The position numbers and the translations under genes were made by a program. From an uncultured delta proteobacterium (GTDB lineage: Bacteria > Myxococcota_A > Polyangia > Polyangiales > Polyangiaceae), in contig CAVQUB010000032.1 in NCBI GenBank assembly GCA_963716725.1, forward strand, positions 1 through 64,000: DNA of 64,000 nt, read 5' to 3'. Positions 1 to 64,000 of the stretch are shown here, in pieces; position 1 is the stretch's first letter; each line of letters starts with the position of its first letter. The notes beneath the pieces were generated by a model that was given only the letters and a program-made list of their open reading frames with translations, was not told the DNA's origin and made no database searches.

Positions 1-174
1 GGAATGCAGCGCGACGATGCGCACGAGCCGGCCGCATCCGCTGAGGGCCAGAGGCCGCAATCTGCTGCCGGTGGCCAGCGGTCAAGAAGCCGCGGGCAGG
101 GACCATCTCGTGCGAATTCCAGCAGTTAGCGGCGCGGTGCGCCCTGGAACGAAGCTTGTATTGCTCAGCGCACG

Positions 175-1116
175 ATGAAGCGCGTGATGGCGGCACTGAT
201 TGCGACCCTGCTCCTCACCGCGATCCCGGTGCGAGCCGCCGAGGCGCCGGTGTTGCGCACGGCGGCGACCGCGGTGGCCCAGCTGGTGGCCAGAGTCGCC
301 GAGCGTCGCAGCGTCGAGGCCGTCGCGCCGGCACCGAGCGGCACCCGGATCGACCAGCCGCTGCGGATCGTCCGCGGGCGAAAGATCGTGACCGTGCCCC
401 AGCTTTGCCGTGACGCGAACGGGCGCTACGATCTCGTGGTCCACTTTCACGGTGCGCCGGAGACCATCGAGCCGGTGTTCCAGCGGGCGGCCATCGACGC
501 GGTGTTCGTGGTGGTCAACCTCGGCGTTGGGTCGGGGCCCTACGAAGACGCCTACCTGCAGGATGGATCGCTCGCTCGCCTGCTCACCGAGATCGATCAG
601 GTCGTCGCCAAAGCCTGTCCGCACCCGACCGGTGGGCGCGGTAGGTTGGCGCTGAGTGCATGGAGCGCCGGCTACGGCGCCGCCTATCGCGTGCTCGCCA
701 ACAAGAACGACCGAGAGTTGGTCGACGCGATCTTGCTCGCCGACGGGCTTCACGCCGGCTTCCTCGACAAGTTTCGACAGAAGCTGAACGACGCGCAGAT
801 GGCTCCCTTCGACGCCTTCGCCGAGCGAGCCGTGGACGGCTCGAAGCTGTTCGGGATCACGCACACGGGGATCGTCACTCCGAGCTACGCGAGCACCACC
901 GAGACCGCCCGTTACCTGATCGACCGGCGCGGACTCGAGCGGCGCGAGGTCGATGAGCCGGGGCCGCGCGCTTCCATGAAGCTCACTTCGCGCGCCGATG
1001 GCGGCGCCTTCCACGTGCGAGGCTACGCGGGCCGGGACACGGACGCCCACTGCGATCACCTCTACGCCTTGGGCGACACGCTGTACTCGATGCTTCGGGA
1101 GCGCTGGACCCCCTGA
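175..1116 (+). CDS. Secreted alpha/beta-hydrolase-like hypothetical protein
   Basis: Signal peptide MKRVMAALIATLLLTAIPVRA; VVHFHG strand; nucleophile-elbow-like LSAWSAGYG; LLADGLH; C-terminal His. Confidence 0.6.
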   Translation: MKRVMAALIATLLLTAIPVRAAEAPVLRTAATAVAQLVARVAERRSVEAVAPAPSGTRIDQPLRIVRGRKIVTVPQLCRDANGRYDLVVHFHGAPETIEPVFQRAAIDAVFVVVNLGVGSGPYEDAYLQDGSLARLLTEIDQVVAKACPHPTGGRGRLALSAWSAGYGAAYRVLANKNDRELVDAILLADGLHAGFLDKFRQKLNDAQMAPFDAFAERAVDGSKLFGITHTGIVTPSYASTTETARYLIDRRGLERREVDEPGPRASMKLTSRADGGAFHVRGYAGRDTDAHCDHLYALGDTLYSMLRERWTP

Positions 1117-1159
1117 AAGGTGGCCGGCGCGGCGGTCGATTCGGGTATGATGCGACCCG

Positions 1160-1963
1160 ATGACCGAGTCGCTCGCCTTCCCGCCACCCGAAGCCAGTGA
1201 TCTTGAAGACGTCGCCTGGAACCTCCAGACCGGAGGCACCATGTGGGCGCGGGGCGACCACCACGAAGCCGTGCGATGGCTCCGGCGCGCGGCCGAAGCC
1301 GCGAGCGACGCCAACAGCGACATGCGCGCCGTAGCGTTGGCTCGCGCCGCTGCGGATCTGACCGCGGCGCTCGAGTTGCCGCCGTCGATCCTGCCGCCGA
1401 TCTCGGCAGCTCCCTCCACGGAGACGACGCCGGTGCCGGTCACGCCGCGACCCGCGCCGCCTCCTGTCTCGGCCTTGTCTCCCGACGAAGCGACCACTCC
1501 CCGCCCGATGCCGGTCAGCCGCCCGAAGGCTCCGCCGCCGTCGCCTCCAGACGAAGCGACCGTCCACGATTTCAGCATTCCGGCCGACGTCGAGGCGATG
1601 GAGCAGCGACAACCGCCGCCATCGCGGCGCCCTCCGCCCCCGTCGCGGTCATCACCGAGCGCGGCGCCGCCGCCCCCGGTCCGCTCGTCGCCGAGCGCCG
1701 CGCCTGCGCAGAGTTCTGCACTCCCGTCGTCGCCCTTGTCGTCGTCGCCGAACACGTCGCGGTCGTCGCCGGTCTCCTCCCAGGGCGCCGTGGTGTTCAG
1801 GCCGCGCCAAGCGCTGCGCGTGGCCGTCATTCCGTCGGCGGACGACAAGACGCTGATGATGGTGCGCGCGTTGGCTGACGACGAGCCCGTACCGCCTGGG
1901 GCCCACGAAGCGCTGCTCACGGCCCTCGAGGCCGGGGTGCACCTCACCAGCAAGAAGCGCTAG
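1160..1963 (+). CDS. Hypothetical protein with helical N-terminus, long Pro/Ser-rich linker and small C-terminal domain
   Basis: GC3-biased ORF; TATGAT -10-like hexamer 8 nt before the ATG; helical segment WARGDHHEAVRWLRRAAEAA. Confidence 0.65.
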   Translation: MTESLAFPPPEASDLEDVAWNLQTGGTMWARGDHHEAVRWLRRAAEAASDANSDMRAVALARAAADLTAALELPPSILPPISAAPSTETTPVPVTPRPAPPPVSALSPDEATTPRPMPVSRPKAPPPSPPDEATVHDFSIPADVEAMEQRQPPPSRRPPPPSRSSPSAAPPPPVRSSPSAAPAQSSALPSSPLSSSPNTSRSSPVSSQGAVVFRPRQALRVAVIPSADDKTLMMVRALADDEPVPPGAHEALLTALEAGVHLTSKKR

Positions 1964-1978
1964 CCGTTCCGGCCCGCT

Positions 1979-2974
1979 TCAAGCCCGCCCGCCCAGGGCT
2001 CGCGCGATGGCGGCTTCACGCTCGGAGATGATGCTGCCCGCGCGGCCCTTGACGAAGTCGGCCAGCTCAGCGGCGCCGATGGGCGGGCCCGAGTAAGCGA
2101 GCCACTCGTCGAGCGCCGACTCGAGCCGGAGCGCAGACGGGTAGCGATGTGCCGGCTCGATGGCCATGGCACGGCGCAAAATGCGCTCGAGCGCCCGGGG
2201 AAATTCGGGCACGACCTCGCTGGGGAGCTGGAAGTCTCCTTTGATGAGCCGTTCCAGCGTGGCCTCGCGGTTGCCGGTGGCAAAGGGGCGGGCGGCCGTC
2301 GAGATTTCGTACAAACACACGCCTAGAGTGAACACGTCCGAGAGTCGACTCAGGCGTTTTCCCGCCGCGTGCTCCGGCGCCATGTACGCCGCCTTGCCGT
2401 CGATCTGTGGGAAGTCGCCGACTCGCCCGCTCGCCACCGAACGCGCGACGCCGAAGTCGACCAGCTTGGCGCGTCCCGTCGTGGTCAGCATCAGGTTCTG
2501 GGGCGATACGTCGGCGTGAACGATGCGCACCAGGCTGCCGTCATCAGCGCGGACCTCGTGGGCGGCGTGCAAGGCGCTCGCGCACTGGGCGATGATCTTG
2601 GCCGCCAAGCGCGCTTCGACGGGTTGAGGCGTGTCTCCTCGATTCGGCTTGAGCACGCGGGCGAGGCTCTCGCCGGTCACCCACTCCATGGCGATGTAGA
2701 GCACTCCGCGGGCCTCCCCCGTCTCGAAGACCTCGCATACGTTGGAGTGCTTGACTGCCGTGGCGAAGCGCGCCTCGTCGGCGAAGAGACGCTGGTAGGT
2801 GCGATTGGCCGCGAACTCGGGGCGGATGGTCTTCACGGCGACCACTCGATTGGTCGGCACGTGCCGCGCCGCCCACACCCGCGCCATGCCGCCCTGGGCG
2901 ACGGCTACGAGCAACTGATAGGGACCGAGTTTGGAGCCCTCTTGCAGCTCGTCGTGGGCGGAGGCGTCGCTCAT
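1979..2974 (-). CDS. Cytoplasmic Hanks-type Ser/Thr protein kinase
   Basis: QGGMARVW, VAVK, HADVSPQN catalytic loop, DFG, YMAPE, SDVF. Confidence 0.92.
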   Translation of the reverse strand: MSDASAHDELQEGSKLGPYQLLVAVAQGGMARVWAARHVPTNRVVAVKTIRPEFAANRTYQRLFADEARFATAVKHSNVCEVFETGEARGVLYIAMEWVTGESLARVLKPNRGDTPQPVEARLAAKIIAQCASALHAAHEVRADDGSLVRIVHADVSPQNLMLTTTGRAKLVDFGVARSVASGRVGDFPQIDGKAAYMAPEHAAGKRLSRLSDVFTLGVCLYEISTAARPFATGNREATLERLIKGDFQLPSEVVPEFPRALERILRRAMAIEPAHRYPSALRLESALDEWLAYSGPPIGAAELADFVKGRAGSIISEREAAIARALGGRA

Positions 2975-3043
2975 GCGGATCGGGGAGGCGGATGTTCGCC
3001 TCGACGCGTGGCGCCGTCAAACCCGCGGGGGGCCCTGCGGAGT

Positions 3044-4463
3044 TCAGTCGTGCCGCACGTACTCGAACTCGACGGGCTTGCCCTTGATGCCTTTGTGGGG
3101 CGCGGCGATCCAGTGCGCCATCTTGCCGGGGTCGAGCACCGCCCGCGACATGATGCTCGCGAGGTAGGCGCGGTCAGCGTCGCTCGGCAGCCAGTCGCCG
3201 CTCTTGGCTGCCCAATCGTCAGCGCTGAGCGCGCTGCCGTCGGGGGCGAAGTGAAGTCCGGCGTACAGCCCGACTTGGCGGTTGAAGCGTGAGCTGGGTA
3301 GCGTGAGTTCGAAGGGGACCCCGAACTCGGCGATGGTCTTGTTCCACTTGTCCACGCCGCGCTGGCAGTCCTCGATGTACGAGGCGCGCAGGACCTCGTT
3401 CATCGCGTTGCGCATCGGGATGGACTCTTGGACCAAGGCGCCGTCCTTCGGAACCAGCATGTCGAGGCCGCCCTCGAGCGCCACGTGGTCTTCGTAGCGG
3501 TCTTCGTGCGCGCGCCCCTTGAGCCCGGACGCAAAGTACTGGGCCGCGTTGCTGGAGATCTCGCCACCGAACAGGTCCAGCGAGATCGAGAACCAGTAGT
3601 TCACGTAGCGCTGGACCATCGGCAGATCGATCAGCCCCACCGAACGCGGCTCGACGTCCTTCTGGTCGCGCATGTGCGCGGCCGTGCGCTCGACCACGCG
3701 TTGCACGCCGGTCTCACCCACGAACATGTGATGCGCTTCTTCGGTGAGCATGAAGCGGGTGGTGCGCGAGAGCGGGTCGAAGGCGCTCTCGGCCAGAGCG
3801 AGCAGCTGGTACTTGCCGTCCCGATCAGTGAAATAGGTGAACATGAAGAACGACAGCCAGTCGAGCATCGGGGCGTTGAACGCCCCGAGAATGCGTGGGT
3901 TGTCCGCGTTTCCGCTGCGGCGCTCGAGCAGGGCTTCGGCTTCCTCGCGGCCGTCGCGACCGAAGTGCGAGTGGAGCAGGTAGACCATCGCCCAGAGGTG
4001 GCGGCCTTCTTCGACGTTCACCTGAAACAGATTGCGCAGGTCGTACAGGCTCGGGCAGGTCTGGCCGAGCTGTCGCTGTTGCTCGACGCTCGCGGGCTCG
4101 GTGTCGCCCTGGGTCACGATCAGTCGGCGCAGCGCGTTGCGGTGCTCGCCGGGGATCTCTTGCCAGGCTGGCTTGCCCATTTCGTCGCCGAAACCGATGG
4201 TGCGGTCCTTGACTGGATCGGCCAGGAAGATGCCCCAGCGGTAGTCCGGCATCTTCACGTAGTCGAAGTGGGCCCAGCCGTCGCTGTCCGCGCTGATCGC
4301 CGTGCGCAGCCACACGTCGTGCTGCTGAAAGCCCTCGGGGCCCATCTCGACCCACCACTTGACGAAGTTCGGCTGCCACTCCTCGAGCGCGCGCTGCAGG
4401 CGGCGGTCGGACGACCAGGTTCACGTTGTTTGGGATCTTTTCGTTGGTCGCAATGCTGCTCAT
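3044..4463 (-). CDS. boxB: Benzoyl-CoA 2,3-epoxidase subunit B (diiron), one apparent frameshift near 4415
   Basis: N-terminus MSSIATNEKIPNNVNL continues in another frame as SSDRRLQRALEEWQP; diiron motifs DTEPASVEQ, EEGRH, TDRDG, EEAHH; adjacent to boxC. Confidence 0.93.
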
Positions 4464-4506
4464 GCTGGTCGTCTCGGGAACGGTTCGGGATCGGAGGTGC
4501 GGCGGC

Positions 4507-6149
4507 TTAGGTTCTGCGGTAGTCGAAGACCGGCGCGCTCGGGCGAGCCGTAGAGTGTGAGCGCGCCCTTCGGGCCAACGGCGTTGGGGCGCTGGAAGAT
4601 CCAATTCTGCCAGGCGCTGAGGCGGCCGAAGATCTTGGTCTCCATGGTCTCCGGGCCGGCAAAGCGCAGGCTGGCTTCCATGCCCGTCAGCGCGTCCGGG
4701 GAGAACGCGGCACGCTCTTCGATGGCGATGCGGACCTCGTCGTCCCAGTCGATGTCGTCGGGTGTGAAGGTCACCGAGCCCGAGTTCGCCAGCGGCCGTC
4801 CGTTGACAGAGCACCCTTGCGCTCGCGGAGCTCGTTCACCCGCTCCGGGGTCGCCAAGAAAGCGCGTCTCCAGCCGGGTCAGGCCGTTGGACATTGGCAG
4901 CCCGCCGAAGTTGAGCAGCGAGAGCTGGACGCTCGGGCCACCTGTCGGCGTCGAGCATGAAGGAGCGGTCGGCGGAGAGGGCGAGTCTCGAAGAGCGAGC
5001 CGGCGAAGCACGAGCCCTGGACGGATGATGGCAAACGAGCTCTTCGCGGAGAGGTCGAGGCGCTTGAGCACCCGCTTCTGGTGCAGCAGCACCTCTTTGG
5101 CGAACCAATCCGAATTGGAGAGCTCGGCGATGACGCGGTCGCTCTCGATCACCCGAGCCGGATCACCGACGGTCTCGAGGACGATCAGGCCGATTTCCAG
5201 GTGGTTGAAGCGGAGGTCGAGCAGCGCGTCGTCCAGCTCGCGAAAGGCTCGGAGCGCCCACAGCTCGGCACCCGCCCCGCGCAGCTCGTCTGCTGTCTTG
5301 GGCATGCTGCCCGAGGGCGCGTGCACCGTGAGGTTCGCCACGCGTTTGTCCGGATCGACCGCCAGCGTGACGTGGCGGTACTTGGTGACGTTGCCCAGCC
5401 GTTCCGGCGAGAGCTTGGGCAGCATCACGCCCGGGCCGCTGCGAAGGGACGCCTTGTCAGCCAGGCGCTGGGCCGCGCTCTCGACCGCGGCGTTGAACTT
5501 GCTGCGTGGGGCGCTCTCGTCGATCGAGTCGCCACTCGACGGCGCGCTTGCCGCGGACACCCTCGGCGACCGTGCTGAAAGCGTCCGCGAGGTCGCGACG
5601 CACCTTGCGTTTGTCCACCAGGCGAGTGAGCCCCCCGGTGCCGGGCAGCACGCCGAGCAGCGGCACCTCGGGGAGGCTGACAGCGCTGTTGCCGTCGTCT
5701 TGCAAGATGATGTGCTCACACGCCATGGCCAGCTCATAGCCGCCTCCGCTGGCGGTGCCATTGAGCGCTGCGAACGTCGCGATCCCGCTCTCGGCGGCCA
5801 TTTCTTCCAGGTAGAGGCGGGTCTCGTTGGTGAACTTGCAGAAGTTCACCTTGAAGGAGTGGCTCGAGCTGCCCAGCATGTAGATGTTGGCGCCGGAGCA
5901 GAAGACGCGGTCCTTCAGGCTGGTGATGACCAAAGCACGGACCGCTGGGTGTTCGAAGCGGATGCGCTGGATCGCGTCGGCCAGCTCGATGTCCACGCCC
6001 AAGTCGTAGCTGTTGAGCTTCAGCACGTAGTCGCCCTGGGAGCCCGCGTCCTCCGGCACATCCAGGCCCAGCGTCGCTACCGCCCCGTCGACGCGGAGCT
6101 GGTAGCGGCGATACTCGTCCGGGTGGGTCTCGAAGCGGATGGGATCCAT
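4507..6149 (-). CDS. boxC: 2,3-epoxybenzoyl-CoA dihydrolase (benzoyl-CoA-dihydrodiol lyase), several apparent frameshifts
   Basis: LKLNSYDLGVDIELADA, FCSGANIYML, NFCKFTNETR, LPEVPLLGVLPGTGG, ETKIFGRLSAWQNWIFQRPNA and C-terminal FDYRRT* are spread over different frames. Confidence 0.9.
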
Positions 6150-6188
6150 GGGTGCCCAAGGTGTTAGCGAAATGATTTCCGTCAAGCA

Positions 6189-6235
6189 AGCAGTATTTTG
6201 CATTGTCAGGCAGGTGCGTTTGCAGTAATATTGCA
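6189..6235. promoter_or_regulatory. Putative BoxR operator boxes in the divergent boxC/boxR spacer
   Basis: AGCA-GTATTT-TGCA (6189-6202) and TGCA-GTAATAT-TGCA (6221-6235) in an AT-rich spacer; BzdR-family regulators are known to bind TGCA repeats. Confidence 0.6.
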
Positions 6236-6243
6236 GCTTCCCC

Positions 6244-6993
6244 ATGACGATCTCCAGAACGGCGGTGCTGCACGCGCTGGGACGCGCGGTGCGAAATCGC
6301 CGGCACGAACGCGGTCTGACGCTGACGGTGCTCAGCGAGCGAGCGGACGTGAGCCCTCGCTTCCTCGCCGCCCTCGAGGCGGGCGACGGGAATATTTCGG
6401 TCGCGCGCCTCTGCGACGTCGCCCAGGCCTTGGGCGTCACCGCCGCGCAGCTCCTCGCGGGCGTCGAGGGCGCTGCCGCCGGGGGGCGCCCCGTCGCGCT
6501 GCTCGGCCTCCGAGGCGCGGGCAAGAGCACCATCGGTCCGAAGCTCGCTGAGCGGCTCGGCGTGCGGTTCCTCGAAATCGACCAACTCGTCGCGCGAGCG
6601 GCGGGCATGTCTCTAGGCGAGGTGTTCGAGCTGCACGGTGAGGCCTACTACCGCAGGCTGGAACGCGAGGCGCTCGAGCTCGTGCTTTCGGAAAGCGTGC
6701 GGGCGGTCATCGCGACCGGTGGCAGCATCGTGCACGACAGCGAGTCCTTCGAGCTGCTCCGCAAGAGCGCGACGACGGTCTGGCTCAAGGCTCGTCCCGA
6801 GGACCACATGTCACGCGTGGTCGCCCAAGGTGACGAGCGTCCGATGCGAAATCGCAAGGACGCCATGGCAGAGCTGCGCACGCTCTTCGTCGCGCGCGCG
6901 GCGCTCTACATGCAAGCGGACCACGTCGTGGACACGACGCTGCTCGGCGTGGACGGCTGTGTCGACACGCTCGCGGGATCCCTCGCGAGCTGA
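6244..6993 (+). CDS. boxR: BoxR/BzdR-family regulator (XRE helix-turn-helix plus shikimate-kinase-like domain)
   Basis: HTH VSPRFLAALEAGDGNIS; GLRGAGKST P-loop; ATGG; RVVAQGDERPM; divergent from boxC. Confidence 0.88.
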   Translation: MTISRTAVLHALGRAVRNRRHERGLTLTVLSERADVSPRFLAALEAGDGNISVARLCDVAQALGVTAAQLLAGVEGAAAGGRPVALLGLRGAGKSTIGPKLAERLGVRFLEIDQLVARAAGMSLGEVFELHGEAYYRRLEREALELVLSESVRAVIATGGSIVHDSESFELLRKSATTVWLKARPEDHMSRVVAQGDERPMRNRKDAMAELRTLFVARAALYMQADHVVDTTLLGVDGCVDTLAGSLAS

Positions 6994-6997
6994 GCGA

Positions 6998-7957
6998 TCA
7001 CCACTTGACCGTCACGGATGGCGGCTGGACCTCTGCCACCGCGCCGGCGACATCGACGATCACCTTCACCGTCGTCGAGCCATGAACCTTGAGATCGACG
7101 CCCTCGACCTTGGTCAGATCCACCCGTGGGACCACCTGCTCGGCGCGAAGCGCGCGGATCACATCGGGAGCGCCGATCAGGTTCACGTCGACCTGCCGCG
7201 GCGTCACCACGGCGTTGGGCACGCCCACGACTTCGATGATCCGCTTCGGGAATCGGGCCTCCGACACGCGCTGGGCGATGATCGCGGTCACGGTCGCGCT
7301 GCGCGGGCCGATGTAGCTGACTCGGTTCGGGGGCGCGTCGATGGCGATGGGCCGCCGGTAGATGCCCTCCGTCAACCCCGAGACGTCGAAGGCCGCGAGT
7401 CGCACGTATTGCAGCACTTCCACCAGGCCAACGGGGCCGCGCGCCGTCATCTCCTTGGGGTCCACGTCGAGCTCTCCCTTGAGCACGAAGCCATCGGCTG
7501 GTTTGCCCGTGATCGACGCTTGCAGCGGGATCTGGCGCGTGACGACGTCTTGCCACTCGAGCTCGATGCCTGGCGGGTCGATGATCGTGATCTCGATGCC
7601 GGGCGGAAGAGTGAACATGCGCGCTTCGAAGTTCACGGCATCCCGCTGACCATCCCTCAGGTCTAGCTCGACGGGTGCCACGCCGGACTGGATCAGCTCG
7701 TCGATGGCACGGCTGGGTCCCTTCAGGGTCACGTGGATGCTCGCCGGGATCGGTGTCATCAGCTCGCGTTTGGTATTGTCCGGCGGAAGCCGCATCACCA
7801 CGCCGATGGGCACCGTGCGCTGTTGCTGATCTTGCTGACCCTTCTGGTAGACGAAGAGTCCGACGGCGAAGGCGAGTGAGAGCGCCTTCAGCACGAGGTT
7901 CTCGGTGAACGCCGCCCGAAGCCAGGTCGCGATGGCGCCTACGAGGTCTCCGCTCAT
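6998..7957 (-). CDS. cdaR: YbbR-domain c-di-AMP synthase regulator CdaR
   Basis: N-terminal TM (ENLVLKALSLAFAVGLFVY) followed by beta-rich YbbR-like repeats; overlaps the cdaA stop codon. Confidence 0.82.
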   Translation of the reverse strand: MSGDLVGAIATWLRAAFTENLVLKALSLAFAVGLFVYQKGQQDQQQRTVPIGVVMRLPPDNTKRELMTPIPASIHVTLKGPSRAIDELIQSGVAPVELDLRDGQRDAVNFEARMFTLPPGIEITIIDPPGIELEWQDVVTRQIPLQASITGKPADGFVLKGELDVDPKEMTARGPVGLVEVLQYVRLAAFDVSGLTEGIYRRPIAIDAPPNRVSYIGPRSATVTAIIAQRVSEARFPKRIIEVVGVPNAVVTPRQVDVNLIGAPDVIRALRAEQVVPRVDLTKVEGVDLKVHGSTTVKVIVDVAGAVAEVQPPSVTVKW

Positions 7958-9132
7958 GATCGCCCTCCCTTGGTGTCCGGGGCCTCTTCGTCGGCACCTC
8001 CGTCGTCGTCGGGCCGTGACGCGCGTGTCTCGTTGGTGCGCGGCATTCCAATCCGGGGCAGAGGGGTGTGCAGCGGCTTCGCGCGCGGCAAATTGACCGA
8101 GCTGGCGCCGGGCTCTTCCGCCGGAGCGGGTCGGGGTCTCAGGGGTGGGGGCGGAGGCTCGCTGTCACGCGCGCGCTCTGGCTCGGGCGCGTTCGGGATC
8201 CCCGAGAGGCGCTCGGCCTCGGTCATGGGCTCGAACTCGCTGATGCGCACCCCGAGCGGCGGCCGCGTGCGCTCGCTGGCCGCGGCGGCGCTGGTCGGTG
8301 CTTCGGCCTCCGCGCGCCTAGACTTCTTCTTCTTGCCGCGGACCTTGGGGCTGAAGATGGCCTCCAGCATCGTGCGCAGCTTCGGACCGTCGAGGTTCGA
8401 CGCGATGTTGCCGTTGAAGCAGAAGCTGATGGTCCCGCGCTCTTCGCTCACGACCACGACAACAGCGTCCGTCTCTTCGGTGATGCCCAACGCCGCCCGG
8501 TGTCGCGTCCCGAAGCTGTCGTCGAGCACGCGGCCCTCGGGCATCGGGAAGAACACGCCCGCCTTCGCGATGCGGTAGTTACGGATGACTACCGATCCGT
8601 CGTGCAGCTTGTTCACGCCCTCAGGAACGAACAAGGAGACCAAGAGCTCGCGCGACACGGCGGCGTCGAGGATGTGGCCTTTGTGCACGCCGACGAACTC
8701 GTCCAGGTTGGCGTCTTGCTCGAAGGTGATGATGGCGCCGATCCGGTGACGGGCGAGCTCCGTCGCTGCCTCGACCACTTCGTCGATGACCTTGGTCTCT
8801 TGCGCGCGTCCGATGCCCCCGAACAGCGCGCGGCTCCCGACCCGCTGCAGCCCGCGTCGGATGTCGCTCTGGAACACCACGACGATCACCAAGATGATGC
8901 TCGAGATCAGCGCGCCGAGCACCGACAGCACCGTGGCGAGCTGAAGGAAATTCGCCACCACGTACAGCAAGAACACCATGCCCAGGCCAACGCCCACCTG
9001 CATGGCACGGGTTCCTCGCAGCACCATCAGCGCGCGGTACACGACGTAGTAGACGATCACGACGTCGAGCAGGTCGCGAGCCAGCTGCAAGCCGTTTCGC
9101 TCGGCGAGGAAGCGCCCAATGCTATCGAGCAT
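7954..9132 (-). CDS. cdaA: Diadenylate cyclase CdaA with Pro-rich C-terminal tail
   Basis: Three N-terminal TM helices; LRGTRAMQ; VVFQSDIRRGL; LHDGS; GTRHRAALGITEETDAVVVVVSEERG. Confidence 0.93.
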   Translation of the reverse strand: MLDSIGRFLAERNGLQLARDLLDVVIVYYVVYRALMVLRGTRAMQVGVGLGMVFLLYVVANFLQLATVLSVLGALISSIILVIVVVFQSDIRRGLQRVGSRALFGGIGRAQETKVIDEVVEAATELARHRIGAIITFEQDANLDEFVGVHKGHILDAAVSRELLVSLFVPEGVNKLHDGSVVIRNYRIAKAGVFFPMPEGRVLDDSFGTRHRAALGITEETDAVVVVVSEERGTISFCFNGNIASNLDGPKLRTMLEAIFSPKVRGKKKKSRRAEAEAPTSAAAASERTRPPLGVRISEFEPMTEAERLSGIPNAPEPERARDSEPPPPPLRPRPAPAEEPGASSVNLPRAKPLHTPLPRIGMPRTNETRASRPDDDGGADEEAPDTKGGRS

Positions 9133-9994
9133 GGGCGATCTCCCGAGCGTCGCGCGCGACCCGCGTCACGTCGAGCGCCTGGCGGACGGCGCGCACGTCG
9201 TGCACGCGGAGCACGCGAGCGCCGCGATCCACCGCGTGGAGGCAGGCCGCGATGGTTCCTCCGAGTCGCTCGGCAGACGGCGCCGAGTCGATGGCAGCGA
9301 TGAAGGACTTCCGGCTCGGACCGACCACCACCGGGACTCGCTCGAGCGTGAGCTCGGTCAGTCGTTGCAGGAGTTCGAATGACTGCCGCGCGTTCTTCGC
9401 GAACCCGATGCCTGGGTCGAGCCACACGTCCGGCTCCCCCATGCCTTGGCGCAGGGCGCGATCTCGGGCGCGGCGCCACTCGGTCAGGACCTCGGTGACC
9501 ACGTCGGCGTAGGCCGACGCGGGATACTCGGAGAAACCCCTGAGCGCGCTCATCGGCTCACGGCTGTGCATCAGGATCAGCACGCCTCCGCCGTGCGCAG
9601 TCACCCGCGCGAGGCCCTCGTCCGCGAGGCAAGAGACGTCGTTGATCAGCCGCGCGCCGAGCGCGATGGCGCTTGCCGCGACCTCGGCGCTCGCCGTGTC
9701 CACCGACACGATGGCGCCTCGAGCGACGGCGTGAGAGAGCGCCGGTCCGATGCGTCGCAGCTGCTCCTCCGCAGGCACGGGCGTACACCCGGGTCGGGTG
9801 GACTCTCCGCCGATGTCGATCAGATCGGCTCCTTCGTCGAGCAGGGCATCGACGCGGGCGCGGGCGTCGTCGGCGGCGAAGTGCCGCCCGCCGTCGTGGA
9901 AGGAGTCCGGCGTCACGTTGAGCACCCCCATGAGCCACGCGCCGCGGCGAGGCGGGAGCGTCGACAGGAGGTTCTCCGATGGCCCCACATACAT
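9122..9994 (-). CDS. folP: Dihydropteroate synthase
   Basis: MGVLNVTPDSFHDGG, DIGGESTRPG, DPGIGF, SRKSF, RVHDV. Confidence 0.96.
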   Translation of the reverse strand: MYVGPSENLLSTLPPRRGAWLMGVLNVTPDSFHDGGRHFAADDARARVDALLDEGADLIDIGGESTRPGCTPVPAEEQLRRIGPALSHAVARGAIVSVDTASAEVAASAIALGARLINDVSCLADEGLARVTAHGGGVLILMHSREPMSALRGFSEYPASAYADVVTEVLTEWRRARDRALRQGMGEPDVWLDPGIGFAKNARQSFELLQRLTELTLERVPVVVGPSRKSFIAAIDSAPSAERLGGTIAACLHAVDRGARVLRVHDVRAVRQALDVTRVARDAREIAHAR

Positions 9995-10179
9995 CGGGTA
10001 GCAAGAGCCAGGCCTACGCGCAAGATATTGTTTTTGGTACGGAATCCGCCGAGAGCCCGGGGGGGCCCGGGGGTGGGGGGAGGAGCGGGTCGCCGACCGG
10101 GTGTCTCACCGGGACTTCGCGATTCGCCGCGGTTTGAACTAGCTTTGCCCTTCGAGCCCCTCCGGGCTTCGAGATCACG

Positions 10180-12128
<1,949 letters not shown>

Positions 12129-12132
<4 letters not shown>

Positions 12133-13847
12133 GCGCCGGTGAGGCCAGCTTTTGCAAGGCGCTTTTCTTCGGAGTGGTCGCCGAGGATCTCATCTTCCCC
12201 TTTCCGCGGGTCCAGGATGCCGTCATCGCCGAGGTTCACGACCGCGTCACTCGGGTGCGCCGATTCGTCGAGAGCGAGGTCGACTCCTCCGCCATCGACG
12301 GTGACGCTCGGGTCGATGCGAGCACTCTCGGGCGTATGGCCGAGCTGGGACTGTTCGGGCTCTCGGTGCCGCCCGAACTCGGCGGGCTCGGCTTGTCGCG
12401 CATGGCGTCCTGCCGAGTCGTGTCGGAACTCGCCGCGGGCGATCCCTCCCTGGGGCTCGTGGCGGTGGCGCACGAGGCGATTGGCCTGCGGGCGATCCGC
12501 TCATTTGGCAGTCCGGAATTACAGCAGCGTCTGGTGCTGCCCCTGGCGCGTGGGGAGCGTTTGGTGGCGTTTGCGCTCGCGGAAGACATCTCGGGCACCG
12601 ACGCCAGCACCACGCGCACCATCGCCGAGCGCAGCGGTGATGGTTGGGTGCTCGACGGAGACAAACCCTGGGTCACGAACGGCGTGCACGCCGACGTGTT
12701 TGTGGTCCTCGCGCGGACCAGCCGGCTCGACGAAGGCCACAAGCCGCGGCTCACGCCCTTCGTCGTGGAGCGGGGCCCCGGCGTCACCGTGGGCCCGCTT
12801 CGCCCGACGCTCGGCCTCCGCGGCGCGGGCGTCGCTCAAGTGTCGTTCCGAGGCGTGCGCCTGCCCGCGGACGCGATCTTGGGCGAGGTCGGGCGCGGCT
12901 TCCGCGTGGCCATGGAGGTGATGACTGACGCTCGCGTCGCGCTCTCCGCGTGGCTCTTTGGGCAGCTGCGTTCCCTCGTGAGCTGGAGTGTCGCGCGGGT
13001 GCAGGACCGACGCAGCTTTGGCCGCGTGATCGGCGAGTTTCCCATCGTCAAGAACAAGGTCGCCAAGATGCTCGCCGACGCGTTCGCCATCGAGTCGATG
13101 ACCTTTCTAACAGCGGGGCTCATCGACAACGGCGTCGAGGACACGTCGCTCGAGAGCTCGCTGACGAGAATTGCCGCTTCCGAGGCGCTCTGGCGCACGG
13201 CCAACGAAGCCATGCAGATCGCCGGTGGAAGTGGCTATGGCACGGCGCTGCCGCTCGAGCGACGCCTGCGCGACGCCCGCGGCGGGTTGGTGGTCGACGG
13301 CACCAACGAGACCTTGCGCTGCTTCGTCGCGCTCTCGGGGCTGCGGGCCCCTGGCGAGCGGCTGGCTGGCGTCGAACGCGCCATGGTCGAGCCAGTGAAG
13401 GGCTTTGGGCTGCTCCGCGACTTCGCGCTGCGCAAGGTGAGGGGAGCGATCCGACGCGAACGTATGACTCGCGCCCACCCGCTCTTGGGCCGTGAGGCGG
13501 TGATGTTCGAAGAGGGCACGGACGCGCTGCAGCGGGCCGCCGAGCGCGCTCTGCGCGACCACGGCCGGGAGATCGCCGAGGTGCAGCAGGCCCAGCTGCG
13601 CATCGCCAACGTAGTGATGGATCTCTACGCCTTGGCGGCATGCATCGCCCGCACCACGCTGGCGATCGAAGAACGCGGCGAGAGCGGCGCGCGGCGAGAG
13701 ATCGACCTCACCAGTATGTTCGCGGCCGCGGCCCGAGCGCGCATGGAGGAGAACCTCGCTCGCCTCGAGCACGCGGACGACGCTCTGCGCAAGGCCATCG
13801 TGTCGCGCACCTACACCGACGGCGGCTATCCCTTCGACGTGATCTGA
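12129..13847 (+). CDS. Acyl-CoA dehydrogenase family protein (VLCAD-like length)
   Basis: LGLFGLSVPPELGGLG, LDGDKPWVTNG, RRSFGRVI, AMQIAGGSG, DGTNE; start overlaps the upstream stop (GTGA). Confidence 0.88.
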
Positions 13848-13858
13848 GCCGCGCGGAC

Positions 13859-14482
13859 TCAGTCCACGATTTCGGCCTTGGTGATGGCATCCAGCCCGGG
13901 AAATTCGCGATCGAGGTAAGCATTGCCCTCGCGCTGGATCTTGGACTGATCCGGCTTCTGGCCGTGTGCCGAGCTCACCGCCCGTAGCACGTCCATGCCC
14001 TCGACCACCTCGGCGAAGGGCGCGAATCCCATGGCATCGAGCCGCGCGTTGTCGCCGAGGTTCACGAAGACCTGAGTGGTGCGCGAGCCGGGGCCGGCCA
14101 TGGCAAACGAGAGGCGTCCCGACGCGTTGGACTCCTTGACCGGATCATCTGGGAACTTCGCCGGGCGCCAGCGGCTCATCACGGGCTCCCCGTCGCCGTG
14201 GATCCCCCATTGGGCGACGAAGCCCGGCACCACGCGGAAGAAGCGCGTTCCGTCGTAGAACCCGAGCTTCACCAGGTTGTAGAAACGCACGGCGCCGTTG
14301 GGAGACCAGTCACGGACCACTCGCACCACGAAGCTGCCCCGTGTGGTCGAAAATCGCGCTTTGTACTCGGCGGGCGCGTCGAGCGTGGCCTGCTCTGGTC
14401 CGGGAACGGCCTTGCCCGGCGGAGACTTCTGTGACGGACAGGCGGTGATGAGGAGGGCGGCGCCGAACGCTGCGATGCGCAT
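13859..14482 (-). CDS. Cyclophilin-type peptidyl-prolyl isomerase, probable lipoprotein
   Basis: MRIAAFGAALLITAC lipobox; FFRVVPGFVAQWG, SFAMAGPGSRTTQVFVN, VVEGMDV. Confidence 0.9.
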   Translation of the reverse strand: MRIAAFGAALLITACPSQKSPPGKAVPGPEQATLDAPAEYKARFSTTRGSFVVRVVRDWSPNGAVRFYNLVKLGFYDGTRFFRVVPGFVAQWGIHGDGEPVMSRWRPAKFPDDPVKESNASGRLSFAMAGPGSRTTQVFVNLGDNARLDAMGFAPFAEVVEGMDVLRAVSSAHGQKPDQSKIQREGNAYLDREFPGLDAITKAEIVD

Positions 14483-14522
14483 GCAGGGATTGGTACACCC
14501 GAGATCCGGAGGCAGGGAAGGC

Positions 14523-16300
14523 TCAGACAGGGCCGGGGGCATCCAGCGCCGGACGGGGCGGCGGCGCACTCGGGGATCCCCCGAACCGTCGCTCGACGCC
14601 ATGAGAGTGCTCGCCATCACCGTGCTCGACGGTGAGCCTTCGCGCGCCGACATCAGCATCGACTCCGTGATGCGCGCCAGCTCGTCGAAGCTACGGAGGG
14701 TCCACTCGGGGTGCTCCTCGAACTCGAGATGCGGCGTGTGTCCGGGCCCGCTGACCCGGAGCACGCTGCGCCGAGAGAAGCCCAGGGCGTCGAGGGTCTC
14801 GAGCACGTGTGCCTCGGGGGCCACCGGGTCGCTCTTGGCGACGACGATTGCGCAGCGATCGAGTCGATCGGCGGGCTCAGGTCGAGCCCGGGCCAGTGAC
14901 CGACAGAACTGGGCCAGTGACCGGGCTGGGATCGCCAAGAACTGCTCGAGCATCCGCTCGCGCTCGACCACCTTGTAGGCTGCGAGCGCCGGACCGAACC
15001 TGAAGACGAGCTGGCCGAGCCAACGCTTCAGTGTCCCGACGCGACCCAAGACCCGCAGCGTCGCGGAGAGGATCAGCAGCCCCCACCGCAAATGCGCCGG
15101 GTGGCCGGGAACACCGGCGTCACGGCCACGCGCGAGGTGCGCTCGCCGAGCCGTTCGTCCGACACACCCAAGAGCGCCGTCGCCGAGGCGGAGTGGCCCA
15201 CGAGCACGGTCGGCAGCTCGCGCACACCCAAGAGGTCGAGCCATCGCTCCAGCGTGTCGACGAGGTTCGTGGTCGTGAAGCAGTCGAGCGCGGCGCCTTC
15301 GTCGAAGGGCGACTCTCCGGCGCCGAGCAGATCGGGGGCCAACACCACGGCTTGCGGGTGGTTGCGGCAGATGTTGGCCGCCACCGCGGACCAGACTGCC
15401 CGCGTACACAGGGTCCCATGCACCAGGACGACGATGTCGGTGGCACGAGACAGCACCATCGAGTCGGCGATGGATCCGAGCCGACTCTCGTGCGCGTACA
15501 TCGAGAAGGCGAGCTCGGTGAGTCCTGCGCTTGCGAGGAGCGATCGCACTGAACCCTTCGGCAGGAGATCGGCGCGTTCGATCGCCGAGACCGCGTAGTC
15601 GGCTCGGGCGACGTCGTGGGAAACGCGCTCGACGCTTCGAGCGGCGCTGCACCAGGCGAAGGGAGCGCGGACCCTCAGCTCCGGGGCCAGTCGCACCGGG
15701 GGCGCGTTGCCTCGAAACGAGATCCCGGAGAGCGCTTCGGCGAAATCCCCCATGCTCTCGTAGCGCTCGCCAGGCTCCGGCGCGCAGGCCCGCCGCACGA
15801 TGGTCCGCAGCGCTTCGGGGATGCTCTCCGGAAGCTGAGCCAGCGCTTGGTCGATGTGCGGCGAGACGGGCCCCCCCGCCAGCATTTCCAGCAGGGTTCG
15901 CCCGAGCGCGAATTGATCCGCGGCCGGGCCGACGCCGACGCCTCGAATTTGCTCGGGGGCCATGTATCCCGGCGTGCCCGCGCGCAGCGACGTCCCGTCG
16001 AGGCTCTCGCCAGCGATGGTCGCCAGCCCGAAGTCCCCCATGAAGGCGTTACCGCGACTGTCGAGCAGGATGTTTCCCGGTTTCGCGTCGCTCGCGATCG
16101 AAGAAGCGGCGTGACCGCCCGCGAAACGACGGGTTGTCTTTCAGCAGCTTCACCGCCGCCGAGCTCTCGGTGTGCCGATGCCAGCCGAGCCAGACCTCCC
16201 CCATGGCGCCGCTGCCCAAGCGCCGCTTGAGCACATACGAGCCCACGACCCGCTCAGCCTGTCCCTCGCGGGCGTCCCTCGTCCCCCCCAAGTCCGCCAT
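14523..16300 (-). pseudogene. Disrupted Ser/Thr kinase fused to an alpha/beta hydrolase (internal deletion plus frameshifts)
   Basis: GSGAMGEVW/AVK jumps directly to DAKPGNILL/GDFG/GTPGYMAPE; hydrolase motifs VLVHG, VGHSAS, SDPVAP, GHTPHLE; frame changes near 16085 and 15105; 3' end approximate. Confidence 0.72.
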
Positions 16301-16345
16301 CGGCCGTCAGTCTAGCTCACCCGGGGGATCGGGCGGTGACGGGGT

Positions 16346-17155
16346 TCAGAGCTCCACTCGGACAATCCAAGCCCGGGCCGCCCAGTCCCTGAACCACGCG
16401 CTCAGCTCTCGCTCGAGCACCTCGGCTTCCCGGGGGGCCCGGCTCACCGCCTGAGCCGCGGCGGGGACCAGCGCCACTCCGGAGTGCAGCGCCTCGAGCA
16501 GCGCGAACTGAGCGTCGCCGACGATCTCGTGTCGGAGATCTCGGTCGAGTCCTCGGTACACGACCAGATTCTGGGCGGACGGCTCGGGGAGCTCGAACGC
16601 GCGTTTCAGCCGGATCTCGCGCCGCAGCGCCGCCACCGGGTAGCGCACCCGCAAGAGCCGCAACGCGGGGTTGAGCACCAGGCGTGCGCTCTCCCAGGCG
16701 CGCTCGGGGATAAGGGCGAGCTTCTCGGGATCGAGGGGCGCGGCATCCGCCGCGTCGAAGACCTCGATGTAGGCCCACTCGACGCGAGTCATGTCCACGC
16801 ACAGGTCATGGCGCGGAAGCCAGGACGAGCCCTCGACGAAGTCTGGCATCCGATGGCCGAGATCGCGCAGGCTGAACGAGGTGGGTGGGTGAGCGGCCAG
16901 GTACTCTTCGACCAGGCGCTCCCAATGCCCTTGCTCGAGCAGCCCGCTGAGACCCTCGAAGTCGTCGAGCAGGCAACTGGTGTGGCGCAGCCAAAACTGC
17001 TCACGGTAGATCTCGATCTGTTCGGCTGGCGAGAGACGGTCGTTGCCGGCAGCGATCTGAGCCGCCAGCTCGCTCGCGTCCGGATCGGTGTCGATGGCGC
17101 GGCGACGCTGCAGGAGTTCCGCGAGCTGGGCCTGAAGGGCGGCGACGGTACTCAC
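16346..17155 (-). CDS. DUF2063-type MNIO partner protein (HvfC/BufC-like)
   Basis: LSPAEQIEIYREQFWLRH...EYLAAHPPTSFSLRDLG...RVEWA; GTG start overlaps the DUF692 stop. Confidence 0.85.
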   Translation of the reverse strand: MSTVAALQAQLAELLQRRRAIDTDPDASELAAQIAAGNDRLSPAEQIEIYREQFWLRHTSCLLDDFEGLSGLLEQGHWERLVEEYLAAHPPTSFSLRDLGHRMPDFVEGSSWLPRHDLCVDMTRVEWAYIEVFDAADAAPLDPEKLALIPERAWESARLVLNPALRLLRVRYPVAALRREIRLKRAFELPEPSAQNLVVYRGLDRDLRHEIVGDAQFALLEALHSGVALVPAAAQAVSRAPREAEVLERELSAWFRDWAARAWIVRVEL

Positions 17156-18123
17156 TCGGCGTCTCCGTCGTTCGTCGCGTGCTCGCGGGGTCCACCTTGG
17201 GCCCAACCACGGTGCGCGCCGGGAGTTGCGGGTGAGACGCGAGGTGCTCCGTGGGCTGTCTCCAGATCGCCCCGCCGACCGGCTTGCCGACTCTCGACGG
17301 CCCGATCACGAACCGCGCGCGCGCGGCTGGCCTCGGCGGCCAACACCGAAAACTCCGGGATCCGGTCGTCCCACTCGATCAGCGTCGACACCGAACCCGT
17401 CAGCTCGATGGTCTCGCGATACAGGTCCCAGACCGGATCGATGACGGGTCCGCCGTGAGTGTCGATGATGTACTTCCCGAGGTTGTCGTGGCCGGCCAAA
17501 TGGATCTGAACGATGCGCTCGTGGGGGACGTTTCGCACGAACTCGTAGGGGTCGAAGCCGTGGTTGTAGGCGGAGACGTAGACGTTGTTGACGTCGAACA
17601 AGAGGCCGATGTCGGCGGCTTCGGCGATGCGCGAGACGAACTCCCACTCGGGCATCGTGCTCGAAGCGTAGGTCATGTAGCTGGATGTGTTCTCGAGCAA
17701 AAGGCGGACGCCGAGGGTGTCTTGCACGCGTTTCGCCCTTTCGCTCACCAACCGCACGACCTCTTCCGTGTAGGGCAGCGGCAATAGGTCGTGAAGGTTC
17801 GCGCCGTTGGCGCTGGACCAGCACAAGTGATCGCTCACCCACGGGGTGCCCGTCTCACGGGCGAGCTTGGCGAGGGCTCGCAGGTAGTCGTCGTCCGGCG
17901 CACTGGGCCCGCCGATGCCCAGGGAGACTCCGTGTTGCACCACGCGGTAGGTCTCCCGGACGGCCGAGAGGTGGTAGCGAGGCTTGCCGCCAGCGACCAT
18001 GAAGTTTTCGCTTATCACCTCGAAGAAGTCGACGCTGGGCCGATTCTCGAGGATGTGTCGGTAGTGCGGCACGCGAAGGCCGACGCCGATTCCGAGATCT
18101 GGGAGTCCGAGTCGAGGGGTCAT
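17152..18123 (-). CDS. DUF692 multinuclear non-heme iron oxidative enzyme (MNIO, BufB/HvfB-like)
   Basis: GVGLRVPHY, FEVISENF, HGVSL, WVSDHL, DLLPLPY, ENTSSY, DVNNVYVS, HLAGH, IDTHG, LIEWD. Confidence 0.95.
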   Translation of the reverse strand: MTPRLGLPDLGIGVGLRVPHYRHILENRPSVDFFEVISENFMVAGGKPRYHLSAVRETYRVVQHGVSLGIGGPSAPDDDYLRALAKLARETGTPWVSDHLCWSSANGANLHDLLPLPYTEEVVRLVSERAKRVQDTLGVRLLLENTSSYMTYASSTMPEWEFVSRIAEAADIGLLFDVNNVYVSAYNHGFDPYEFVRNVPHERIVQIHLAGHDNLGKYIIDTHGGPVIDPVWDLYRETIELTGSVSTLIEWDDRIPEFSVLAAEASRARAVRDRAVESRQAGRRGDLETAHGAPRVSPATPGAHRGWAQGGPREHATNDGDAE

Positions 18124-18136
18124 CGTTCATTGAGAA

Positions 18137-18169
18137 CGGCCCGCGCTCGGTTGGACTCCGCGCGGGCCG
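18137..18169 (-). terminator. GC-rich stem-loop between the RiPP precursor and MNIO genes
   Basis: Perfect 10-bp inverted repeat CGGCCCGCGC (18137-18146) / GCGCGGGCCG (18160-18169). Confidence 0.6.
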
Positions 18170-18189
18170 CTGCCGTCAGGTCGTGATCG

Positions 18190-18462
18190 TCACTTCGGGC
18201 AATGCGCGTTGCAGCCGCCCTTGCCCTTGCACTCGTTCTTGCCCGCGCACTCGTTCTTGCCTTCGACCTTGCAGGCACCCTTGCCCGCACACTCGTGCTG
18301 ACCCTTGCAGCAGGCCTTTGCTCCCGCGGCTGCGCCGGCGGGATCTCCCGCGCCCGGCGCCTTCGCTTCGGGTTGGTTGCCGCCGCAGGCCACGGCTCCG
18401 AGCATGAGCCCTGCCGACGCTGCTGCCGTGATGGTCTGGGAAAGATTGAACGCCATTGCCAT
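18190..18462 (-). CDS. Cys-rich MNIO RiPP precursor (bufferin BufA2-like) with lipoprotein signal
   Basis: GAGGAG Shine-Dalgarno; 90 aa; hydrophobic leader ending LGAVA-C; Ala/Gly/Pro linker; core CCKGQHECAGKGACKVEGKNECAGKNECKGKGGCNAHCPK; first gene of the DUF692-DUF2063 operon. Confidence 0.88.
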   Translation of the reverse strand: MAMAFNLSQTITAAASAGLMLGAVACGGNQPEAKAPGAGDPAGAAAGAKACCKGQHECAGKGACKVEGKNECAGKNECKGKGGCNAHCPK

Positions 18463-18643
18463 GTCTCCTCTTGGTTCGTGCCGACGCATCCCGAGGGATG
18501 CCGTCCGCCCCTGCGGGGCACGCACTTGATTACGCGCCGGGACTGTACTGGTTTCGGTCGAAATTGAAACGAACGAGCCAGAGTTCTGTGCCCGACGGGA
18601 ACAGCGACTCGCTCTCGGACCCAAATCTCGGTAGATCGCAGGG

Positions 18644-20011
18644 ATGGCTGCCATGACTCTGCCCGCTGCCTTCGTCGCCCGCCGCCGCCGGCTGCAAGAC
18701 CGACTCGCGGGTCCCGCGTTGATCGTGTCGGGGCACGCGCGACCGAGGAACTTCCTCGCCAATCGCTATCCATTCCGGGCGGAGAGCCACTTTCTCTACC
18801 TGGTCGGCAGGCCCCTCGAAGGCGCTGCGCTCTGGATGGATCCCGCGAGGGCGGTTCTCTACGCGGAGCCTCCCGATCCCGTCGAAGCGCTGTGGAGCGG
18901 GCCCATGCCGACCCTCGCAGCGCTGTCGCGCGAGCTCGAGGTCGAGGTCCGCCCCATCCAAGAGCTCACGGCAGACGAAAGGTGTGCGGTGCTCCCGCCT
19001 CAAGACCGCGAGACCGCCAACTGGCTCGAGGAGATCGTCAATCGCCCCATCGACGCGGGCGGTGCCGAGCTCGCCGAAGCCGATGCCGCGCTGGCGGACG
19101 CGATCATCGAGCTTCGCCTCAGGCACGACGCGGCGGCCGTCGAGCAGTTGCGCACGGCGGCGAGCGTCACGGGGCTGGCGCACCTCGCGGGCATGCGAGC
19201 GACTCGAGCGGGCGTGCGCGAGTGCGTGGTGAGAGCGGCGATGGAAGCGGCCATCATCGGCCAGGGAATGACCACGGCCTACGGCTCGATCGTCACGGTT
19301 CACGGCGAGGTTCTGCACAACGAGCGGCACGACGGCGAGCTGTCGGCGGGGGACTTGTTGCTCGCCGACGTCGGTGCCGAGACACCCGAAGGCTGGGCTG
19401 GCGACGTGACGCGAACCTGGCCGGTTTCCGGGACATTCAGCGGCTCGCAGCGGGAGGTGTATCAAGTCGTGCTGGCCGCGCAGACCGAGGCGATCGCTGC
19501 GATTCGGCCAGGAGCGAGCTTCCGCGAGGTGCACCGGATCGCCGGTCGGGCGCTGGTGCGCGGGCTGACCGAGATCGGGCTCCTGCGCGGTGATGCTCGC
19601 GAGCTCTACGAGCGCGGCGCCGCCGCCTTGTTCTTCCCGCACGGCATCGGCCACCTCTTGGGCCTCGACGTGCACGACATGGAAGACCTGGGCGATCGCG
19701 CGGGCTACGCCCCAGGCCGCCTGCGCTCGAACTCGGGAGGTGAGCGCTACCTCCGGCTCGACCGCGAGCTCGAGCCCGGGATGTGCGTGACCATCGAGCC
19801 GGGCTACTACCGAATCCCCTTCATCCTCGATGACCCGCGCCAGATCGGCGACCTCGAGTCCGCCCTCGATCGAAACGTGCTTGCCCGCCTCGCCGACGTT
19901 CGCGGCGTCCGTATCGAAGACGATGTGCTCGTCACCGAGAGTGGCGCGGAGATCTTGACCGCGACACTCCCGAAAGCGGCCTCGGACGTCGAGGCACTGG
20001 TCGGATCGTGA
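18644..20011 (+). CDS. pepP: Xaa-Pro aminopeptidase (aminopeptidase P)
   Basis: YPFRAESHFLYL, LADVGAE, GDVTRTWP, HGIGHLLGLDVHD, TIEPG, GVRIEDD. Confidence 0.92.
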   Translation: MAAMTLPAAFVARRRRLQDRLAGPALIVSGHARPRNFLANRYPFRAESHFLYLVGRPLEGAALWMDPARAVLYAEPPDPVEALWSGPMPTLAALSRELEVEVRPIQELTADERCAVLPPQDRETANWLEEIVNRPIDAGGAELAEADAALADAIIELRLRHDAAAVEQLRTAASVTGLAHLAGMRATRAGVRECVVRAAMEAAIIGQGMTTAYGSIVTVHGEVLHNERHDGELSAGDLLLADVGAETPEGWAGDVTRTWPVSGTFSGSQREVYQVVLAAQTEAIAAIRPGASFREVHRIAGRALVRGLTEIGLLRGDARELYERGAAALFFPHGIGHLLGLDVHDMEDLGDRAGYAPGRLRSNSGGERYLRLDRELEPGMCVTIEPGYYRIPFILDDPRQIGDLESALDRNVLARLADVRGVRIEDDVLVTESGAEILTATLPKAASDVEALVGS

Positions 20012-20020
20012 CCCGAACGC

Positions 20021-21232
20021 TCAGGCGCGCGCGCCCACGACCCGCGCCTCGGCGTCGAGTACGACCTGTTTCCAGCTCGCGTCCACCGGCGCGATGAGCT
20101 GGGTGACGTCGGCGGGGTTTGCTCCGCCCGCGATCGCTTCGCGCGTCTCCGCCGAGCCGGTGAGCAGGTCGAAGGCCGGCACCTCTGCCTCGAACTCGTA
20201 GGTCTGGGTTCGGAAGGCGAAGGACTCGGGGGCCTGAAGGCGACAGAGCGCAATCAGCGTCAGATAGGCGGCGACCGGGCGGAACAGTCCCGGATCGGTG
20301 ACCTGGAGGAAGACCCCGCTACAGACTTCGCCGGCGTGTTTCTCGAACGATGGACGGAATTGGGTCGCGCGGACCTGCGCACCGACGATCCGGTGTTCGT
20401 CGAGGGCGCGCGCGAGCCGAACGCCATCCAAGTAAGGCGCTCCGATCAGCTGAAATGGCCGCGTCGTGCCCCGTCCTTCGGAGAGGTTCGTGCCCTCGAG
20501 CAGGCAGCCCCCCGGGTAGACCAACGCCGTCTCGAGAGTTGGCATGTTGGGTGACGGGGGCGAGAAGGGGCGACCCCAGGCCGACGCGGTGCGGAAGCGC
20601 TCCCACCCCAGCGTGGGAACGATCGAGAGCGCTCCCTCGGGGCCGAGCGGGAGTCCGTCTCGCTCCGCGAAGAGCGCGACGAGCTCGCCCAGCGTCAGCG
20701 CGTGGCGGATCGGGAGCGGCTCGAGCCCCACGAAGGACAGGAAGCCTTCCTTCTGCGGCGCGCCCTCCAGCGTAGTGGGATCACCGGAGATGGGGTTGGG
20801 CCGGTCCAGGATCACGACGTGCACGCCGGCTTTCGCGGCGGCGCGAGCCACGAGCAGCGCGGACCACGCGTAGGTGTAGTAGCGGCTCCCGACGTCGACC
20901 AGATCGATCACCAAGACGTCGAGCTGCGAGAGCTGCTCGGCGGTCGGTTCGAGTGACTCTTTGCTGCTGCCGTAGAGGCTGACCACGAGCGGCCCCTCTC
21001 CCGGCTCTCCACTCGGCACGGGCTCCTCGGCCTGCGCGACCCCCTCGAGGCCGTGCTCGGGAGTGAAGACCACCGAGGGACTCGCGCCGAGCTCCTCGAG
21101 GACCATGAGCAGGCTGCGCCCCCTTCGATCGACCGCCGCGCCGTGGGTGAGGGTCCCGACTCGGGCGTCCCGAAGGCGCCGGCGGAGGTGGGAGAGGTGG
21201 CCGCTGAAGAGTTGGTCGGAGCCGGTGAGCAT
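20021..21232 (-). CDS. namZ: DUF1343 exo-beta-N-acetylmuramidase NamZ family
   Basis: FTPEHG, SLYG, DVGSRYYTY, LDRPNP, PPSPNMP, EGTNLSEGRGTTRPF. Confidence 0.88.
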   Translation of the reverse strand: MLTGSDQLFSGHLSHLRRRLRDARVGTLTHGAAVDRRGRSLLMVLEELGASPSVVFTPEHGLEGVAQAEEPVPSGEPGEGPLVVSLYGSSKESLEPTAEQLSQLDVLVIDLVDVGSRYYTYAWSALLVARAAAKAGVHVVILDRPNPISGDPTTLEGAPQKEGFLSFVGLEPLPIRHALTLGELVALFAERDGLPLGPEGALSIVPTLGWERFRTASAWGRPFSPPSPNMPTLETALVYPGGCLLEGTNLSEGRGTTRPFQLIGAPYLDGVRLARALDEHRIVGAQVRATQFRPSFEKHAGEVCSGVFLQVTDPGLFRPVAAYLTLIALCRLQAPESFAFRTQTYEFEAEVPAFDLLTGSAETREAIAGGANPADVTQLIAPVDASWKQVVLDAEARVVGARA

Positions 21233-21370
21233 GGGGGAGGTCTACGCCAAACCGGGGCGCCGGCGAAGCGAAAGCTCGCTGAAATGGTCGGGTTCGTCCC
21301 CGGAGCGGGTGGCGGGGAGGTACGCAATCAGTTGCTAGCCGCCCGGCGCGGGACTAGCATTTTTTGCACA

Positions 21371-22736
21371 GTGCGCCGAGTCCTCGTAGTGGATGATGAA
21401 GAGAACCTCAGGCTGGTTCTGCGGACGCTGCTGCGTCGCAACGGCTACGAGGTGGAGACAGCCGGCAGCGGCGAGGACGCCCTGGGCATGGTCGAATCCT
21501 TCGGCCCCGACTTCGTCATCACCGACGTGCGCATGCCCAAGATGGGAGGCCTCGACCTCTTGGCGACTCTCAAGGCCAAGGGCAGCGACGCCACCGTGAT
21601 CGTGATGAGCGCGTACGGCAACACGGACATGGCCCTCGAAGCCATGAAGGGTGGCGCCTACGACTACATCCAGAAGCCGTTCAAGCCCGACGAGGTCGTG
21701 CTCACGCTGCGCAAGGCCGAGGAGCGCGAACTCTTGCGCCGCGAGAACCGCGCGCTTGCGCGAGGAGATCCGCAAAGAGAACAAGTTCGAAGACATCCTC
21801 GCCAAGAGCCCCAAGATGCAGGCGATCTTCCGGACAATCTCGAAGATCGCGGAGTACAAGACCACGGTGCTCGTGACCGGTGAGAGCGGATCGGGCAAGG
21901 AGCTGGTGGCTCGTGCGATCCACCGGCGCAGCACTCGGCGCGGCGGTCCCTTCGTTCCGGTCAACTGCGGCGCTATCCCCGAGAACCTGCTCGAGAGCGA
22001 GCTCTTCGGGCACAAGAAGGGCGCCTTCACCGACGCCGTCGGCGATCGCCGTGGGCTCTTCGAGGAGGCCGACGGCGGCACGCTCTTCCTCGACGAAATT
22101 GGCGAGCTGCCGCTGGCGCTGCAGGTCAAGCTGCTGCGCGTGCTCGAGGACGAGAAGATCCGGCGCCTCGGCGACACCCGAGACGTCAAGGTCGACGTGC
22201 GAATCATCACGGCGACGCACCGAGATCTCACCGCCGAGACGAAGGCCGGGCGCTTTCGCGAGGACCTCTTCTACCGGCTGAACGTGCTGCCCATCCACGT
22301 ACCGCCGCTACGGGAGCGACGCGAAGACATCCCGCTGCTCATCGAGCACTTCATCACGCGAAACAATACCCGGCTCGGCACCAACATCCGGGGCATGGAC
22401 ACCGAGTGTCGGCGGCTGCTTTATGAGTACTCCTGGCCGGGCAACGTTCGCGAGCTCGAGAACACCATCGAGCGGGCGATGGTCCTGGCCGAGGGCGATC
22501 AGCTCGTCGCAGCGGACCTGGCCGAGCGCATCCGCGAAGCGCGCGACCCCGTCCAGATGCAGCTGGCCAGCGGGGAACTCTCGGTCAAGAAGACCATGCG
22601 GGTCATCGAAGAGCTCCTGATTCGGCGGGCGCTCCAGAAGACCAAGGGCAACCGGACCCGGGCCGCCGAAGTGCTGGAAATCAGCCACCGGGCTTTGCTC
22701 TACAAAATCAAGGACTACCAGATCACCGATCTATGA
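21371..22736 (+). CDS. Sigma54-dependent response regulator (NtrC/AtoC family), single frameshift near 21756
   Basis: Receiver VLVVDDE/TDVRMP/KPF; GESGSGKE, ESELFGHKKGAFTDA, LFLDEIG, FREDLFYRL, WPGNVREL; C-terminal HTH. Confidence 0.92.
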
Positions 22737-22783
22737 GTGAGCCTTGTTGGCTCGCTCGGGCGTCTGGATCTAGGATTGCCCCC

Positions 22784-23299
22784 ATGAAACGCGCCTGCCT
22801 CGTCGTCCTGTCCGCCTTGCTCCTGTCCGCCTGCGGCGGCCCCTCGAACGAAGGTCAGGGGGTGAAGACCCCGGACGAGCTCTTGGCGGAGCAAGAGCGC
22901 CTCGCGGACGAGCAGGACCGAGAGCGCCAGAAGCACGCGAGCGGCTCCACCGAAGAGACCGACCTCGAGAAAAAGGCGAAGTTCGACAAGCGGCAAGCCG
23001 ATCTGGAGCTGAAGCGCGCCGCGCGCTCCGCGGAGACCTGTCCAGGCTCCGTTCCCGAGGAGAGCCCGGCGGGCACTGCCAAGGTCACGGTGGTCTTCGG
23101 GCCCGACGGGAACGCAAAGAGCGCCACCATCACGGCGCCCTACGACGAAAACGCGGTCGGCAAATGCGCGATCAACGCCTTCAACAGCGTCATCGTCCCG
23201 CCCTTCGAGGGCGCCGACGAGACCATCGAGTGGGAAATCACCTTCCCCGAGCAAGAGAAGAAGGATCCGAAGAAGGACCCGAAGAAGAAGGGGAAGTGA
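22784..23299 (+). CDS. Lipoprotein with TonB-C/AgmX-like C-terminal domain
   Basis: LLLSA-C lipobox; charged coiled coil; GTAKVTVVFGPDG...VGKC...VPPFEG. Confidence 0.68.
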   Translation: MKRACLVVLSALLLSACGGPSNEGQGVKTPDELLAEQERLADEQDRERQKHASGSTEETDLEKKAKFDKRQADLELKRAARSAETCPGSVPEESPAGTAKVTVVFGPDGNAKSATITAPYDENAVGKCAINAFNSVIVPPFEGADETIEWEITFPEQEKKDPKKDPKKKGK

Positions 23300-23441
23300 G
23301 CTGGAGCGCTCCCAATGGCTGATCCCGCCACCCGGGTTCCTCGTTAATTCGCGGAAAAAGTTTCCGCGAGCGCGGACAAATCAAACTCGGGGTGAGTCCG
23401 TCTTACAATGAGTGAAGGCCAAGTCCGGCCACCCTCGTTCG

Positions 23442-25217
<1,776 letters not shown>

Positions 25218-25224
25218 GCCCCGA

Positions 25225-25425
25225 TCACCAAAGCCAGAGGCCCAGGACGACGAGGCACGAGGCGAGGGCTACCGTAGCCATCGCCGCTACCTCCCAAGGC
25301 CCGGTGCTCCGATCGGAGAACCTCAGCTCGATCGATGCGAAGCGGCTGGCTTCGCGGCGCTGACGACCCCCGAGGGCGACGTTCGCCGCGCGGATCGCCG
25401 AGTCGAGCTGCTCCACGTCTTGCAT
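25225..25425 (-). CDS. Possible small protein with C-terminal transmembrane helix
   Basis: MQDVEQLDSAIRAANV...AAMATVALASCLVVLGLWLW fills the gap between convergent genes. Confidence 0.4.
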   Translation of the reverse strand: MQDVEQLDSAIRAANVALGGRQRREASRFASIELRFSDRSTGPWEVAAMATVALASCLVVLGLWLW

Positions 25426-25471
25426 CGGCCCGAGCATTTGCCATGAGTCCGGGGCGAGTGTCGAGGCGCAG

Positions 25472-28321
25472 TCAGAAAAACCTAGCCTTTCCGGATACTT
25501 CCCACCACTCACGGTAGGCGCGCTGGGCCCGCTCCCGCTCCTTGGGGGGCAGGTCCTCGTAGTAGCCGAAGTACTCCTTCGAGACGGACTTGAGCTCCTC
25601 GCTCGCCGCGCGCCGGATCTCGAGGCTCTGCTGCTGGAGCGCGTCGATCAGCCACTCGATCCGATGACGGCCGGAGTTGGTCTGCCACCACGCCGTCCAG
25701 ACCTTGCCTTCACGCCCGAAGTCCTGGCGGGTCAGGGTGGCCAGCGCCCAATGCACCGAGCGCACCACGGCCGAGTTGTCGGTACCGAGCAGGGGGATCA
25801 GACGTGGAACCGCCCGGGGATCCCGGAGGTCCGCGAGGGCTTCGATACTGCTGTGGCGCACCTCCGGCGCCTGCGATGGCTCCGCCGCCAGGGTTGCCAG
25901 CCCGTCCCGGAGCGTCGTGCGAGCCTCCGAATCCGTCTGCATCAGGCGCCCCGCCGCCAGCGCGCCGCGTCGTACGTCCGCGTCGGCGTCGCTGAAGCGG
26001 CGCACCACCGCGCGCGCCGCATCCGCAGCCGGAAGCTCGCCCAAGAGCCACGTCGCCCAACGACGAACATTCGAGTCCCGATCCGCGGTTCGCACGACCA
26101 AAAACGGAACGGCCACGGTGCCCATCCGCACGATGGTGTGCAGTACGGGCCCGCACTCGGAGGCTCGGGTACCGGCTTCGGCAAAGCGTCGAGCTCGGTC
26201 CTGCGGCACGGGACCGGGAAACTCCGCGACCAACACGCTGACCGCGGGGTCGCCGATTTCGACCAGACGATCGCCGGCGGATTCATCGCCTTCGAGCAAG
26301 CGCGCGAGCAAAGCTCGGCACTCGGCGTTGATGTCCACGATCACCGACGGCAGCAGTCGGTCGCTGGCGTCTTGCCGCCGAAATGGCGCCCGGGGCCCGA
26401 GGGAAATCTGGCGCGACGCCGGGGCCAGGGGAGCTTCGTGTCCAACGTCGCTCCGCTGTTCGAACTCGAGCTCGCCGAAGGGCCCGGGGGCCGCCCGCGC
26501 GTCGGCTTCCACGTCCCAGGCCGCGTCGATGGTGGCCTCGTTCTCCAGGGACGGCGCAAGGGCGCCCGGAGCGCCCGACTTGGTCCGACGCGTCAGGGGA
26601 ATGGGCTGTTCTTGTGCCGCCTCGTGGTTGCCCGGAGTTCCGTGCGGGGGAGTCTCGCGGCGTGGCGAGCGCCCGACGGCGATGACCGGGACCGGGATCG
26701 ATTCGGCGCTCGTGCGGCCCTTGGCCTGGGGGCTCTCGGCCGGAGTTGGCGGCGTGAGGCTCGCGATGAACTCGTTCGGATGGCTGCGGGCGAGAGCTTT
26801 CGGCGACTCGTCCGAAGTGACCGGTCCCGCAATGGCTTGCGGTGACGCCGCGACGGTCACCGGGCCTGCGGGAGGGCTGCCTTTTGCGGCGGGCGTGGCG
26901 TGGGCAGTCGTCGGCGGACTGCTGGGGCGGGCGTTGGCGTCCAAGGCCCGGGCCAGGGCCTCCACCCGCTGCTCGACCCCTGGCAGTCGTTGGCGCTGGC
27001 GCCGCCGACGCGGCGCATCGCTCAGCGAAATCTGGGTGCTCAGCTCGCCCGAAGCGCGCCGCCCACCGTGCTTTCGCTTCATGATGATCCGCTCGAGCGC
27101 GGCGGCGGCGAGGGGTGCAAAGGCGAGGATGTCGCCCACTTCCGAGAGCAGCACCTCCTGATCGCCTTGATCGCCGTAGAGCAGCAGCACCGGGCGACCT
27201 CGCACCACGAGGGGCAAGGTCAAGACGGTCTTCGACGCCTGGCGTTCGAGGTCCTTCGCCAGGCTGGCGTCGAGTCCGTCGTCGCTGAGCGTGACCAGTT
27301 GAAACGCACCCGCGTTTCTCGCACTCGCGAGCGCGCTGGGCAGGTCCAGGGGCACGCCGATCGCTCGCAACCTGGCTCGATCCGCGCCGGGCCCGTGCGC
27401 GTCGCGTCCCTCGGCCACGTCGCCTTGCACGGCGAAGAGGGCCGAGTACTCGAAGTACTGCGACGCAAAGTCGAAGAACGCCGCCAGCACGTCGTCACGA
27501 CAGTCCGCGTCGAGCAGGTCCTGCTCCGCTTGCGCTGCCGTGTAGGGCCCGCGGTGTCGTGTCCGCCCGCGCTCGCGGTTCGGGGGAGTCGACAGCCACT
27601 TGGGTGCGCTCGGCCGGTCCGCCTCGACACGTTCCGAGGGGTGTCGCGGGGTGATCAGCGTCGCTACCTGAGGCGCGGGTGGTGGCGCAGCGGTCTCCGC
27701 GGGGGGCGGCGCGAATCCCGGCTCGCTCGCGCGTCGCCCGGTCGCCATCGAGTAACCCATGGGAGGAACGCTGGCAGGCCGGGGCAGCTTCGGGAATCCG
27801 ACCATCCCACCGCGCAGCGGCGCGGGCATGGAGCTGGGGCTCGGATCCGGATGCCCCTCGAGCTTGGCGACCAGCCGAAGCATGCGGCGATCGAGCGCGA
27901 CACCGTAGTCCCGCGCCAGCGCTTGACGGATCCGAACCAGAGGCGCCGCCCACTGCTCGATGCGGACCCCCAGCGAGAACGCCAGGTCCCCCTCGACTTC
28001 TGCCGGCAGCGGCTCGCTCACAGCGATGGTCAGGATGCCCGCGGTCTCCTCGAGCGGGTGGAACGAGTGGCGCGCCGCGAGCTCGGCGGGGACCAGACTC
28101 ATCAGCTCGTCGGGCGCCCTTGCCAGCTCACCGTGCGGTGCTGGGGGCAGGCCGAAGCTCTCCGCCAAGAGCGGAGTCAGCAGGTGCTCGCTCACCAGCG
28201 CGAGCTCGAGCAGGTTGGTGACCAGATCGCCTCCGTAGAGCACCTGTCGAGCGAGCGCCTCCTCGACCTCCCGCATCGATGCGACGTGCGCCTTGACGAT
28301 CGCCGAGCTCAGGGTGGCCAT
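25472..28321 (-). CDS. GspE-N/MshEN-like domain, GAF-like domain and HEAT-repeat protein (FrgA-like architecture)
   Basis: EEALARQVLYGGDLVTNLLEL...VPAELAARHSFHP...AVSEP; LPLVVRGRPVLLLYGD; HEAT repeats (NVRRWATWLLGEL, VRHSSIEALADL). Confidence 0.72.
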   Translation of the reverse strand: MATLSSAIVKAHVASMREVEEALARQVLYGGDLVTNLLELALVSEHLLTPLLAESFGLPPAPHGELARAPDELMSLVPAELAARHSFHPLEETAGILTIAVSEPLPAEVEGDLAFSLGVRIEQWAAPLVRIRQALARDYGVALDRRMLRLVAKLEGHPDPSPSSMPAPLRGGMVGFPKLPRPASVPPMGYSMATGRRASEPGFAPPPAETAAPPPAPQVATLITPRHPSERVEADRPSAPKWLSTPPNRERGRTRHRGPYTAAQAEQDLLDADCRDDVLAAFFDFASQYFEYSALFAVQGDVAEGRDAHGPGADRARLRAIGVPLDLPSALASARNAGAFQLVTLSDDGLDASLAKDLERQASKTVLTLPLVVRGRPVLLLYGDQGDQEVLLSEVGDILAFAPLAAAALERIIMKRKHGGRRASGELSTQISLSDAPRRRRQRQRLPGVEQRVEALARALDANARPSSPPTTAHATPAAKGSPPAGPVTVAASPQAIAGPVTSDESPKALARSHPNEFIASLTPPTPAESPQAKGRTSAESIPVPVIAVGRSPRRETPPHGTPGNHEAAQEQPIPLTRRTKSGAPGALAPSLENEATIDAAWDVEADARAAPGPFGELEFEQRSDVGHEAPLAPASRQISLGPRAPFRRQDASDRLLPSVIVDINAECRALLARLLEGDESAGDRLVEIGDPAVSVLVAEFPGPVPQDRARRFAEAGTRASECGPVLHTIVRMGTVAVPFLVVRTADRDSNVRRWATWLLGELPAADAARAVVRRFSDADADVRRGALAAGRLMQTDSEARTTLRDGLATLAAEPSQAPEVRHSSIEALADLRDPRAVPRLIPLLGTDNSAVVRSVHWALATLTRQDFGREGKVWTAWWQTNSGRHRIEWLIDALQQQSLEIRRAASEELKSVSKEYFGYYEDLPPKERERAQRAYREWWEVSGKARFF

Positions 28322-28413
28322 GGTCTCGCCGGGGCCCCGCCCCCCGGTGGCTGGAATTTCGGCGGGAGGCGCCGCAAAGTCAATGTTCTAATGGGCATTT
28401 TCGTCGTTCGTGA

Positions 28414-29790
28414 CTACGGCGGGGCGAAATCCCGCAGCCCCGCCAGCATCCCCTGGGCGAGGCTCAGGTAGATGAGGATACCCAGGACGTCCACCACGGT
28501 CGCGATGAACGGGGTCGAGCTCGTCGCCGGGTCCACGCCGAGGCGGTGCAGGAGCAGGGGCATCATGCCGCCGACCACACAGCCCATCACGACGATGGCC
28601 ACCAAGCTCAGGGCGACGAGGCCAATCATGCCCGGCGGGTCCCCCGCCACCAGCACGCGCGCCACGCCGAAGGTCGCCAGCATGGCGCCAAGGACCACGC
28701 CCTGTGCCAGCTCACGCCGAAGCACGCGGTGCCAGTCGCGGGCGGAGATTTCGCCCACCGCCAGGCCCCGGATCACCAGCGTGGAGGACTGCGACCCGGA
28801 GTTGCCGCCCGCGGCGATGAGCAGGGGAACGTAGAACATGAGTTCGGCCACCCTCGCGAGCACGCCGTCGAAGGTCCGCATGGCGGTGGTGGTGAAGAAG
28901 CCGCCCACGAACAAGATGGCGAGCCAGGGAGCTCGCTTGCGAATGTACTCGGCGAACGAAGCGTCGAAGTAGCCTTCTCGAATCGGCTCGACGGCCCCCA
29001 TCTTGTGCACGTCTTCGGCCTGCTCCTCGCTCATGACGTCGAGGATGTCGTCGGAGGTGATCAATCCCAAGAGCTCACCCTTCGAGCTGACCACCGGCAT
29101 GGCATGCAGATCGTACTTCGCCAGGACCTTGGCGACCTCTTCTTGATCGAGATCCGGCAGCACCGAGATCACGTTCTCGCGCATGGTGTCCCCGACGCGT
29201 TCGTCGGGAGCAGCCAACAGCAGATCGCGCAGGCGGAGGATCCCGAGGAGCCGGTCACGATCGCCCACCACGTACACCGAGTCGAGGGTCTCGGCCTCAC
29301 GCGCGCGCCTGCGCAGTTCGTCGATGGCCTCGTTGATGGTGAGGTTGGGTGTGATCGCGATGAACTCGGTGGTCATCAGGCCGCCGGCCGAGGTCTCCGG
29401 CCATTGCCGCAGCTCTTCGACCTCCTCGGCGGCCTCCGGATCGACGCGTTCGAGGCTCTCCAGCACCGGTTCAGCGAGTGCGGGTGGCATCTGGCTGAAA
29501 AAATCGGCGCGTTCGTCGGCGCCCATCTCGGCGGCGATGAGCGCCGTCGAGTCCGCCCCGAGCGCCTGCGTCATCGCCTCTTGGTCTTCGTCATTGAGGC
29601 GCTCGAAGACCTCGGCGGCGTACTCGGTGGGCAGGCGCTTGAGCAGCTCGCCCGCCTGTTCGGGCTCGAGCTCGGCGACGATGTCGGCGATATCCTCGGG
29701 GTGGATTTCGTCGAGCAGCTCCCGAACCTCGTCCGGGGCTTCGCGCAGGAGCGACTCGAGCTCCGGTCCGATGAGGCGCACCAGCCGCAT
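28414..29790 (-). CDS. mgtE: Magnesium transporter MgtE
   Basis: HPEDIAD, AGGLMT, CBS pair, RAPWL, GGNSGSQS, DPA...PFIATVVD. Confidence 0.96.
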   Translation of the reverse strand: MRLVRLIGPELESLLREAPDEVRELLDEIHPEDIADIVAELEPEQAGELLKRLPTEYAAEVFERLNDEDQEAMTQALGADSTALIAAEMGADERADFFSQMPPALAEPVLESLERVDPEAAEEVEELRQWPETSAGGLMTTEFIAITPNLTINEAIDELRRRAREAETLDSVYVVGDRDRLLGILRLRDLLLAAPDERVGDTMRENVISVLPDLDQEEVAKVLAKYDLHAMPVVSSKGELLGLITSDDILDVMSEEQAEDVHKMGAVEPIREGYFDASFAEYIRKRAPWLAILFVGGFFTTTAMRTFDGVLARVAELMFYVPLLIAAGGNSGSQSSTLVIRGLAVGEISARDWHRVLRRELAQGVVLGAMLATFGVARVLVAGDPPGMIGLVALSLVAIVVMGCVVGGMMPLLLHRLGVDPATSSTPFIATVVDVLGILIYLSLAQGMLAGLRDFAPP

Positions 29791-29854
29791 GGCGGCCCAA
29801 TATCACAGAACCGCCATGCTTGAGTGCCGGCGCGGGCTCTGGCATGGGGCGCAG

Positions 29855-30625
29855 ATGACCGTTCGGGCCGAGCTCACCCCGCCCATCCTGATCCTCAGCC
29901 TGGACCGACCCAAGGCAAACGCGTTCGACCAGGCCCAGCTCGATGCGCTCGCGAGCGCGGTGGAGGAAGCTGAAGCCGTCGATGGCGCTCGGGCGCTCGT
30001 GATCCGGGCGACCGGGGAACGTGCCTTTTGCGCGGGCGCCGATCTCACCGGCGTCGGGCCATTCGCTGAGCCCGGCGGATTCGCGCGCTGGACAGCCCTG
30101 GCTCATGCGACGCTGGATCGGATCGCCGGCTTTCCGGTGCCGGTCATCGCCGCTCTGCAGCGCCCCGCGGTTGGCGGCGGGTTCGAGCTGGCGCTCGCCT
30201 GCCACCTACGCGTCATGGGGCGCGACGCCCACCTGTCCCTGCCGGAAATCCATCGGGGCTACTTGCCGAGCTGGGCTGGGCTGGAACGCCTGGTGCCGCT
30301 GGTCGGATTGGGGCTCGCGGCCGACCTGGTGCTCACCGGACGGCGGGTGGGGGCGGACGAAGCGCTGGCGCGGGGGCTCGTCCACCGGGTGGCGGACGAC
30401 GCCGACGCTGCCGCGCTGGAGCTGGCCGAGACGCTCGCGAAGCTGCCGCCGCTCGCGGTCCGGGCTGCGATGGGGCAGCTCACGGGCGTCGGGAGCGGCG
30501 ACGGTCGCGAAGCGTTGCGCGCGCGAGAGATCGCTGACCTCGAGCGGTTGGTGCGCACCGAGGACACTGTCGAAGGGGTGCTCGCATTTCTCGAGAAGCG
30601 CGCCCCTGGGTTCAAGGGGCGCTGA
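29855..30625 (+). CDS. Enoyl-CoA hydratase/isomerase
   Basis: DRPKANA, AFCAGADL, AVGGGFELALACH, LPE, EGVLAFLEKRAP. Confidence 0.92.
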   Translation: MTVRAELTPPILILSLDRPKANAFDQAQLDALASAVEEAEAVDGARALVIRATGERAFCAGADLTGVGPFAEPGGFARWTALAHATLDRIAGFPVPVIAALQRPAVGGGFELALACHLRVMGRDAHLSLPEIHRGYLPSWAGLERLVPLVGLGLAADLVLTGRRVGADEALARGLVHRVADDADAAALELAETLAKLPPLAVRAAMGQLTGVGSGDGREALRAREIADLERLVRTEDTVEGVLAFLEKRAPGFKGR

Positions 30626-30630
30626 TTGGC

Positions 30631-31617
30631 TCAGGGACAGTCGCCGTTGATCTTGAACGCCGACGCCGAGAAGTCGGCCTCCAGCTTGTAGGCGTCCTTG
30701 CAGGTCGTGTCGGCTGCGGCGTTGGTCGCCTCGCACCAGTCGCCCGGGGGCCGCTGGCCGCCGATCCAATTCTCCGAGCTCTGGCAGTCCTTGTTTGGAC
30801 CCTTCCAGCTCTGTCCGGCCAGGAGCACGCAGAGCGTCGCGCCGAGATCGTCGACCATGACCTTGTCGGCCTCGTTGACCGTGATGTAGCCCCGGAGGGA
30901 GCCTCCCGGCGTCCATGCTCGTTGCGGCGGATCGAGCTTGGTATCGGGCGCGCAGCTGTTGATTGGTTCCAGCTCGGCGCCGTTGAACTTGCCGGAGCAG
31001 TTGTGGGTCTCGTCGTTGAACGTCGCTTCGAGCGTGACCTTGTGGAGCGGCAGGATGATGGGGTTCGTGAGATCGGTGGGGCTCAGGAAGATCGGAACAT
31101 TGACGTCCAGATCCTTCACGCTGAACGTATTTCCCGCCAGCGTCACGCTCGTGGTGATGGGGGCGACCGGCACAGCCGCGCCGGGCAAGGAGACGAAGCA
31201 GCCGCCAGCCTGAGGATCCGTGATCGGAAGGCTGCCGCCGGTCTTCATCGACATGGCGGTCGAGTCGATCTCGAACAGCCACGAGAATGTACCGTCGCCG
31301 TTCTCGTTGCATTTGGGCTGGTTGAGCGAAATGCCTTTGTCGATCACGTTCTCTTGCACGAACTCGCCGGCCAGGCTCGCAGGGTACTTGACCCTGATGC
31401 TGGACAGCCGCCCCTGCCAGGTGGCTTGTCCGGCGTTGTCGGCCTTGGCCAAGCACTCGGCGCCTGGGCCCTTCGGGCCGGCGACGTAACACTCGGCCGC
31501 CTGAGGCACGCAGTTCGCGTTGCCGTTTCCGCCTTTGCTGCCGTCGTCGTCCCCGCCGCAGGCCGCGGCACTGCCGACCGCTACGCACGTCACCGACCAA
31601 AGCAAGAACTTTCGCAT
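30631..31617 (-). CDS. Cys-rich lipoprotein of unknown function
   Basis: GGAG SD; MRKFLLWSVTCVAVGSAAA-C lipobox; Gly/Asp linker; many Cys. Confidence 0.75.
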   Translation of the reverse strand: MRKFLLWSVTCVAVGSAAACGGDDDGSKGGNGNANCVPQAAECYVAGPKGPGAECLAKADNAGQATWQGRLSSIRVKYPASLAGEFVQENVIDKGISLNQPKCNENGDGTFSWLFEIDSTAMSMKTGGSLPITDPQAGGCFVSLPGAAVPVAPITTSVTLAGNTFSVKDLDVNVPIFLSPTDLTNPIILPLHKVTLEATFNDETHNCSGKFNGAELEPINSCAPDTKLDPPQRAWTPGGSLRGYITVNEADKVMVDDLGATLCVLLAGQSWKGPNKDCQSSENWIGGQRPPGDWCEATNAAADTTCKDAYKLEADFSASAFKINGDCP

Positions 31618-31682
31618 CTGCTCTCCTCCGAAACGCGAAGACCATAGCACCATGCGCCGCGCTCGACGATACTCGCGGACCC

Positions 31683-32696
31683 ATGGGCGGTCGGTCGGCG
31701 GAGCTCCGGATCTGGTGGTACGCCGCCGGATACTTCGGCTGCTACGTGCCCTACAGCGCGCTGGCGAAGGCGCTGAGCGGCGGCGATCTGCCCGGCATGC
31801 AGCGCGGACTGTCGGGGCTGTCGCTGTTGCCGATTTCGACGCTCGCGTCCCTGGTCGGAATGTTTGCGTTCCTGAGCGCGATGCGCTGGTGGCGCTTCGC
31901 GGGGCAACGCCGGGTCCTTGGCCTGAGCCTGCCCTTCCCTGGGTTTTGGACCTTCCTATCCGGCGTCTGCACCGCCGGCATCATCGCGACCACGACCCTC
32001 GCCTACACCTTCGACGGGGTGTCGATCGTGTTCATGATGCTCTTGATGCGAGGAGGCGTGCTGGTCATCGCGCCGCTGACCGATTTTGCGAGTGGCCGCA
32101 GGGTGCGCTGGTTCTCCTGGATCGCTCTCGGGCTCTCGATGGCGGCGCTGCTCGTGGCCTTCCTTGGCAAGAGCGAGAGCAGCCTGGCGATGACCTGGGT
32201 CGCGGCTGTGGACGTGGTCTTTTACCTGCTCGGCTACTTCGTGAGACTCAGGTTCATGAGCCGACTCGCAAAGAGCGACGACCTCGACCTGACCAAACGC
32301 TACTTCGTCGAAGAGCAAATGACGGCCACGCCCCTGGTCGTCGGAACCCTCGCGCTGCTAGCGCTGATCGGCCATGGGCCGGAGATGCTGGAGATCCGTT
32401 CGGGCTTCACCCAGCTCTGGTCGAGCGGGCATGCCGCGACCATCATCGGCGTGGGTGTGCTTTCCCAAGGCACCGGCGTCTTCGGCGGACTCATCCTGCT
32501 CGATAGGCGCGAGAACAGCTTCTGCGTGCCGGTGAACCGCGCCTCGAGTGTGCTGGCCGGGCTGCTGGCCAGCCTTCTGCTCGCGGTCGTGCTCGGCCTC
32601 GAGATGCCCGGTGGCGCCGAGTTGGCCGGGGCCGGCCTGGTGATCTCGGCGATTGTGGCGCTGTCGTTGCCTCCTCTCTTCGCGAAGCGCGCCTGA
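31683..32696 (+). CDS. Polytopic membrane protein (DMT/EamA-like, about 10 TM)
   Basis: Repeated hydrophobic helices across 337 aa. Confidence 0.7.
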   Translation: MGGRSAELRIWWYAAGYFGCYVPYSALAKALSGGDLPGMQRGLSGLSLLPISTLASLVGMFAFLSAMRWWRFAGQRRVLGLSLPFPGFWTFLSGVCTAGIIATTTLAYTFDGVSIVFMMLLMRGGVLVIAPLTDFASGRRVRWFSWIALGLSMAALLVAFLGKSESSLAMTWVAAVDVVFYLLGYFVRLRFMSRLAKSDDLDLTKRYFVEEQMTATPLVVGTLALLALIGHGPEMLEIRSGFTQLWSSGHAATIIGVGVLSQGTGVFGGLILLDRRENSFCVPVNRASSVLAGLLASLLLAVVLGLEMPGGAELAGAGLVISAIVALSLPPLFAKRA

Positions 32697-32761
32697 GACC
32701 CGCGGCCCCAGCGCGGTCGCAACGATCAGCCGGCACCACGCGGCGCGCCACTGCTGCCTCA

Positions 32762-32961
32762 CTTTGAGAGCCCTGCTGAAGCAGAGCCGCCTTCCCGCCG
32801 CCGAGGAAGAGCGCGGACTCGCGATCGATCTTCCACGAAATGCTGCCAGGACCGTGGATGCCCCCGCGCGGGTCGAGGATCCCGCGTCTCACCTGTTCGA
32901 TTTGGCTCTCGAGATCGGCGCGCGTCACGACCTGGAGGACGCCCGGCGGCGGATCGGTCAT
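32762..32961 (-). pseudogene. Truncated DUF2236/MpaB-like oxygenase gene remnant
   Basis: MTDPP...VTRADLESQIEQVRRGILDPRGGIHGPGSISWKIDRESALFLGGGKAALLQ breaks off just before the expected LAHP motif. Confidence 0.62.
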
Positions 32962-33039
32962 TGGAGCTTGCCCGCGCTTTTCAACGCGCCCATGGTCGGC
33001 TAGTTCTTCCACCCCGGCGTTCGGCCGGCAAGGCGAGTC

Positions 33040-33975
33040 ATGGACTATTCGTTCCGTCGCGACGAGACCAGCGCAGACGCGGCCCGCCGCATCGCCAGCG
33101 AACAGCTCGAAGGAGCGCTGAGCGAACTTTGCGCGACGACCGAGGTCGACAAGAGCGTCCACGGCGTGCGCAAACGCCTGAAGAAGCTGCGCGGGCTCTT
33201 GCAGCTCTTGGAGGGCGCGCTGGGCCGGCGGGTCGTCGCGCGCGAGAACCGCTGCTACCGCGATGCGGCTCGCGCTCTCGCGGGCGCGCGCCGTGCGGCG
33301 GCCATCGTGGCCGCCTTCGATGCCTTGATGAAGCGTTGCCCGGACGCGATCCCGGCCGAAGCGCGCGCCGAGTTGCGCGGCGGCCTGATCGCCGAACGCG
33401 ACCGCCTCGTCGCACTGATGCAGGGGGGGAGCCAAGTTCCAGACGTCACCGCTGCGCTCCGCGCTTCCGTCGCTCGGCTCGAATCGTGGCCCCTCGAGGT
33501 CGAGGGCTGGCAGGTGCTCCGGAGCGGCTTCCGCAGGAGCTACGCCCGCGGTCGCCGCGCGCTCAAGGTGGCCATGCGCGAGCCGACCACCGAGAACCTC
33601 CACGAGTGGCGCAAGTTCGCGAAGCACTACTGGTATCATGTGCGGCTGCTGGCACGCCTGTGGCCCGAGGCCATGAAGGTCCACGAGGCCGCGCTCGAGC
33701 GGCTCGGAGACGATCTCGGTGACGAACACGACCTGGACGACCTGCGACTGTCGCTCATCGCGCACATGCCGCCCGAGCAGCTGCGCGAGGCCACCGGTCG
33801 AGTGCTCGCGGCCATCGAGGCGCGGCGCGACGAGCTGCGGGCGAGCGCCTTCGCCCGAGGCAGGTACCTGTACGCGGAGCGTCCGCGAGCGGCGACGGAG
33901 CGCGTCGGGGCGTATCACGCCGCCTGGCTGGCGCGGTCGCCCGGGCCGGGGGACGACGCTGACCGGGACGGCTGA
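33040..33975 (+). CDS. CHAD domain protein (polyphosphate-binding family)
   Basis: VHGVRKRLKKLRGLL, LHEWRKFAKHYWY, LGDDLGDEHD. Confidence 0.9.
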   Translation: MDYSFRRDETSADAARRIASEQLEGALSELCATTEVDKSVHGVRKRLKKLRGLLQLLEGALGRRVVARENRCYRDAARALAGARRAAAIVAAFDALMKRCPDAIPAEARAELRGGLIAERDRLVALMQGGSQVPDVTAALRASVARLESWPLEVEGWQVLRSGFRRSYARGRRALKVAMREPTTENLHEWRKFAKHYWYHVRLLARLWPEAMKVHEAALERLGDDLGDEHDLDDLRLSLIAHMPPEQLREATGRVLAAIEARRDELRASAFARGRYLYAERPRAATERVGAYHAAWLARSPGPGDDADRDG

Positions 33976-33980
33976 AGATC

Positions 33981-35006
33981 TCAGCCGGGGAGCCGCGCGA
34001 TCACCGCGTCGGTGAAGGCGTCGGTGCCGAGTTGCCCGCCGAGGTCTCGGGTCTTTTGGTTCTCCTCGAGCGCGCGGTCGTAGGCGACCTTGATGCGCGC
34101 GCCCGCAGTGCGACAGGCTTCGTCGTGGCGGGTCTCGGCCAGGTGGTTGAGCATCATCACCGCGCTCATCAGCAGCGCCAGCGGGTTGGCCACGCCCTGG
34201 CCGGCGATGTCCGGCGCGGAGCCGTGCACCGCCTCGAATACGGCGTCGTCTTCGCCGATGTTGGCACCGGGAGAGACCCCGAGGCCTCCGACCAGGCCGG
34301 CGCACAGATCCGAGACGATGTCGCCGTACAGGTTTTCGCACATGATGATGTCGAACTGCTTCGGGTTCTGGACCAAGCGCATGTGGCCCGCGTCGACGAT
34401 CACCTCGGAGTACTCGATGTTCGGGTAGTCGCGCTCGTGGACCTTGCGGGCCTCGTCCAGCAGCATGCCATCCGACATCTTCATGATGTTCGCCTTGTGG
34501 AAGACGGTGATCTTGCGTCGTCGTCGGTGCGTTGCGTAACGGAAGGCCCAGTGCGAGATGCGGTGGCAAGCGCCGCGGGTGGCCACCTTCATGCTCACGA
34601 CCACGCCGTCGGTGATCAAGTTCTCGATTCCGCTGTAGAGCCCCTCGGTGTTCTCTCGAATCACGACCAGATCCACGTCTTCGTAGCGGGTCTTCACCCC
34701 CGGGAGGCTGCGGAAGGGGCGCACGGCGGCGTACAGGTTCAGCGTCTTCCGGAGCGCGACGTTGACCGAGGAAAACCCGCGACCGACCGGCGTGGTGCAG
34801 GGCCCCTTGAGCGCGACGTGGTGCTCGCGGATCGCCGCCACGGTCTCGCTCGGCAGGACGTCGTCGAGCCCGCGCTCCAGGGCCCCTTCGCCGGCGTGCC
34901 GCTCGACGAACCCGATGGGAGCGCCGGCGGCGGCCAGAACCTTGCGGACCGCGGCGCTGACCTCGGGTCCGATACCATCACCTGGAATGAGCACGACGGT
35001 GTGCAT
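33981..35006 (-). CDS. Isocitrate/isopropylmalate dehydrogenase family (NAD-IDH-like)
   Basis: IPGDGIGPEV, SVNVALRK, RENTEGLYSG, HKANIMK, NLYGDIVSD, EAVHGSAPDIAG. Confidence 0.92.
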   Translation of the reverse strand: MHTVVLIPGDGIGPEVSAAVRKVLAAAGAPIGFVERHAGEGALERGLDDVLPSETVAAIREHHVALKGPCTTPVGRGFSSVNVALRKTLNLYAAVRPFRSLPGVKTRYEDVDLVVIRENTEGLYSGIENLITDGVVVSMKVATRGACHRISHWAFRYATHRRRRKITVFHKANIMKMSDGMLLDEARKVHERDYPNIEYSEVIVDAGHMRLVQNPKQFDIIMCENLYGDIVSDLCAGLVGGLGVSPGANIGEDDAVFEAVHGSAPDIAGQGVANPLALLMSAVMMLNHLAETRHDEACRTAGARIKVAYDRALEENQKTRDLGGQLGTDAFTDAVIARLPG

Positions 35007-35125
35007 GACTCGGGGTCATACCCCGGGGGGCGCTCGGTCGGAACCCCGTGGCGATCGCCAGGCCTCGCCGCGGCGACCGCCGCGCCGCCGCGCACGCCTG
35101 CCGGACAAACCTCGGGTTCTGGCCC

Positions 35126-35141
35126 TGGCACGAAGGCTGCT
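35126..35141 (+). promoter_or_regulatory. Putative sigma54 (-24/-12) promoter of comM-recA-ssb
   Basis: TGGCACGAAGGCTGCT, with GG and GC separated by exactly 10 nt. Confidence 0.65.
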
Positions 35142-35152
35142 GAAGGGCTGGC

Positions 35153-36736
35153 GTGGCCCGCTCGCACGACTCGACCCTCACGCTCCCCGACCGAACGCTC
35201 GGCGCGGCCACCGCGCACACCAGCGTGCTCGTGGGGCTCGAGGCGAACCCCATCGCGGTCGAGGTCACTTGTTCGCGGGGTCCGGCGTTCTTCCAGCTGG
35301 TCGGGCTGGCCGAGGCCGCGGTGCGAGAAGCGCGCGTCCGCGTCGCCTCGGCGCTGTCGCGGCTCGGAGTCCTACTCGGCGAGTACGCCATCACGGTCAA
35401 CCTCGCGCCGGCCGATCTGAAGAAGCGCGGAGCCGGCCTCGACGTCGCGATCGCGCTGGCCTTGCTCGGCGCGCTCGGTCGGCTGCCCGCGGCTGCCTTC
35501 GACGGCGTGCTCGTGCTCGGGGAGCTCGGGCTCGACGGCAGCTTGCGCCCGGTGAGAGGTGTGCTGCCGCAGCTGATCGGCGCCCGCGCTCGGGGTGTGC
35601 GTCGGGCCATTGTGCCTGCCGCAAACGCCCGCGAAGCAGGGCTGGTGGCCGACGTGCAGGTGTTCATCGCCAGCTCGCTCGAGAGCGTCGTGTCGCACCT
35701 CATCGGCCAGGCCCCACTCGAAGCCGCGCAGCCCACGGCGCTCGTCTCCGCCGCTGAGGTGCCCAGCGACCTCGATCTGCGACACGTGCGCGGACAGTCG
35801 GGCGCGAAGCGTGCCCTCGAGATCGCCGCAGCGGGCGCCCACAACCTGTTGATGATCGGCCCGCCCGGAGGCGGCAAGACCCTGCTTGCGCGCCTGCTCC
35901 CGGGCTTGCTTCCACCCCTGGAGGTCGACGAAGCCATCGAGACGACGGCGATCCACAGCGTCGCCGGCCTGGTGGATCCGGCCGTGGGCGTGGTGCAGTG
36001 CCGGCCCTTCCGTGCGCCACACCACTCGGTGAGCGATGCGGGGCTGGTGGGCGGTGGGGAGCATCCTCGCCCGGGCGAGGTGAGCCTCGCTCACCACGGC
36101 GTGCTGTTCCTCGACGAGCTCGCCGAGTTCCGGCGCAGCGCGCTGGAAGCGCTGCGGCAGCCCCTCGAGGACGGCGTGGTGTGTATTTCGCGCGTCCGAG
36201 CCCGCGCTTGGTTCCCGGCGCGCCCAATGCTCGTCGCCGCCGTGAACCCCTGCCCGTGCGGTTACCGCGGGCACTCTCGCCGCCCCTGCCTCTGCTCGCA
36301 GCAGCAAGCAACGCGCTACCTGGCGCGCCTCTCGGGACCCTTGCTCGATCGCATCGATCTGCACGTCTCGGTGCCGCCGGTCGACCCCATCGCGCTCAGC
36401 TCGCCCACGCTGGCCGAGTCCTCTGCCTCGGTGAGACTCCGCGTGCTGGCGGCCCGGGAACGCGCTCGCCAGCGCGCCCGCACGCTGGGGCTCAGCGCCA
36501 CGGTCAACGCCTCGCTCTCCGACGCGGAGCTCGACCGGGTCGTGGTCCTCGACGCCGAGAGCCGCGCGTTCCTCGAGCACGCCGTGACCACGCTGGGGCT
36601 GAGCGCCCGCGCCTTCACGCGCATCCGCCGGGTGGCGCGCAGCATCGCGGACCTCGAGGGCGACCGCGAGGTGAGGGCCGCCCACGTGGCCGAGGCCATC
36701 CAGGGGCGGCTCGTCGACAAGACCCTGTCGGCCTGA
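35153..36736 (+). CDS. comM: ComM/YifB Mg-chelatase-like AAA+ ATPase
   Basis: TVNLAPADLKK, GELGLDG, GPPGGGKT, PFRAPHH, GEVSLAHHGVLFLDE, NPCPCG, SGPLLDRID, LSARA. Confidence 0.93.
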   Translation: MARSHDSTLTLPDRTLGAATAHTSVLVGLEANPIAVEVTCSRGPAFFQLVGLAEAAVREARVRVASALSRLGVLLGEYAITVNLAPADLKKRGAGLDVAIALALLGALGRLPAAAFDGVLVLGELGLDGSLRPVRGVLPQLIGARARGVRRAIVPAANAREAGLVADVQVFIASSLESVVSHLIGQAPLEAAQPTALVSAAEVPSDLDLRHVRGQSGAKRALEIAAAGAHNLLMIGPPGGGKTLLARLLPGLLPPLEVDEAIETTAIHSVAGLVDPAVGVVQCRPFRAPHHSVSDAGLVGGGEHPRPGEVSLAHHGVLFLDELAEFRRSALEALRQPLEDGVVCISRVRARAWFPARPMLVAAVNPCPCGYRGHSRRPCLCSQQQATRYLARLSGPLLDRIDLHVSVPPVDPIALSSPTLAESSASVRLRVLAARERARQRARTLGLSATVNASLSDAELDRVVVLDAESRAFLEHAVTTLGLSARAFTRIRRVARSIADLEGDREVRAAHVAEAIQGRLVDKTLSA

Positions 36737-36752
36737 GCGACACGAATAGGAG

Positions 36753-37787
36753 ATGAACATGAACGACAAGAACAAGAACCGAGACCACGTCGTGCGCGAG
36801 GTGGTCGATCAAATCGAGAAGGCTCACGGCAAGGGCGCCATCATGCGCTTGGATAGCGAGGCCGGCACCTGTCCGGTCCCCGTCATTCCCAGCGGCGCGC
36901 TGGCCATCGACCAGGCGCTGGGCGTCGGCGGGTACCCCCGCGGCCGCATCGTCGAGGTCTTCGGACCCGAGTCGAGCGGCAAGACGACGCTCTCGCTGCA
37001 CGCCATCGCCGAGGTGCAGAAGTTGGGCGGCGTGGCGGCCTTCATCGACGCCGAGCACGCCTTCGACATGCGCTACGCCAAGGCCATCGGCATCGACCTC
37101 GGCAAGCTCTTGGTGTCACAGCCCGACTCCGGGGAGCAAGCGCTGGACATCGCGGAGGCCCTCACGCGCTCGGGTGCCGTCGACCTGGTGGTGATCGACT
37201 CGGTGGCGGCCCTGACGCCCCGCGCGGAAATCCAAGGGGATATGGGCGACGCGCACATGGGTCTGCAGGCCCGTCTGATGAGCCAGGCGCTGCGCAAACT
37301 CACGGCCATCACCCACAAATCCGGCACCACTTTGCTCTTCATCAACCAGCTCAGGCAGAAGATCGGCGTCGTCTTTGGCAACCCCGAGACGACGCCGGGC
37401 GGCACGGCCCTGAAATTCTATTCGAGCGTGCGCCTCGACGTGCGCCGCATCGGCAAGGTCGAGGCGGGGGACGCCGTAGTTGGCAACCGCACTCGCGTGC
37501 GCGTGGTCAAGAACAAGGTCGCGCCGCCCTTCGCCGAGGCGGAGTTCGACGTGCGCTGGGGCATCGGCATCGACACGGCGACGGATCTGCTCGACAGCGC
37601 CTTGCGTGTGGGCGCCCTCGAGCGGAATGGCTCGCACATCGTGCTCGACGGCAAGAGCATCGGGCAAGGGCGCGAGAAGGCGCGCGAAGCGTTGCTGGCA
37701 AACCCGGAGCTGCGTGGCGCCCTCGAACTCGCCACGCGCGGGCGCTCGCCGGCGCTGGCAGCGCGCATCCAGAAACGGGCGGCATGA
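36753..37787 (+). CDS. recA: Recombinase RecA
   Basis: [58 protein letters not shown]. Confidence 0.97.
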
Positions 37788-37835
37788 GCCGACCCGCGGT
37801 CAGAATAGAAGAAAGAAAGCGAAAGGAATGAAGTC

Positions 37836-38252
37836 ATGAGCGATGGAATCAATCAGGTCATTTTGATGGGCAACCTCGGCGCGGAACCCGAGCTGAAGAA
37901 CCTGCCGTCGGGGGCGAACTTGCTGCGCTTCCGGATGGCGACGGACGAGAGCTTCTTGGACAAGAACAAGGAGCGGCAGACCCGCACCGAGTGGCACGAC
38001 GTCGTGCTCTGGGGAAACCGCGCGGAGCCGCTGTCGAGGTTCTTGTCGAAGGGCTCCCGCGTGCTGGTCGAGGGCACGCTCCGAACGTCCAGCTACGAGA
38101 AAGAGGGCGTGAAGCGCAAGCACACGGAGATCACGGCGCGGGACCTGCACCTGATCGGCACGCGACGTCCGTCGAGCGATCCCAGCGAGGGCAGCTGGCT
38201 CGCCGACACCGAGCCGGTGGCTCAGGCGCTCGACAGCGCGGTCGGGTACTGA
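37836..38252 (+). CDS. ssb: Single-stranded DNA-binding protein lacking the acidic -DIPF tail
   Basis: NQVILMGNLG, RTEWH, KGSRVLVEG; ends ...ALDSAVGY at 138 aa. Confidence 0.92.
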   Translation: MSDGINQVILMGNLGAEPELKNLPSGANLLRFRMATDESFLDKNKERQTRTEWHDVVLWGNRAEPLSRFLSKGSRVLVEGTLRTSSYEKEGVKRKHTEITARDLHLIGTRRPSSDPSEGSWLADTEPVAQALDSAVGY

Positions 38253-38292
38253 AGGCACTCGCCGCTGGGCGAGCCCGCGCCTGCCTCGTCCA

Positions 38293-38339
38293 CCCCCTCG
38301 CGTCCGCCCGCGGTCGCTCCGCGCGCGAACGCGAGGGGG
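38293..38339 (+). terminator. Inverted repeat downstream of ssb
   Basis: CCCCCTCGCGT (38293-38303) / ACGCGAGGGGG (38329-38339); no U-tract. Confidence 0.45.
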
Positions 38340-38388
38340 AACTTGGCGACGCGCCCGTCTGCCACGATCTCGGCTAGAGTGCCCGGCG

Positions 38389-38862
38389 ATGAGCACCGGC
38401 GAAGGTCCGAAGGCCCAGCAACTCGAGCTCTACGACCAGGGCTTCACGCAGGCCGTACCCCACAACCGGGCGCTCGGGCTCCGCTTCATCGACTTCGCTG
38501 ACGGGGAGGCCACCATGCTCTTGCCCTTCGCCGAGCACTTGGTCGGAAATCCCGAGACCGGCGTCTTGCACGGAGGCGCGATCACTTCGCTGCTCGACGC
38601 GACCTGCGGCGCTGCCGTCTTCATGAAGCTCCAATCGCCGGAGCCGATCGCTACCCTCGACTTGCGCATCGACTACCTGAAGCGCGGCGAGCCCCGCCGA
38701 GACGTGCGCTGCAAGGCCCAGTGTTACAAAGTCACGCGGCACGTCGCCTTCGTGCGAGGCACCGCCTACCACGACGACGAGAGTGATCCCATCGCCGCGG
38801 CTGCGGGCAGCTTCATCATCCAGGGCCGCGGCCCCGCCATTGTCGGCAGGAGCACGCCGTGA
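38389..38862 (+). CDS. PaaI-family thioesterase
   Basis: GVLHGGAITSLLDATCG, ATLDLRIDYL. Confidence 0.9.
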   Translation: MSTGEGPKAQQLELYDQGFTQAVPHNRALGLRFIDFADGEATMLLPFAEHLVGNPETGVLHGGAITSLLDATCGAAVFMKLQSPEPIATLDLRIDYLKRGEPRRDVRCKAQCYKVTRHVAFVRGTAYHDDESDPIAAAAGSFIIQGRGPAIVGRSTP

Positions 38863-39338
38863 GCGAGCTCGTGCGACGAATCGCCGAAGCCAAGGCCACG
38901 GGCGACTACCGCGCGCTGCTCGATCTCATTCCTTACGCGAACTGGCTCGGTATCGACGCCGCGCTCATCGACGGTGAGCTGGTGGGCAAGCTGCGCTTCG
39001 CTCCTGAGCTGATCGGTAATCCGGCGTTGCCCGCGCTCCACGGTGGCACCATCGGGGCGCTGATCGAGTCCACCGCCATCTTTCGGCTGTTCTGGGACGC
39101 GGAGACGGTGGTGATCCCCAAGACCATCAACCTCACCGTGGCGTACCTGCGCTCGGGCCGCCCGGTCGACACTTATGCGTTGGCGCGCATGACCAAACAC
39201 GGCCGGCGCGTCGCGAGCGCTTGGGTGGAGGTGTGGCAGGAAGACCGCCAGCGCCTGATCGCGACCGGCACAGTGAACCTGCTGATCGAGCCGCTCCGGA
39301 CGGAAACGCCCGAGGCGTCGCCCCCTGCTGACCGCTGA
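38859..39338 (+). CDS. PaaI-family thioesterase (second of a coupled pair)
   Basis: GNPALPALHGGTIGALIES, PKTINLTVAYLR; GTGA overlap. Confidence 0.9.
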   Translation: MSELVRRIAEAKATGDYRALLDLIPYANWLGIDAALIDGELVGKLRFAPELIGNPALPALHGGTIGALIESTAIFRLFWDAETVVIPKTINLTVAYLRSGRPVDTYALARMTKHGRRVASAWVEVWQEDRQRLIATGTVNLLIEPLRTETPEASPPADR

Positions 39339-39347
39339 TCGCCCGAG

Positions 39348-40832
39348 TCAGCACAGCCGACCGCGGGCGCGCGGCAGGAGCCCGTTCACGGTGTCTTGCA
39401 CGACCCGATCCGCGGCCTCTTCACCACTGACAGCGGCGAGTTCGGTACCGACCCCGCGTCCGCCCGCGCCGCAGCCCGCGGCGTACAGACCGCGGACCGG
39501 CGTGTGCACCGGGGGCCGGCGGTTCCCGACCTGGTCCGGCGTTTGACCCGTGGTCACTGCGGCTCCGGATGCCTTCCCGGTCCAGTTTTCCACGGCCTGT
39601 GTGGTGAACGTGTCGACCCACATGAGTTCGTCGTCGAGGCCTGGGATCAGCGCACGCAGAGTACTGAGCAGATTCTCGGTCCAGCGCTTGGGTGCGTCTT
39701 CGAGCGCGATGCCCGTCGTCGGAGCGACGGCGCAAGCCGTGATGAGCTGGGCTGATCCAGGCGCGAGCGTGGGATCGAAGTTGGTCGGCACAGGCGCATA
39801 GATGGGCGTGATCGGCGCCAGGCGACCCTGGCGCACGTGCTCGTACATCGCGTCCAGATCGTGGAGTCCGACGTCCGACAGCGAAAGGCCCGGGGCGTGG
39901 GCGCCCACCAGCGCGCCCGCTTTCACCAGCGGGCGACGCAGCGCGACCTTGGCCTGGACCGCCACCATCGAGCCGCTGAGCCCGCGCACGCGCTCGACGT
40001 AGTCTGGTGGAAACGCGCCAGCGCCCACCAGTCCGACCAGATCCGCCAGACTACTCGTCGAGATCACGGCCGGGGCCTCGTAGCTGCTGCCGTCGCTGCA
40101 CACCACCGAGTGCACTGAGCCGAGGCGAACCTCGATGCCGGTCACGCGCTTTCGTGTCAGCACTTCGGCGCCGTGGGCGCGGGCGGCAGTCAAGAACGAC
40201 GAGGGCACCGCAAACGCGCCCCCCTTCGGATACGACAGGCCGTGCTCACGCACCATGCGCTTGAAGCACCAGATGCCTTCGCCCGCGCTCACCTGGTCCA
40301 GCGGCAAGATGAAATAAAGGCCGAGCAAGAAGCCGAAGAGCCCGACCAGGCGCGGGTTCTCGGTGTAGCGCGTGACGAAGTCCCACATCGTCACCCGGTC
40401 CACCTCGGGCAAGCGCGCCTCGTCGAAGCGGGTGATGTCGTGCAGGAAGCGCGCAGCGTCGCGCACGTCCCGCGGCGACAGCTCCAGCTGCCGGATGGTG
40501 GACGCTACGAAGGCGGGCAGTCGCCACTTGTCGCGGGGCACGTCGATGGCGCCACCGAAGCCGACGACCCGGGCGAGATCGCGGGTCTGCACGAACTCGA
40601 TGGTCGGGCCGCCCACGCGTCGCGCCAAACGCGCCAGAGGTCCGCGGGCGCCGCGCGAGAACATGTGCGTGCCGATGTCGACGCGGAATCCGCGCTTTTC
40701 GTAGTAGGAGCACACTCCGCCGGTGCGGTTGTTCTTCTCGAGCAAGAGCGTGCGGAACCCCTCCCGCGCGAGAACGGCGGCCGCAACGCTGCCGCCAATC
40801 CCGGACCCGACCACGATGGCGTCGTAGCTCAC
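39348..40832 (-). CDS. FAD-dependent oxidoreductase, phytoene desaturase family
   Basis: YDAIVVGSGIGG, LLEKN..GG, DIGTH, YPKGG, TPVRGLYAAG. Confidence 0.85.
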   Translation of the reverse strand: MSYDAIVVGSGIGGSVAAAVLAREGFRTLLLEKNNRTGGVCSYYEKRGFRVDIGTHMFSRGARGPLARLARRVGGPTIEFVQTRDLARVVGFGGAIDVPRDKWRLPAFVASTIRQLELSPRDVRDAARFLHDITRFDEARLPEVDRVTMWDFVTRYTENPRLVGLFGFLLGLYFILPLDQVSAGEGIWCFKRMVREHGLSYPKGGAFAVPSSFLTAARAHGAEVLTRKRVTGIEVRLGSVHSVVCSDGSSYEAPAVISTSSLADLVGLVGAGAFPPDYVERVRGLSGSMVAVQAKVALRRPLVKAGALVGAHAPGLSLSDVGLHDLDAMYEHVRQGRLAPITPIYAPVPTNFDPTLAPGSAQLITACAVAPTTGIALEDAPKRWTENLLSTLRALIPGLDDELMWVDTFTTQAVENWTGKASGAAVTTGQTPDQVGNRRPPVHTPVRGLYAAGCGAGGRGVGTELAAVSGEEAADRVVQDTVNGLLPRARGRLC

Positions 40833-41160
40833 CTTCAGGCGAGCGTGCGCCGCTCGAAGCGCGGGAGCAAGCGATCGAGCTGGAGCGAGCTGCTCCTGAT
40901 GTCGGTGCGCACCGGATGCTGCCGCACGTGCGCCGGTGGTGTGCACCGCGAACCCGCGCCGCGAGCTTCGACCCGATCCGGCGCCAGCAGTCCTCCGCGG
41001 CGACCGCGGGCACCGCCCGGGTGCCCACATTCTCGCCGGCCCGCTGAAAATCCGGTGAAATCGTCTGGGACCCCTTGCCGAGCCGAGCCCCAAACGCTAA
41101 CCCCGTGGCGTTCCGGCTGGATTTGCACTCCGGCGGAGCACTCCCGTCTCGCAGCCAACC

Positions 41161-42402
41161 ATGAGCGGCATTGCCCAAAAGCTTCTCCGCGCGCTCTTGC
41201 CTATCTTGGTGCTCGGCGTCGGGGTCGCCGTGCTCGCGGCGTTCATCGCGACACGACCGAAGCCCATCAAGAAACCCCGGGACGAGCGCGGCGCGCTGGT
41301 GGAGGTGGTGAGCGTGCAGCCGGTGCGGCAGCGGCTCCGTGTTTCCGAGTTCGGAAGTGTGATTCCAGCGGAGCAGGTGGTCGTGCAGCCGGAGGTTTCT
41401 GGTCGCGTCGTCTGGCAGCACGACGAGCTGGTGCCCGGCGGTAGGTTCAAGAAGGGCGAGACGCTGCTCCGCCTCGACGGCCGGGACTACCGCCTCGCGG
41501 AGCGGCAGGCTGGGGCGACCGTCGATCGCGCGGAGCTCGAGCTCAAAGTCGAAAAGGCGCGGGGCGAAGTGGCCAAGGCCGAGTGGGATGTGATCGATCG
41601 GGGCAAGCGTGCCAGCGACGAGGGACGCGCGCTGGGGCTGCGCGAGCCGCAGCTGCAGGCTGCCCGAGCCGGGCTCGACGCGGCGAGGGGCACACGTGCA
41701 CAAGCCAAGCTCGCGAGCTCCAAGACCGTGCTCCGGGCCCCCTTCAACGGATTCGTCAAGATTGAAGCCGTGGACGTGGGCCAGCTCGTGACGCCGCAGA
41801 TGCCGTTGGCGACGCTGGTCGGAAGCGATCGCTTCTGGGTGCAGGTCTCCGTTCCGGTGGATCGACTCACTGCGGTCGACGTTCCGGGCATGAACGCCGA
41901 CGAAGGCAAGGGCGCCGTCGCGGTCATCGCCCAAGACGTCGGCGGACAACGCATTGAGCGAACGGGACGAGTCCTGCGGCTCTTGGGTGATCTGGATCCG
42001 GTGGGCCGCATGGCGCGCCTGCTCGTGGAGATCGACGACCCGCTGGGCCTTGCGGCGCCGCCGAAGCCTGGCTCCAAGCAGACCCCCGCACGACCCGGGT
42101 TGCCGCTGCTCCTGGGCGCCTTCGTCGAAGTCGCCATCGAGGCCCGGGAGCTGGGTGAGGTCATCGAGCTCCCGAGGTTGGCGCTCCGCGACGGAAGCGG
42201 CGTCTACGTCTACGGGCCCGACAGCCGCCTCGTCGTCCGCGACGTCAAGATCGCGTGGCGCACCGAGAAGACCGTCCTGATCCGCGAGGGCGTGACGGCC
42301 GGCGAAGAGGTGATCGTCAGCCGCCTGCCGAGCGCGGTTCCAGGCATGCTGCTGCGCAAGCCGGCGGCGCCCGACAAGCCCGCTCAGCTGGGACAGCGAT
42401 GA
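41161..42402 (+). CDS. RND efflux periplasmic adaptor (MFP)
   Basis: N-terminal TM; VVVQPEVSGRV; coiled coil; LRAPFNG; LLLGAFVEV. Confidence 0.92.
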   Translation: MSGIAQKLLRALLPILVLGVGVAVLAAFIATRPKPIKKPRDERGALVEVVSVQPVRQRLRVSEFGSVIPAEQVVVQPEVSGRVVWQHDELVPGGRFKKGETLLRLDGRDYRLAERQAGATVDRAELELKVEKARGEVAKAEWDVIDRGKRASDEGRALGLREPQLQAARAGLDAARGTRAQAKLASSKTVLRAPFNGFVKIEAVDVGQLVTPQMPLATLVGSDRFWVQVSVPVDRLTAVDVPGMNADEGKGAVAVIAQDVGGQRIERTGRVLRLLGDLDPVGRMARLLVEIDDPLGLAAPPKPGSKQTPARPGLPLLLGAFVEVAIEARELGEVIELPRLALRDGSGVYVYGPDSRLVVRDVKIAWRTEKTVLIREGVTAGEEVIVSRLPSAVPGMLLRKPAAPDKPAQLGQR

Positions 42403-45400
42403 GCGCTGGGCACGAGCCGCCCGTCGAGCCGGGACCGTCGTCGTACGGACCGGAGTCGGCGCGGCGACGCGATGCGATCGCGACCAAGAAGGATGGACCC
42501 CTCGCCTGGATGGCGAAGAACCCGGTGGCGTCCAACCTGCTGATGCTGCTCTTGATCGTCGGCGGTCTGCTGACGGTGCCGCGGGTCAGACAAGAGGTCT
42601 TTCCGGAGTTCGAGCTCGATCTCGTGTTGATCAACGTGCCCTATCCGGGGGCGAGCCCGGCCGAAGTGGAGCAGGGCGTGATCCTCGCCGTCGAGGAAGC
42701 GGTTCGTGGAGTCGACGGCGTCAAGGAAGTGCGCTCGACCGCCTCGGAGAGCGCCGGCACGGTCGTGATCGAGCTCTTGCTGGGGGCCAGCCCGGATCGA
42801 GCGCTGGCCGACGTGAAGAGCGCCGTCGATCGCATCACGAGCTTTCCGAAGGACGCCGAACGACCGGTGGTGAGCCTCGCGCAGTCGCGCCGACAGGTCA
42901 TCTCCGTGATGGTCAGCGGCGACGTGAGCGAGAAAGCCCTGCGCGACGTGGCAGAGCGCGTCCGGGACGATCTGCTCGATTCGCGCGCCGTGACCATCGT
43001 GCAGCTGGCTGGCGTGCGGCCGCTCGAGGTCAGCGTCGAGGTCCCGCGCGCCGAGTTGCGCCGCTACGGGCTCACCATCGATCAAGTGGCGCAGCGAGTC
43101 TCGGCGGCTTCAGTGGAGGTGCCGGGTGGCGGCGTGAAGACTCCGGGCGGAGAGATCCTGCTGCGGACCGCCGAGCGCCGCGATCGTGCCCAGGAGTTCG
43201 CGGACGTCGTCGTGTTGTCCCGACCCGACGGCAGCGAGGTGCGAATCGGCGACCTCGCACGGGTCGAAGACGGCTTTCGCGAGACCGACCAGGAGGCCTT
43301 CTTCAACGGCAAGCGCGCGGCCATGGTCAACGTGTACCGGGTCGGCGACGAGAAGCCGCTGGAGATCTCCGCGCTCGTCAAGCGCTACGTCGAAGATCAC
43401 CGGAGCGCGCTCCCTCCGGGCGTGGACTTGTCCATCTGGTCGGACAGCTCCGAGATCTATGCCGACCGCGTGGACCTACTCAGGCGGAACGCGAACTTCG
43501 GGTTGATCCTGGTGTTCGTGGCCTTGGCGTTGTTCTTGGAATTGCGCCTGGCGATCTGGGTCACCATGGGCATCCCGATTTCGGTAATCGGCTCGATGCT
43601 GCTGATGCCGGCGTGGGACGCGTCGATCAACATGATCTCGCTGTTTGCGTTCATCGTCACCCTCGGCATCGTCGTGGACGACGCCATCGTGGTGGGCGAG
43701 GCCATCCACACCAAGCGACAGCAGGGAATGAGCCCCTCTGAGGCCGCCATCGCAGGCGTGCGCGAGGTGGCGATGCCGGTGGTGTCCGCGGTGCTAACCA
43801 CGATCTTTGCCTTCGCCCCCATGCTCTTCGTGCCGGGACCCGCCGGGAAGTTCTTCCGGCTGATCCCCATCGTGGTCATCGCGGTGCTGCTGATCTCTCT
43901 CGTCGAGTCGCTGCTGGTCCTGCCCGCCCACCTCGCTCACCGTGGCTTCGGCATCTTGGTGGTGACCGCTGCCATCGCCGCGGCGCTGATCCTCGGCATG
44001 CCCCACGGGCTGAGCTGGGCCATCGTGGTGGGCCTGGCCAGTCTCGCCATCGGCGGCGTCGTGCTCTTGGCCGCCCAGCGCCTGGCCTCTGGTCGAGCCT
44101 TTCGTTTTATCGAGCACCAGCAGCAGCGCTTCAGTCGCCTGGTCGAGTGGATGATCGGTCACACCTACGTGCCGGTGGTCCGCCGAGCACTTCAGCGTCG
44201 CTACCTCACCGCCTGCATCGGCGCCGCCATCCTTCTGGGGTCCATCGGGCTGGTGGCCGGTGGTCGCCTCAATTTCACCTTCATGCCCAAGGTCGACAGC
44301 GATGTGGTCGTGGCGGGTCTCGAGATGCCATTCGGGACTTCGGTGTCGGACACGCGGGGGGTGGGCAAGCGCATCTTGACCGCGGCCGAGCAGGTCATGG
44401 CTGAGTTGGGAGGAGGCGCGGTGGTATCCCGGGGTATTTTCTCGCAGGTCGGCGACTCGGGATCCATGGCCGGTGGGCCGAGCGCCGCGGTGAAGGCTGC
44501 GGGCGGCAGTCACTTGGCGGAGGTTGCGGTCTTCCTCGTTCCGCTGGGCGAGAGGAAGTTCTCGTCCACGGAGTTTGCGCGGCGCTGGCGCGAGAAGATC
44601 GGCGACGTCGCGGGGGCGCGCACTCTCAAATTCGGCTTCAGCACCGGACCGAGTGCGGGCGCCGCGGTGGACGTGGCCTTGGCCCACCGCGACATTCGCG
44701 TGCTCGAAGCGGCATCCGCGCAGCTCTCGGGAAAGCTCGCCGAGTACTCGGGCGTCTACGACATCGACAACGGGTTCGCGTCCGGAAAAGAACAGCTCGA
44801 TCTGCGACTCAAGCCCAGCGCTCGGGTGCTGGGCCTCACTGAAGCCGAGCTCGCGCGGCAAACTCGGGCGGCCTTCTACGGCAGCGAGGCGGTCCGTCAA
44901 CAGCGCGGCCGCGACGAGCTGAGGGTGTACGTACGTCTGCCCAAGAGCGAACGCTCCAGCGAGCACGACATCGAGCGCCTGATGATCCGCACGCCGCAGG
45001 GCGGAGAGATCCCGTTGACCGAGGCGGCCGAGATCGTCCGCGGACGTGCTTATACCACCGTCACACGGCAAGACGGGAGACGGGTGGTGCGAGTGACCGC
45101 CGAGGTCGACGACGCCGTGACCAACGCCAACAAGGTGGTCGGCGACATCCGCAAAGACGTGCTGCCTGGACTCCTCGCCGAATACGATGGCCTGACCTAC
45201 TCCCTCGAAGGCGAGCAGAAGGCGCAGGGCGAGACCATGGGCGCCCTGGGCAGAGGCTTTGGCTTCGCGCTCCTCGGGATCTTCGGGCTCTTGGCCATCA
45301 CCTTCCGCAGCTACATCCAACCGATCATCATCATGGGTGTCATTCCATTCGGCTTGGTCGGCGCCATGTGGGGTCACGTGGTGCTCGGCTACGACCTCTC

Positions 45401-45797
45401 ACTCATGAGCATGATGGGCGTCGTCGCGCTCTCGGGCGTGGTTGTGAACGATTCGCTGGTGATGATCGACGCGGTGAACACCTTCCGCAAAGAAGGCATG
45501 TCGCGGCGCGAGGCCTTGGTCGCGGCGGGGGCTCGCCGTTTTCGCCCCATCATCCTGACGTCGCTCACCACCTTCTTCGGCCTGATGCCCATGATCCTCG
45601 AGACCAGCATGCAGGCCCGCTTCCTGATCCCGATGGCCATCAGCCTGGGCATCGGCGTCATGTTTGCGACCTTCGTGACTTTGTTGATGGTGCCTGCGGC
45701 CTACGCCATCGTCGACGACGCCACGGCCGCCTGGGCACGCGTCAAGGCGTTCTTCGGGGGCGATCCCAGCGATGAGGCGCCGGTCGCGGGGGAGTGA
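42399..45797 (+). CDS. RND efflux permease
   Basis: NPVASNLLM, YPGASPAEVE, GIVVDDAIVVGE, GVVVNDS, RFRPIILTSLTT. Confidence 0.95.
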   Translation: MSAGHEPPVEPGPSSYGPESARRRDAIATKKDGPLAWMAKNPVASNLLMLLLIVGGLLTVPRVRQEVFPEFELDLVLINVPYPGASPAEVEQGVILAVEEAVRGVDGVKEVRSTASESAGTVVIELLLGASPDRALADVKSAVDRITSFPKDAERPVVSLAQSRRQVISVMVSGDVSEKALRDVAERVRDDLLDSRAVTIVQLAGVRPLEVSVEVPRAELRRYGLTIDQVAQRVSAASVEVPGGGVKTPGGEILLRTAERRDRAQEFADVVVLSRPDGSEVRIGDLARVEDGFRETDQEAFFNGKRAAMVNVYRVGDEKPLEISALVKRYVEDHRSALPPGVDLSIWSDSSEIYADRVDLLRRNANFGLILVFVALALFLELRLAIWVTMGIPISVIGSMLLMPAWDASINMISLFAFIVTLGIVVDDAIVVGEAIHTKRQQGMSPSEAAIAGVREVAMPVVSAVLTTIFAFAPMLFVPGPAGKFFRLIPIVVIAVLLISLVESLLVLPAHLAHRGFGILVVTAAIAAALILGMPHGLSWAIVVGLASLAIGGVVLLAAQRLASGRAFRFIEHQQQRFSRLVEWMIGHTYVPVVRRALQRRYLTACIGAAILLGSIGLVAGGRLNFTFMPKVDSDVVVAGLEMPFGTSVSDTRGVGKRILTAAEQVMAELGGGAVVSRGIFSQVGDSGSMAGGPSAAVKAAGGSHLAEVAVFLVPLGERKFSSTEFARRWREKIGDVAGARTLKFGFSTGPSAGAAVDVALAHRDIRVLEAASAQLSGKLAEYSGVYDIDNGFASGKEQLDLRLKPSARVLGLTEAELARQTRAAFYGSEAVRQQRGRDELRVYVRLPKSERSSEHDIERLMIRTPQGGEIPLTEAAEIVRGRAYTTVTRQDGRRVVRVTAEVDDAVTNANKVVGDIRKDVLPGLLAEYDGLTYSLEGEQKAQGETMGALGRGFGFALLGIFGLLAITFRSYIQPIIIMGVIPFGLVGAMWGHVVLGYDLSLMSMMGVVALSGVVVNDSLVMIDAVNTFRKEGMSRREALVAAGARRFRPIILTSLTTFFGLMPMILETSMQARFLIPMAISLGIGVMFATFVTLLMVPAAYAIVDDATAAWARVKAFFGGDPSDEAPVAGE

Positions 45798-45806
45798 GCT
45801 GGCTGG

Positions 45807-46577
45807 CTACCGGCAGACCGCCGCGAGGTCGATCTCGTAGTGCCCCGCGAAGTCGACGCAGTCGCCGGCGCTCACCCGCGCATCGAGTCGGATCTTGCCG
45901 TCCGCGGCCTGTTCGACGTGCAGCAGGCAGGACCCGCACCAGAGCCAGGGGCAGTCGCCGGGCGCACATTCGTGCATCATCGTCGCGACCGTGCACTCGG
46001 CTTCGTCGAGGCGGCTCACTACGCCGCTCGCATCGAAGGAGGCGCACACGGTCGCTCGTGCCGACGGCAGGTGCGCTTCGAGCAGCAGACCGCGTCCGGT
46101 CGTGGAGGAAGGCGCCGGCGTCGGGCCCTGGCACTGAGCGGATGCTTCACTGAGGCGGTACGTTCCCCCGAACATGTTGCACTCGCTCGAGCGAGGCCGG
46201 CCCTCGAGCATCCACGGCCCGCTCGCTGGCGTGTCCAGTCGCATCAGACAGCCGCCGCAGTTGCTCCAGGCGCCGCAGTCCTCATGGCAGAACGCGCCCG
46301 CTTCGACCTCTGAACAACGGGTGTCGTCGATGGCCGCGACCCGGCCGTCGCGGATCGAGACGCAGGTTTGGTCTCGCGCGGAGGTCGAGAACGCCGAGGT
46401 GAGGGTCCCGATCATGGCGAAGTTTTCGCGCGCCGGCGGGCCGTGCTGTGGCCCCGCAGGGGAGTGTTCGGGTCTTCGCGGCGAGTCTGACTCGTGCGGC
46501 TCGGGAGCTCCGCTGCACCCCGCGACCGCGATGAGAATGCCCAGCGCCACTCGTCGATGCCCAACCATAGCCTCCAC
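45807..46577 (-). CDS. Lipoprotein with two tandem 8-Cys domains
   Basis: IAVAG-C lipobox; two segments share Cys spacing, CGxCL and FxGxY; exact start codon uncertain. Confidence 0.7.
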   Translation of the reverse strand: MEAMVGHRRVALGILIAVAGCSGAPEPHESDSPRRPEHSPAGPQHGPPARENFAMIGTLTSAFSTSARDQTCVSIRDGRVAAIDDTRCSEVEAGAFCHEDCGAWSNCGGCLMRLDTPASGPWMLEGRPRSSECNMFGGTYRLSEASAQCQGPTPAPSSTTGRGLLLEAHLPSARATVCASFDASGVVSRLDEAECTVATMMHECAPGDCPWLWCGSCLLHVEQAADGKIRLDARVSAGDCVDFAGHYEIDLAAVCR

Positions 46578-46700
46578 CCCTTTCCATCGTCTCTCGACGA
46601 GGACCCTCTGGTGGACTCCTAGCGGACGGCGTCGGCGCGGTCGATGGTCATTTCTTCTGGAAAATGGTGCCTATGAGCCTCGGCTCGCACGCCGGCGCGA

Positions 46701-47651
46701 TCAGAACCGCCCGTACACGCCGACCTGTCTTGGTCCGACGTAGGGCGTCACACGGCGAGCGCCCGCCTTGCTTTCGACCTCGCTCTTGCCGCCGGTGAGC
46801 AGCAGCACCGCGCCCGCGCCAATGCCGACGGCGCCGACGATGAAGCCAACGGTCGCGATGCCGGCCTGCGTCTTGCCCTTGTCGTACAGGTCCTGCTGGT
46901 CATCGCCGCAGACGCCGTTCTTGCACTTCGAGTCGAGCTCGCTCTTCGTCGACTTGGCCTGCAGCCCCATGAACGTGCCGACTCCGACACCCACCACGCC
47001 GACGCCGAGCGCCACGTAGGCGAGGGTCTTGCTGCCACCGCTCTTTTTGGGCGAGTCCCCGGGTGCACCTTCGGAGTCCGCGGGCGCCGACGTCGGCAGC
47101 TCGGTCATCAGGACCGAGAGGTTCTTCCTGTCTTTCTCCGCCAGCTCGATGGTCTCAGTGTACGGCTTCATGCCTTCCGCTTCGGCGCGCACCTCGTGCT
47201 TGCCCGGGTTCGCGGGGACCGCTCCGCCGAGCGCGTCCTTGGACAACTCCTGGCCGTTGAGCTTCACGGTGCCGTCGAACCCCTGGGGCAGATCGAAGGT
47301 GATGGTTGGAGTTCGCTTCTCGAGACTAGCGAGTTGTTTCTTGGCCTTCGCGCGCTGGACGCCGCCGAGCTTCTTGACGGCGAGAGCCACCTTCAAGTGC
47401 TCCGAGGCCTCGACGAAGTGGCCCAGCTTCTCCTCGATGGCCGCCAGTCGGAGTCGCGTTCCCGGTTTGTCTTCGAGCTCGAGCGCCTTCTCGTAGGCGC
47501 TCTTGGCTTCGTCGAGGTTGCCCTGCTTCTCCGCCTTCTGGCCCTCCTTTTCGGCTTGCTTCGCAGTCGGAGCGCCCTTGGCGAGGGCGGCCCCGGGCAA
47601 GGTCACGATTGCGGAGGCCAACACACATGACAGGAGCAGCGGGCGCAGCAT
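46701..47651 (-). CDS. TPR plus PEGA-like domain exported protein (myxobacterial type)
   Basis: Signal peptide; TPR-like helices; NPGKHEVRAEAEG; Gly-rich hydrophobic hairpin; terminal VGVYGRF. Confidence 0.8.
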   Translation of the reverse strand: MLRPLLLSCVLASAIVTLPGAALAKGAPTAKQAEKEGQKAEKQGNLDEAKSAYEKALELEDKPGTRLRLAAIEEKLGHFVEASEHLKVALAVKKLGGVQRAKAKKQLASLEKRTPTITFDLPQGFDGTVKLNGQELSKDALGGAVPANPGKHEVRAEAEGMKPYTETIELAEKDRKNLSVLMTELPTSAPADSEGAPGDSPKKSGGSKTLAYVALGVGVVGVGVGTFMGLQAKSTKSELDSKCKNGVCGDDQQDLYDKGKTQAGIATVGFIVGAVGIGAGAVLLLTGGKSEVESKAGARRVTPYVGPRQVGVYGRF

Positions 47652-47818
47652 TGCCCGAGTTTCGCCGAATTCGCGCCCGCGGGGAACGGTCCTTGTCGTG
47701 TGTTCAGCCTGGGCAGACGTTCGCGCCGACGGATGCGCAGTGATTTTCTGTTCACTCCCGGGATCGGCTCTGGTACGGAGGATGCGCCGCTTCTCCGGGA
47801 AGCGAGGAGGAACACGCT

Positions 47819-50377
47819 GTGAGATCGAAGAAGCGCGGCTCTCGAGCTGCCGGCGCTGTGCGCACGCGCAGGCTGAACGCAATGTCGGTGGCAGGCAAGA
47901 AGCCCGTTGCGAAGCGGAAGCCCGTCGCAACGAAGAAGCCCGTGGCGAAGCGCAAGCCCGTCGCAACGAAGAGGCCCGTCGCGAAGCGGAAGCCCGTTGC
48001 AACGAAGAAGCCCGTCGCGAAGCGGAAGCCCGTCGCGAAGCGGAAGCCCGTCGCAACGAAGAGGCCCGTCGCGAAGCGGAAGCCCGTTGCAACGAAGAAG
48101 CCCGTCGCGAAGCGGAAGCCCGTTGCAACGAAGAAGCCCGTTGCAACGAAGAAGCCCGTCGCGAAGCGGAAGCCGGTTGCAACGAAGAAGCCCGTTGCGA
48201 AGCGGAAGCCCGTCGCAACGAAGAAGCCCGTTGCGAAGCGGAAGCCCGTCGCAACGAAGAAGCCCGTTGCAACGAAGAAGCCCGTCGCGAAGCGGAAGCC
48301 CGTCGCGAAGCGGAAGCCGGTTGCAACGAAGAAGCCCGTCGCGACGAAGAAGCCCGTTGCGACGAAGAAGCCCCTCGCGGGCCCTCCGGCTCGACCCGAG
48401 GCCGCGCCAGCTGTCGGCTATCCCGAGTCCGCCGCGAGCCAGGTACTCCAAGCCGCGGACTCGCACTCCGCAGCGCCGCTCGTGGGAGGAGGCGGCAAGC
48501 TCGCCGTGCGAGTGGGTCGGCTGCCGCCCCGCGGCGAGGCTGTCGGCGCGACCCCCCGGAACAGCGCGCGGCCGGCGATGGCCGCGCCCGCGAGCCGAGC
48601 GCCCGCGAGCCAAGCGCCCGCGAGCCAAGCGCCCGCGAGCCAAGCGCCCGCGAGCCAAGCGCCCGCGGTTACGCCGCCGCCGCCGCGTCCCGCGTTCGAC
48701 GACGCCTCCTGGCAGCGCGTCGAAGACGTCGCGCGCGAGCTCGACCTTTCAGAGCTCAGCGGCGATCAGCGCAAGGCCATTCGCGCCGCGCTCGAAGGCC
48801 GCGACGCGGTGGTCTCGATGCCATCGGGGCTCCCGCGTGCGGCGTGCTTCGTGATCCCGTCGCGGCTCCTCATGCAGCCGGTGCTGGTCGTGGGACCGCG
48901 CCCGGCGATCCTGCGAGAGTTGCACGACCGATTGAGCCAGCGCCGAGTTCCGGCCATTCGCTACGACTCGAGCCTCACTGATAGCGCGAATCGCCAGGCT
49001 CTGGACCGCATCGCTGCGGGTGGCCCCCTGGTGGTCTTGACGACCGCCACCGCGCTCATCCAAGACGAGGCACTCCGCGCGCTCTCGCGCTCCGGAGTTG
49101 CGTTGATCGCTGTCGACGACGCGCAGGTTGCGACCGCGGCCACGGACGAGTTCAACCCCGCGACCACCGACCTGAGCCGGGTGTTCGACCGCCTCGGTCG
49201 GCCCCCGGTCATGGCCTTGATGGGGGCTGCGGCGCCGGCGGCGCGGCACGAAGTCGTCGACGCGCTCGCGCTCCGGTCTCCCGTCCACGTCGAGGCGCCG
49301 CTGCTACGCAAGAACGTCGTGCTCGACGTGCTCGACCTGCGCGGGGAGGCTCGGCAGAGGGCGTTGGTGCAGTTGGTGATGTCCCTGCGCAGACCCGGGG
49401 TGATCTTTGCGCCGACGGCCCGGGAAGTGGACTCGATCTACGGATCCCTCACGGCTTTGCGCTTGCCGGTGCACCGCTACCACCCGCACATGCCGCCGGG
49501 CGACCGCGTCGGAGAGCAGCTCAACTTCGTGCTGCCCGGACGCCGCTCGATCATGGTGGCGACCAGCGCATTCGGTACGGCGTCTGGGCTGGTCGGAGTC
49601 GGGGAGGCAGCGCTTCTCGACAAGGCGCCACAAGATTTCGGCTTGTGCTTCGAGAAGCGAGATCTGCGATTTGTGCTGCATTGGTCCGCGCCGGCATCTC
49701 TCGAGCAGTACCTGCGCGAGATCAGCTTGGCAGGGCGCGACGGCGAAGAGAGCACCTGCGTGCTCTTCCACGATGGCAGCGATCGCGCGCGACACGAGGC
49801 GCTCCTGGCCCAGTCGCGGATCCCGTCGCGGCACCTGACCCACCTGGCCAAGGCGCTCGAGGTGGCGGCCATCGATGGGCGTCCGCGCACGCTCGAGTCG
49901 CTGGCCTTGTCGAGCGGGCTCAGTCGCAAGTTGACCGAGATCCTAGCGGCAGTCCTGGACGATGCCCGCCTGGTGAACGTGGATCAGGGGTGGCTGCGCG
50001 TCGTGGTCCCGGCGCCGGCGCTCGCGGCGGGGGCGCAGCGACTGGCGTCGCGCCTAGACCGGCTCCGCAGTCAGGACGGAAAGCGTCTCACGGCGATCAG
50101 CAACTACGTCGACACCGTGGGTTGCCGGGTCGCCGCACTGTCTCGCTATTTCGGCGACCTCGGTGCACCGGCCTGCGGACGCTGTGGGGGCTGCAAGGGC
50201 AGCTTGGTTCCCGGATTCGACGGCGATGCGGCCCTCGAAGGTGGGCACACGCGGCGGACGGCTGCGGAGGCTTTCAGTCTCGGCGGCGCCGAAGCGTTCG
50301 GCATGGGCGTTGCCGAGCCGTGCCAAGGGGCTCGCCCACTCACCGTGAAGATCGCCGACTTCCGGCGCGGACGCTGA
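47819..50377 (+). CDS. RecQ-like pseudo-helicase with N-terminal Lys/Arg-rich histone-like repeat region
   Basis: GAGGAGG SD 8 nt before the GTG; RecQ-like layout (QRKAIRAALEGRDAVVSMP, VATSAFG, RFVLHW, AGRDG, C...YFG...CGRCGGC) with degenerate Walker A and B. Confidence 0.85.
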   Translation: MRSKKRGSRAAGAVRTRRLNAMSVAGKKPVAKRKPVATKKPVAKRKPVATKRPVAKRKPVATKKPVAKRKPVAKRKPVATKRPVAKRKPVATKKPVAKRKPVATKKPVATKKPVAKRKPVATKKPVAKRKPVATKKPVAKRKPVATKKPVATKKPVAKRKPVAKRKPVATKKPVATKKPVATKKPLAGPPARPEAAPAVGYPESAASQVLQAADSHSAAPLVGGGGKLAVRVGRLPPRGEAVGATPRNSARPAMAAPASRAPASQAPASQAPASQAPASQAPAVTPPPPRPAFDDASWQRVEDVARELDLSELSGDQRKAIRAALEGRDAVVSMPSGLPRAACFVIPSRLLMQPVLVVGPRPAILRELHDRLSQRRVPAIRYDSSLTDSANRQALDRIAAGGPLVVLTTATALIQDEALRALSRSGVALIAVDDAQVATAATDEFNPATTDLSRVFDRLGRPPVMALMGAAAPAARHEVVDALALRSPVHVEAPLLRKNVVLDVLDLRGEARQRALVQLVMSLRRPGVIFAPTAREVDSIYGSLTALRLPVHRYHPHMPPGDRVGEQLNFVLPGRRSIMVATSAFGTASGLVGVGEAALLDKAPQDFGLCFEKRDLRFVLHWSAPASLEQYLREISLAGRDGEESTCVLFHDGSDRARHEALLAQSRIPSRHLTHLAKALEVAAIDGRPRTLESLALSSGLSRKLTEILAAVLDDARLVNVDQGWLRVVVPAPALAAGAQRLASRLDRLRSQDGKRLTAISNYVDTVGCRVAALSRYFGDLGAPACGRCGGCKGSLVPGFDGDAALEGGHTRRTAAEAFSLGGAEAFGMGVAEPCQGARPLTVKIADFRRGR
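47897..48382 (+). repeat. 18-bp coding tandem repeat, 26 units plus one degenerate, encoding [KR][KR]PVA[KT]
   Basis: Units such as AAGAAGCCCGTYGCGAAG and CGGAAGCCCGTYGCAACG read directly, with no spacers. Confidence 0.97.
48584..48667 (+). repeat. 15-bp coding tandem repeat, 5 units plus partial, encoding APAS[RQ]
   Basis: GCGCCCGCGAGCCRA repeated head to tail. Confidence 0.95.
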
Positions 50378-50383
50378 CTCCTC

Positions 50384-51232
50384 TCAGGGTTCGCCGTCGA
50401 TCAGCGAGCCGTAGCCTTCGCGGAACGTTGGGTACGCCAGGGCGTAGCCCGTGCGACGGAGTCGGCTGTTCGAACACCGCTTGTGTCCGCCTCCGCGACG
50501 AGGGCTCTCTCCGGATCCCTCCACCGCGCGAGGGAGCGCTGCGCCGAGGCGCTCTGCAATCCAGACCATCACGTCGCGACGCGGCGCCGGCTCGTCGTCG
50601 ACGCCAAGGTAGATCGACTCCGGCGCTGAGACTCCAATCAGGTGAGCCAGCGCTCCCGCGCAGTCGTCCCGATGAAAGCGGTTGACGTAGCGCACGTCGC
50701 CTTCGTTCCAGGTCGCCTGCCCGCTCCGCGCTCCGGCCACCAGGCTCGCGCGACCCGGGCCGTAGATCCCGCCCAATCGCAGAATCACTCCGTCCGGGCG
50801 GCGCGCGAGCAACAGCGCCTCGGCCTCGAGCAGGGTGGCTCCGGAAAAGTGGCTGGCCGTTGCCGGTGAGGTCTCATCGACCCACGAGCCGTCGGTCTGG
50901 GCGTAGACAGCGGTGCTCGACGTGAAGAGCACGCGATCCGCTCGATCGCCGAGCGCGTCCAGCACGCTCGTCAGCGCATCGATGTAGGTTCGGCGATACG
51001 CTTCGGGGCGGCTCTCGCCCGGGCCAGCGCAGAAGATCAGCGCATCGAACTTTCCGCCCAGTGCTCGCAGCGCCGAGCGGTCGAGGAGATCCGCCGCGAT
51101 GCCTCTGACGCCGCGCGGCAGCCCGCCGGGGGAGCGGCGCACTGCCGAGACTTCGACCCCACGCCCGGCACAAAGCTCGCCGAGCCGCGCGCCGACGTAT
51201 CCGGCGCCCGCGATCAGGATCCGCTGGGCCAG
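50384..51232 (-). CDS. NAD-dependent epimerase/SDR (YeeZ-like), probable CTG start
   Basis: The in-frame Rossmann motif RILIAGAGYVG lies upstream of the first GTG; FTSSTAVY, LRLGGIYGPGR, YPTFREG. Confidence 0.85.
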   Translation of the reverse strand: MAQRILIAGAGYVGARLGELCAGRGVEVSAVRRSPGGLPRGVRGIAADLLDRSALRALGGKFDALIFCAGPGESRPEAYRRTYIDALTSVLDALGDRADRVLFTSSTAVYAQTDGSWVDETSPATASHFSGATLLEAEALLLARRPDGVILRLGGIYGPGRASLVAGARSGQATWNEGDVRYVNRFHRDDCAGALAHLIGVSAPESIYLGVDDEPAPRRDVMVWIAERLGAALPRAVEGSGESPRRGGGHKRCSNSRLRRTGYALAYPTFREGYGSLIDGEP

Positions 51233-51295
51233 GGTGTCCGTCCTTTCGATACCTGTCCGCCGCCGCGTGCGGTGTATGCTCCGCAGTGCTCGAGC

Positions 51296-52099
51296 ATGCG
51301 CCTGCCCGTCTCACCCGAAGTCCAAGCACGCCTCGCCCGGCTCGAGTTGCCGTTCAACGCTGACGGCCTGGATCCGTATGGCATCGATCGTCGGCGCCTC
51401 GGCTTCATGTTCACGACCTTTGGGCTGTTCTACCAGCGATACTTCCGCTGTAGGGCCTTCGGTGTCCAGAACATCCCGAAGCAAGGCCGGGCCATGCTGG
51501 TCGGCAACCACTCCGGGGGCGTCGCCTTCGACGCCATGATGGTGATCGCGTCGTGCTTCTTCGAGCTCGAGCCGCCGCGCCTGGCCCAGGGCATGGTGGA
51601 GAAGTTCATCAATCGGCTGCCCTTCGCCTCGGAGTGGTCGAGCAAGACCGGTCAGTTCACTGGATTGCCCGAGCACGCCCTGCGCCTGTTGAATGAGGAC
51701 CGGCTGCTCATGGTCTTCCCCGAGGGCGCGCGCGGCACCGCCAAGCTGTTCGTCGAACGCTACAACCTGGTGCGTTTCGGGACGGGCTTCATGCGACTCG
51801 CGCTCGCCACCAAGACGCCCATCGTGCCCTTCGGATTTCTCGGGGGAGGCGAGGCGCTGCCGACAGTCGCGAATCTCGAGAAGATCGGGCGCCTGTTCGG
51901 GGCGCCGTACGTGCCCGTCACGCCCTATCTGCTGCCGATCCCGCTGCCCGTGCGGATGGAGGTCCACTACGGCCAGCCGATCATGCCGAGCGGTACCGGC
52001 GACGAGGACGACCAGGTGATCCTCGAGCAGGTGAACGCGGTAAAGGCCAGCATCCGCCACCTCATCGAACGCGGCCGGAAGAGCTACGAGGCAACATGA
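51296..52099 (+). CDS. Lysophospholipid/glycerol acyltransferase (PlsC family)
   Basis: VGNHSGGVAFD (HX4-5D-like), VFPEG, GFMRLA, PIVP. Confidence 0.9.
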   Translation: MRLPVSPEVQARLARLELPFNADGLDPYGIDRRRLGFMFTTFGLFYQRYFRCRAFGVQNIPKQGRAMLVGNHSGGVAFDAMMVIASCFFELEPPRLAQGMVEKFINRLPFASEWSSKTGQFTGLPEHALRLLNEDRLLMVFPEGARGTAKLFVERYNLVRFGTGFMRLALATKTPIVPFGFLGGGEALPTVANLEKIGRLFGAPYVPVTPYLLPIPLPVRMEVHYGQPIMPSGTGDEDDQVILEQVNAVKASIRHLIERGRKSYEAT

Positions 52100-53016
52100 A
52101 AGTCCTGGTCACTGGCATTTCAGGCAGGATTGGCCAGCTCGTCTGCCACGCACTTCTGAAGGGTGGCCACCAGGTGGCCGGCATCGACCGTCGGCCTTGG
52201 CGAGGCTGTCCCGAAGGCGTCGTCGTTCACGAAAGTGACATCCGCAAGCGGGGCGCCGAAGACGCATTCCGCAGTGAGCGCCCTGACGCGCTGATTCACC
52301 TGGCTACGGTCACTCACCTGACAGCGCAGAGCGAGGACCGCTACCGCATCAACCTGGGCGGAACCAAGTCGGTCTTCGATTCTTGCGAGCGCTACGGGGT
52401 GAAGCAGGCGATCTTCGTCGGTCGACACACCTACTACGGAGCCGCGGCAGATTCTCCGCTCTACCACACCGAAGACGAGCCCCCGCTCGGGCTCGAGACC
52501 TTCCCGGAGCTCGCTGATCTCGTGGCCGCCGATCTATACGCGGGCACCACCCTGTGGCGCTTTCCGGAGATCGACACCGCCGTACTGCGGATCGTCTACA
52601 CCTTGGGTGCATCGCGTTCGGGGACTCTGGCGTCGTTCCTGAGAGGCCCCCGGGTCCCCGTCATCCTGGGCTACGATCCGCTTTTCCATTTCATGCACGA
52701 AGAAGACGTCGCGAATGCCATCGCGCTGGCCCTCGACAAGAAGCTTCGGGGAGTGTTCAACGTGGCGGGACCGCAGCCGCTGCCGCTCTCGGTGATCATC
52801 AGCCAGGCGGGAAAGCAGCCGCTCTTGGTCCCCGAACCGCTGTTTCGCGTGCTGCTGGGTCGTTTCGGGCTGCCGCGCTTACCCCGCGGCGCGCTCAATC
52901 ACATCAAATATGCAGTGGTGATCGATGACGCGTCATTTCGTGAAAAGACGGGATTTCGACACCAGCACGACGAGCACGCCACCCTGCAGGCCTTTCGCCG
53001 CGCGGTCGGGCAGTAG
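52096..53016 (+). CDS. NAD-dependent epimerase/dehydratase (extended SDR)
   Basis: VLVTGISGRIG, IHLA, INLGGT, GVFNVAG; ATGA overlap with the acyltransferase. Confidence 0.88.
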   Translation: MKVLVTGISGRIGQLVCHALLKGGHQVAGIDRRPWRGCPEGVVVHESDIRKRGAEDAFRSERPDALIHLATVTHLTAQSEDRYRINLGGTKSVFDSCERYGVKQAIFVGRHTYYGAAADSPLYHTEDEPPLGLETFPELADLVAADLYAGTTLWRFPEIDTAVLRIVYTLGASRSGTLASFLRGPRVPVILGYDPLFHFMHEEDVANAIALALDKKLRGVFNVAGPQPLPLSVIISQAGKQPLLVPEPLFRVLLGRFGLPRLPRGALNHIKYAVVIDDASFREKTGFRHQHDEHATLQAFRRAVGQ

Positions 53017-53019
53017 CCC

Positions 53020-53493
53020 TCAGGGGTGCAAGGTGCGCCGCAGGCCCAGCACCTCGCGGATCTTCCAGATCAGATCGCCTTCGGCCTTGGTGATGCGAGC
53101 GCCGCCGGGAAACGGGCCAGCCGATGCGGCGGCGACGTGGTTGGCGAATTTGACCAAGAGCTCCGAGTAAGCGACAGCGTCGGCCTCCCCGACTCGCGTC
53201 AGCAGTACCGCGTAGAGTTCTCGCAGGTGTGCGTCCAGCTCGGCCTCTGAGATACTGCTGGCACCGTGGGCCTGGGCGGGCGTCGGGCGCGCCGCGGTCG
53301 CAAACGCTGCATGTATCCATGAGCCGCTCGGTGACTGCGCGGCGCAGCGATCGAGCCATTTGCCGAAGGCGACCTCCTCTTCGTCGAAGGAATCGACCGC
53401 CACGTCCACGCTGAGCATGACCAGGTAGACCTCCAGCGGGATATCCGTCACGAGGTCCCACTCGTCCTCGGTGAAGCCGAAGTGCTCACTCAC
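53020..53493 (-). CDS. Acidic helical hypothetical protein (possibly TerB-like)
   Basis: GC3-biased ORF downstream of the GMC gene; FTEDEW...VAAAS...ITKAEG..IWKIREVLG. Confidence 0.6.
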   Translation of the reverse strand: MSEHFGFTEDEWDLVTDIPLEVYLVMLSVDVAVDSFDEEEVAFGKWLDRCAAQSPSGSWIHAAFATAARPTPAQAHGASSISEAELDAHLRELYAVLLTRVGEADAVAYSELLVKFANHVAAASAGPFPGGARITKAEGDLIWKIREVLGLRRTLHP

Positions 53494-53551
53494 TCAGAAA
53501 TTCTCGACGATGGCGGGGGAGTCGTCGAGCGCGAACTTTGCGCCGCCCCGG

Positions 53552-55060
53552 TCAAGCCGCCAAGCGCTGCACTTCGATGCGTTCTGCCACTCGCGTGGCC
53601 AAGGCCATGATGGTGATTTGTGGGTTCACGCCGATGGCGGTGGGGAAGAGGCTCGCGTCCGCGACGTACAGCCCAGGCAGATCCCAAAGCTGCCCCGAGA
53701 GGTCGACCACCGAGCGGTCGGGGCGAGCGCCCATGCGAGCGGTGCCCATCAAATGCGGAGTGAAGAGTTCGAGGGTGCTGGGGTCTCGCTGGTGCTCGTC
53801 GATCTTCCGGAGATCATCCGCGCTCTGGGCCAGGTGCTGGTTGAAGAAGGGCAACAGGACCTTCTCTGCTCCCATCGCGAAGTGCATTTCGGCCAGCAGC
53901 TTCACCCCCCGCAAGAAGCGACGATGGTCCAGCGCAGTGATCGAGTAGCGCGGGATCGGCGGCCCAAAGAGGCCGCGCGACACGCTTCCGGACGACGAGT
54001 CTTCGACGAGCACGCCCGACACGACCATCTGGTTGTAGCGCTGCATCAGCTCCCAAGCCTGGTCTCCGTGGACCGGCAGGTAGGCGCCGAGCACGCTGGG
54101 GGTCACGAAGTTCTCGGCCATCAGGATGCCGTCTTCGTGAAAGTGGCGAATCTGGGAGCTTTGACTGACCCCGCGCCAGCCTTGGATGTCGTGAGGGTAG
54201 ATCGCGACGACCTTGGCGTTGGGGTGGCAGTGGAAGTTCTTCCCAAGCTGGCGGCTTGGGCGACCGAGCTTGTGTCCGAGCAACAAGTACGGCGTCTGAA
54301 TCGCCCCGCAGGACACTACCACCGCGCGAGCGCGCACACGCACCTCAGCGCCTGCACGCCGGGTGCGAGGGCAGACGGCCCGGGCGATGACGCCGACCGC
54401 GCGGCCCGCTTCAATCCAGAGGCGCTCGACCTTGAGCTCCGTGAGGCAGCGCGCTCCGGCGGCGAGCGCCCGTGGCATGTAAGTGACGAGCGTGGACTGC
54501 TTCGCGCCAGTAGGGCAGCCGAACCCGCAGTTGTTGGCGCCGACGCAGGCCTGTTGATTGCGCTGGTTGACCGTGTATGACCAACCCATCTTCCTCGCGC
54601 CATCCGTCATCACGCGGTTGTCGTCGCCGATGCTCTCGGGAAGTTGAGGACCGACCGACACCTGCTTCTCGACGCGCTCGAAGAGCGGCTCGAGAGCACG
54701 CGCGCTGAGATCGGGGCTGATTTTGGCCCACTGGTCGAGAACACGTTCTGGTGGTCGGTAGGCCATTCCGCCGTTGATCGTGGTGCTGCCGCCGACGCAA
54801 CGCCCCTCGACGTAGGGGATCGGCGGATTGCCGAGGATGACCGTGGCAGCCGCGTCGCGATAGAGGCGCGGGATGCTCTCGCTGCTGTAGGGGTTGAAAG
54901 CGTCGGTGCTGACCCAGCTGCCTTCTTCTACGAACAAGACGTCGCGACCGCTCTCGGCCAGCTCGGTCCCTACCACCGCCCCGCCGGCGCCGGTGCCGAC
55001 CACGACCACGTCGGCGGAGAAACTCCGCTCTCGCTCGTAGTCCGAATGGGAGAGGATCAT
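53552..55060 (-). CDS. GMC-family oxidoreductase
   Basis: DVVVVGTGAGG, GRCVGGSTTING, CGFGCPTGAKQS, HLMGTARMG, ADASLFPT..GVNPQITIMA. Confidence 0.93.
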   Translation of the reverse strand: MILSHSDYERERSFSADVVVVGTGAGGAVVGTELAESGRDVLFVEEGSWVSTDAFNPYSSESIPRLYRDAAATVILGNPPIPYVEGRCVGGSTTINGGMAYRPPERVLDQWAKISPDLSARALEPLFERVEKQVSVGPQLPESIGDDNRVMTDGARKMGWSYTVNQRNQQACVGANNCGFGCPTGAKQSTLVTYMPRALAAGARCLTELKVERLWIEAGRAVGVIARAVCPRTRRAGAEVRVRARAVVVSCGAIQTPYLLLGHKLGRPSRQLGKNFHCHPNAKVVAIYPHDIQGWRGVSQSSQIRHFHEDGILMAENFVTPSVLGAYLPVHGDQAWELMQRYNQMVVSGVLVEDSSSGSVSRGLFGPPIPRYSITALDHRRFLRGVKLLAEMHFAMGAEKVLLPFFNQHLAQSADDLRKIDEHQRDPSTLELFTPHLMGTARMGARPDRSVVDLSGQLWDLPGLYVADASLFPTAIGVNPQITIMALATRVAERIEVQRLAA

Positions 55061-55635
55061 CGTACACCTCCGACGCGCACTGGTGGCGCAGCGACCAACT
55101 GCTTGCGGCGCTCGACGCGCTCTCGCAAGAACGGCAACGGCGCGTAGCCCAAGGCTTCGTGCACCTCGTCTTGATCGAAGTAGGCGCTGAGCACGAGCCC
55201 GCGCACGGCGACGACCACCGTCCGCAAGAGCGCGAAGCGTCCGGATACCATCTCGGACAAGAGGCGCGAGGCGCGCGCCCGCCCTAGCGCGTGCAATCGC
55301 TTCACGCTCACGAACAGAAAGCGAGGCGCCCAGTCCAGCAGCCACAGGCAGAGCCGGAAGCCCCAAGCGGCGAGGGGGTGCATGTAGCGCATGTGTCGTC
55401 GGACGTGGAACTCGACGCGAGCGAACAGCTCGGGCGAGCTGGGCGCGGGAGCCGAGGGGCATAGCGTGACGATCAACGCGCGCAGCGCGCGCAGCGTAGC
55501 TGGACCGAGGGCGCTCGGGTCGGCGATCCGCCAGCCGTCGTCCGGGTGGCGTGAGAGCGGCGCGCTAGCAGTTTGCAGCGGGAGGCGCTTCTTGCGCACC
55601 TGGCTGGTCTCGAACGCTCCGCTCTCGTCGGTCAT
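55057..55635 (-). CDS. Small partner protein of the GMC oxidoreductase (gluconate-2-dehydrogenase subunit 3-like)
   Basis: Coupled by overlaps to the regulator and GMC genes; RGLVLSAYF...VHEALGY. Confidence 0.6.
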   Translation of the reverse strand: MTDESGAFETSQVRKKRLPLQTASAPLSRHPDDGWRIADPSALGPATLRALRALIVTLCPSAPAPSSPELFARVEFHVRRHMRYMHPLAAWGFRLCLWLLDWAPRFLFVSVKRLHALGRARASRLLSEMVSGRFALLRTVVVAVRGLVLSAYFDQDEVHEALGYAPLPFLRERVERRKQLVAAPPVRVGGVR

Positions 55636-56408
55636 GGGCTCCTCTTTCGCTTGCGTGGTTCCGGCCCGTCCGCTGTGCTCACTCGGTCGCCGAGCGCGCC
55701 TTGCATGGCCTTGGTGAAATTCTGATCCACCCTTCGGTAGTAGGCGCGGGTGACCTCGATGGCGCGCTCTTCGCTACCGGCATCGAGAGCGGCGATGAAG
55801 TCCCGCAGGTGTTGCGGAAAGCTCGGCTCGAGCACCCAAAGCGCCGGGTAGCGGTCGATGATGTTGCGATACGCATCGAGGAACGGGTTCGCCACCCAGC
55901 GGACCGCGGTCGAGTGCCCGGCGTCGATCAGAGCCTCGAGCCAACGCTGAAAGCCGTGGGCGATGACGACTTGATCGCCACGCTCGAAGGCCGGGATCAA
56001 GAGCTCGGTGATGTCTCGGAGCCGCTCGATGTCGCTGTTGTTGGCGCGGCGCACGGCAAGACGAGCTGCGAACTCGAGCACCAGCAAGCGCGCGGGCAGG
56101 ATGTCTTCGAGGATGTGGAAGAGCTCCGCGGGATCTGGCGCCGACTCGAGGAATGCCGGCAGTAGCTCCATCGTCCCGGTGCGCCGAAAATCGGCGACCG
56201 TCACGCCCTGCCCGTGCCTCACCGTGACGAGTCGCGCTTGCTCCAGGCGACGCACCGCCTCGCGCAGCGTGTTGCGGTTGGTGTTGTATTTCGACGCGAG
56301 CTCTCGCTCACCGGGTAAGCGTTCTCCAGCGGACAGCTCCCCGCTCAAGATCTGACGGCGCAGATCTGCGTAGACGGTGCTCTCGATCTTGGAAGCGGGT
56401 TCGGCCAT
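55632..56408 (-). CDS. GntR/FadR-family transcriptional regulator
   Basis: GERLPGERELA...NRNTLREA..RLEQ..LVTVRHGQG; helical C-terminal domain. Confidence 0.93.
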   Translation of the reverse strand: MAEPASKIESTVYADLRRQILSGELSAGERLPGERELASKYNTNRNTLREAVRRLEQARLVTVRHGQGVTVADFRRTGTMELLPAFLESAPDPAELFHILEDILPARLLVLEFAARLAVRRANNSDIERLRDITELLIPAFERGDQVVIAHGFQRWLEALIDAGHSTAVRWVANPFLDAYRNIIDRYPALWVLEPSFPQHLRDFIAALDAGSEERAIEVTRAYYRRVDQNFTKAMQGALGDRVSTADGPEPRKRKRSP

Positions 56409-56440
56409 GGCGGTGCCTTCAGGTTGGGGACCCAAGGGCG

Positions 56441-56481
56441 ACTGGTTGAACCAATGATAGCTGGTTCAACCAGTTAGTCAA
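56441..56481 (-). promoter_or_regulatory. Sigma70-type promoter overlapped by two FadR-type operators
   Basis: Minus strand TTGACT-16 nt-TATCAT; 13-bp inverted repeat ACTGGTTGAACCA-N8-TGGTTCAACCAGT, each arm a TGGT-N3-ACCA box. Confidence 0.82.
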
Positions 56482-56784
56482 GGCCGCCTCTGGGTCGTGG
56501 TTGAACCCCTTTCCCTCGGCCCGGGGGGCGCTGCCAAGCACCGAGGCAAAACCGCGAAAATCGGGCAGTTTTGCGCGGGGGTGCTGGCGGATTTACAGGA
56601 AGGCGGGAAGGGGATTCTTGGGCGCGCGGCGCAGGCTCACAGATGGTGAGCAGGTCGGTGTCGGTCCCCGATCACCGGTGCGGACCAGCGCTCGAACCTT
56701 CTCGCCTTCCTGTTTCATTCCGCCCTGTCGGTCAGCTGCGCACTGCGGCCCGGGGCCTGCGATGCAAGCGGGGATGGGCGGTAC

Positions 56785-57786
56785 TCAGCGGGCGCTATTC
56801 GACCAGGTCTGCAGGATCTGAATGTAGTTGGCGCGTTCGTAGGCGCGCGGATCGGGGCAGCGCAGCAGGCTCATGCTGCCGTGCATCTGCGCGACCGACT
56901 CGTATTCGTGCGTTTCGAGCCAGCCCTCGAGGCCGGCCAGCATGGTTGCGAAATGCCCGGGCCCGTGGCGGAGAACGGCGCTCACGATCTGGACGGCGTT
57001 GGCGCCGGCCATGATGGCTTTGACCGCGTCGGTGGGCTCGTGCACGCCGCCGGTGACCGCGAGGGATTTGGCGAAGCGTCCGTGCAAGATGGCGAGCCAG
57101 CGCAAGCGCAAGAGCAGCTCGCTCGAGCTCGAGAGTTGGAGCTGATGGCGGATCTCGAGCTCCTCGACGTCGATGTCCGGCTGGTAGAAGCGGTTGAACA
57201 CCACGAGTCCCGCCACACCAGCGTCGGTGAGGCGCTTGGCGAAATGCGACAGCGCAGTGTGAAAGGGCGAGAGCTTGACTGCCAGTGGAACTTGGATGCT
57301 TTGCTGGATGTCCGCCACCATCGACGAAATGCGGGCCTCGATATCCTCGGCGCTCTCTTCGACGTCGGCGGCGAGCTGGTACACGTTGAGTTCGAGGGCG
57401 TCCGCGCCCGCGTCCTGCATCAGCTTCGCGTAGCGCAGCCAGCCGCGCGGCGTCACGCCGTTCAGCGAGCCGATGACGGGGACATCGAGTTCGCGTTTCA
57501 TCCGCGCGAGGGCCTCCAGATACTCCGCGGGGCCGAGCGCGTAGCCGACGGGCGGCACAAGCCAGCCGTCGGCCTCGGCGAATTCGCCGCGGCCCGGGCC
57601 TGCGTGCCGATCGTGGGCGAGCTCTTCAGCAGCGAGTTGCTCTTCGAAGAGCGAATGCATCACCACGGCCGCTGCGCCGGCGTCCACCGCGCGCCGGACC
57701 GCGTCGAGGTCGTGAGCCAGCGGGGAGGCACCCAGCACCAGAGGGTTCTTCAGCGTCAGACCCAGGTAGCGAGTCGAAAGATCCAT
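56785..57786 (-). CDS. Dihydroorotate dehydrogenase-like flavoprotein associated with PFOR
   Basis: YLGLTLKNPL, SLFEEQ, ADALELN, VKLSP, FNRFYQPDID, TGGVH, YERANY. Confidence 0.88.
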   Translation of the reverse strand: MDLSTRYLGLTLKNPLVLGASPLAHDLDAVRRAVDAGAAAVVMHSLFEEQLAAEELAHDRHAGPGRGEFAEADGWLVPPVGYALGPAEYLEALARMKRELDVPVIGSLNGVTPRGWLRYAKLMQDAGADALELNVYQLAADVEESAEDIEARISSMVADIQQSIQVPLAVKLSPFHTALSHFAKRLTDAGVAGLVVFNRFYQPDIDVEELEIRHQLQLSSSSELLLRLRWLAILHGRFAKSLAVTGGVHEPTDAVKAIMAGANAVQIVSAVLRHGPGHFATMLAGLEGWLETHEYESVAQMHGSMSLLRCPDPRAYERANYIQILQTWSNSAR

Positions 57787-57787
57787 G

Positions 57788-60700
57788 TCATTTCTCCGTG
57801 GGCAGCGAGAAGCGCGCGAGCTCACCGTACAGCACCAGGCGTCGCTTGGCGTCCTGCTCCGCCTCCTTCATCAGCTTGGCGAAGCGTGTCGGGTTGGCGC
57901 GCTCCACCATGCTGTAGCGCGCCTCGTTTCGGGCGTACTCGAGCAGGTTGCCCTTGGGGGGCCCCGAGTCCAGCTGCAATGGCGGGTCGCCTCGATCCGT
58001 GCGCTGGGGATCGTAGCGGAAGAGGTTCCACACCCCGGACTCGACCGCGAGCTTCTGCTGCCGTGGGCCGTGGACCAAATCGTAGCCGTGAGCGATGCAG
58101 TGGCTGTAGGCGATGATGATCGAAGGCCCGTCGTGGGCCTCGGCCTCGACGAAGGCGCGCACTGTCTGGGCGTCCTTGGCCCCGTAGGCGACGCGTGCCA
58201 CGTAGACGTGACCGTAGCTCATGGCGATCAGGCCAAGGTCCTTCTTTGCGATGGACTTGCCGCTGGACGCGAACTTGGCCGACGCGCCCCGCGGCGTCGC
58301 CTTGGACTGTTGGCCACCGGTGTTGGAATAGACCTCGGTGTCGAGCACGAGCACGTTGACGTTCTTGTCCGACGCCAGGACGTGGTCGAGACCGCCAAAT
58401 CCAATGTCGTAGGCCCAACCGTCGCCGCCGACGATCCAGACGCTCTTTTCGACGAGGTAGTCGGCGACCTGATTCAGCTGCCGTGCGTCGAGGGAGCTTT
58501 GCGAGGCCAGCTTGCCACGCAGCGCTTGGACTCGGTCCCGTTGGGCGATGATCCCAGCTTCGTCGGCCTGCCGCGCGTCGAGGATGCCTTGGGCGAGCTC
58601 ACCGCCGATGACGCTCTCGAGAGAGCGAACGAGGTGCTGGGCGCGTTCCCGGAGATAATCGACCGAGAGGCGCATTCCGAAGCCGAACTCCGCGTTGTCT
58701 TCGAAGAGGGAGTTCGACCAGGCCGGTCCGCGCCCGTCTCGATTGGTGGTGTATGGGGTGGTCGGCAAGTTGCCGCCGTAGATAGACGAGCAACCCGTGG
58801 CGTTGGCGATCAGGAGCCGGTCACCAAAGAGCTGGGTAAGTAGTTTGACGTAGGGCGTTTCGCCGCAGCCCGAGCAGGCGCCCGAGTACTCGAACAAGGG
58901 CTCGAGCAGCTGGCTCTCTTTCACGTCGAGCTTGACGCTCTGTCGCTGCACTTCGGGCAGCTTCAGGAAGAAGTCATAGTTTTCGCGCTCGACGGCCCGC
59001 AGCGGCGCCTGGGGCGCCATGTCGATGGCCTTGTGGCGTGGGTTCGACTTGTCTTTGGCGGGACAGACCGCCACACACACACCGCAGCCCGTGCAGTCCT
59101 CGGGCGCGACCTGGAGCGTGTAGCTCTTGCCCGCGAACTCGCCGCTCTTCCACTGGGTGCTCTTGAACGTCGATGGCGCGTGGGTCGAACTCTCCGCGTC
59201 ATACACTTTGGCGCGAATTGCGGCGTGCGGGCAGACCATCGCGCACTTGTTGCACTGAATGCAGAGGGGCGCGTCCCACACCGGGATCTCTTGGGCGAGG
59301 TTGCGCTTTTCAAAACGCGCGGTGCCCACCGGCCAGGTGCCGTCGACCGGAAACGCGCTGACCGGCAGCAGATCGCCCTTGCCAGCGAGGATCATGGCCG
59401 AGACCCGCTGGACGAAGTCGGGAGCTTCGACCGGGACTGGTGGCGTTCGGCGTTGGCCCTTCGCTTCGCCGGATGGCGGCGAGAAGCGCGCGAGCCGGTC
59501 GAGCGCGGCGCGGGCCGCGGCCACGTTCCGGTGGACGAGCTCGTCGCCCCGCGAGCCGTAGCTCTTCTTGATGGAATCTTCGATCTGACGAAGGGCTTCG
59601 TCCCGGGGCAGCGCGCCGGAAAGCACGAAGAAGCAGGTCTGCATCACGGTGTTGATGCGGCCGCCGAGCCCGTGCTCGCGCGCGAGCTCGTGCGCGTCGA
59701 TGACGTGACACTCCAGCTTCTTGTCCAAGATGGTCGTTTGCACTTCGCGAGGCAGCGCGTCCCAGAGCTCCGAGCCGCTGTGCGGGGCGTTGAGCAAGAA
59801 GATCGACCCCTCGCGCGCAGTGGCCAAGACGTCGTAGCGGTCGAGCAGGTCGAACTGATGGCAGGCGACGAGTTCGGCTTCGTCGATCAGGTAGGGAGCA
59901 CGGATGTGCTGCGGACCGAAGCGCAGGTGCGAAACGGTCACGGCGCCCGACTTCTTCGAGTCGTAGACGAAATAGCCTTGGGCGTGGCCTGAGGTTTCTT
60001 CGCCGATGATCTTGATGGAGCTCTTGTTGGCGCCGACGGTGCCGTCGGAGCCGAGGCCCCAGAACACCGCGCTGTAGGTCTCGCCTTGGGGGACGTGGAA
60101 GCTCGGATCGACCTCGAGCGAAAGATTCGACACGTCGTCGACGATGCCGACCGTGAACACCGGCTTGGCCGAGGGCCTTCCGAGCTCGTCGAAGACGGCC
60201 TTTGCCATGGCTGGCGTGAACTCTTTGGACGAGAGCCCGTAGCGCCCCGCGACGACGCGCGGCTTGGGTGATCTCGTCGCGTCGTTGGCCAGGGTTGCCA
60301 CGACGTCCAAGTAGAGCGGCTCGCCGGGGGCACCCGGCTCCTTGGTTCGGTCGAGTACCGCGATGCTTCGAACCGACTCGGGCAGCGCACTCAGGAGGTG
60401 GGTCGGGGAAAAAGGCCGATAGAGCCGGACCTTGAGCACGCCGACGCGCTCACCGCCCGCCACCATGGTTTCGACCGTCGAGTGCACCGTCTCGGCGCCG
60501 GAGCCCATGATCACGATCACGCGGTCGGCGTCAGGGTGCCCGACGTAGTCGAACAACCGGTAGCGCCTGCCGGTCTCTCGCTCGAACTCGGACATCGCCG
60601 TTTCGACGATTCCCGGGCACGCCGTGTAGAAGCCGTTGATGGCCTCGCGCGCTTGGAAGAACGTGTCGGGATTCTGCGCCGTGCCGCGCAGCACGGGCCG

Positions 60701-61336
60701 GTCTGGGGTGAGCGCTCGGGCGCGGTGTGCGCTGATGGCATCTTCGGGGATCAACCTACGGAGCGAGGCGTCGTCGATGCTCTCGATCTTCGCGATCTCG
60801 TGGGAGACGCGAAAGCCGTCGAAGAAATGCAAGAAGGGCACCCGAGCGCGGAGCGTCGCGACGTGGGCGATCGCCGCAAGGTCTTGCGCCTCTTGCACTG
60901 AACCCGAGCACAGGAGCGCGAAGCCTGTCCCCCGACACGCCATCACATCCGAGTGATCACCGAAAATGCTGAGAGCGTGGGTCGCGATGGTGCGCGCTGC
61001 GACGTGCAGCACGCAGGGCGTGAGCTCGCCCGCGATCTTGAACATGTTGGGGATCATGAGCAAGAGCCCCTGCGACGCGGTGAAGGTGGTGGCGAGGGTG
61101 CCCGCTTGAAGCGCACCGTGGACGGTTCCTGCAGCGCCTCCCTCGGACTGCATCTCCATCACGCTCGGGACGGCGTCCCAGAGGTTTCGATCGCCCTGGG
61201 CGGCCCACGCGTCGGCGTGCTCCCCCATGGCGGAGGCCGGGGTGATCGGGTAGATGGCGATCACTTCGCTGGCGCGGTAGGCGACGGACGCGACGGCTTC
61301 GTTGCCATCGACTGCAATGTGCCGAGCTGAGCTCAT
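57788..61336 (-). CDS. nifJ: Pyruvate:ferredoxin/flavodoxin oxidoreductase
   Basis: YPITP, QSEGGAAG, GLGSDGTVGANK, two CxxCxxCxxxCP ferredoxin motifs, GACSGCGETPY, GGDGWAYDIG. Confidence 0.97.
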   Translation of the reverse strand: MSSARHIAVDGNEAVASVAYRASEVIAIYPITPASAMGEHADAWAAQGDRNLWDAVPSVMEMQSEGGAAGTVHGALQAGTLATTFTASQGLLLMIPNMFKIAGELTPCVLHVAARTIATHALSIFGDHSDVMACRGTGFALLCSGSVQEAQDLAAIAHVATLRARVPFLHFFDGFRVSHEIAKIESIDDASLRRLIPEDAISAHRARALTPDRPVLRGTAQNPDTFFQAREAINGFYTACPGIVETAMSEFERETGRRYRLFDYVGHPDADRVIVIMGSGAETVHSTVETMVAGGERVGVLKVRLYRPFSPTHLLSALPESVRSIAVLDRTKEPGAPGEPLYLDVVATLANDATRSPKPRVVAGRYGLSSKEFTPAMAKAVFDELGRPSAKPVFTVGIVDDVSNLSLEVDPSFHVPQGETYSAVFWGLGSDGTVGANKSSIKIIGEETSGHAQGYFVYDSKKSGAVTVSHLRFGPQHIRAPYLIDEAELVACHQFDLLDRYDVLATAREGSIFLLNAPHSGSELWDALPREVQTTILDKKLECHVIDAHELAREHGLGGRINTVMQTCFFVLSGALPRDEALRQIEDSIKKSYGSRGDELVHRNVAAARAALDRLARFSPPSGEAKGQRRTPPVPVEAPDFVQRVSAMILAGKGDLLPVSAFPVDGTWPVGTARFEKRNLAQEIPVWDAPLCIQCNKCAMVCPHAAIRAKVYDAESSTHAPSTFKSTQWKSGEFAGKSYTLQVAPEDCTGCGVCVAVCPAKDKSNPRHKAIDMAPQAPLRAVERENYDFFLKLPEVQRQSVKLDVKESQLLEPLFEYSGACSGCGETPYVKLLTQLFGDRLLIANATGCSSIYGGNLPTTPYTTNRDGRGPAWSNSLFEDNAEFGFGMRLSVDYLRERAQHLVRSLESVIGGELAQGILDARQADEAGIIAQRDRVQALRGKLASQSSLDARQLNQVADYLVEKSVWIVGGDGWAYDIGFGGLDHVLASDKNVNVLVLDTEVYSNTGGQQSKATPRGASAKFASSGKSIAKKDLGLIAMSYGHVYVARVAYGAKDAQTVRAFVEAEAHDGPSIIIAYSHCIAHGYDLVHGPRQQKLAVESGVWNLFRYDPQRTDRGDPPLQLDSGPPKGNLLEYARNEARYSMVERANPTRFAKLMKEAEQDAKRRLVLYGELARFSLPTEK

Positions 61337-61845
61337 CTTGGCTCCAAGGTTCGTTTGGGGGCCGGTACGGCCGGATTCACTTGGCTACTCCGCCGCGGAG
61401 TCGGCGCGGCGGATACGTCGTGCGATCGCACAGTTAGTACGGGGCAGGGGGCCATGTCGAGCACGCGGCGCGTGACGCTACCGAAGCTCTCGGGATCGCC
61501 TCCCGACGCCGCCACGCCCATCACCATCAGATCGAAGTGTTCACTGGCGGCCAAGGTCACCAGAACCTCGTGGGGTACGCCGACCTCGACTCGGATGTGC
61601 ACGGCGTCTCCGCCGACCATGCGGCGCAGCGCGTGCATGGCATTTTCCCGCGCAAGCTGGCTGAGGGCCGTCGGGCTTTCCGCGTGTGCCTGCGTCGTCA
61701 GCGGCACGCCCTGCGGGGGCGGCCACACATAGACGACGTCGAGGCTGGCGCGCGTCCGCGTGGCCATTGCCAGGCCGACGCGGAATGCCTCGCTTGCGTC
61801 GCCCGAGAAGTCCGTGGCGACCAGGATACGTCGAAGCGAGTTCAT
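61333..61845 (-). CDS. Universal stress protein
   Basis: RILVATDFS, DLMVMG, FGSVTRRVL..APCPVLTV. Confidence 0.92.
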   Translation of the reverse strand: MNSLRRILVATDFSGDASEAFRVGLAMATRTRASLDVVYVWPPPQGVPLTTQAHAESPTALSQLARENAMHALRRMVGGDAVHIRVEVGVPHEVLVTLAASEHFDLMVMGVAASGGDPESFGSVTRRVLDMAPCPVLTVRSHDVSAAPTPRRSSQVNPAVPAPKRTLEPR

Positions 61846-63122
61846 CAGAGCGCCGAACGCATGAGTTCGTCCCTCGAGGTGCCGTACTCGTGCAACTTGT
61901 ACTGGATTTTGCGGACGCTGATCCCGAGCACCCGCGCCGCCCGTGACGTGCTGCCACCGTTGGCTGCAAGCGTCTGCAAGATGGCGTAGCGCTCGATGTC
62001 GGAGAGGCGAGCGCCGGGGATCACCGGCCGCGGTGGAGCGACGCCGGCGGGCAGCGTCAAGTGCTCTGTGCGGATGAGCCCCGATTTGCAGCGCGCCCGC
62101 GCCGCATCCAGTACCTGCCTGAGCTCGGGGATGTTGTTTGGCCAGTCGTAGCGGCGCAGGCGGTTGACCGCTTCGGCGCTCAGACCCGGGCCGCCCGATC
62201 CCATCAGCGAGCGCGCCAGAGGGATCAGATCTTCACGCCGTTCACGCAGCGTGGGCACCCGGACATCGACGACGCAGAGCAGGTGAGCGAGATCGTCGCG
62301 GCAGCGACCGCTCGACGCCAGCACGCTTGGCGGCAACGAGCCCGACGACACCACGCGAACCTGGCGCGCGGAGCTTCGGCTCGAAGGCAGCGCGTCGAGA
62401 AGCGCCCCCTGGGTGCCGGGTGGGAGCTCGCCGAGGTCCTCGACGTAGAGGGTTCCGCCCATGGCGCGAGCCACGGCGTCTTGGACCTCGTCCCGAGAGT
62501 GCCCCAAGGTTTGCTCGGCGACCTGGCGGCAACCGAAATGGACGAACGGCCCGCTGGCGTGAACAGAAAGAGCGTGAATCGTTCGGGCCAGGCGCGTGCG
62601 CCCCGTGCCCGCCTCGCCGTACAGGTAGACGTTTGCATGGGTCGGAGCGACGCGCGCCAGTTGACGCACGCACTCACGCATCTCCTGCGACTCAGCCACG
62701 ACGCCGGGCAGTTCCGTCTCCGCGGGTTTGGCTGGCAGCTCCGGCCCGCGTTCCGCGCTCTCGAGGGCCTGCGATACGACTGCGAAGAGGCGCGTGGAGT
62801 CCAGGGGCTTGACCACGAAATCGAGGGCGCCCTCTCGCATCGCGCCAAGCGCGGCGTCCACGCTGCTGAAGCCGGTCATCACCACGACCGGTGCGCCGAT
62901 ATCGGAGCGCCGCAGTCGACGGATCAGCTCCACGCCGTCCATCGAAGGCATGCAGAGATCAGTCAGAATCAGATCGGGCCGGCTCTCTTCGGCCCGGCTC
63001 AGGGCTTTGAAACCATCGCTGGCCGTATCCACGACGTAGCCGGCCTCACGGAGCAGCTCGGCCAGCGCCATCCGCGCTGCGCCCTCGTCATCGACCACCA
63101 AGATGTGCGCTGGATTTCCCAT
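61845..63122 (-). CDS. NtrC-like response regulator with degenerate sigma54-activation domain
   Basis: Intact receiver (VVDDE, TDLCMP, KP) and Fis-type HTH; AAA+ has GEAGTGRT and YVEDL and no GAFTGA loop. Confidence 0.88.
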   Translation of the reverse strand: MGNPAHILVVDDEGAARMALAELLREAGYVVDTASDGFKALSRAEESRPDLILTDLCMPSMDGVELIRRLRRSDIGAPVVVMTGFSSVDAALGAMREGALDFVVKPLDSTRLFAVVSQALESAERGPELPAKPAETELPGVVAESQEMRECVRQLARVAPTHANVYLYGEAGTGRTRLARTIHALSVHASGPFVHFGCRQVAEQTLGHSRDEVQDAVARAMGGTLYVEDLGELPPGTQGALLDALPSSRSSARQVRVVSSGSLPPSVLASSGRCRDDLAHLLCVVDVRVPTLRERREDLIPLARSLMGSGGPGLSAEAVNRLRRYDWPNNIPELRQVLDAARARCKSGLIRTEHLTLPAGVAPPRPVIPGARLSDIERYAILQTLAANGGSTSRAARVLGISVRKIQYKLHEYGTSRDELMRSAL

Positions 63123-63148
63123 GAGCGTCCCTTTCCAGGGCCGACAGA

Positions 63149-63164
63149 TGCATCCACCGTGCCC
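63149..63164 (-). promoter_or_regulatory. Putative sigma54 promoter of the regulator-usp-nifJ-DHODH-like operon
   Basis: Minus strand GGGCACGGTGGATGCA (GG-N10-GC), about 27 nt upstream of the ATG, with an AAAGGGA SD in between. Confidence 0.65.
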
Positions 63165-63259
63165 CAGCTACTCACGCCAAAGTTTGGTCAATTCCGGCTT
63201 CCATCACGCGCCGTCTGCGGCGGCGCGCATCCGCGACGAAACTTTTGCGCACGCGGCGT

Positions 63260-64000
63260 TCACTCGCGGACTTGGGGTGGGAATCGGATCGTGAACTGGG
63301 TGCGCCCCGGACGGGAGTCGAAGTGGATGGTCCCGCCGTGCTCGCGGACGATGCGGTGCACGATGGCCAGCCCCAGTCCCGTGCCCGCCTCCTTGGTCGT
63401 GTAGAAAGCGTCGAAGATCGGGGCGTTTTCGTCGAGGCCCGGTCCCGTGTCTGCGACGATCGCTTCCACGCCCCCCTCGGCGTCCGAGCGCACCGCGAGA
63501 TCGAGCACGCCGCCGCTGGCTTGCATGGCCTCGATTGCGTTGCGCATCAGGTTGAGCATGATCTGTCGGAGCCTCGGGGGGTCGCCGTCGATACAGGAGT
63601 CTTGCTCCAGCCGAAGGTCGATGGTGACTCGCGCGGCCTCGGCCTCGGGGCGAAGCTGTGCGATCACGGAGGCGACGAGCTCCGACAGATCCACGGACTC
63701 GAGCACGAGGGGGTTCGGGCGCGCAAACGCCAAGAAGTCGGAGACCAAGCGATCGAGCCTCCGGATCTCGTCGTGGACGATTTCGACCACGGGAACGAGC
63801 AGCTCGGGGGTGTTTTGTCCGCGCTCGACCCGACGTCGCAGCACTTGCAGCTGGAGCGTGGCCGAGTTCAGGGGGTTGCGCACTTCATGGGCGAGGCCTG
63901 CGGCCAGCGTGCCCACCGCGGCCAGGCGCTCGTCCATCAAGGTCCGGCGCTGTGCTGCGCGTTCCGACGTCACGTCGATGCCCACGGCCAACGTGGATGG
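63260..64000 (-). CDS. Sensor histidine kinase (5' end outside the window)
   Basis: LAHEVRNPL H-box, NLMRNA, DTGPG, FYTTK, GTGLGL. Confidence 0.95.
   Translation of the reverse strand, partial: PSTLAVGIDVTSERAAQRRTLMDERLAAVGTLAAGLAHEVRNPLNSATLQLQVLRRRVERGQNTPELLVPVVEIVHDEIRRLDRLVSDFLAFARPNPLVLESVDLSELVASVIAQLRPEAEAARVTIDLRLEQDSCIDGDPPRLRQIMLNLMRNAIEAMQASGGVLDLAVRSDAEGGVEAIVADTGPGLDENAPIFDAFYTTKEAGTGLGLAIVHRIVREHGGTIHFDSRPGRTQFTIRFPPQVRE

Follow-up and report, generated by a model that had tools for sequence, protein, structure and literature searches.

To our knowledge, naturally occurring pseudo-helicases, a familiar component of eukaryotic machines, are rarely documented in bacteria. RECQL4, of the RecQ family, has a long N-terminal region outside its core, and comparable Lys-rich polycations are the C-tail of histone H1, chlamydial Hc2, and Pseudomonas AlgP. 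Classical RecQ, represented by the E. coli enzyme (1oyw/1oyy), contains two RecA-like domains, a motif V, and a four-Cys zinc site. As far as the available text of its description goes, the M. smegmatis RqlH clade (PMC3378886) combines a two-domain RecQ-like core with a spacer of ~90 amino acids and a tetracysteine zinc module, lacks an HRDC domain, carries a ComF/phosphoribosyltransferase-like C-domain, and has classical SF2 phosphohydrolase motifs with ATPase/helicase activity. In the accessible portions of the respective papers, lysine-repeat tails raise DNA binding by M. smegmatis Ku (PAKKA repeats; PMC3553676) and Streptomyces TopA (PMC5714199), Anaeromyxobacter CarD has an H1-like DNA-binding domain (PMC2919716), and RECQL4 (PMC6636780) and helicase-dead Hrq1 (preprint PMC12918939) provide examples of RecQ-family function without ATP-driven unwinding. 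The protein described here shares features with each of these systems. Our literature search returned no published description of a dead RecQ joined to a polycation tail, nor of a bacterial pseudo-helicase derived from RecQ, and the family is uncharacterized. This agrees with the original prediction, in which the architecture was not recognized as characterized; a RecQ-like core with a polycation tail is not in itself unique, because active sister helicases carry charged tails too.

The gene lies in a stretch of 64,000 nucleotides from an uncultured member of the Polyangiaceae (here referred to as the window, to which all positions refer) and is an uninterrupted, GTG-initiated open reading frame of 852 amino acids.

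47805..47810, plus strand: Shine-Dalgarno sequence AGGAGG, 8 nt 5' of the GTG start
47819..50377, plus strand: CDS of a RecQ/RqlH-like putative pseudo-helicase with a polycationic tail (ORF, profile, and homology evidence)

An intact frame after a strong Shine-Dalgarno sequence had been predicted, and the 852 codons indeed contain no internal stop. Four other open reading frames overlapping the repeat array (46701..48326 and 47603..48658 on the minus strand, 47503..48981 and 47907..48854 on the plus strand) were discarded as by-products of the repeats, because the CDS frame has a GC3 of 0.86 over the array (0.83 over the helicase core) and is the one conserved in orthologues. An Rfam scan of 46500-51500 at E <= 1 gave no match. 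Related loci were gathered with a 13-row alignment of closer relatives, resulting in a set of 17 GTDB loci (18 genes with that of the window). Because the reading frame, the tail type, and the motif states of the window protein reappear in orthologues from other genomes, the features of this gene are, judging by sequence comparison, not due to chance.

The RecQ-type layout of the original prediction, two RecA-like SF2 domains, was recovered by AF2, Foldseek, and phmmer. The AF2 model, built from a 92-row alignment (pLDDT 89.4, pTM 0.85), is confident over residues ~281-796, and its top Foldseek matches in the PDB are RecQ catalytic cores (E 2.9e-23 to 1e-19), with TM scores on the target of 0.68-0.70 for 4tmu and 1oyw and 0.82 for RECQL5 (5lb8). 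E. coli RecQ (1oyw) was the best match in both sequence (phmmer E 1.5e-25) and fold (Foldseek E 6.6e-23), and the ESM Atlas returned generic RecQ-family clusters alone. Family profiles scored below their cut-offs, just below for Pfam DEAD (25.6 vs 26) and Helicase_C (16.7 vs 23.5), and at 178.2 vs 640.2 bits for NCBIfam recQ (TIGR01389) and 140.8 vs 219.8 for recQ_fam (TIGR00614). The core and C-terminus are laid out as follows.

48701..49303, plus strand: RecA-like domain 1, ~residues 295-495 (E. coli RecQ alignment, AF2)
within 48701..49303, plus strand: degenerate motif 0, LSGDQRKAI (alignment)
48818-48841, plus strand: motif I, MPSGLPRA, pairing with MPTGGGKS of E. coli RecQ
49115-49126, plus strand: motif II, DDAQ, pairing with DEAH of E. 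coli RecQ
49130-49159, plus strand: lost aromatic-rich loop, TAATDEFNP, pairing with SQWGHDFRP of E. coli RecQ
49220-49231, plus strand: motif III, MGAA; LMGAAA pairs with LTATAD of E. coli RecQ
49304..49774, plus strand: RecA-like domain 2, ~residues 496-652, including the conserved motif V VATSAF (alignment, AF2)
49577-49636, plus strand: clade-specific insert of ~22 amino acids in motif V (clade alignment)
49715-49744, plus strand: variant motif VI, REISLAGRDG, pairing with QETGRAGRDG of E. coli RecQ
49775..50113, plus strand: RqlH-type spacer, ~residues 653-765 (gap in the RecQ match, PsyrT profile, AF2)
50114..50206, plus strand: four-Cys zinc-binding module, C769, C786, C789, and C792 (Pfam, RecQ alignment)
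50207..50374, plus strand: C-terminal low-confidence tail (alignments, AF2)
50252-50281, plus strand: conserved piece RRxxAxxFS in the C-terminal tail (clade alignment)
50333-50374, plus strand: conserved terminal piece RPLTVKIADFRRGR, family consensus PLT[AV]KLxDF (clade alignment)

The joint alteration of motifs I, II, III, and VI noticed at the outset was borne out by the alignment to E. coli RecQ, and these states are common to orthologues. Relative to classical RecQ, changes affect the Walker A Lys, the DEAH box, motif III, half of motif VI, and the aromatic-rich loop. In place of Walker A GxGK[ST], the protein has Arg for Lys, Pro for the flanking Gly, and Ala for Ser; DEAH and the loop xxWGHDFRP are replaced by DDAQVATAATDEFNP, and T-A-T-A of motif III by MGAA. 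Motif VI (QxxGRAGRDG) has Arg for Gln and Leu for the first Arg, with the second Arg and the DG retained. The protein also adds the 22-amino-acid motif V insert and the spacer before the zinc site. The designation as a RecQ homolog is correct for the fold, but the core is RqlH-type and not classical RecQ: there is a spacer of ~95 amino acids ahead of the zinc site, and Pfam matched no HRDC domain (PF00570) at E <= 1. The E. coli RecQ alignment is interrupted at residues 659-751, and the PADLOC profile of PsyrT, which we take to be an RqlH-type helicase, spans residues 606-794 (spacer plus zinc module). AF2 models the spacer with pLDDT above 95 as helices, a winged-helix-like helix-turn-helix with a beta-hairpin, and a long helix. 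The Cys cluster (C769...YFGD...C786-G-R-C789-G-G-C792) is kept, as predicted, and Pfam RecQ_Zn_bind matches at 26.1 bits (cut-off, 25). The zinc site is followed by 56 residues of low AF2 confidence. In comparison with RqlH as described in the available text (PMC3378886), the window protein has degenerate motifs 0-III and VI, a short tail with PLT[AV]KLxDF at its end instead of the C-domain (no Pribosyltran or ComF match in Pfam at E <= 1), and a polycationic N-tail that is absent from that description.

The region ahead of the core consists of the repeat tail and an Ala/Pro-rich linker.

47897..48382, plus strand: polycationic repeat tail, residues 27-188, 26 [KR][KR]PVA[KT] plus a terminal KKPLAG (pattern count, tandem-repeat detection)
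48506..48538, plus strand: short linear motif VRVGRLPPRGE, residues 230-240, in the linker (clade alignment)
48584..48667, plus strand: APASQ repeat, 5.6 units of 15 nt, in the linker (tandem-repeat detection)

The earlier count of 26 repeats was exact, the terminal KKPLAG being additional. Residues 26-190 (165 residues) contain 52 Lys, 14 Arg, and no Asp or Glu (net charge +66, pI 12; 32% K, 18% P, 16% A, 16% V), and the underlying DNA is a tandem array (47897-48379) with a 36-nt consensus present 13.4 times (18 nt, ~27 times; 87% matches). Lys is enriched in the tails and Arg is used in the cores (K55/R28 vs K9/R61 in the window protein). The window tail has the low-complexity Lys/Ala/Pro composition and high positive charge of H1-like and lysine-repeat tails. 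It resembles the tails of Ku, TopA, and CarD in its Lys/Ala/Pro(/Val/Thr) low complexity, very high positive charge, and junction to a folded DNA-related domain; this resemblance is one of composition alone, with no homology claimed, and the window tail differs in that it is N-terminal, is longer, shows greater regularity with its 26 hexapeptides, and sits on a motor domain that seems dead. By analogy with such tails, we infer that it binds or compacts DNA. A polycation would be expected to bind RNA or polyphosphate just as well.

Conservation of the basic tail among orthologues, proposed as a check in the original prediction, was observed in 12 of the 14 loci whose 5' ends are complete, where at least 43 Lys plus Arg and at most 8 Asp plus Glu precede the core. 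The repeat unit varies by species (AKKKVV, RKAKATIARKAKAAPV, VAKKTTPR, AAPKRATKKTTRR, and others), turning over fast while the composition is kept. Orthologues share the N-terminal stretch that comes before the repeats (MRSKKRGSR...), and 5' of it there is a promoter-like element that is likewise conserved; both observations favor translation through the tail over a start downstream of the repeats, the refutation that had been foreseen. Gene callers often clip the tail, as in P0013 and P0011, for which the frames in L004 and L007 are longer. L007 shows a likely frame problem, and assembly errors in the repeat arrays are possible because every relative found comes from MAGs or metagenomes. The linker motif, VR[VIL]GR[LMW]xxR, occurs in the window and 11 of the 17 loci and is modeled as disordered (pLDDT below 50). 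Two profile matches were rejected, Pfam Cementoin (7.5e-20, the sole Pfam match on the tail) as an artifact of the hexapeptide composition and NCBIfam Rv3852_fam on the linker (23.9 bits vs cut-off 100) as low complexity.

Alignment of the upstream regions revealed the following elements.

47739..47755, plus strand: conserved upstream element AGTGATTTTCTGTTCAC, family consensus CA[CG]TG-N-[TA]TTT[CT][CT]TGT.. (alignment of 14 upstream regions)
47774..47779, plus strand: -10-like hexamer TACGGA of a putative promoter, 18 nt past the upstream element (upstream alignment)

The upstream element, which is probably an operator or a -35 region, is present in all 14 aligned regions (the window and 13 loci) with 10 invariant columns. 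Its pattern has 2 matches in the window against 0.08 expected; among the loci it precedes the pseudo-helicase gene in 10, and elsewhere there was a single match, at 3 mismatches. Most orthologous regions read G-x-TG-x-TACGG at the -10-like site, whose assignment is tentative because a strict sigma-70 consensus scan of 47600-50700 found no promoter. A terminator scan of the same interval found one terminator-like site, within the CDS, against 2.0 expected.

The altered motifs are not peculiar to the window protein. In the tree, it belongs to an 8-row subclade with Arg for the Walker Lys (support, 97) within a 40-row clade (SH-aLRT 100, stem length 0.49) nested in RecQ-like helicases with canonical motifs; among the relatives found, the clade occurs solely in Myxococcota/Polyangiaceae-type MAGs. 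Its members share an altered motif VI and the motif V insert, along with basic N-tails and a pair of short terminal motifs. The P-loop states are graded: GK[ST] (retained in 8 of the 17 GTDB loci), Arg at the Lys position (all 8 rows of the subclade, plus L001), or no recognizable P-loop. Clade members reading GK[ST] likewise possess the tail and altered versions of motifs V/VI, and these features therefore predate the Walker A change. Mean pairwise identity in the subclade was 0.51, 0.53, and 0.56 for motifs I, II, and III against a background of 0.61, while motif V (0.92), motif VI (0.82), and the zinc site (0.85) were higher. In 16 rows of active sisters, the corresponding values were 0.53 for background, 0.87 for motif I, 0.95 for motif II plus loop, 1.00 for motif III, and 0.99 for motif VI. 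Across the clade, conservation of motifs I-III is at or below background, and their relaxation concerns the whole clade, not the window protein alone. For the check proposed at the outset, whether the dead motifs are conserved in orthologues, the outcome is mixed: altered states are shared, but motifs I-III are no better conserved than background. Outside these motifs, the gene is under purifying selection. Neutral decay, which had been named as a refutation, was not seen: all 18 genes are free of stops, and Nei-Gojobori dN/dS within the subclade was 0.167 (window-L001), 0.230 (window-L002), and 0.299 (L001-L002), values that are rough because dS is ~1.0-1.2, near saturation. A second RecQ-like gene was sought in the window and the 17 loci by tblastn, using P0019 (an active sister) and P0099 (a classical RecQ) as queries, and only the pseudo-helicase gene itself was returned. 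RECQL4 and Hrq1, in the accessible text, have intact catalytic motifs and engineered inactivity (PMC6636780, PMC12918939), whereas the apparent loss in the window family is natural, clade-wide, and ancient.

On balance, we favor the reading that the window protein is a two-part, ATP-independent DNA-binding pseudo-helicase that is no longer an ATP-driven motor. The motif states and relaxed constraint argue against DNA-dependent ATPase activity and 3'-5' unwinding; that ATPase activity is lost, that the ligand is DNA, and that the protein has any role in the nucleoid or in recombination are inferred from sequence. The gene would be expressed and vertically inherited, and its product would be an RqlH-type RecQ-like protein turned pseudo-helicase. 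The 165-residue tail would bind nucleic acid strongly and electrostatically, regardless of sequence, and may bridge or compact DNA as in other bacterial DNA proteins with lysine-repeat tails. Selective binding to single strands, junctions, or other non-B DNA may come from what is conserved in the core, namely the second RecA domain (carrying motif V and its insert as well as the variant motif VI), the zinc module, and the spacer with its winged-helix-like fold. The two short terminal motifs, both of low AF2 confidence, may dock partners, a putative role. The invariant Arg could provide residual phosphate or nucleotide binding. Since 8 of the 17 loci read GK[ST], some members may bind or hydrolyze nucleotide, and a single mechanism for the clade is not required.

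The neighborhood bears on several alternatives. According to Pfam, it encodes the TPR protein below, epimerases, an acyltransferase, and RND efflux components, with synteny common to the relatives' loci and comM and recA in the shared block.

46701..47639, minus strand: divergent neighbor, secreted or membrane TPR protein (Pfam TPR_2)

The TPR homologue is adjacent and divergent in L002 and ~2.6-4 kb upstream in L006, L012, L013, and L014; the pairing survives rearrangements in some relatives, and any functional link is putative. CHAD domains are associated with polyphosphate granules. In 10 of the 17 loci, a CHAD-domain gene lies directly downstream; that of the window is 14 kb distant. The ligand might accordingly be other than chromosomal DNA, the protein being an RNA-, ribosome-, or polyphosphate-associated factor with a lysine tail that binds RNA or polyphosphate. 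Polycations have no DNA selectivity, and lysine-rich disordered regions drive RNA condensation in the available part of PMC6606616. However, the core is of DNA-helicase descent, with the RecQ zinc module and a winged-helix-like spacer retained. The window, L001, and L002 have lost the adjacent CHAD gene, an arrangement that may reflect synteny passed down among close relatives, and comM and recA share the conserved block. We regard this explanation as unlikely.

It is likewise improbable that the protein is a recombination modulator, a dead RecQ-like protein that occupies RecQ/RqlH substrates or binds RecA/ComM partners and so competes with or guides active helicases. Despite rearrangements, comM-recA lies 1.7-10 kb from the gene in the window, L002, L005, and L012-14, and helicase-dead RecQ-family alleles can act by DNA binding in the parts available of PMC12918939 (Hrq1, a preprint) and PMC6636780 (RECQL4). 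But this is synteny among related genomes and is non-operonic, with other genes and strand changes in between. A pattern scan of the recA and comM regions of the loci did not find the upstream element, and the LexA box (CTRHAMRYBYGTTCAGS, presumably that of M. xanthus), with up to 3 mismatches allowed, matches the window 12 times where 20.3 matches would be expected, so there is no SOS-type signal. A seeming LexA match at 47692-47708 was dismissed as chance.

A working but unorthodox ATPase/helicase seems to us quite unlikely. In it, Arg would stand in for the Walker Lys and DDAQ would form Walker B, while the tail would anchor the enzyme for processivity, much as in actinobacterial TopA. In favor of this reading, the Arg is invariant in its subclade, the Asp at the catalytic Glu position is largely retained, GRDG of motif VI is kept, sister clade members keep GK[ST], and the TopA tail belongs to an active enzyme in the accessible text (PMC5714199). 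Nevertheless, the P-loop Gly-to-Pro and Ser/Thr-to-Ala changes occur together with loss of motif III and the aromatic-rich loop and with the two changes in motif VI; the motif 0 Gln is missing in 2 of 8 subclade rows (P0005, LSIDLKKAI; P0017, LCSERKRAI); and motifs 0-III are conserved no more than background, against 0.87-1.00 in active sisters.

Membership in an anti-phage system, as a DpdF-like component or PsyrT/RqlH-type toxin, is very improbable. PADLOC profiles do match the protein (DpdF best at 4.1e-63, PsyrT at 2.4e-38), but this reflects the shared fold because both profiles are RecQ-like helicases; NCBIfam DpdF scores 55.6 vs a cut-off of 550, five neighboring proteins had no PADLOC match, Dpd, PsyrTA, or RqlHI partner genes were not found among them, and the neighborhood is of a housekeeping type, syntenic across genomes. 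Finally, a decaying pseudogene or accidental frame over a repeat array, to which only the subthreshold DEAD, Helicase_C, and recQ scores would point, has next to no probability and is contradicted by the data, namely the intact frame with its Shine-Dalgarno sequence, orthologues at 59-76% identity that are all intact, the dN/dS of 0.17-0.30, the confident fold, and the conserved upstream element.

Extending the preferred reading of an ATP-independent pseudo-helicase, we offer as a speculative and doubtful proposal that an entire Polyangiaceae-type lineage of myxobacteria with large genomes turned a RecQ/RqlH motor into a chromatin protein, joining a linker-histone-like polycation to a helicase-fold reader of DNA structure. 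The variant motif VI and motif V insert would fix the RecA domains in place of ATP, non-B or single-stranded DNA (e.g., G-rich structures, in a genome of ~68% G+C) would be marked or compacted, and a dedicated regulator would act on the upstream element. In current annotation, relatives go by "ATP-dependent DNA helicase RecQ" or by "DEAD/DEAH box helicase," names that are probably wrong in function. The family forms a graded natural series (GK[ST], Arg, or no P-loop) sharing fold, zinc site, and basic tail, and it therefore lends itself to testing which RecQ core elements motor-free DNA recognition requires and what an H1-like tail contributes.

The RecQ-like coding sequence reads through without interruption and begins, as the original prediction had it, with a run of basic hexapeptides behind a strong ribosome-binding site.

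Features of the RecQ-like gene and its product (window coordinates or protein residues)
47739-47755: upstream element, window copy AGTGATTTTCTGTTCAC, placed by alignment; the whole element with its TACGG part covers 47739-47779
47805-47810: Shine-Dalgarno sequence AGGAGG, 8 nt 5' of the GTG start
47819-50377, plus strand: RecQ-like CDS, one open reading frame of 852 codons, GTG start
47897-48379: tandem array encoding the tail, 18-nt units; 36-nt consensus in 13.4 copies, 87% matches
48584-48667: second tandem repeat, encoding APASQ in the linker, 15 nt in 5.6 nearly perfect copies, 98% matches
Residues 189-299: Ala/Pro-rich linker between tail and core
Residues 230-240: linker motif VRVGRLPPRGE

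Residues 27-188 hold 26 exact [KR][KR]PVA[KT] units and end in KKPLAG. Acidic residues are absent from residues 26-190, and with 52 Lys and 14 Arg the net charge there is +66 and the pI 12. The array has higher-order periods of 54, 90, and 126 nt, and its GC3 in the CDS frame (0.86) is similar to that of the core (0.83). Reading the array in a different frame or on the complementary strand also gives long open reading frames, which were rejected as by-products of the repeat.

We compared the core with the RecQ family by profile, sequence, and structure. Of the Pfam profiles, RecQ_Zn_bind passed its cutoff (26.1 against 25), and both Helicase_C (16.7; cutoff, 23.5) and DEAD (25.6; cutoff, 26) came just under theirs; NCBIfam recQ scored 178 bits, far below its cutoff of 640, and recQ_fam scored 141 against 220. 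A phmmer search of PDB sequences matched 38 distinct RecQ-family chains, headed by Escherichia coli RecQ (1oyw; E value, 1.5e-25), and the printed alignment bears out the joint alteration of Walker A, DEAH, motif III, and motif VI that had been claimed.

Motifs in the phmmer alignment (E. coli RecQ, then the window protein)
Walker A: MPTGGGKS, MPSGLPRA
Motif II: DEAH, DDAQ
Aromatic-rich loop: SQWGHDFRP, TAATDEFNP
Motif III: LTATAD, LMGAAA
Motif VI: QETGRAGRDG, REISLAGRDG

Motif V of the window protein carries ~22 additional residues, and the alignment is interrupted between residues 658 and 752, resuming at the Cys cluster. Residues 222-852 were modeled with AlphaFold2 from a 92-row alignment, to a mean pLDDT of 89.4 and a pTM of 0.85, with a confident stretch at residues ~281-796. 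The PDB structures nearest to the model are the RecQ catalytic cores 4tmu, 1oyw, and 4q48 and RECQL5 (5lb8), at E values of 1e-21 to 3e-23, which upholds the proposed RecQ homology. In the model, segment 659-751 folds into helices followed by a helix-turn-helix with a beta-hairpin and then a long helix. Together, alignment and model show a core that is predicted to fold as RecQ/RqlH and lacks the residues that bind and hydrolyze ATP.

The PADLOC profile for PsyrT, which we take to be an RqlH-type helicase, spans residues 606-794. The RqlH clade is marked by a ~90-aa spacer ahead of the zinc module and by the absence of HRDC, according to its description (PMC3378886). The window protein likewise has a ~90-aa prezinc spacer and no HRDC, but a Pfam search shows that it is missing the ComF/PRT-like C-terminal domain of RqlH. 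In predicted fold and descent it is an RqlH-type member of the RecQ family, and by its motifs it fails the catalytic hallmarks of both functional families.

We retrieved 122 matches from 5.8 billion proteins by word-indexed search and 552, at E values of <=1e-30, from 1.84 billion cluster representatives by exhaustive search. The nearest relatives (P0003-P0009) are 59 to 76% identical over the core, and those with a named source come from Myxococcales or Polyangiaceae MAGs. Motif tables compiled over 121 and 133 proteins define the group by its motif VI ([YLC]xRE[ILV]x[LA]xGRDG), an insert within motif V, an N-terminal VR[VIL]GRLPPR, and a C-terminal PLT[AV]KLxDF. We selected 55 near-full-length rows by hand (fragments excluded, two intended rows absent) and built a maximum-likelihood tree, in which the altered-motif group is a 40-row clade (SH-aLRT, 100; stem, 0.49) nested within RecQ-like helicases whose motifs are all canonical (LPTGFGKSACY, DEAHCISEWGHDFRP, LTATAT, and QEAGRAGRDG). 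GK[ST] is retained in 8 of these 40 rows; another 8, including the window protein, have Arg at the Walker A Lys position and form a subclade (support, 97); and the P-loop is unrecognizable in the remaining 24, which group separately (support, 92). On this tree, the distribution of P-loop states requires at least two changes of state, and the window protein is placed in a distinct, uncharacterized family.

To measure constraint, we compared motif columns with the remaining core in mean pairwise identity.

Mean pairwise identity, with the remaining core as background
Active sisters (canonical motifs, outside the clade; 16 rows): background 0.53, I 0.87, II and loop 0.95, III 1.00, V 0.98, VI 0.99, Zn 0.97
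Arg subclade (8 rows): background 0.61, I 0.51, II and loop 0.53, III 0.56, V 0.92, VI 0.82, Zn 0.85
In-clade GK[ST] (7 rows): background 0.52, I 0.61, II and loop 0.53, III 0.37, V 0.81, VI 0.85, Zn 0.84

By these column identities, constraint on the nucleotide hydrolysis motifs has been lifted clade-wide, and the sequences indicate that selection still acts on the fold as well as on RecA domain 2, variant motif VI, and the zinc site. Nei-Gojobori dN/dS ratios for the core within the Arg subclade were 0.167 (window and locus L001), 0.230 (window and L002), and 0.299 (L001 and L002); with dS at 1.0 to 1.2, near saturation, these are rough yet clearly below 1, and the column identities are the more informative measure. 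We infer that the clade lost motor function at or close to its base and that motifs I to III then decayed stepwise, the motif state of the window protein being one likely outcome of that decay. Clade members that retain GK[ST] might still bind nucleotide.

GTDB species genomes were scanned with two peptide patterns only, which yielded 17 loci from 59 pattern matches, a lower bound. By title, 16 belong to MAGs of Myxococcota, Myxococcales, Polyangiaceae, Sorangium, or an uncultured (delta)proteobacterium, and L008 belongs to Pseudomonadota. The highest identity among the 17 is 74%, which means that none comes from the window's own genome. Shared synteny shows the 17 genes to be orthologues and not scattered paralogues. 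Neither they nor the window gene contain internal stops, which, with the dN/dS ratios, speaks against neutral decay. Motif I reads GK[ST] in 8 of the 17, has Arg in 2 (L001 and L002), and is unrecognizable in 7. On the proposed check of whether dead motifs and basic tail are conserved, the tail is, in 12 of 14 loci, and motifs I to III, altered in orthologues too, are relaxed throughout the clade.

Those 14 loci have a complete 5' end, and in the 12 a long basic N-terminal region (K+R, 43 to 114; D+E, <=8) continues in frame into the core; of the other two, L015 has a mixed region and L016 a short one. The edge-truncated L001 and L008 also start within Lys-rich repeats. Repeat units vary by species (AKKKVV, RKAKATIARKAKAAPV, VAKKTTPR, AAPKRATKKTTRR, AKPKPAKTTRKSAKRAR, AAKATKAAR, KTAAKKTAA, and others), and the arrays have therefore been remade repeatedly with their composition retained. 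Lys is strongly favored in the tails, against the use of Arg otherwise in these proteomes: the window protein has K55/R28 in the tail versus K9/R61 in the core, and cores across all loci have 3 to 12 Lys and 48 to 67 Arg. Several database gene calls begin past the tail despite an open basic frame upstream (P0013 versus L004, P0011 versus L007). The family members P0005 and P0009 also have a database start after the basic tail. The upstream frame of L007 encodes APPRRPRRS repeats, suggesting a frame error in the assembled array. Long charged low-complexity tails, N- or C-terminal, also occur on relatives with active motifs (P0023, P0026-29, P0046, P0125, P0151, and P0157). Some are strongly acidic N-terminal tails (e.g., K+R 41, D+E 89), while P0151 has a basic N-terminal tail and P0046 and P0157 have basic C-terminal KKA(A/T)TKK-type repeats. 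The tail is therefore older than P-loop loss and not unique to dead members.

For the window and 13 loci (L002-L007 and L009-L015), we aligned ~110 nt lying 5' of the start codon; L001, L008, and L017 are without upstream sequence, and L016, with no obvious copy of the element in its upstream region, was excluded. A block with the consensus CA[CG]TG-N-[TA]TTT[CT][CT]TGT[TC].. has ten positions invariant in all 14 regions and lies 46 to 80 nt 5' of the start codon, followed in most sequences ~17 to 18 nt farther on by G-x-TG-x-TACGG. With up to 3 mismatches, the 17-mer pattern matched twice in the window (0.08 expected), and in the 17 loci it matched upstream of the RecQ-like gene in 10 and at one other place only; it was not found in the recA and comM regions. 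We read the block as a probable promoter overlapped by an operator dedicated to the RecQ-like gene, through which a regulator would act. Since the element lies 5' of the annotated start, it supports translation through the tail, and the N terminus ahead of the repeats (MRSKKRGSR...) is common to the window protein, P0003, and P0004; both argue against a start downstream of the repeats.

Neighboring genes in the window
33004-37784: CHAD, isocitrate/isopropylmalate dehydrogenase (IDH), Mg-chelatase-like ComM, and RecA block
36750-37784: recA; ~9 kb lies between it and the TPR gene
45807-46577, minus strand: Cys-rich predicted lipoprotein, 256 aa, two similar halves with C.EDCG.WS.CGGCL in each
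46701-47639, minus strand: TPR gene, divergently paired with the RecQ-like gene; signal peptide and C-terminal hydrophobic segment

The divergent TPR gene adjoins the RecQ-like gene in L002, and TPR homologues lie ~2.6 to 4 kb upstream in L006 and L012-L014. A GntR gene is nearby in 7 loci, a CHAD gene is immediately downstream in 10 of 17, and in L001 epimerase, acyltransferase, and epimerase genes follow. The CHAD-IDH-ComM-RecA block is close in L002, L005, and L012-L014, remaining 1.7 to 10 kb from the RecQ-like gene despite rearrangements. The ~9 kb between recA and the TPR gene (37800-46600) is missing at that place in L002 and looks like an insertion or rearrangement; it holds two 4HBT thioesterase genes, a flavin amine oxidase gene, HlyD and AcrB-type RND efflux genes, and the lipoprotein gene, whose product has no match in Pfam or PADLOC. 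No second RecQ-like gene was found in the window or any of the 17 loci. Elsewhere in the window, a gene for an MbnB/TglH/ChrH-type RiPP-modifying enzyme (Pfam E value, 3e-106) stands beside a DUF2063 protein gene (16349-18126, minus strand), and the two may form a small RiPP pair; a DisA_N-type diadenylate cyclase gene adjoins a YbbR-domain gene (CdaA/CdaR-like) beside folP (7001-9165, minus strand), an ordinary pair that indicates c-di-AMP signaling in the source organism.

The sequences show a core under purifying selection joined to a conserved polycation. The RecQ-like protein would bind nucleic acid without ATP, the tail supplying high-affinity, nonspecific contacts that may bridge or compact, and the core supplying structure selectivity and partner docking. 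The tail would act by analogy with the lysine repeat tails of Mycobacterium smegmatis Ku (PMC3553676) and Streptomyces TopA (PMC5714199), which reportedly make such contacts, and with the H1-like domain that confers DNA binding on Anaeromyxobacter CarD (PMC2919716). Its likeness to the tails of H1, Hc2, AlgP, Ku, and TopA is in composition only. There are three less probable rivals to ATP-independent nucleic acid binding: a residual, unorthodox ATPase, in a clade where GK[ST] persists in some members although the hydrolysis motifs have lost constraint; a ligand that is RNA or polyphosphate, the tail being polycationic; and a modulator of recombination tied to the nearby comM-recA genes, whose persistent proximity may be a functional link or inherited synteny. 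A defense component and a pseudogene are both contradicted by context and conservation.

In the openly accessible literature, we found no account of a bacterial RecQ-like protein that is naturally without ATPase activity or of this tail-plus-core architecture, in line with the original prediction; the papers found on RecQ helicases in myxobacteria concern Myxococcus xanthus DdiA and the ordinary M. xanthus RecQ. The family is real, conserved, and at present probably misannotated.
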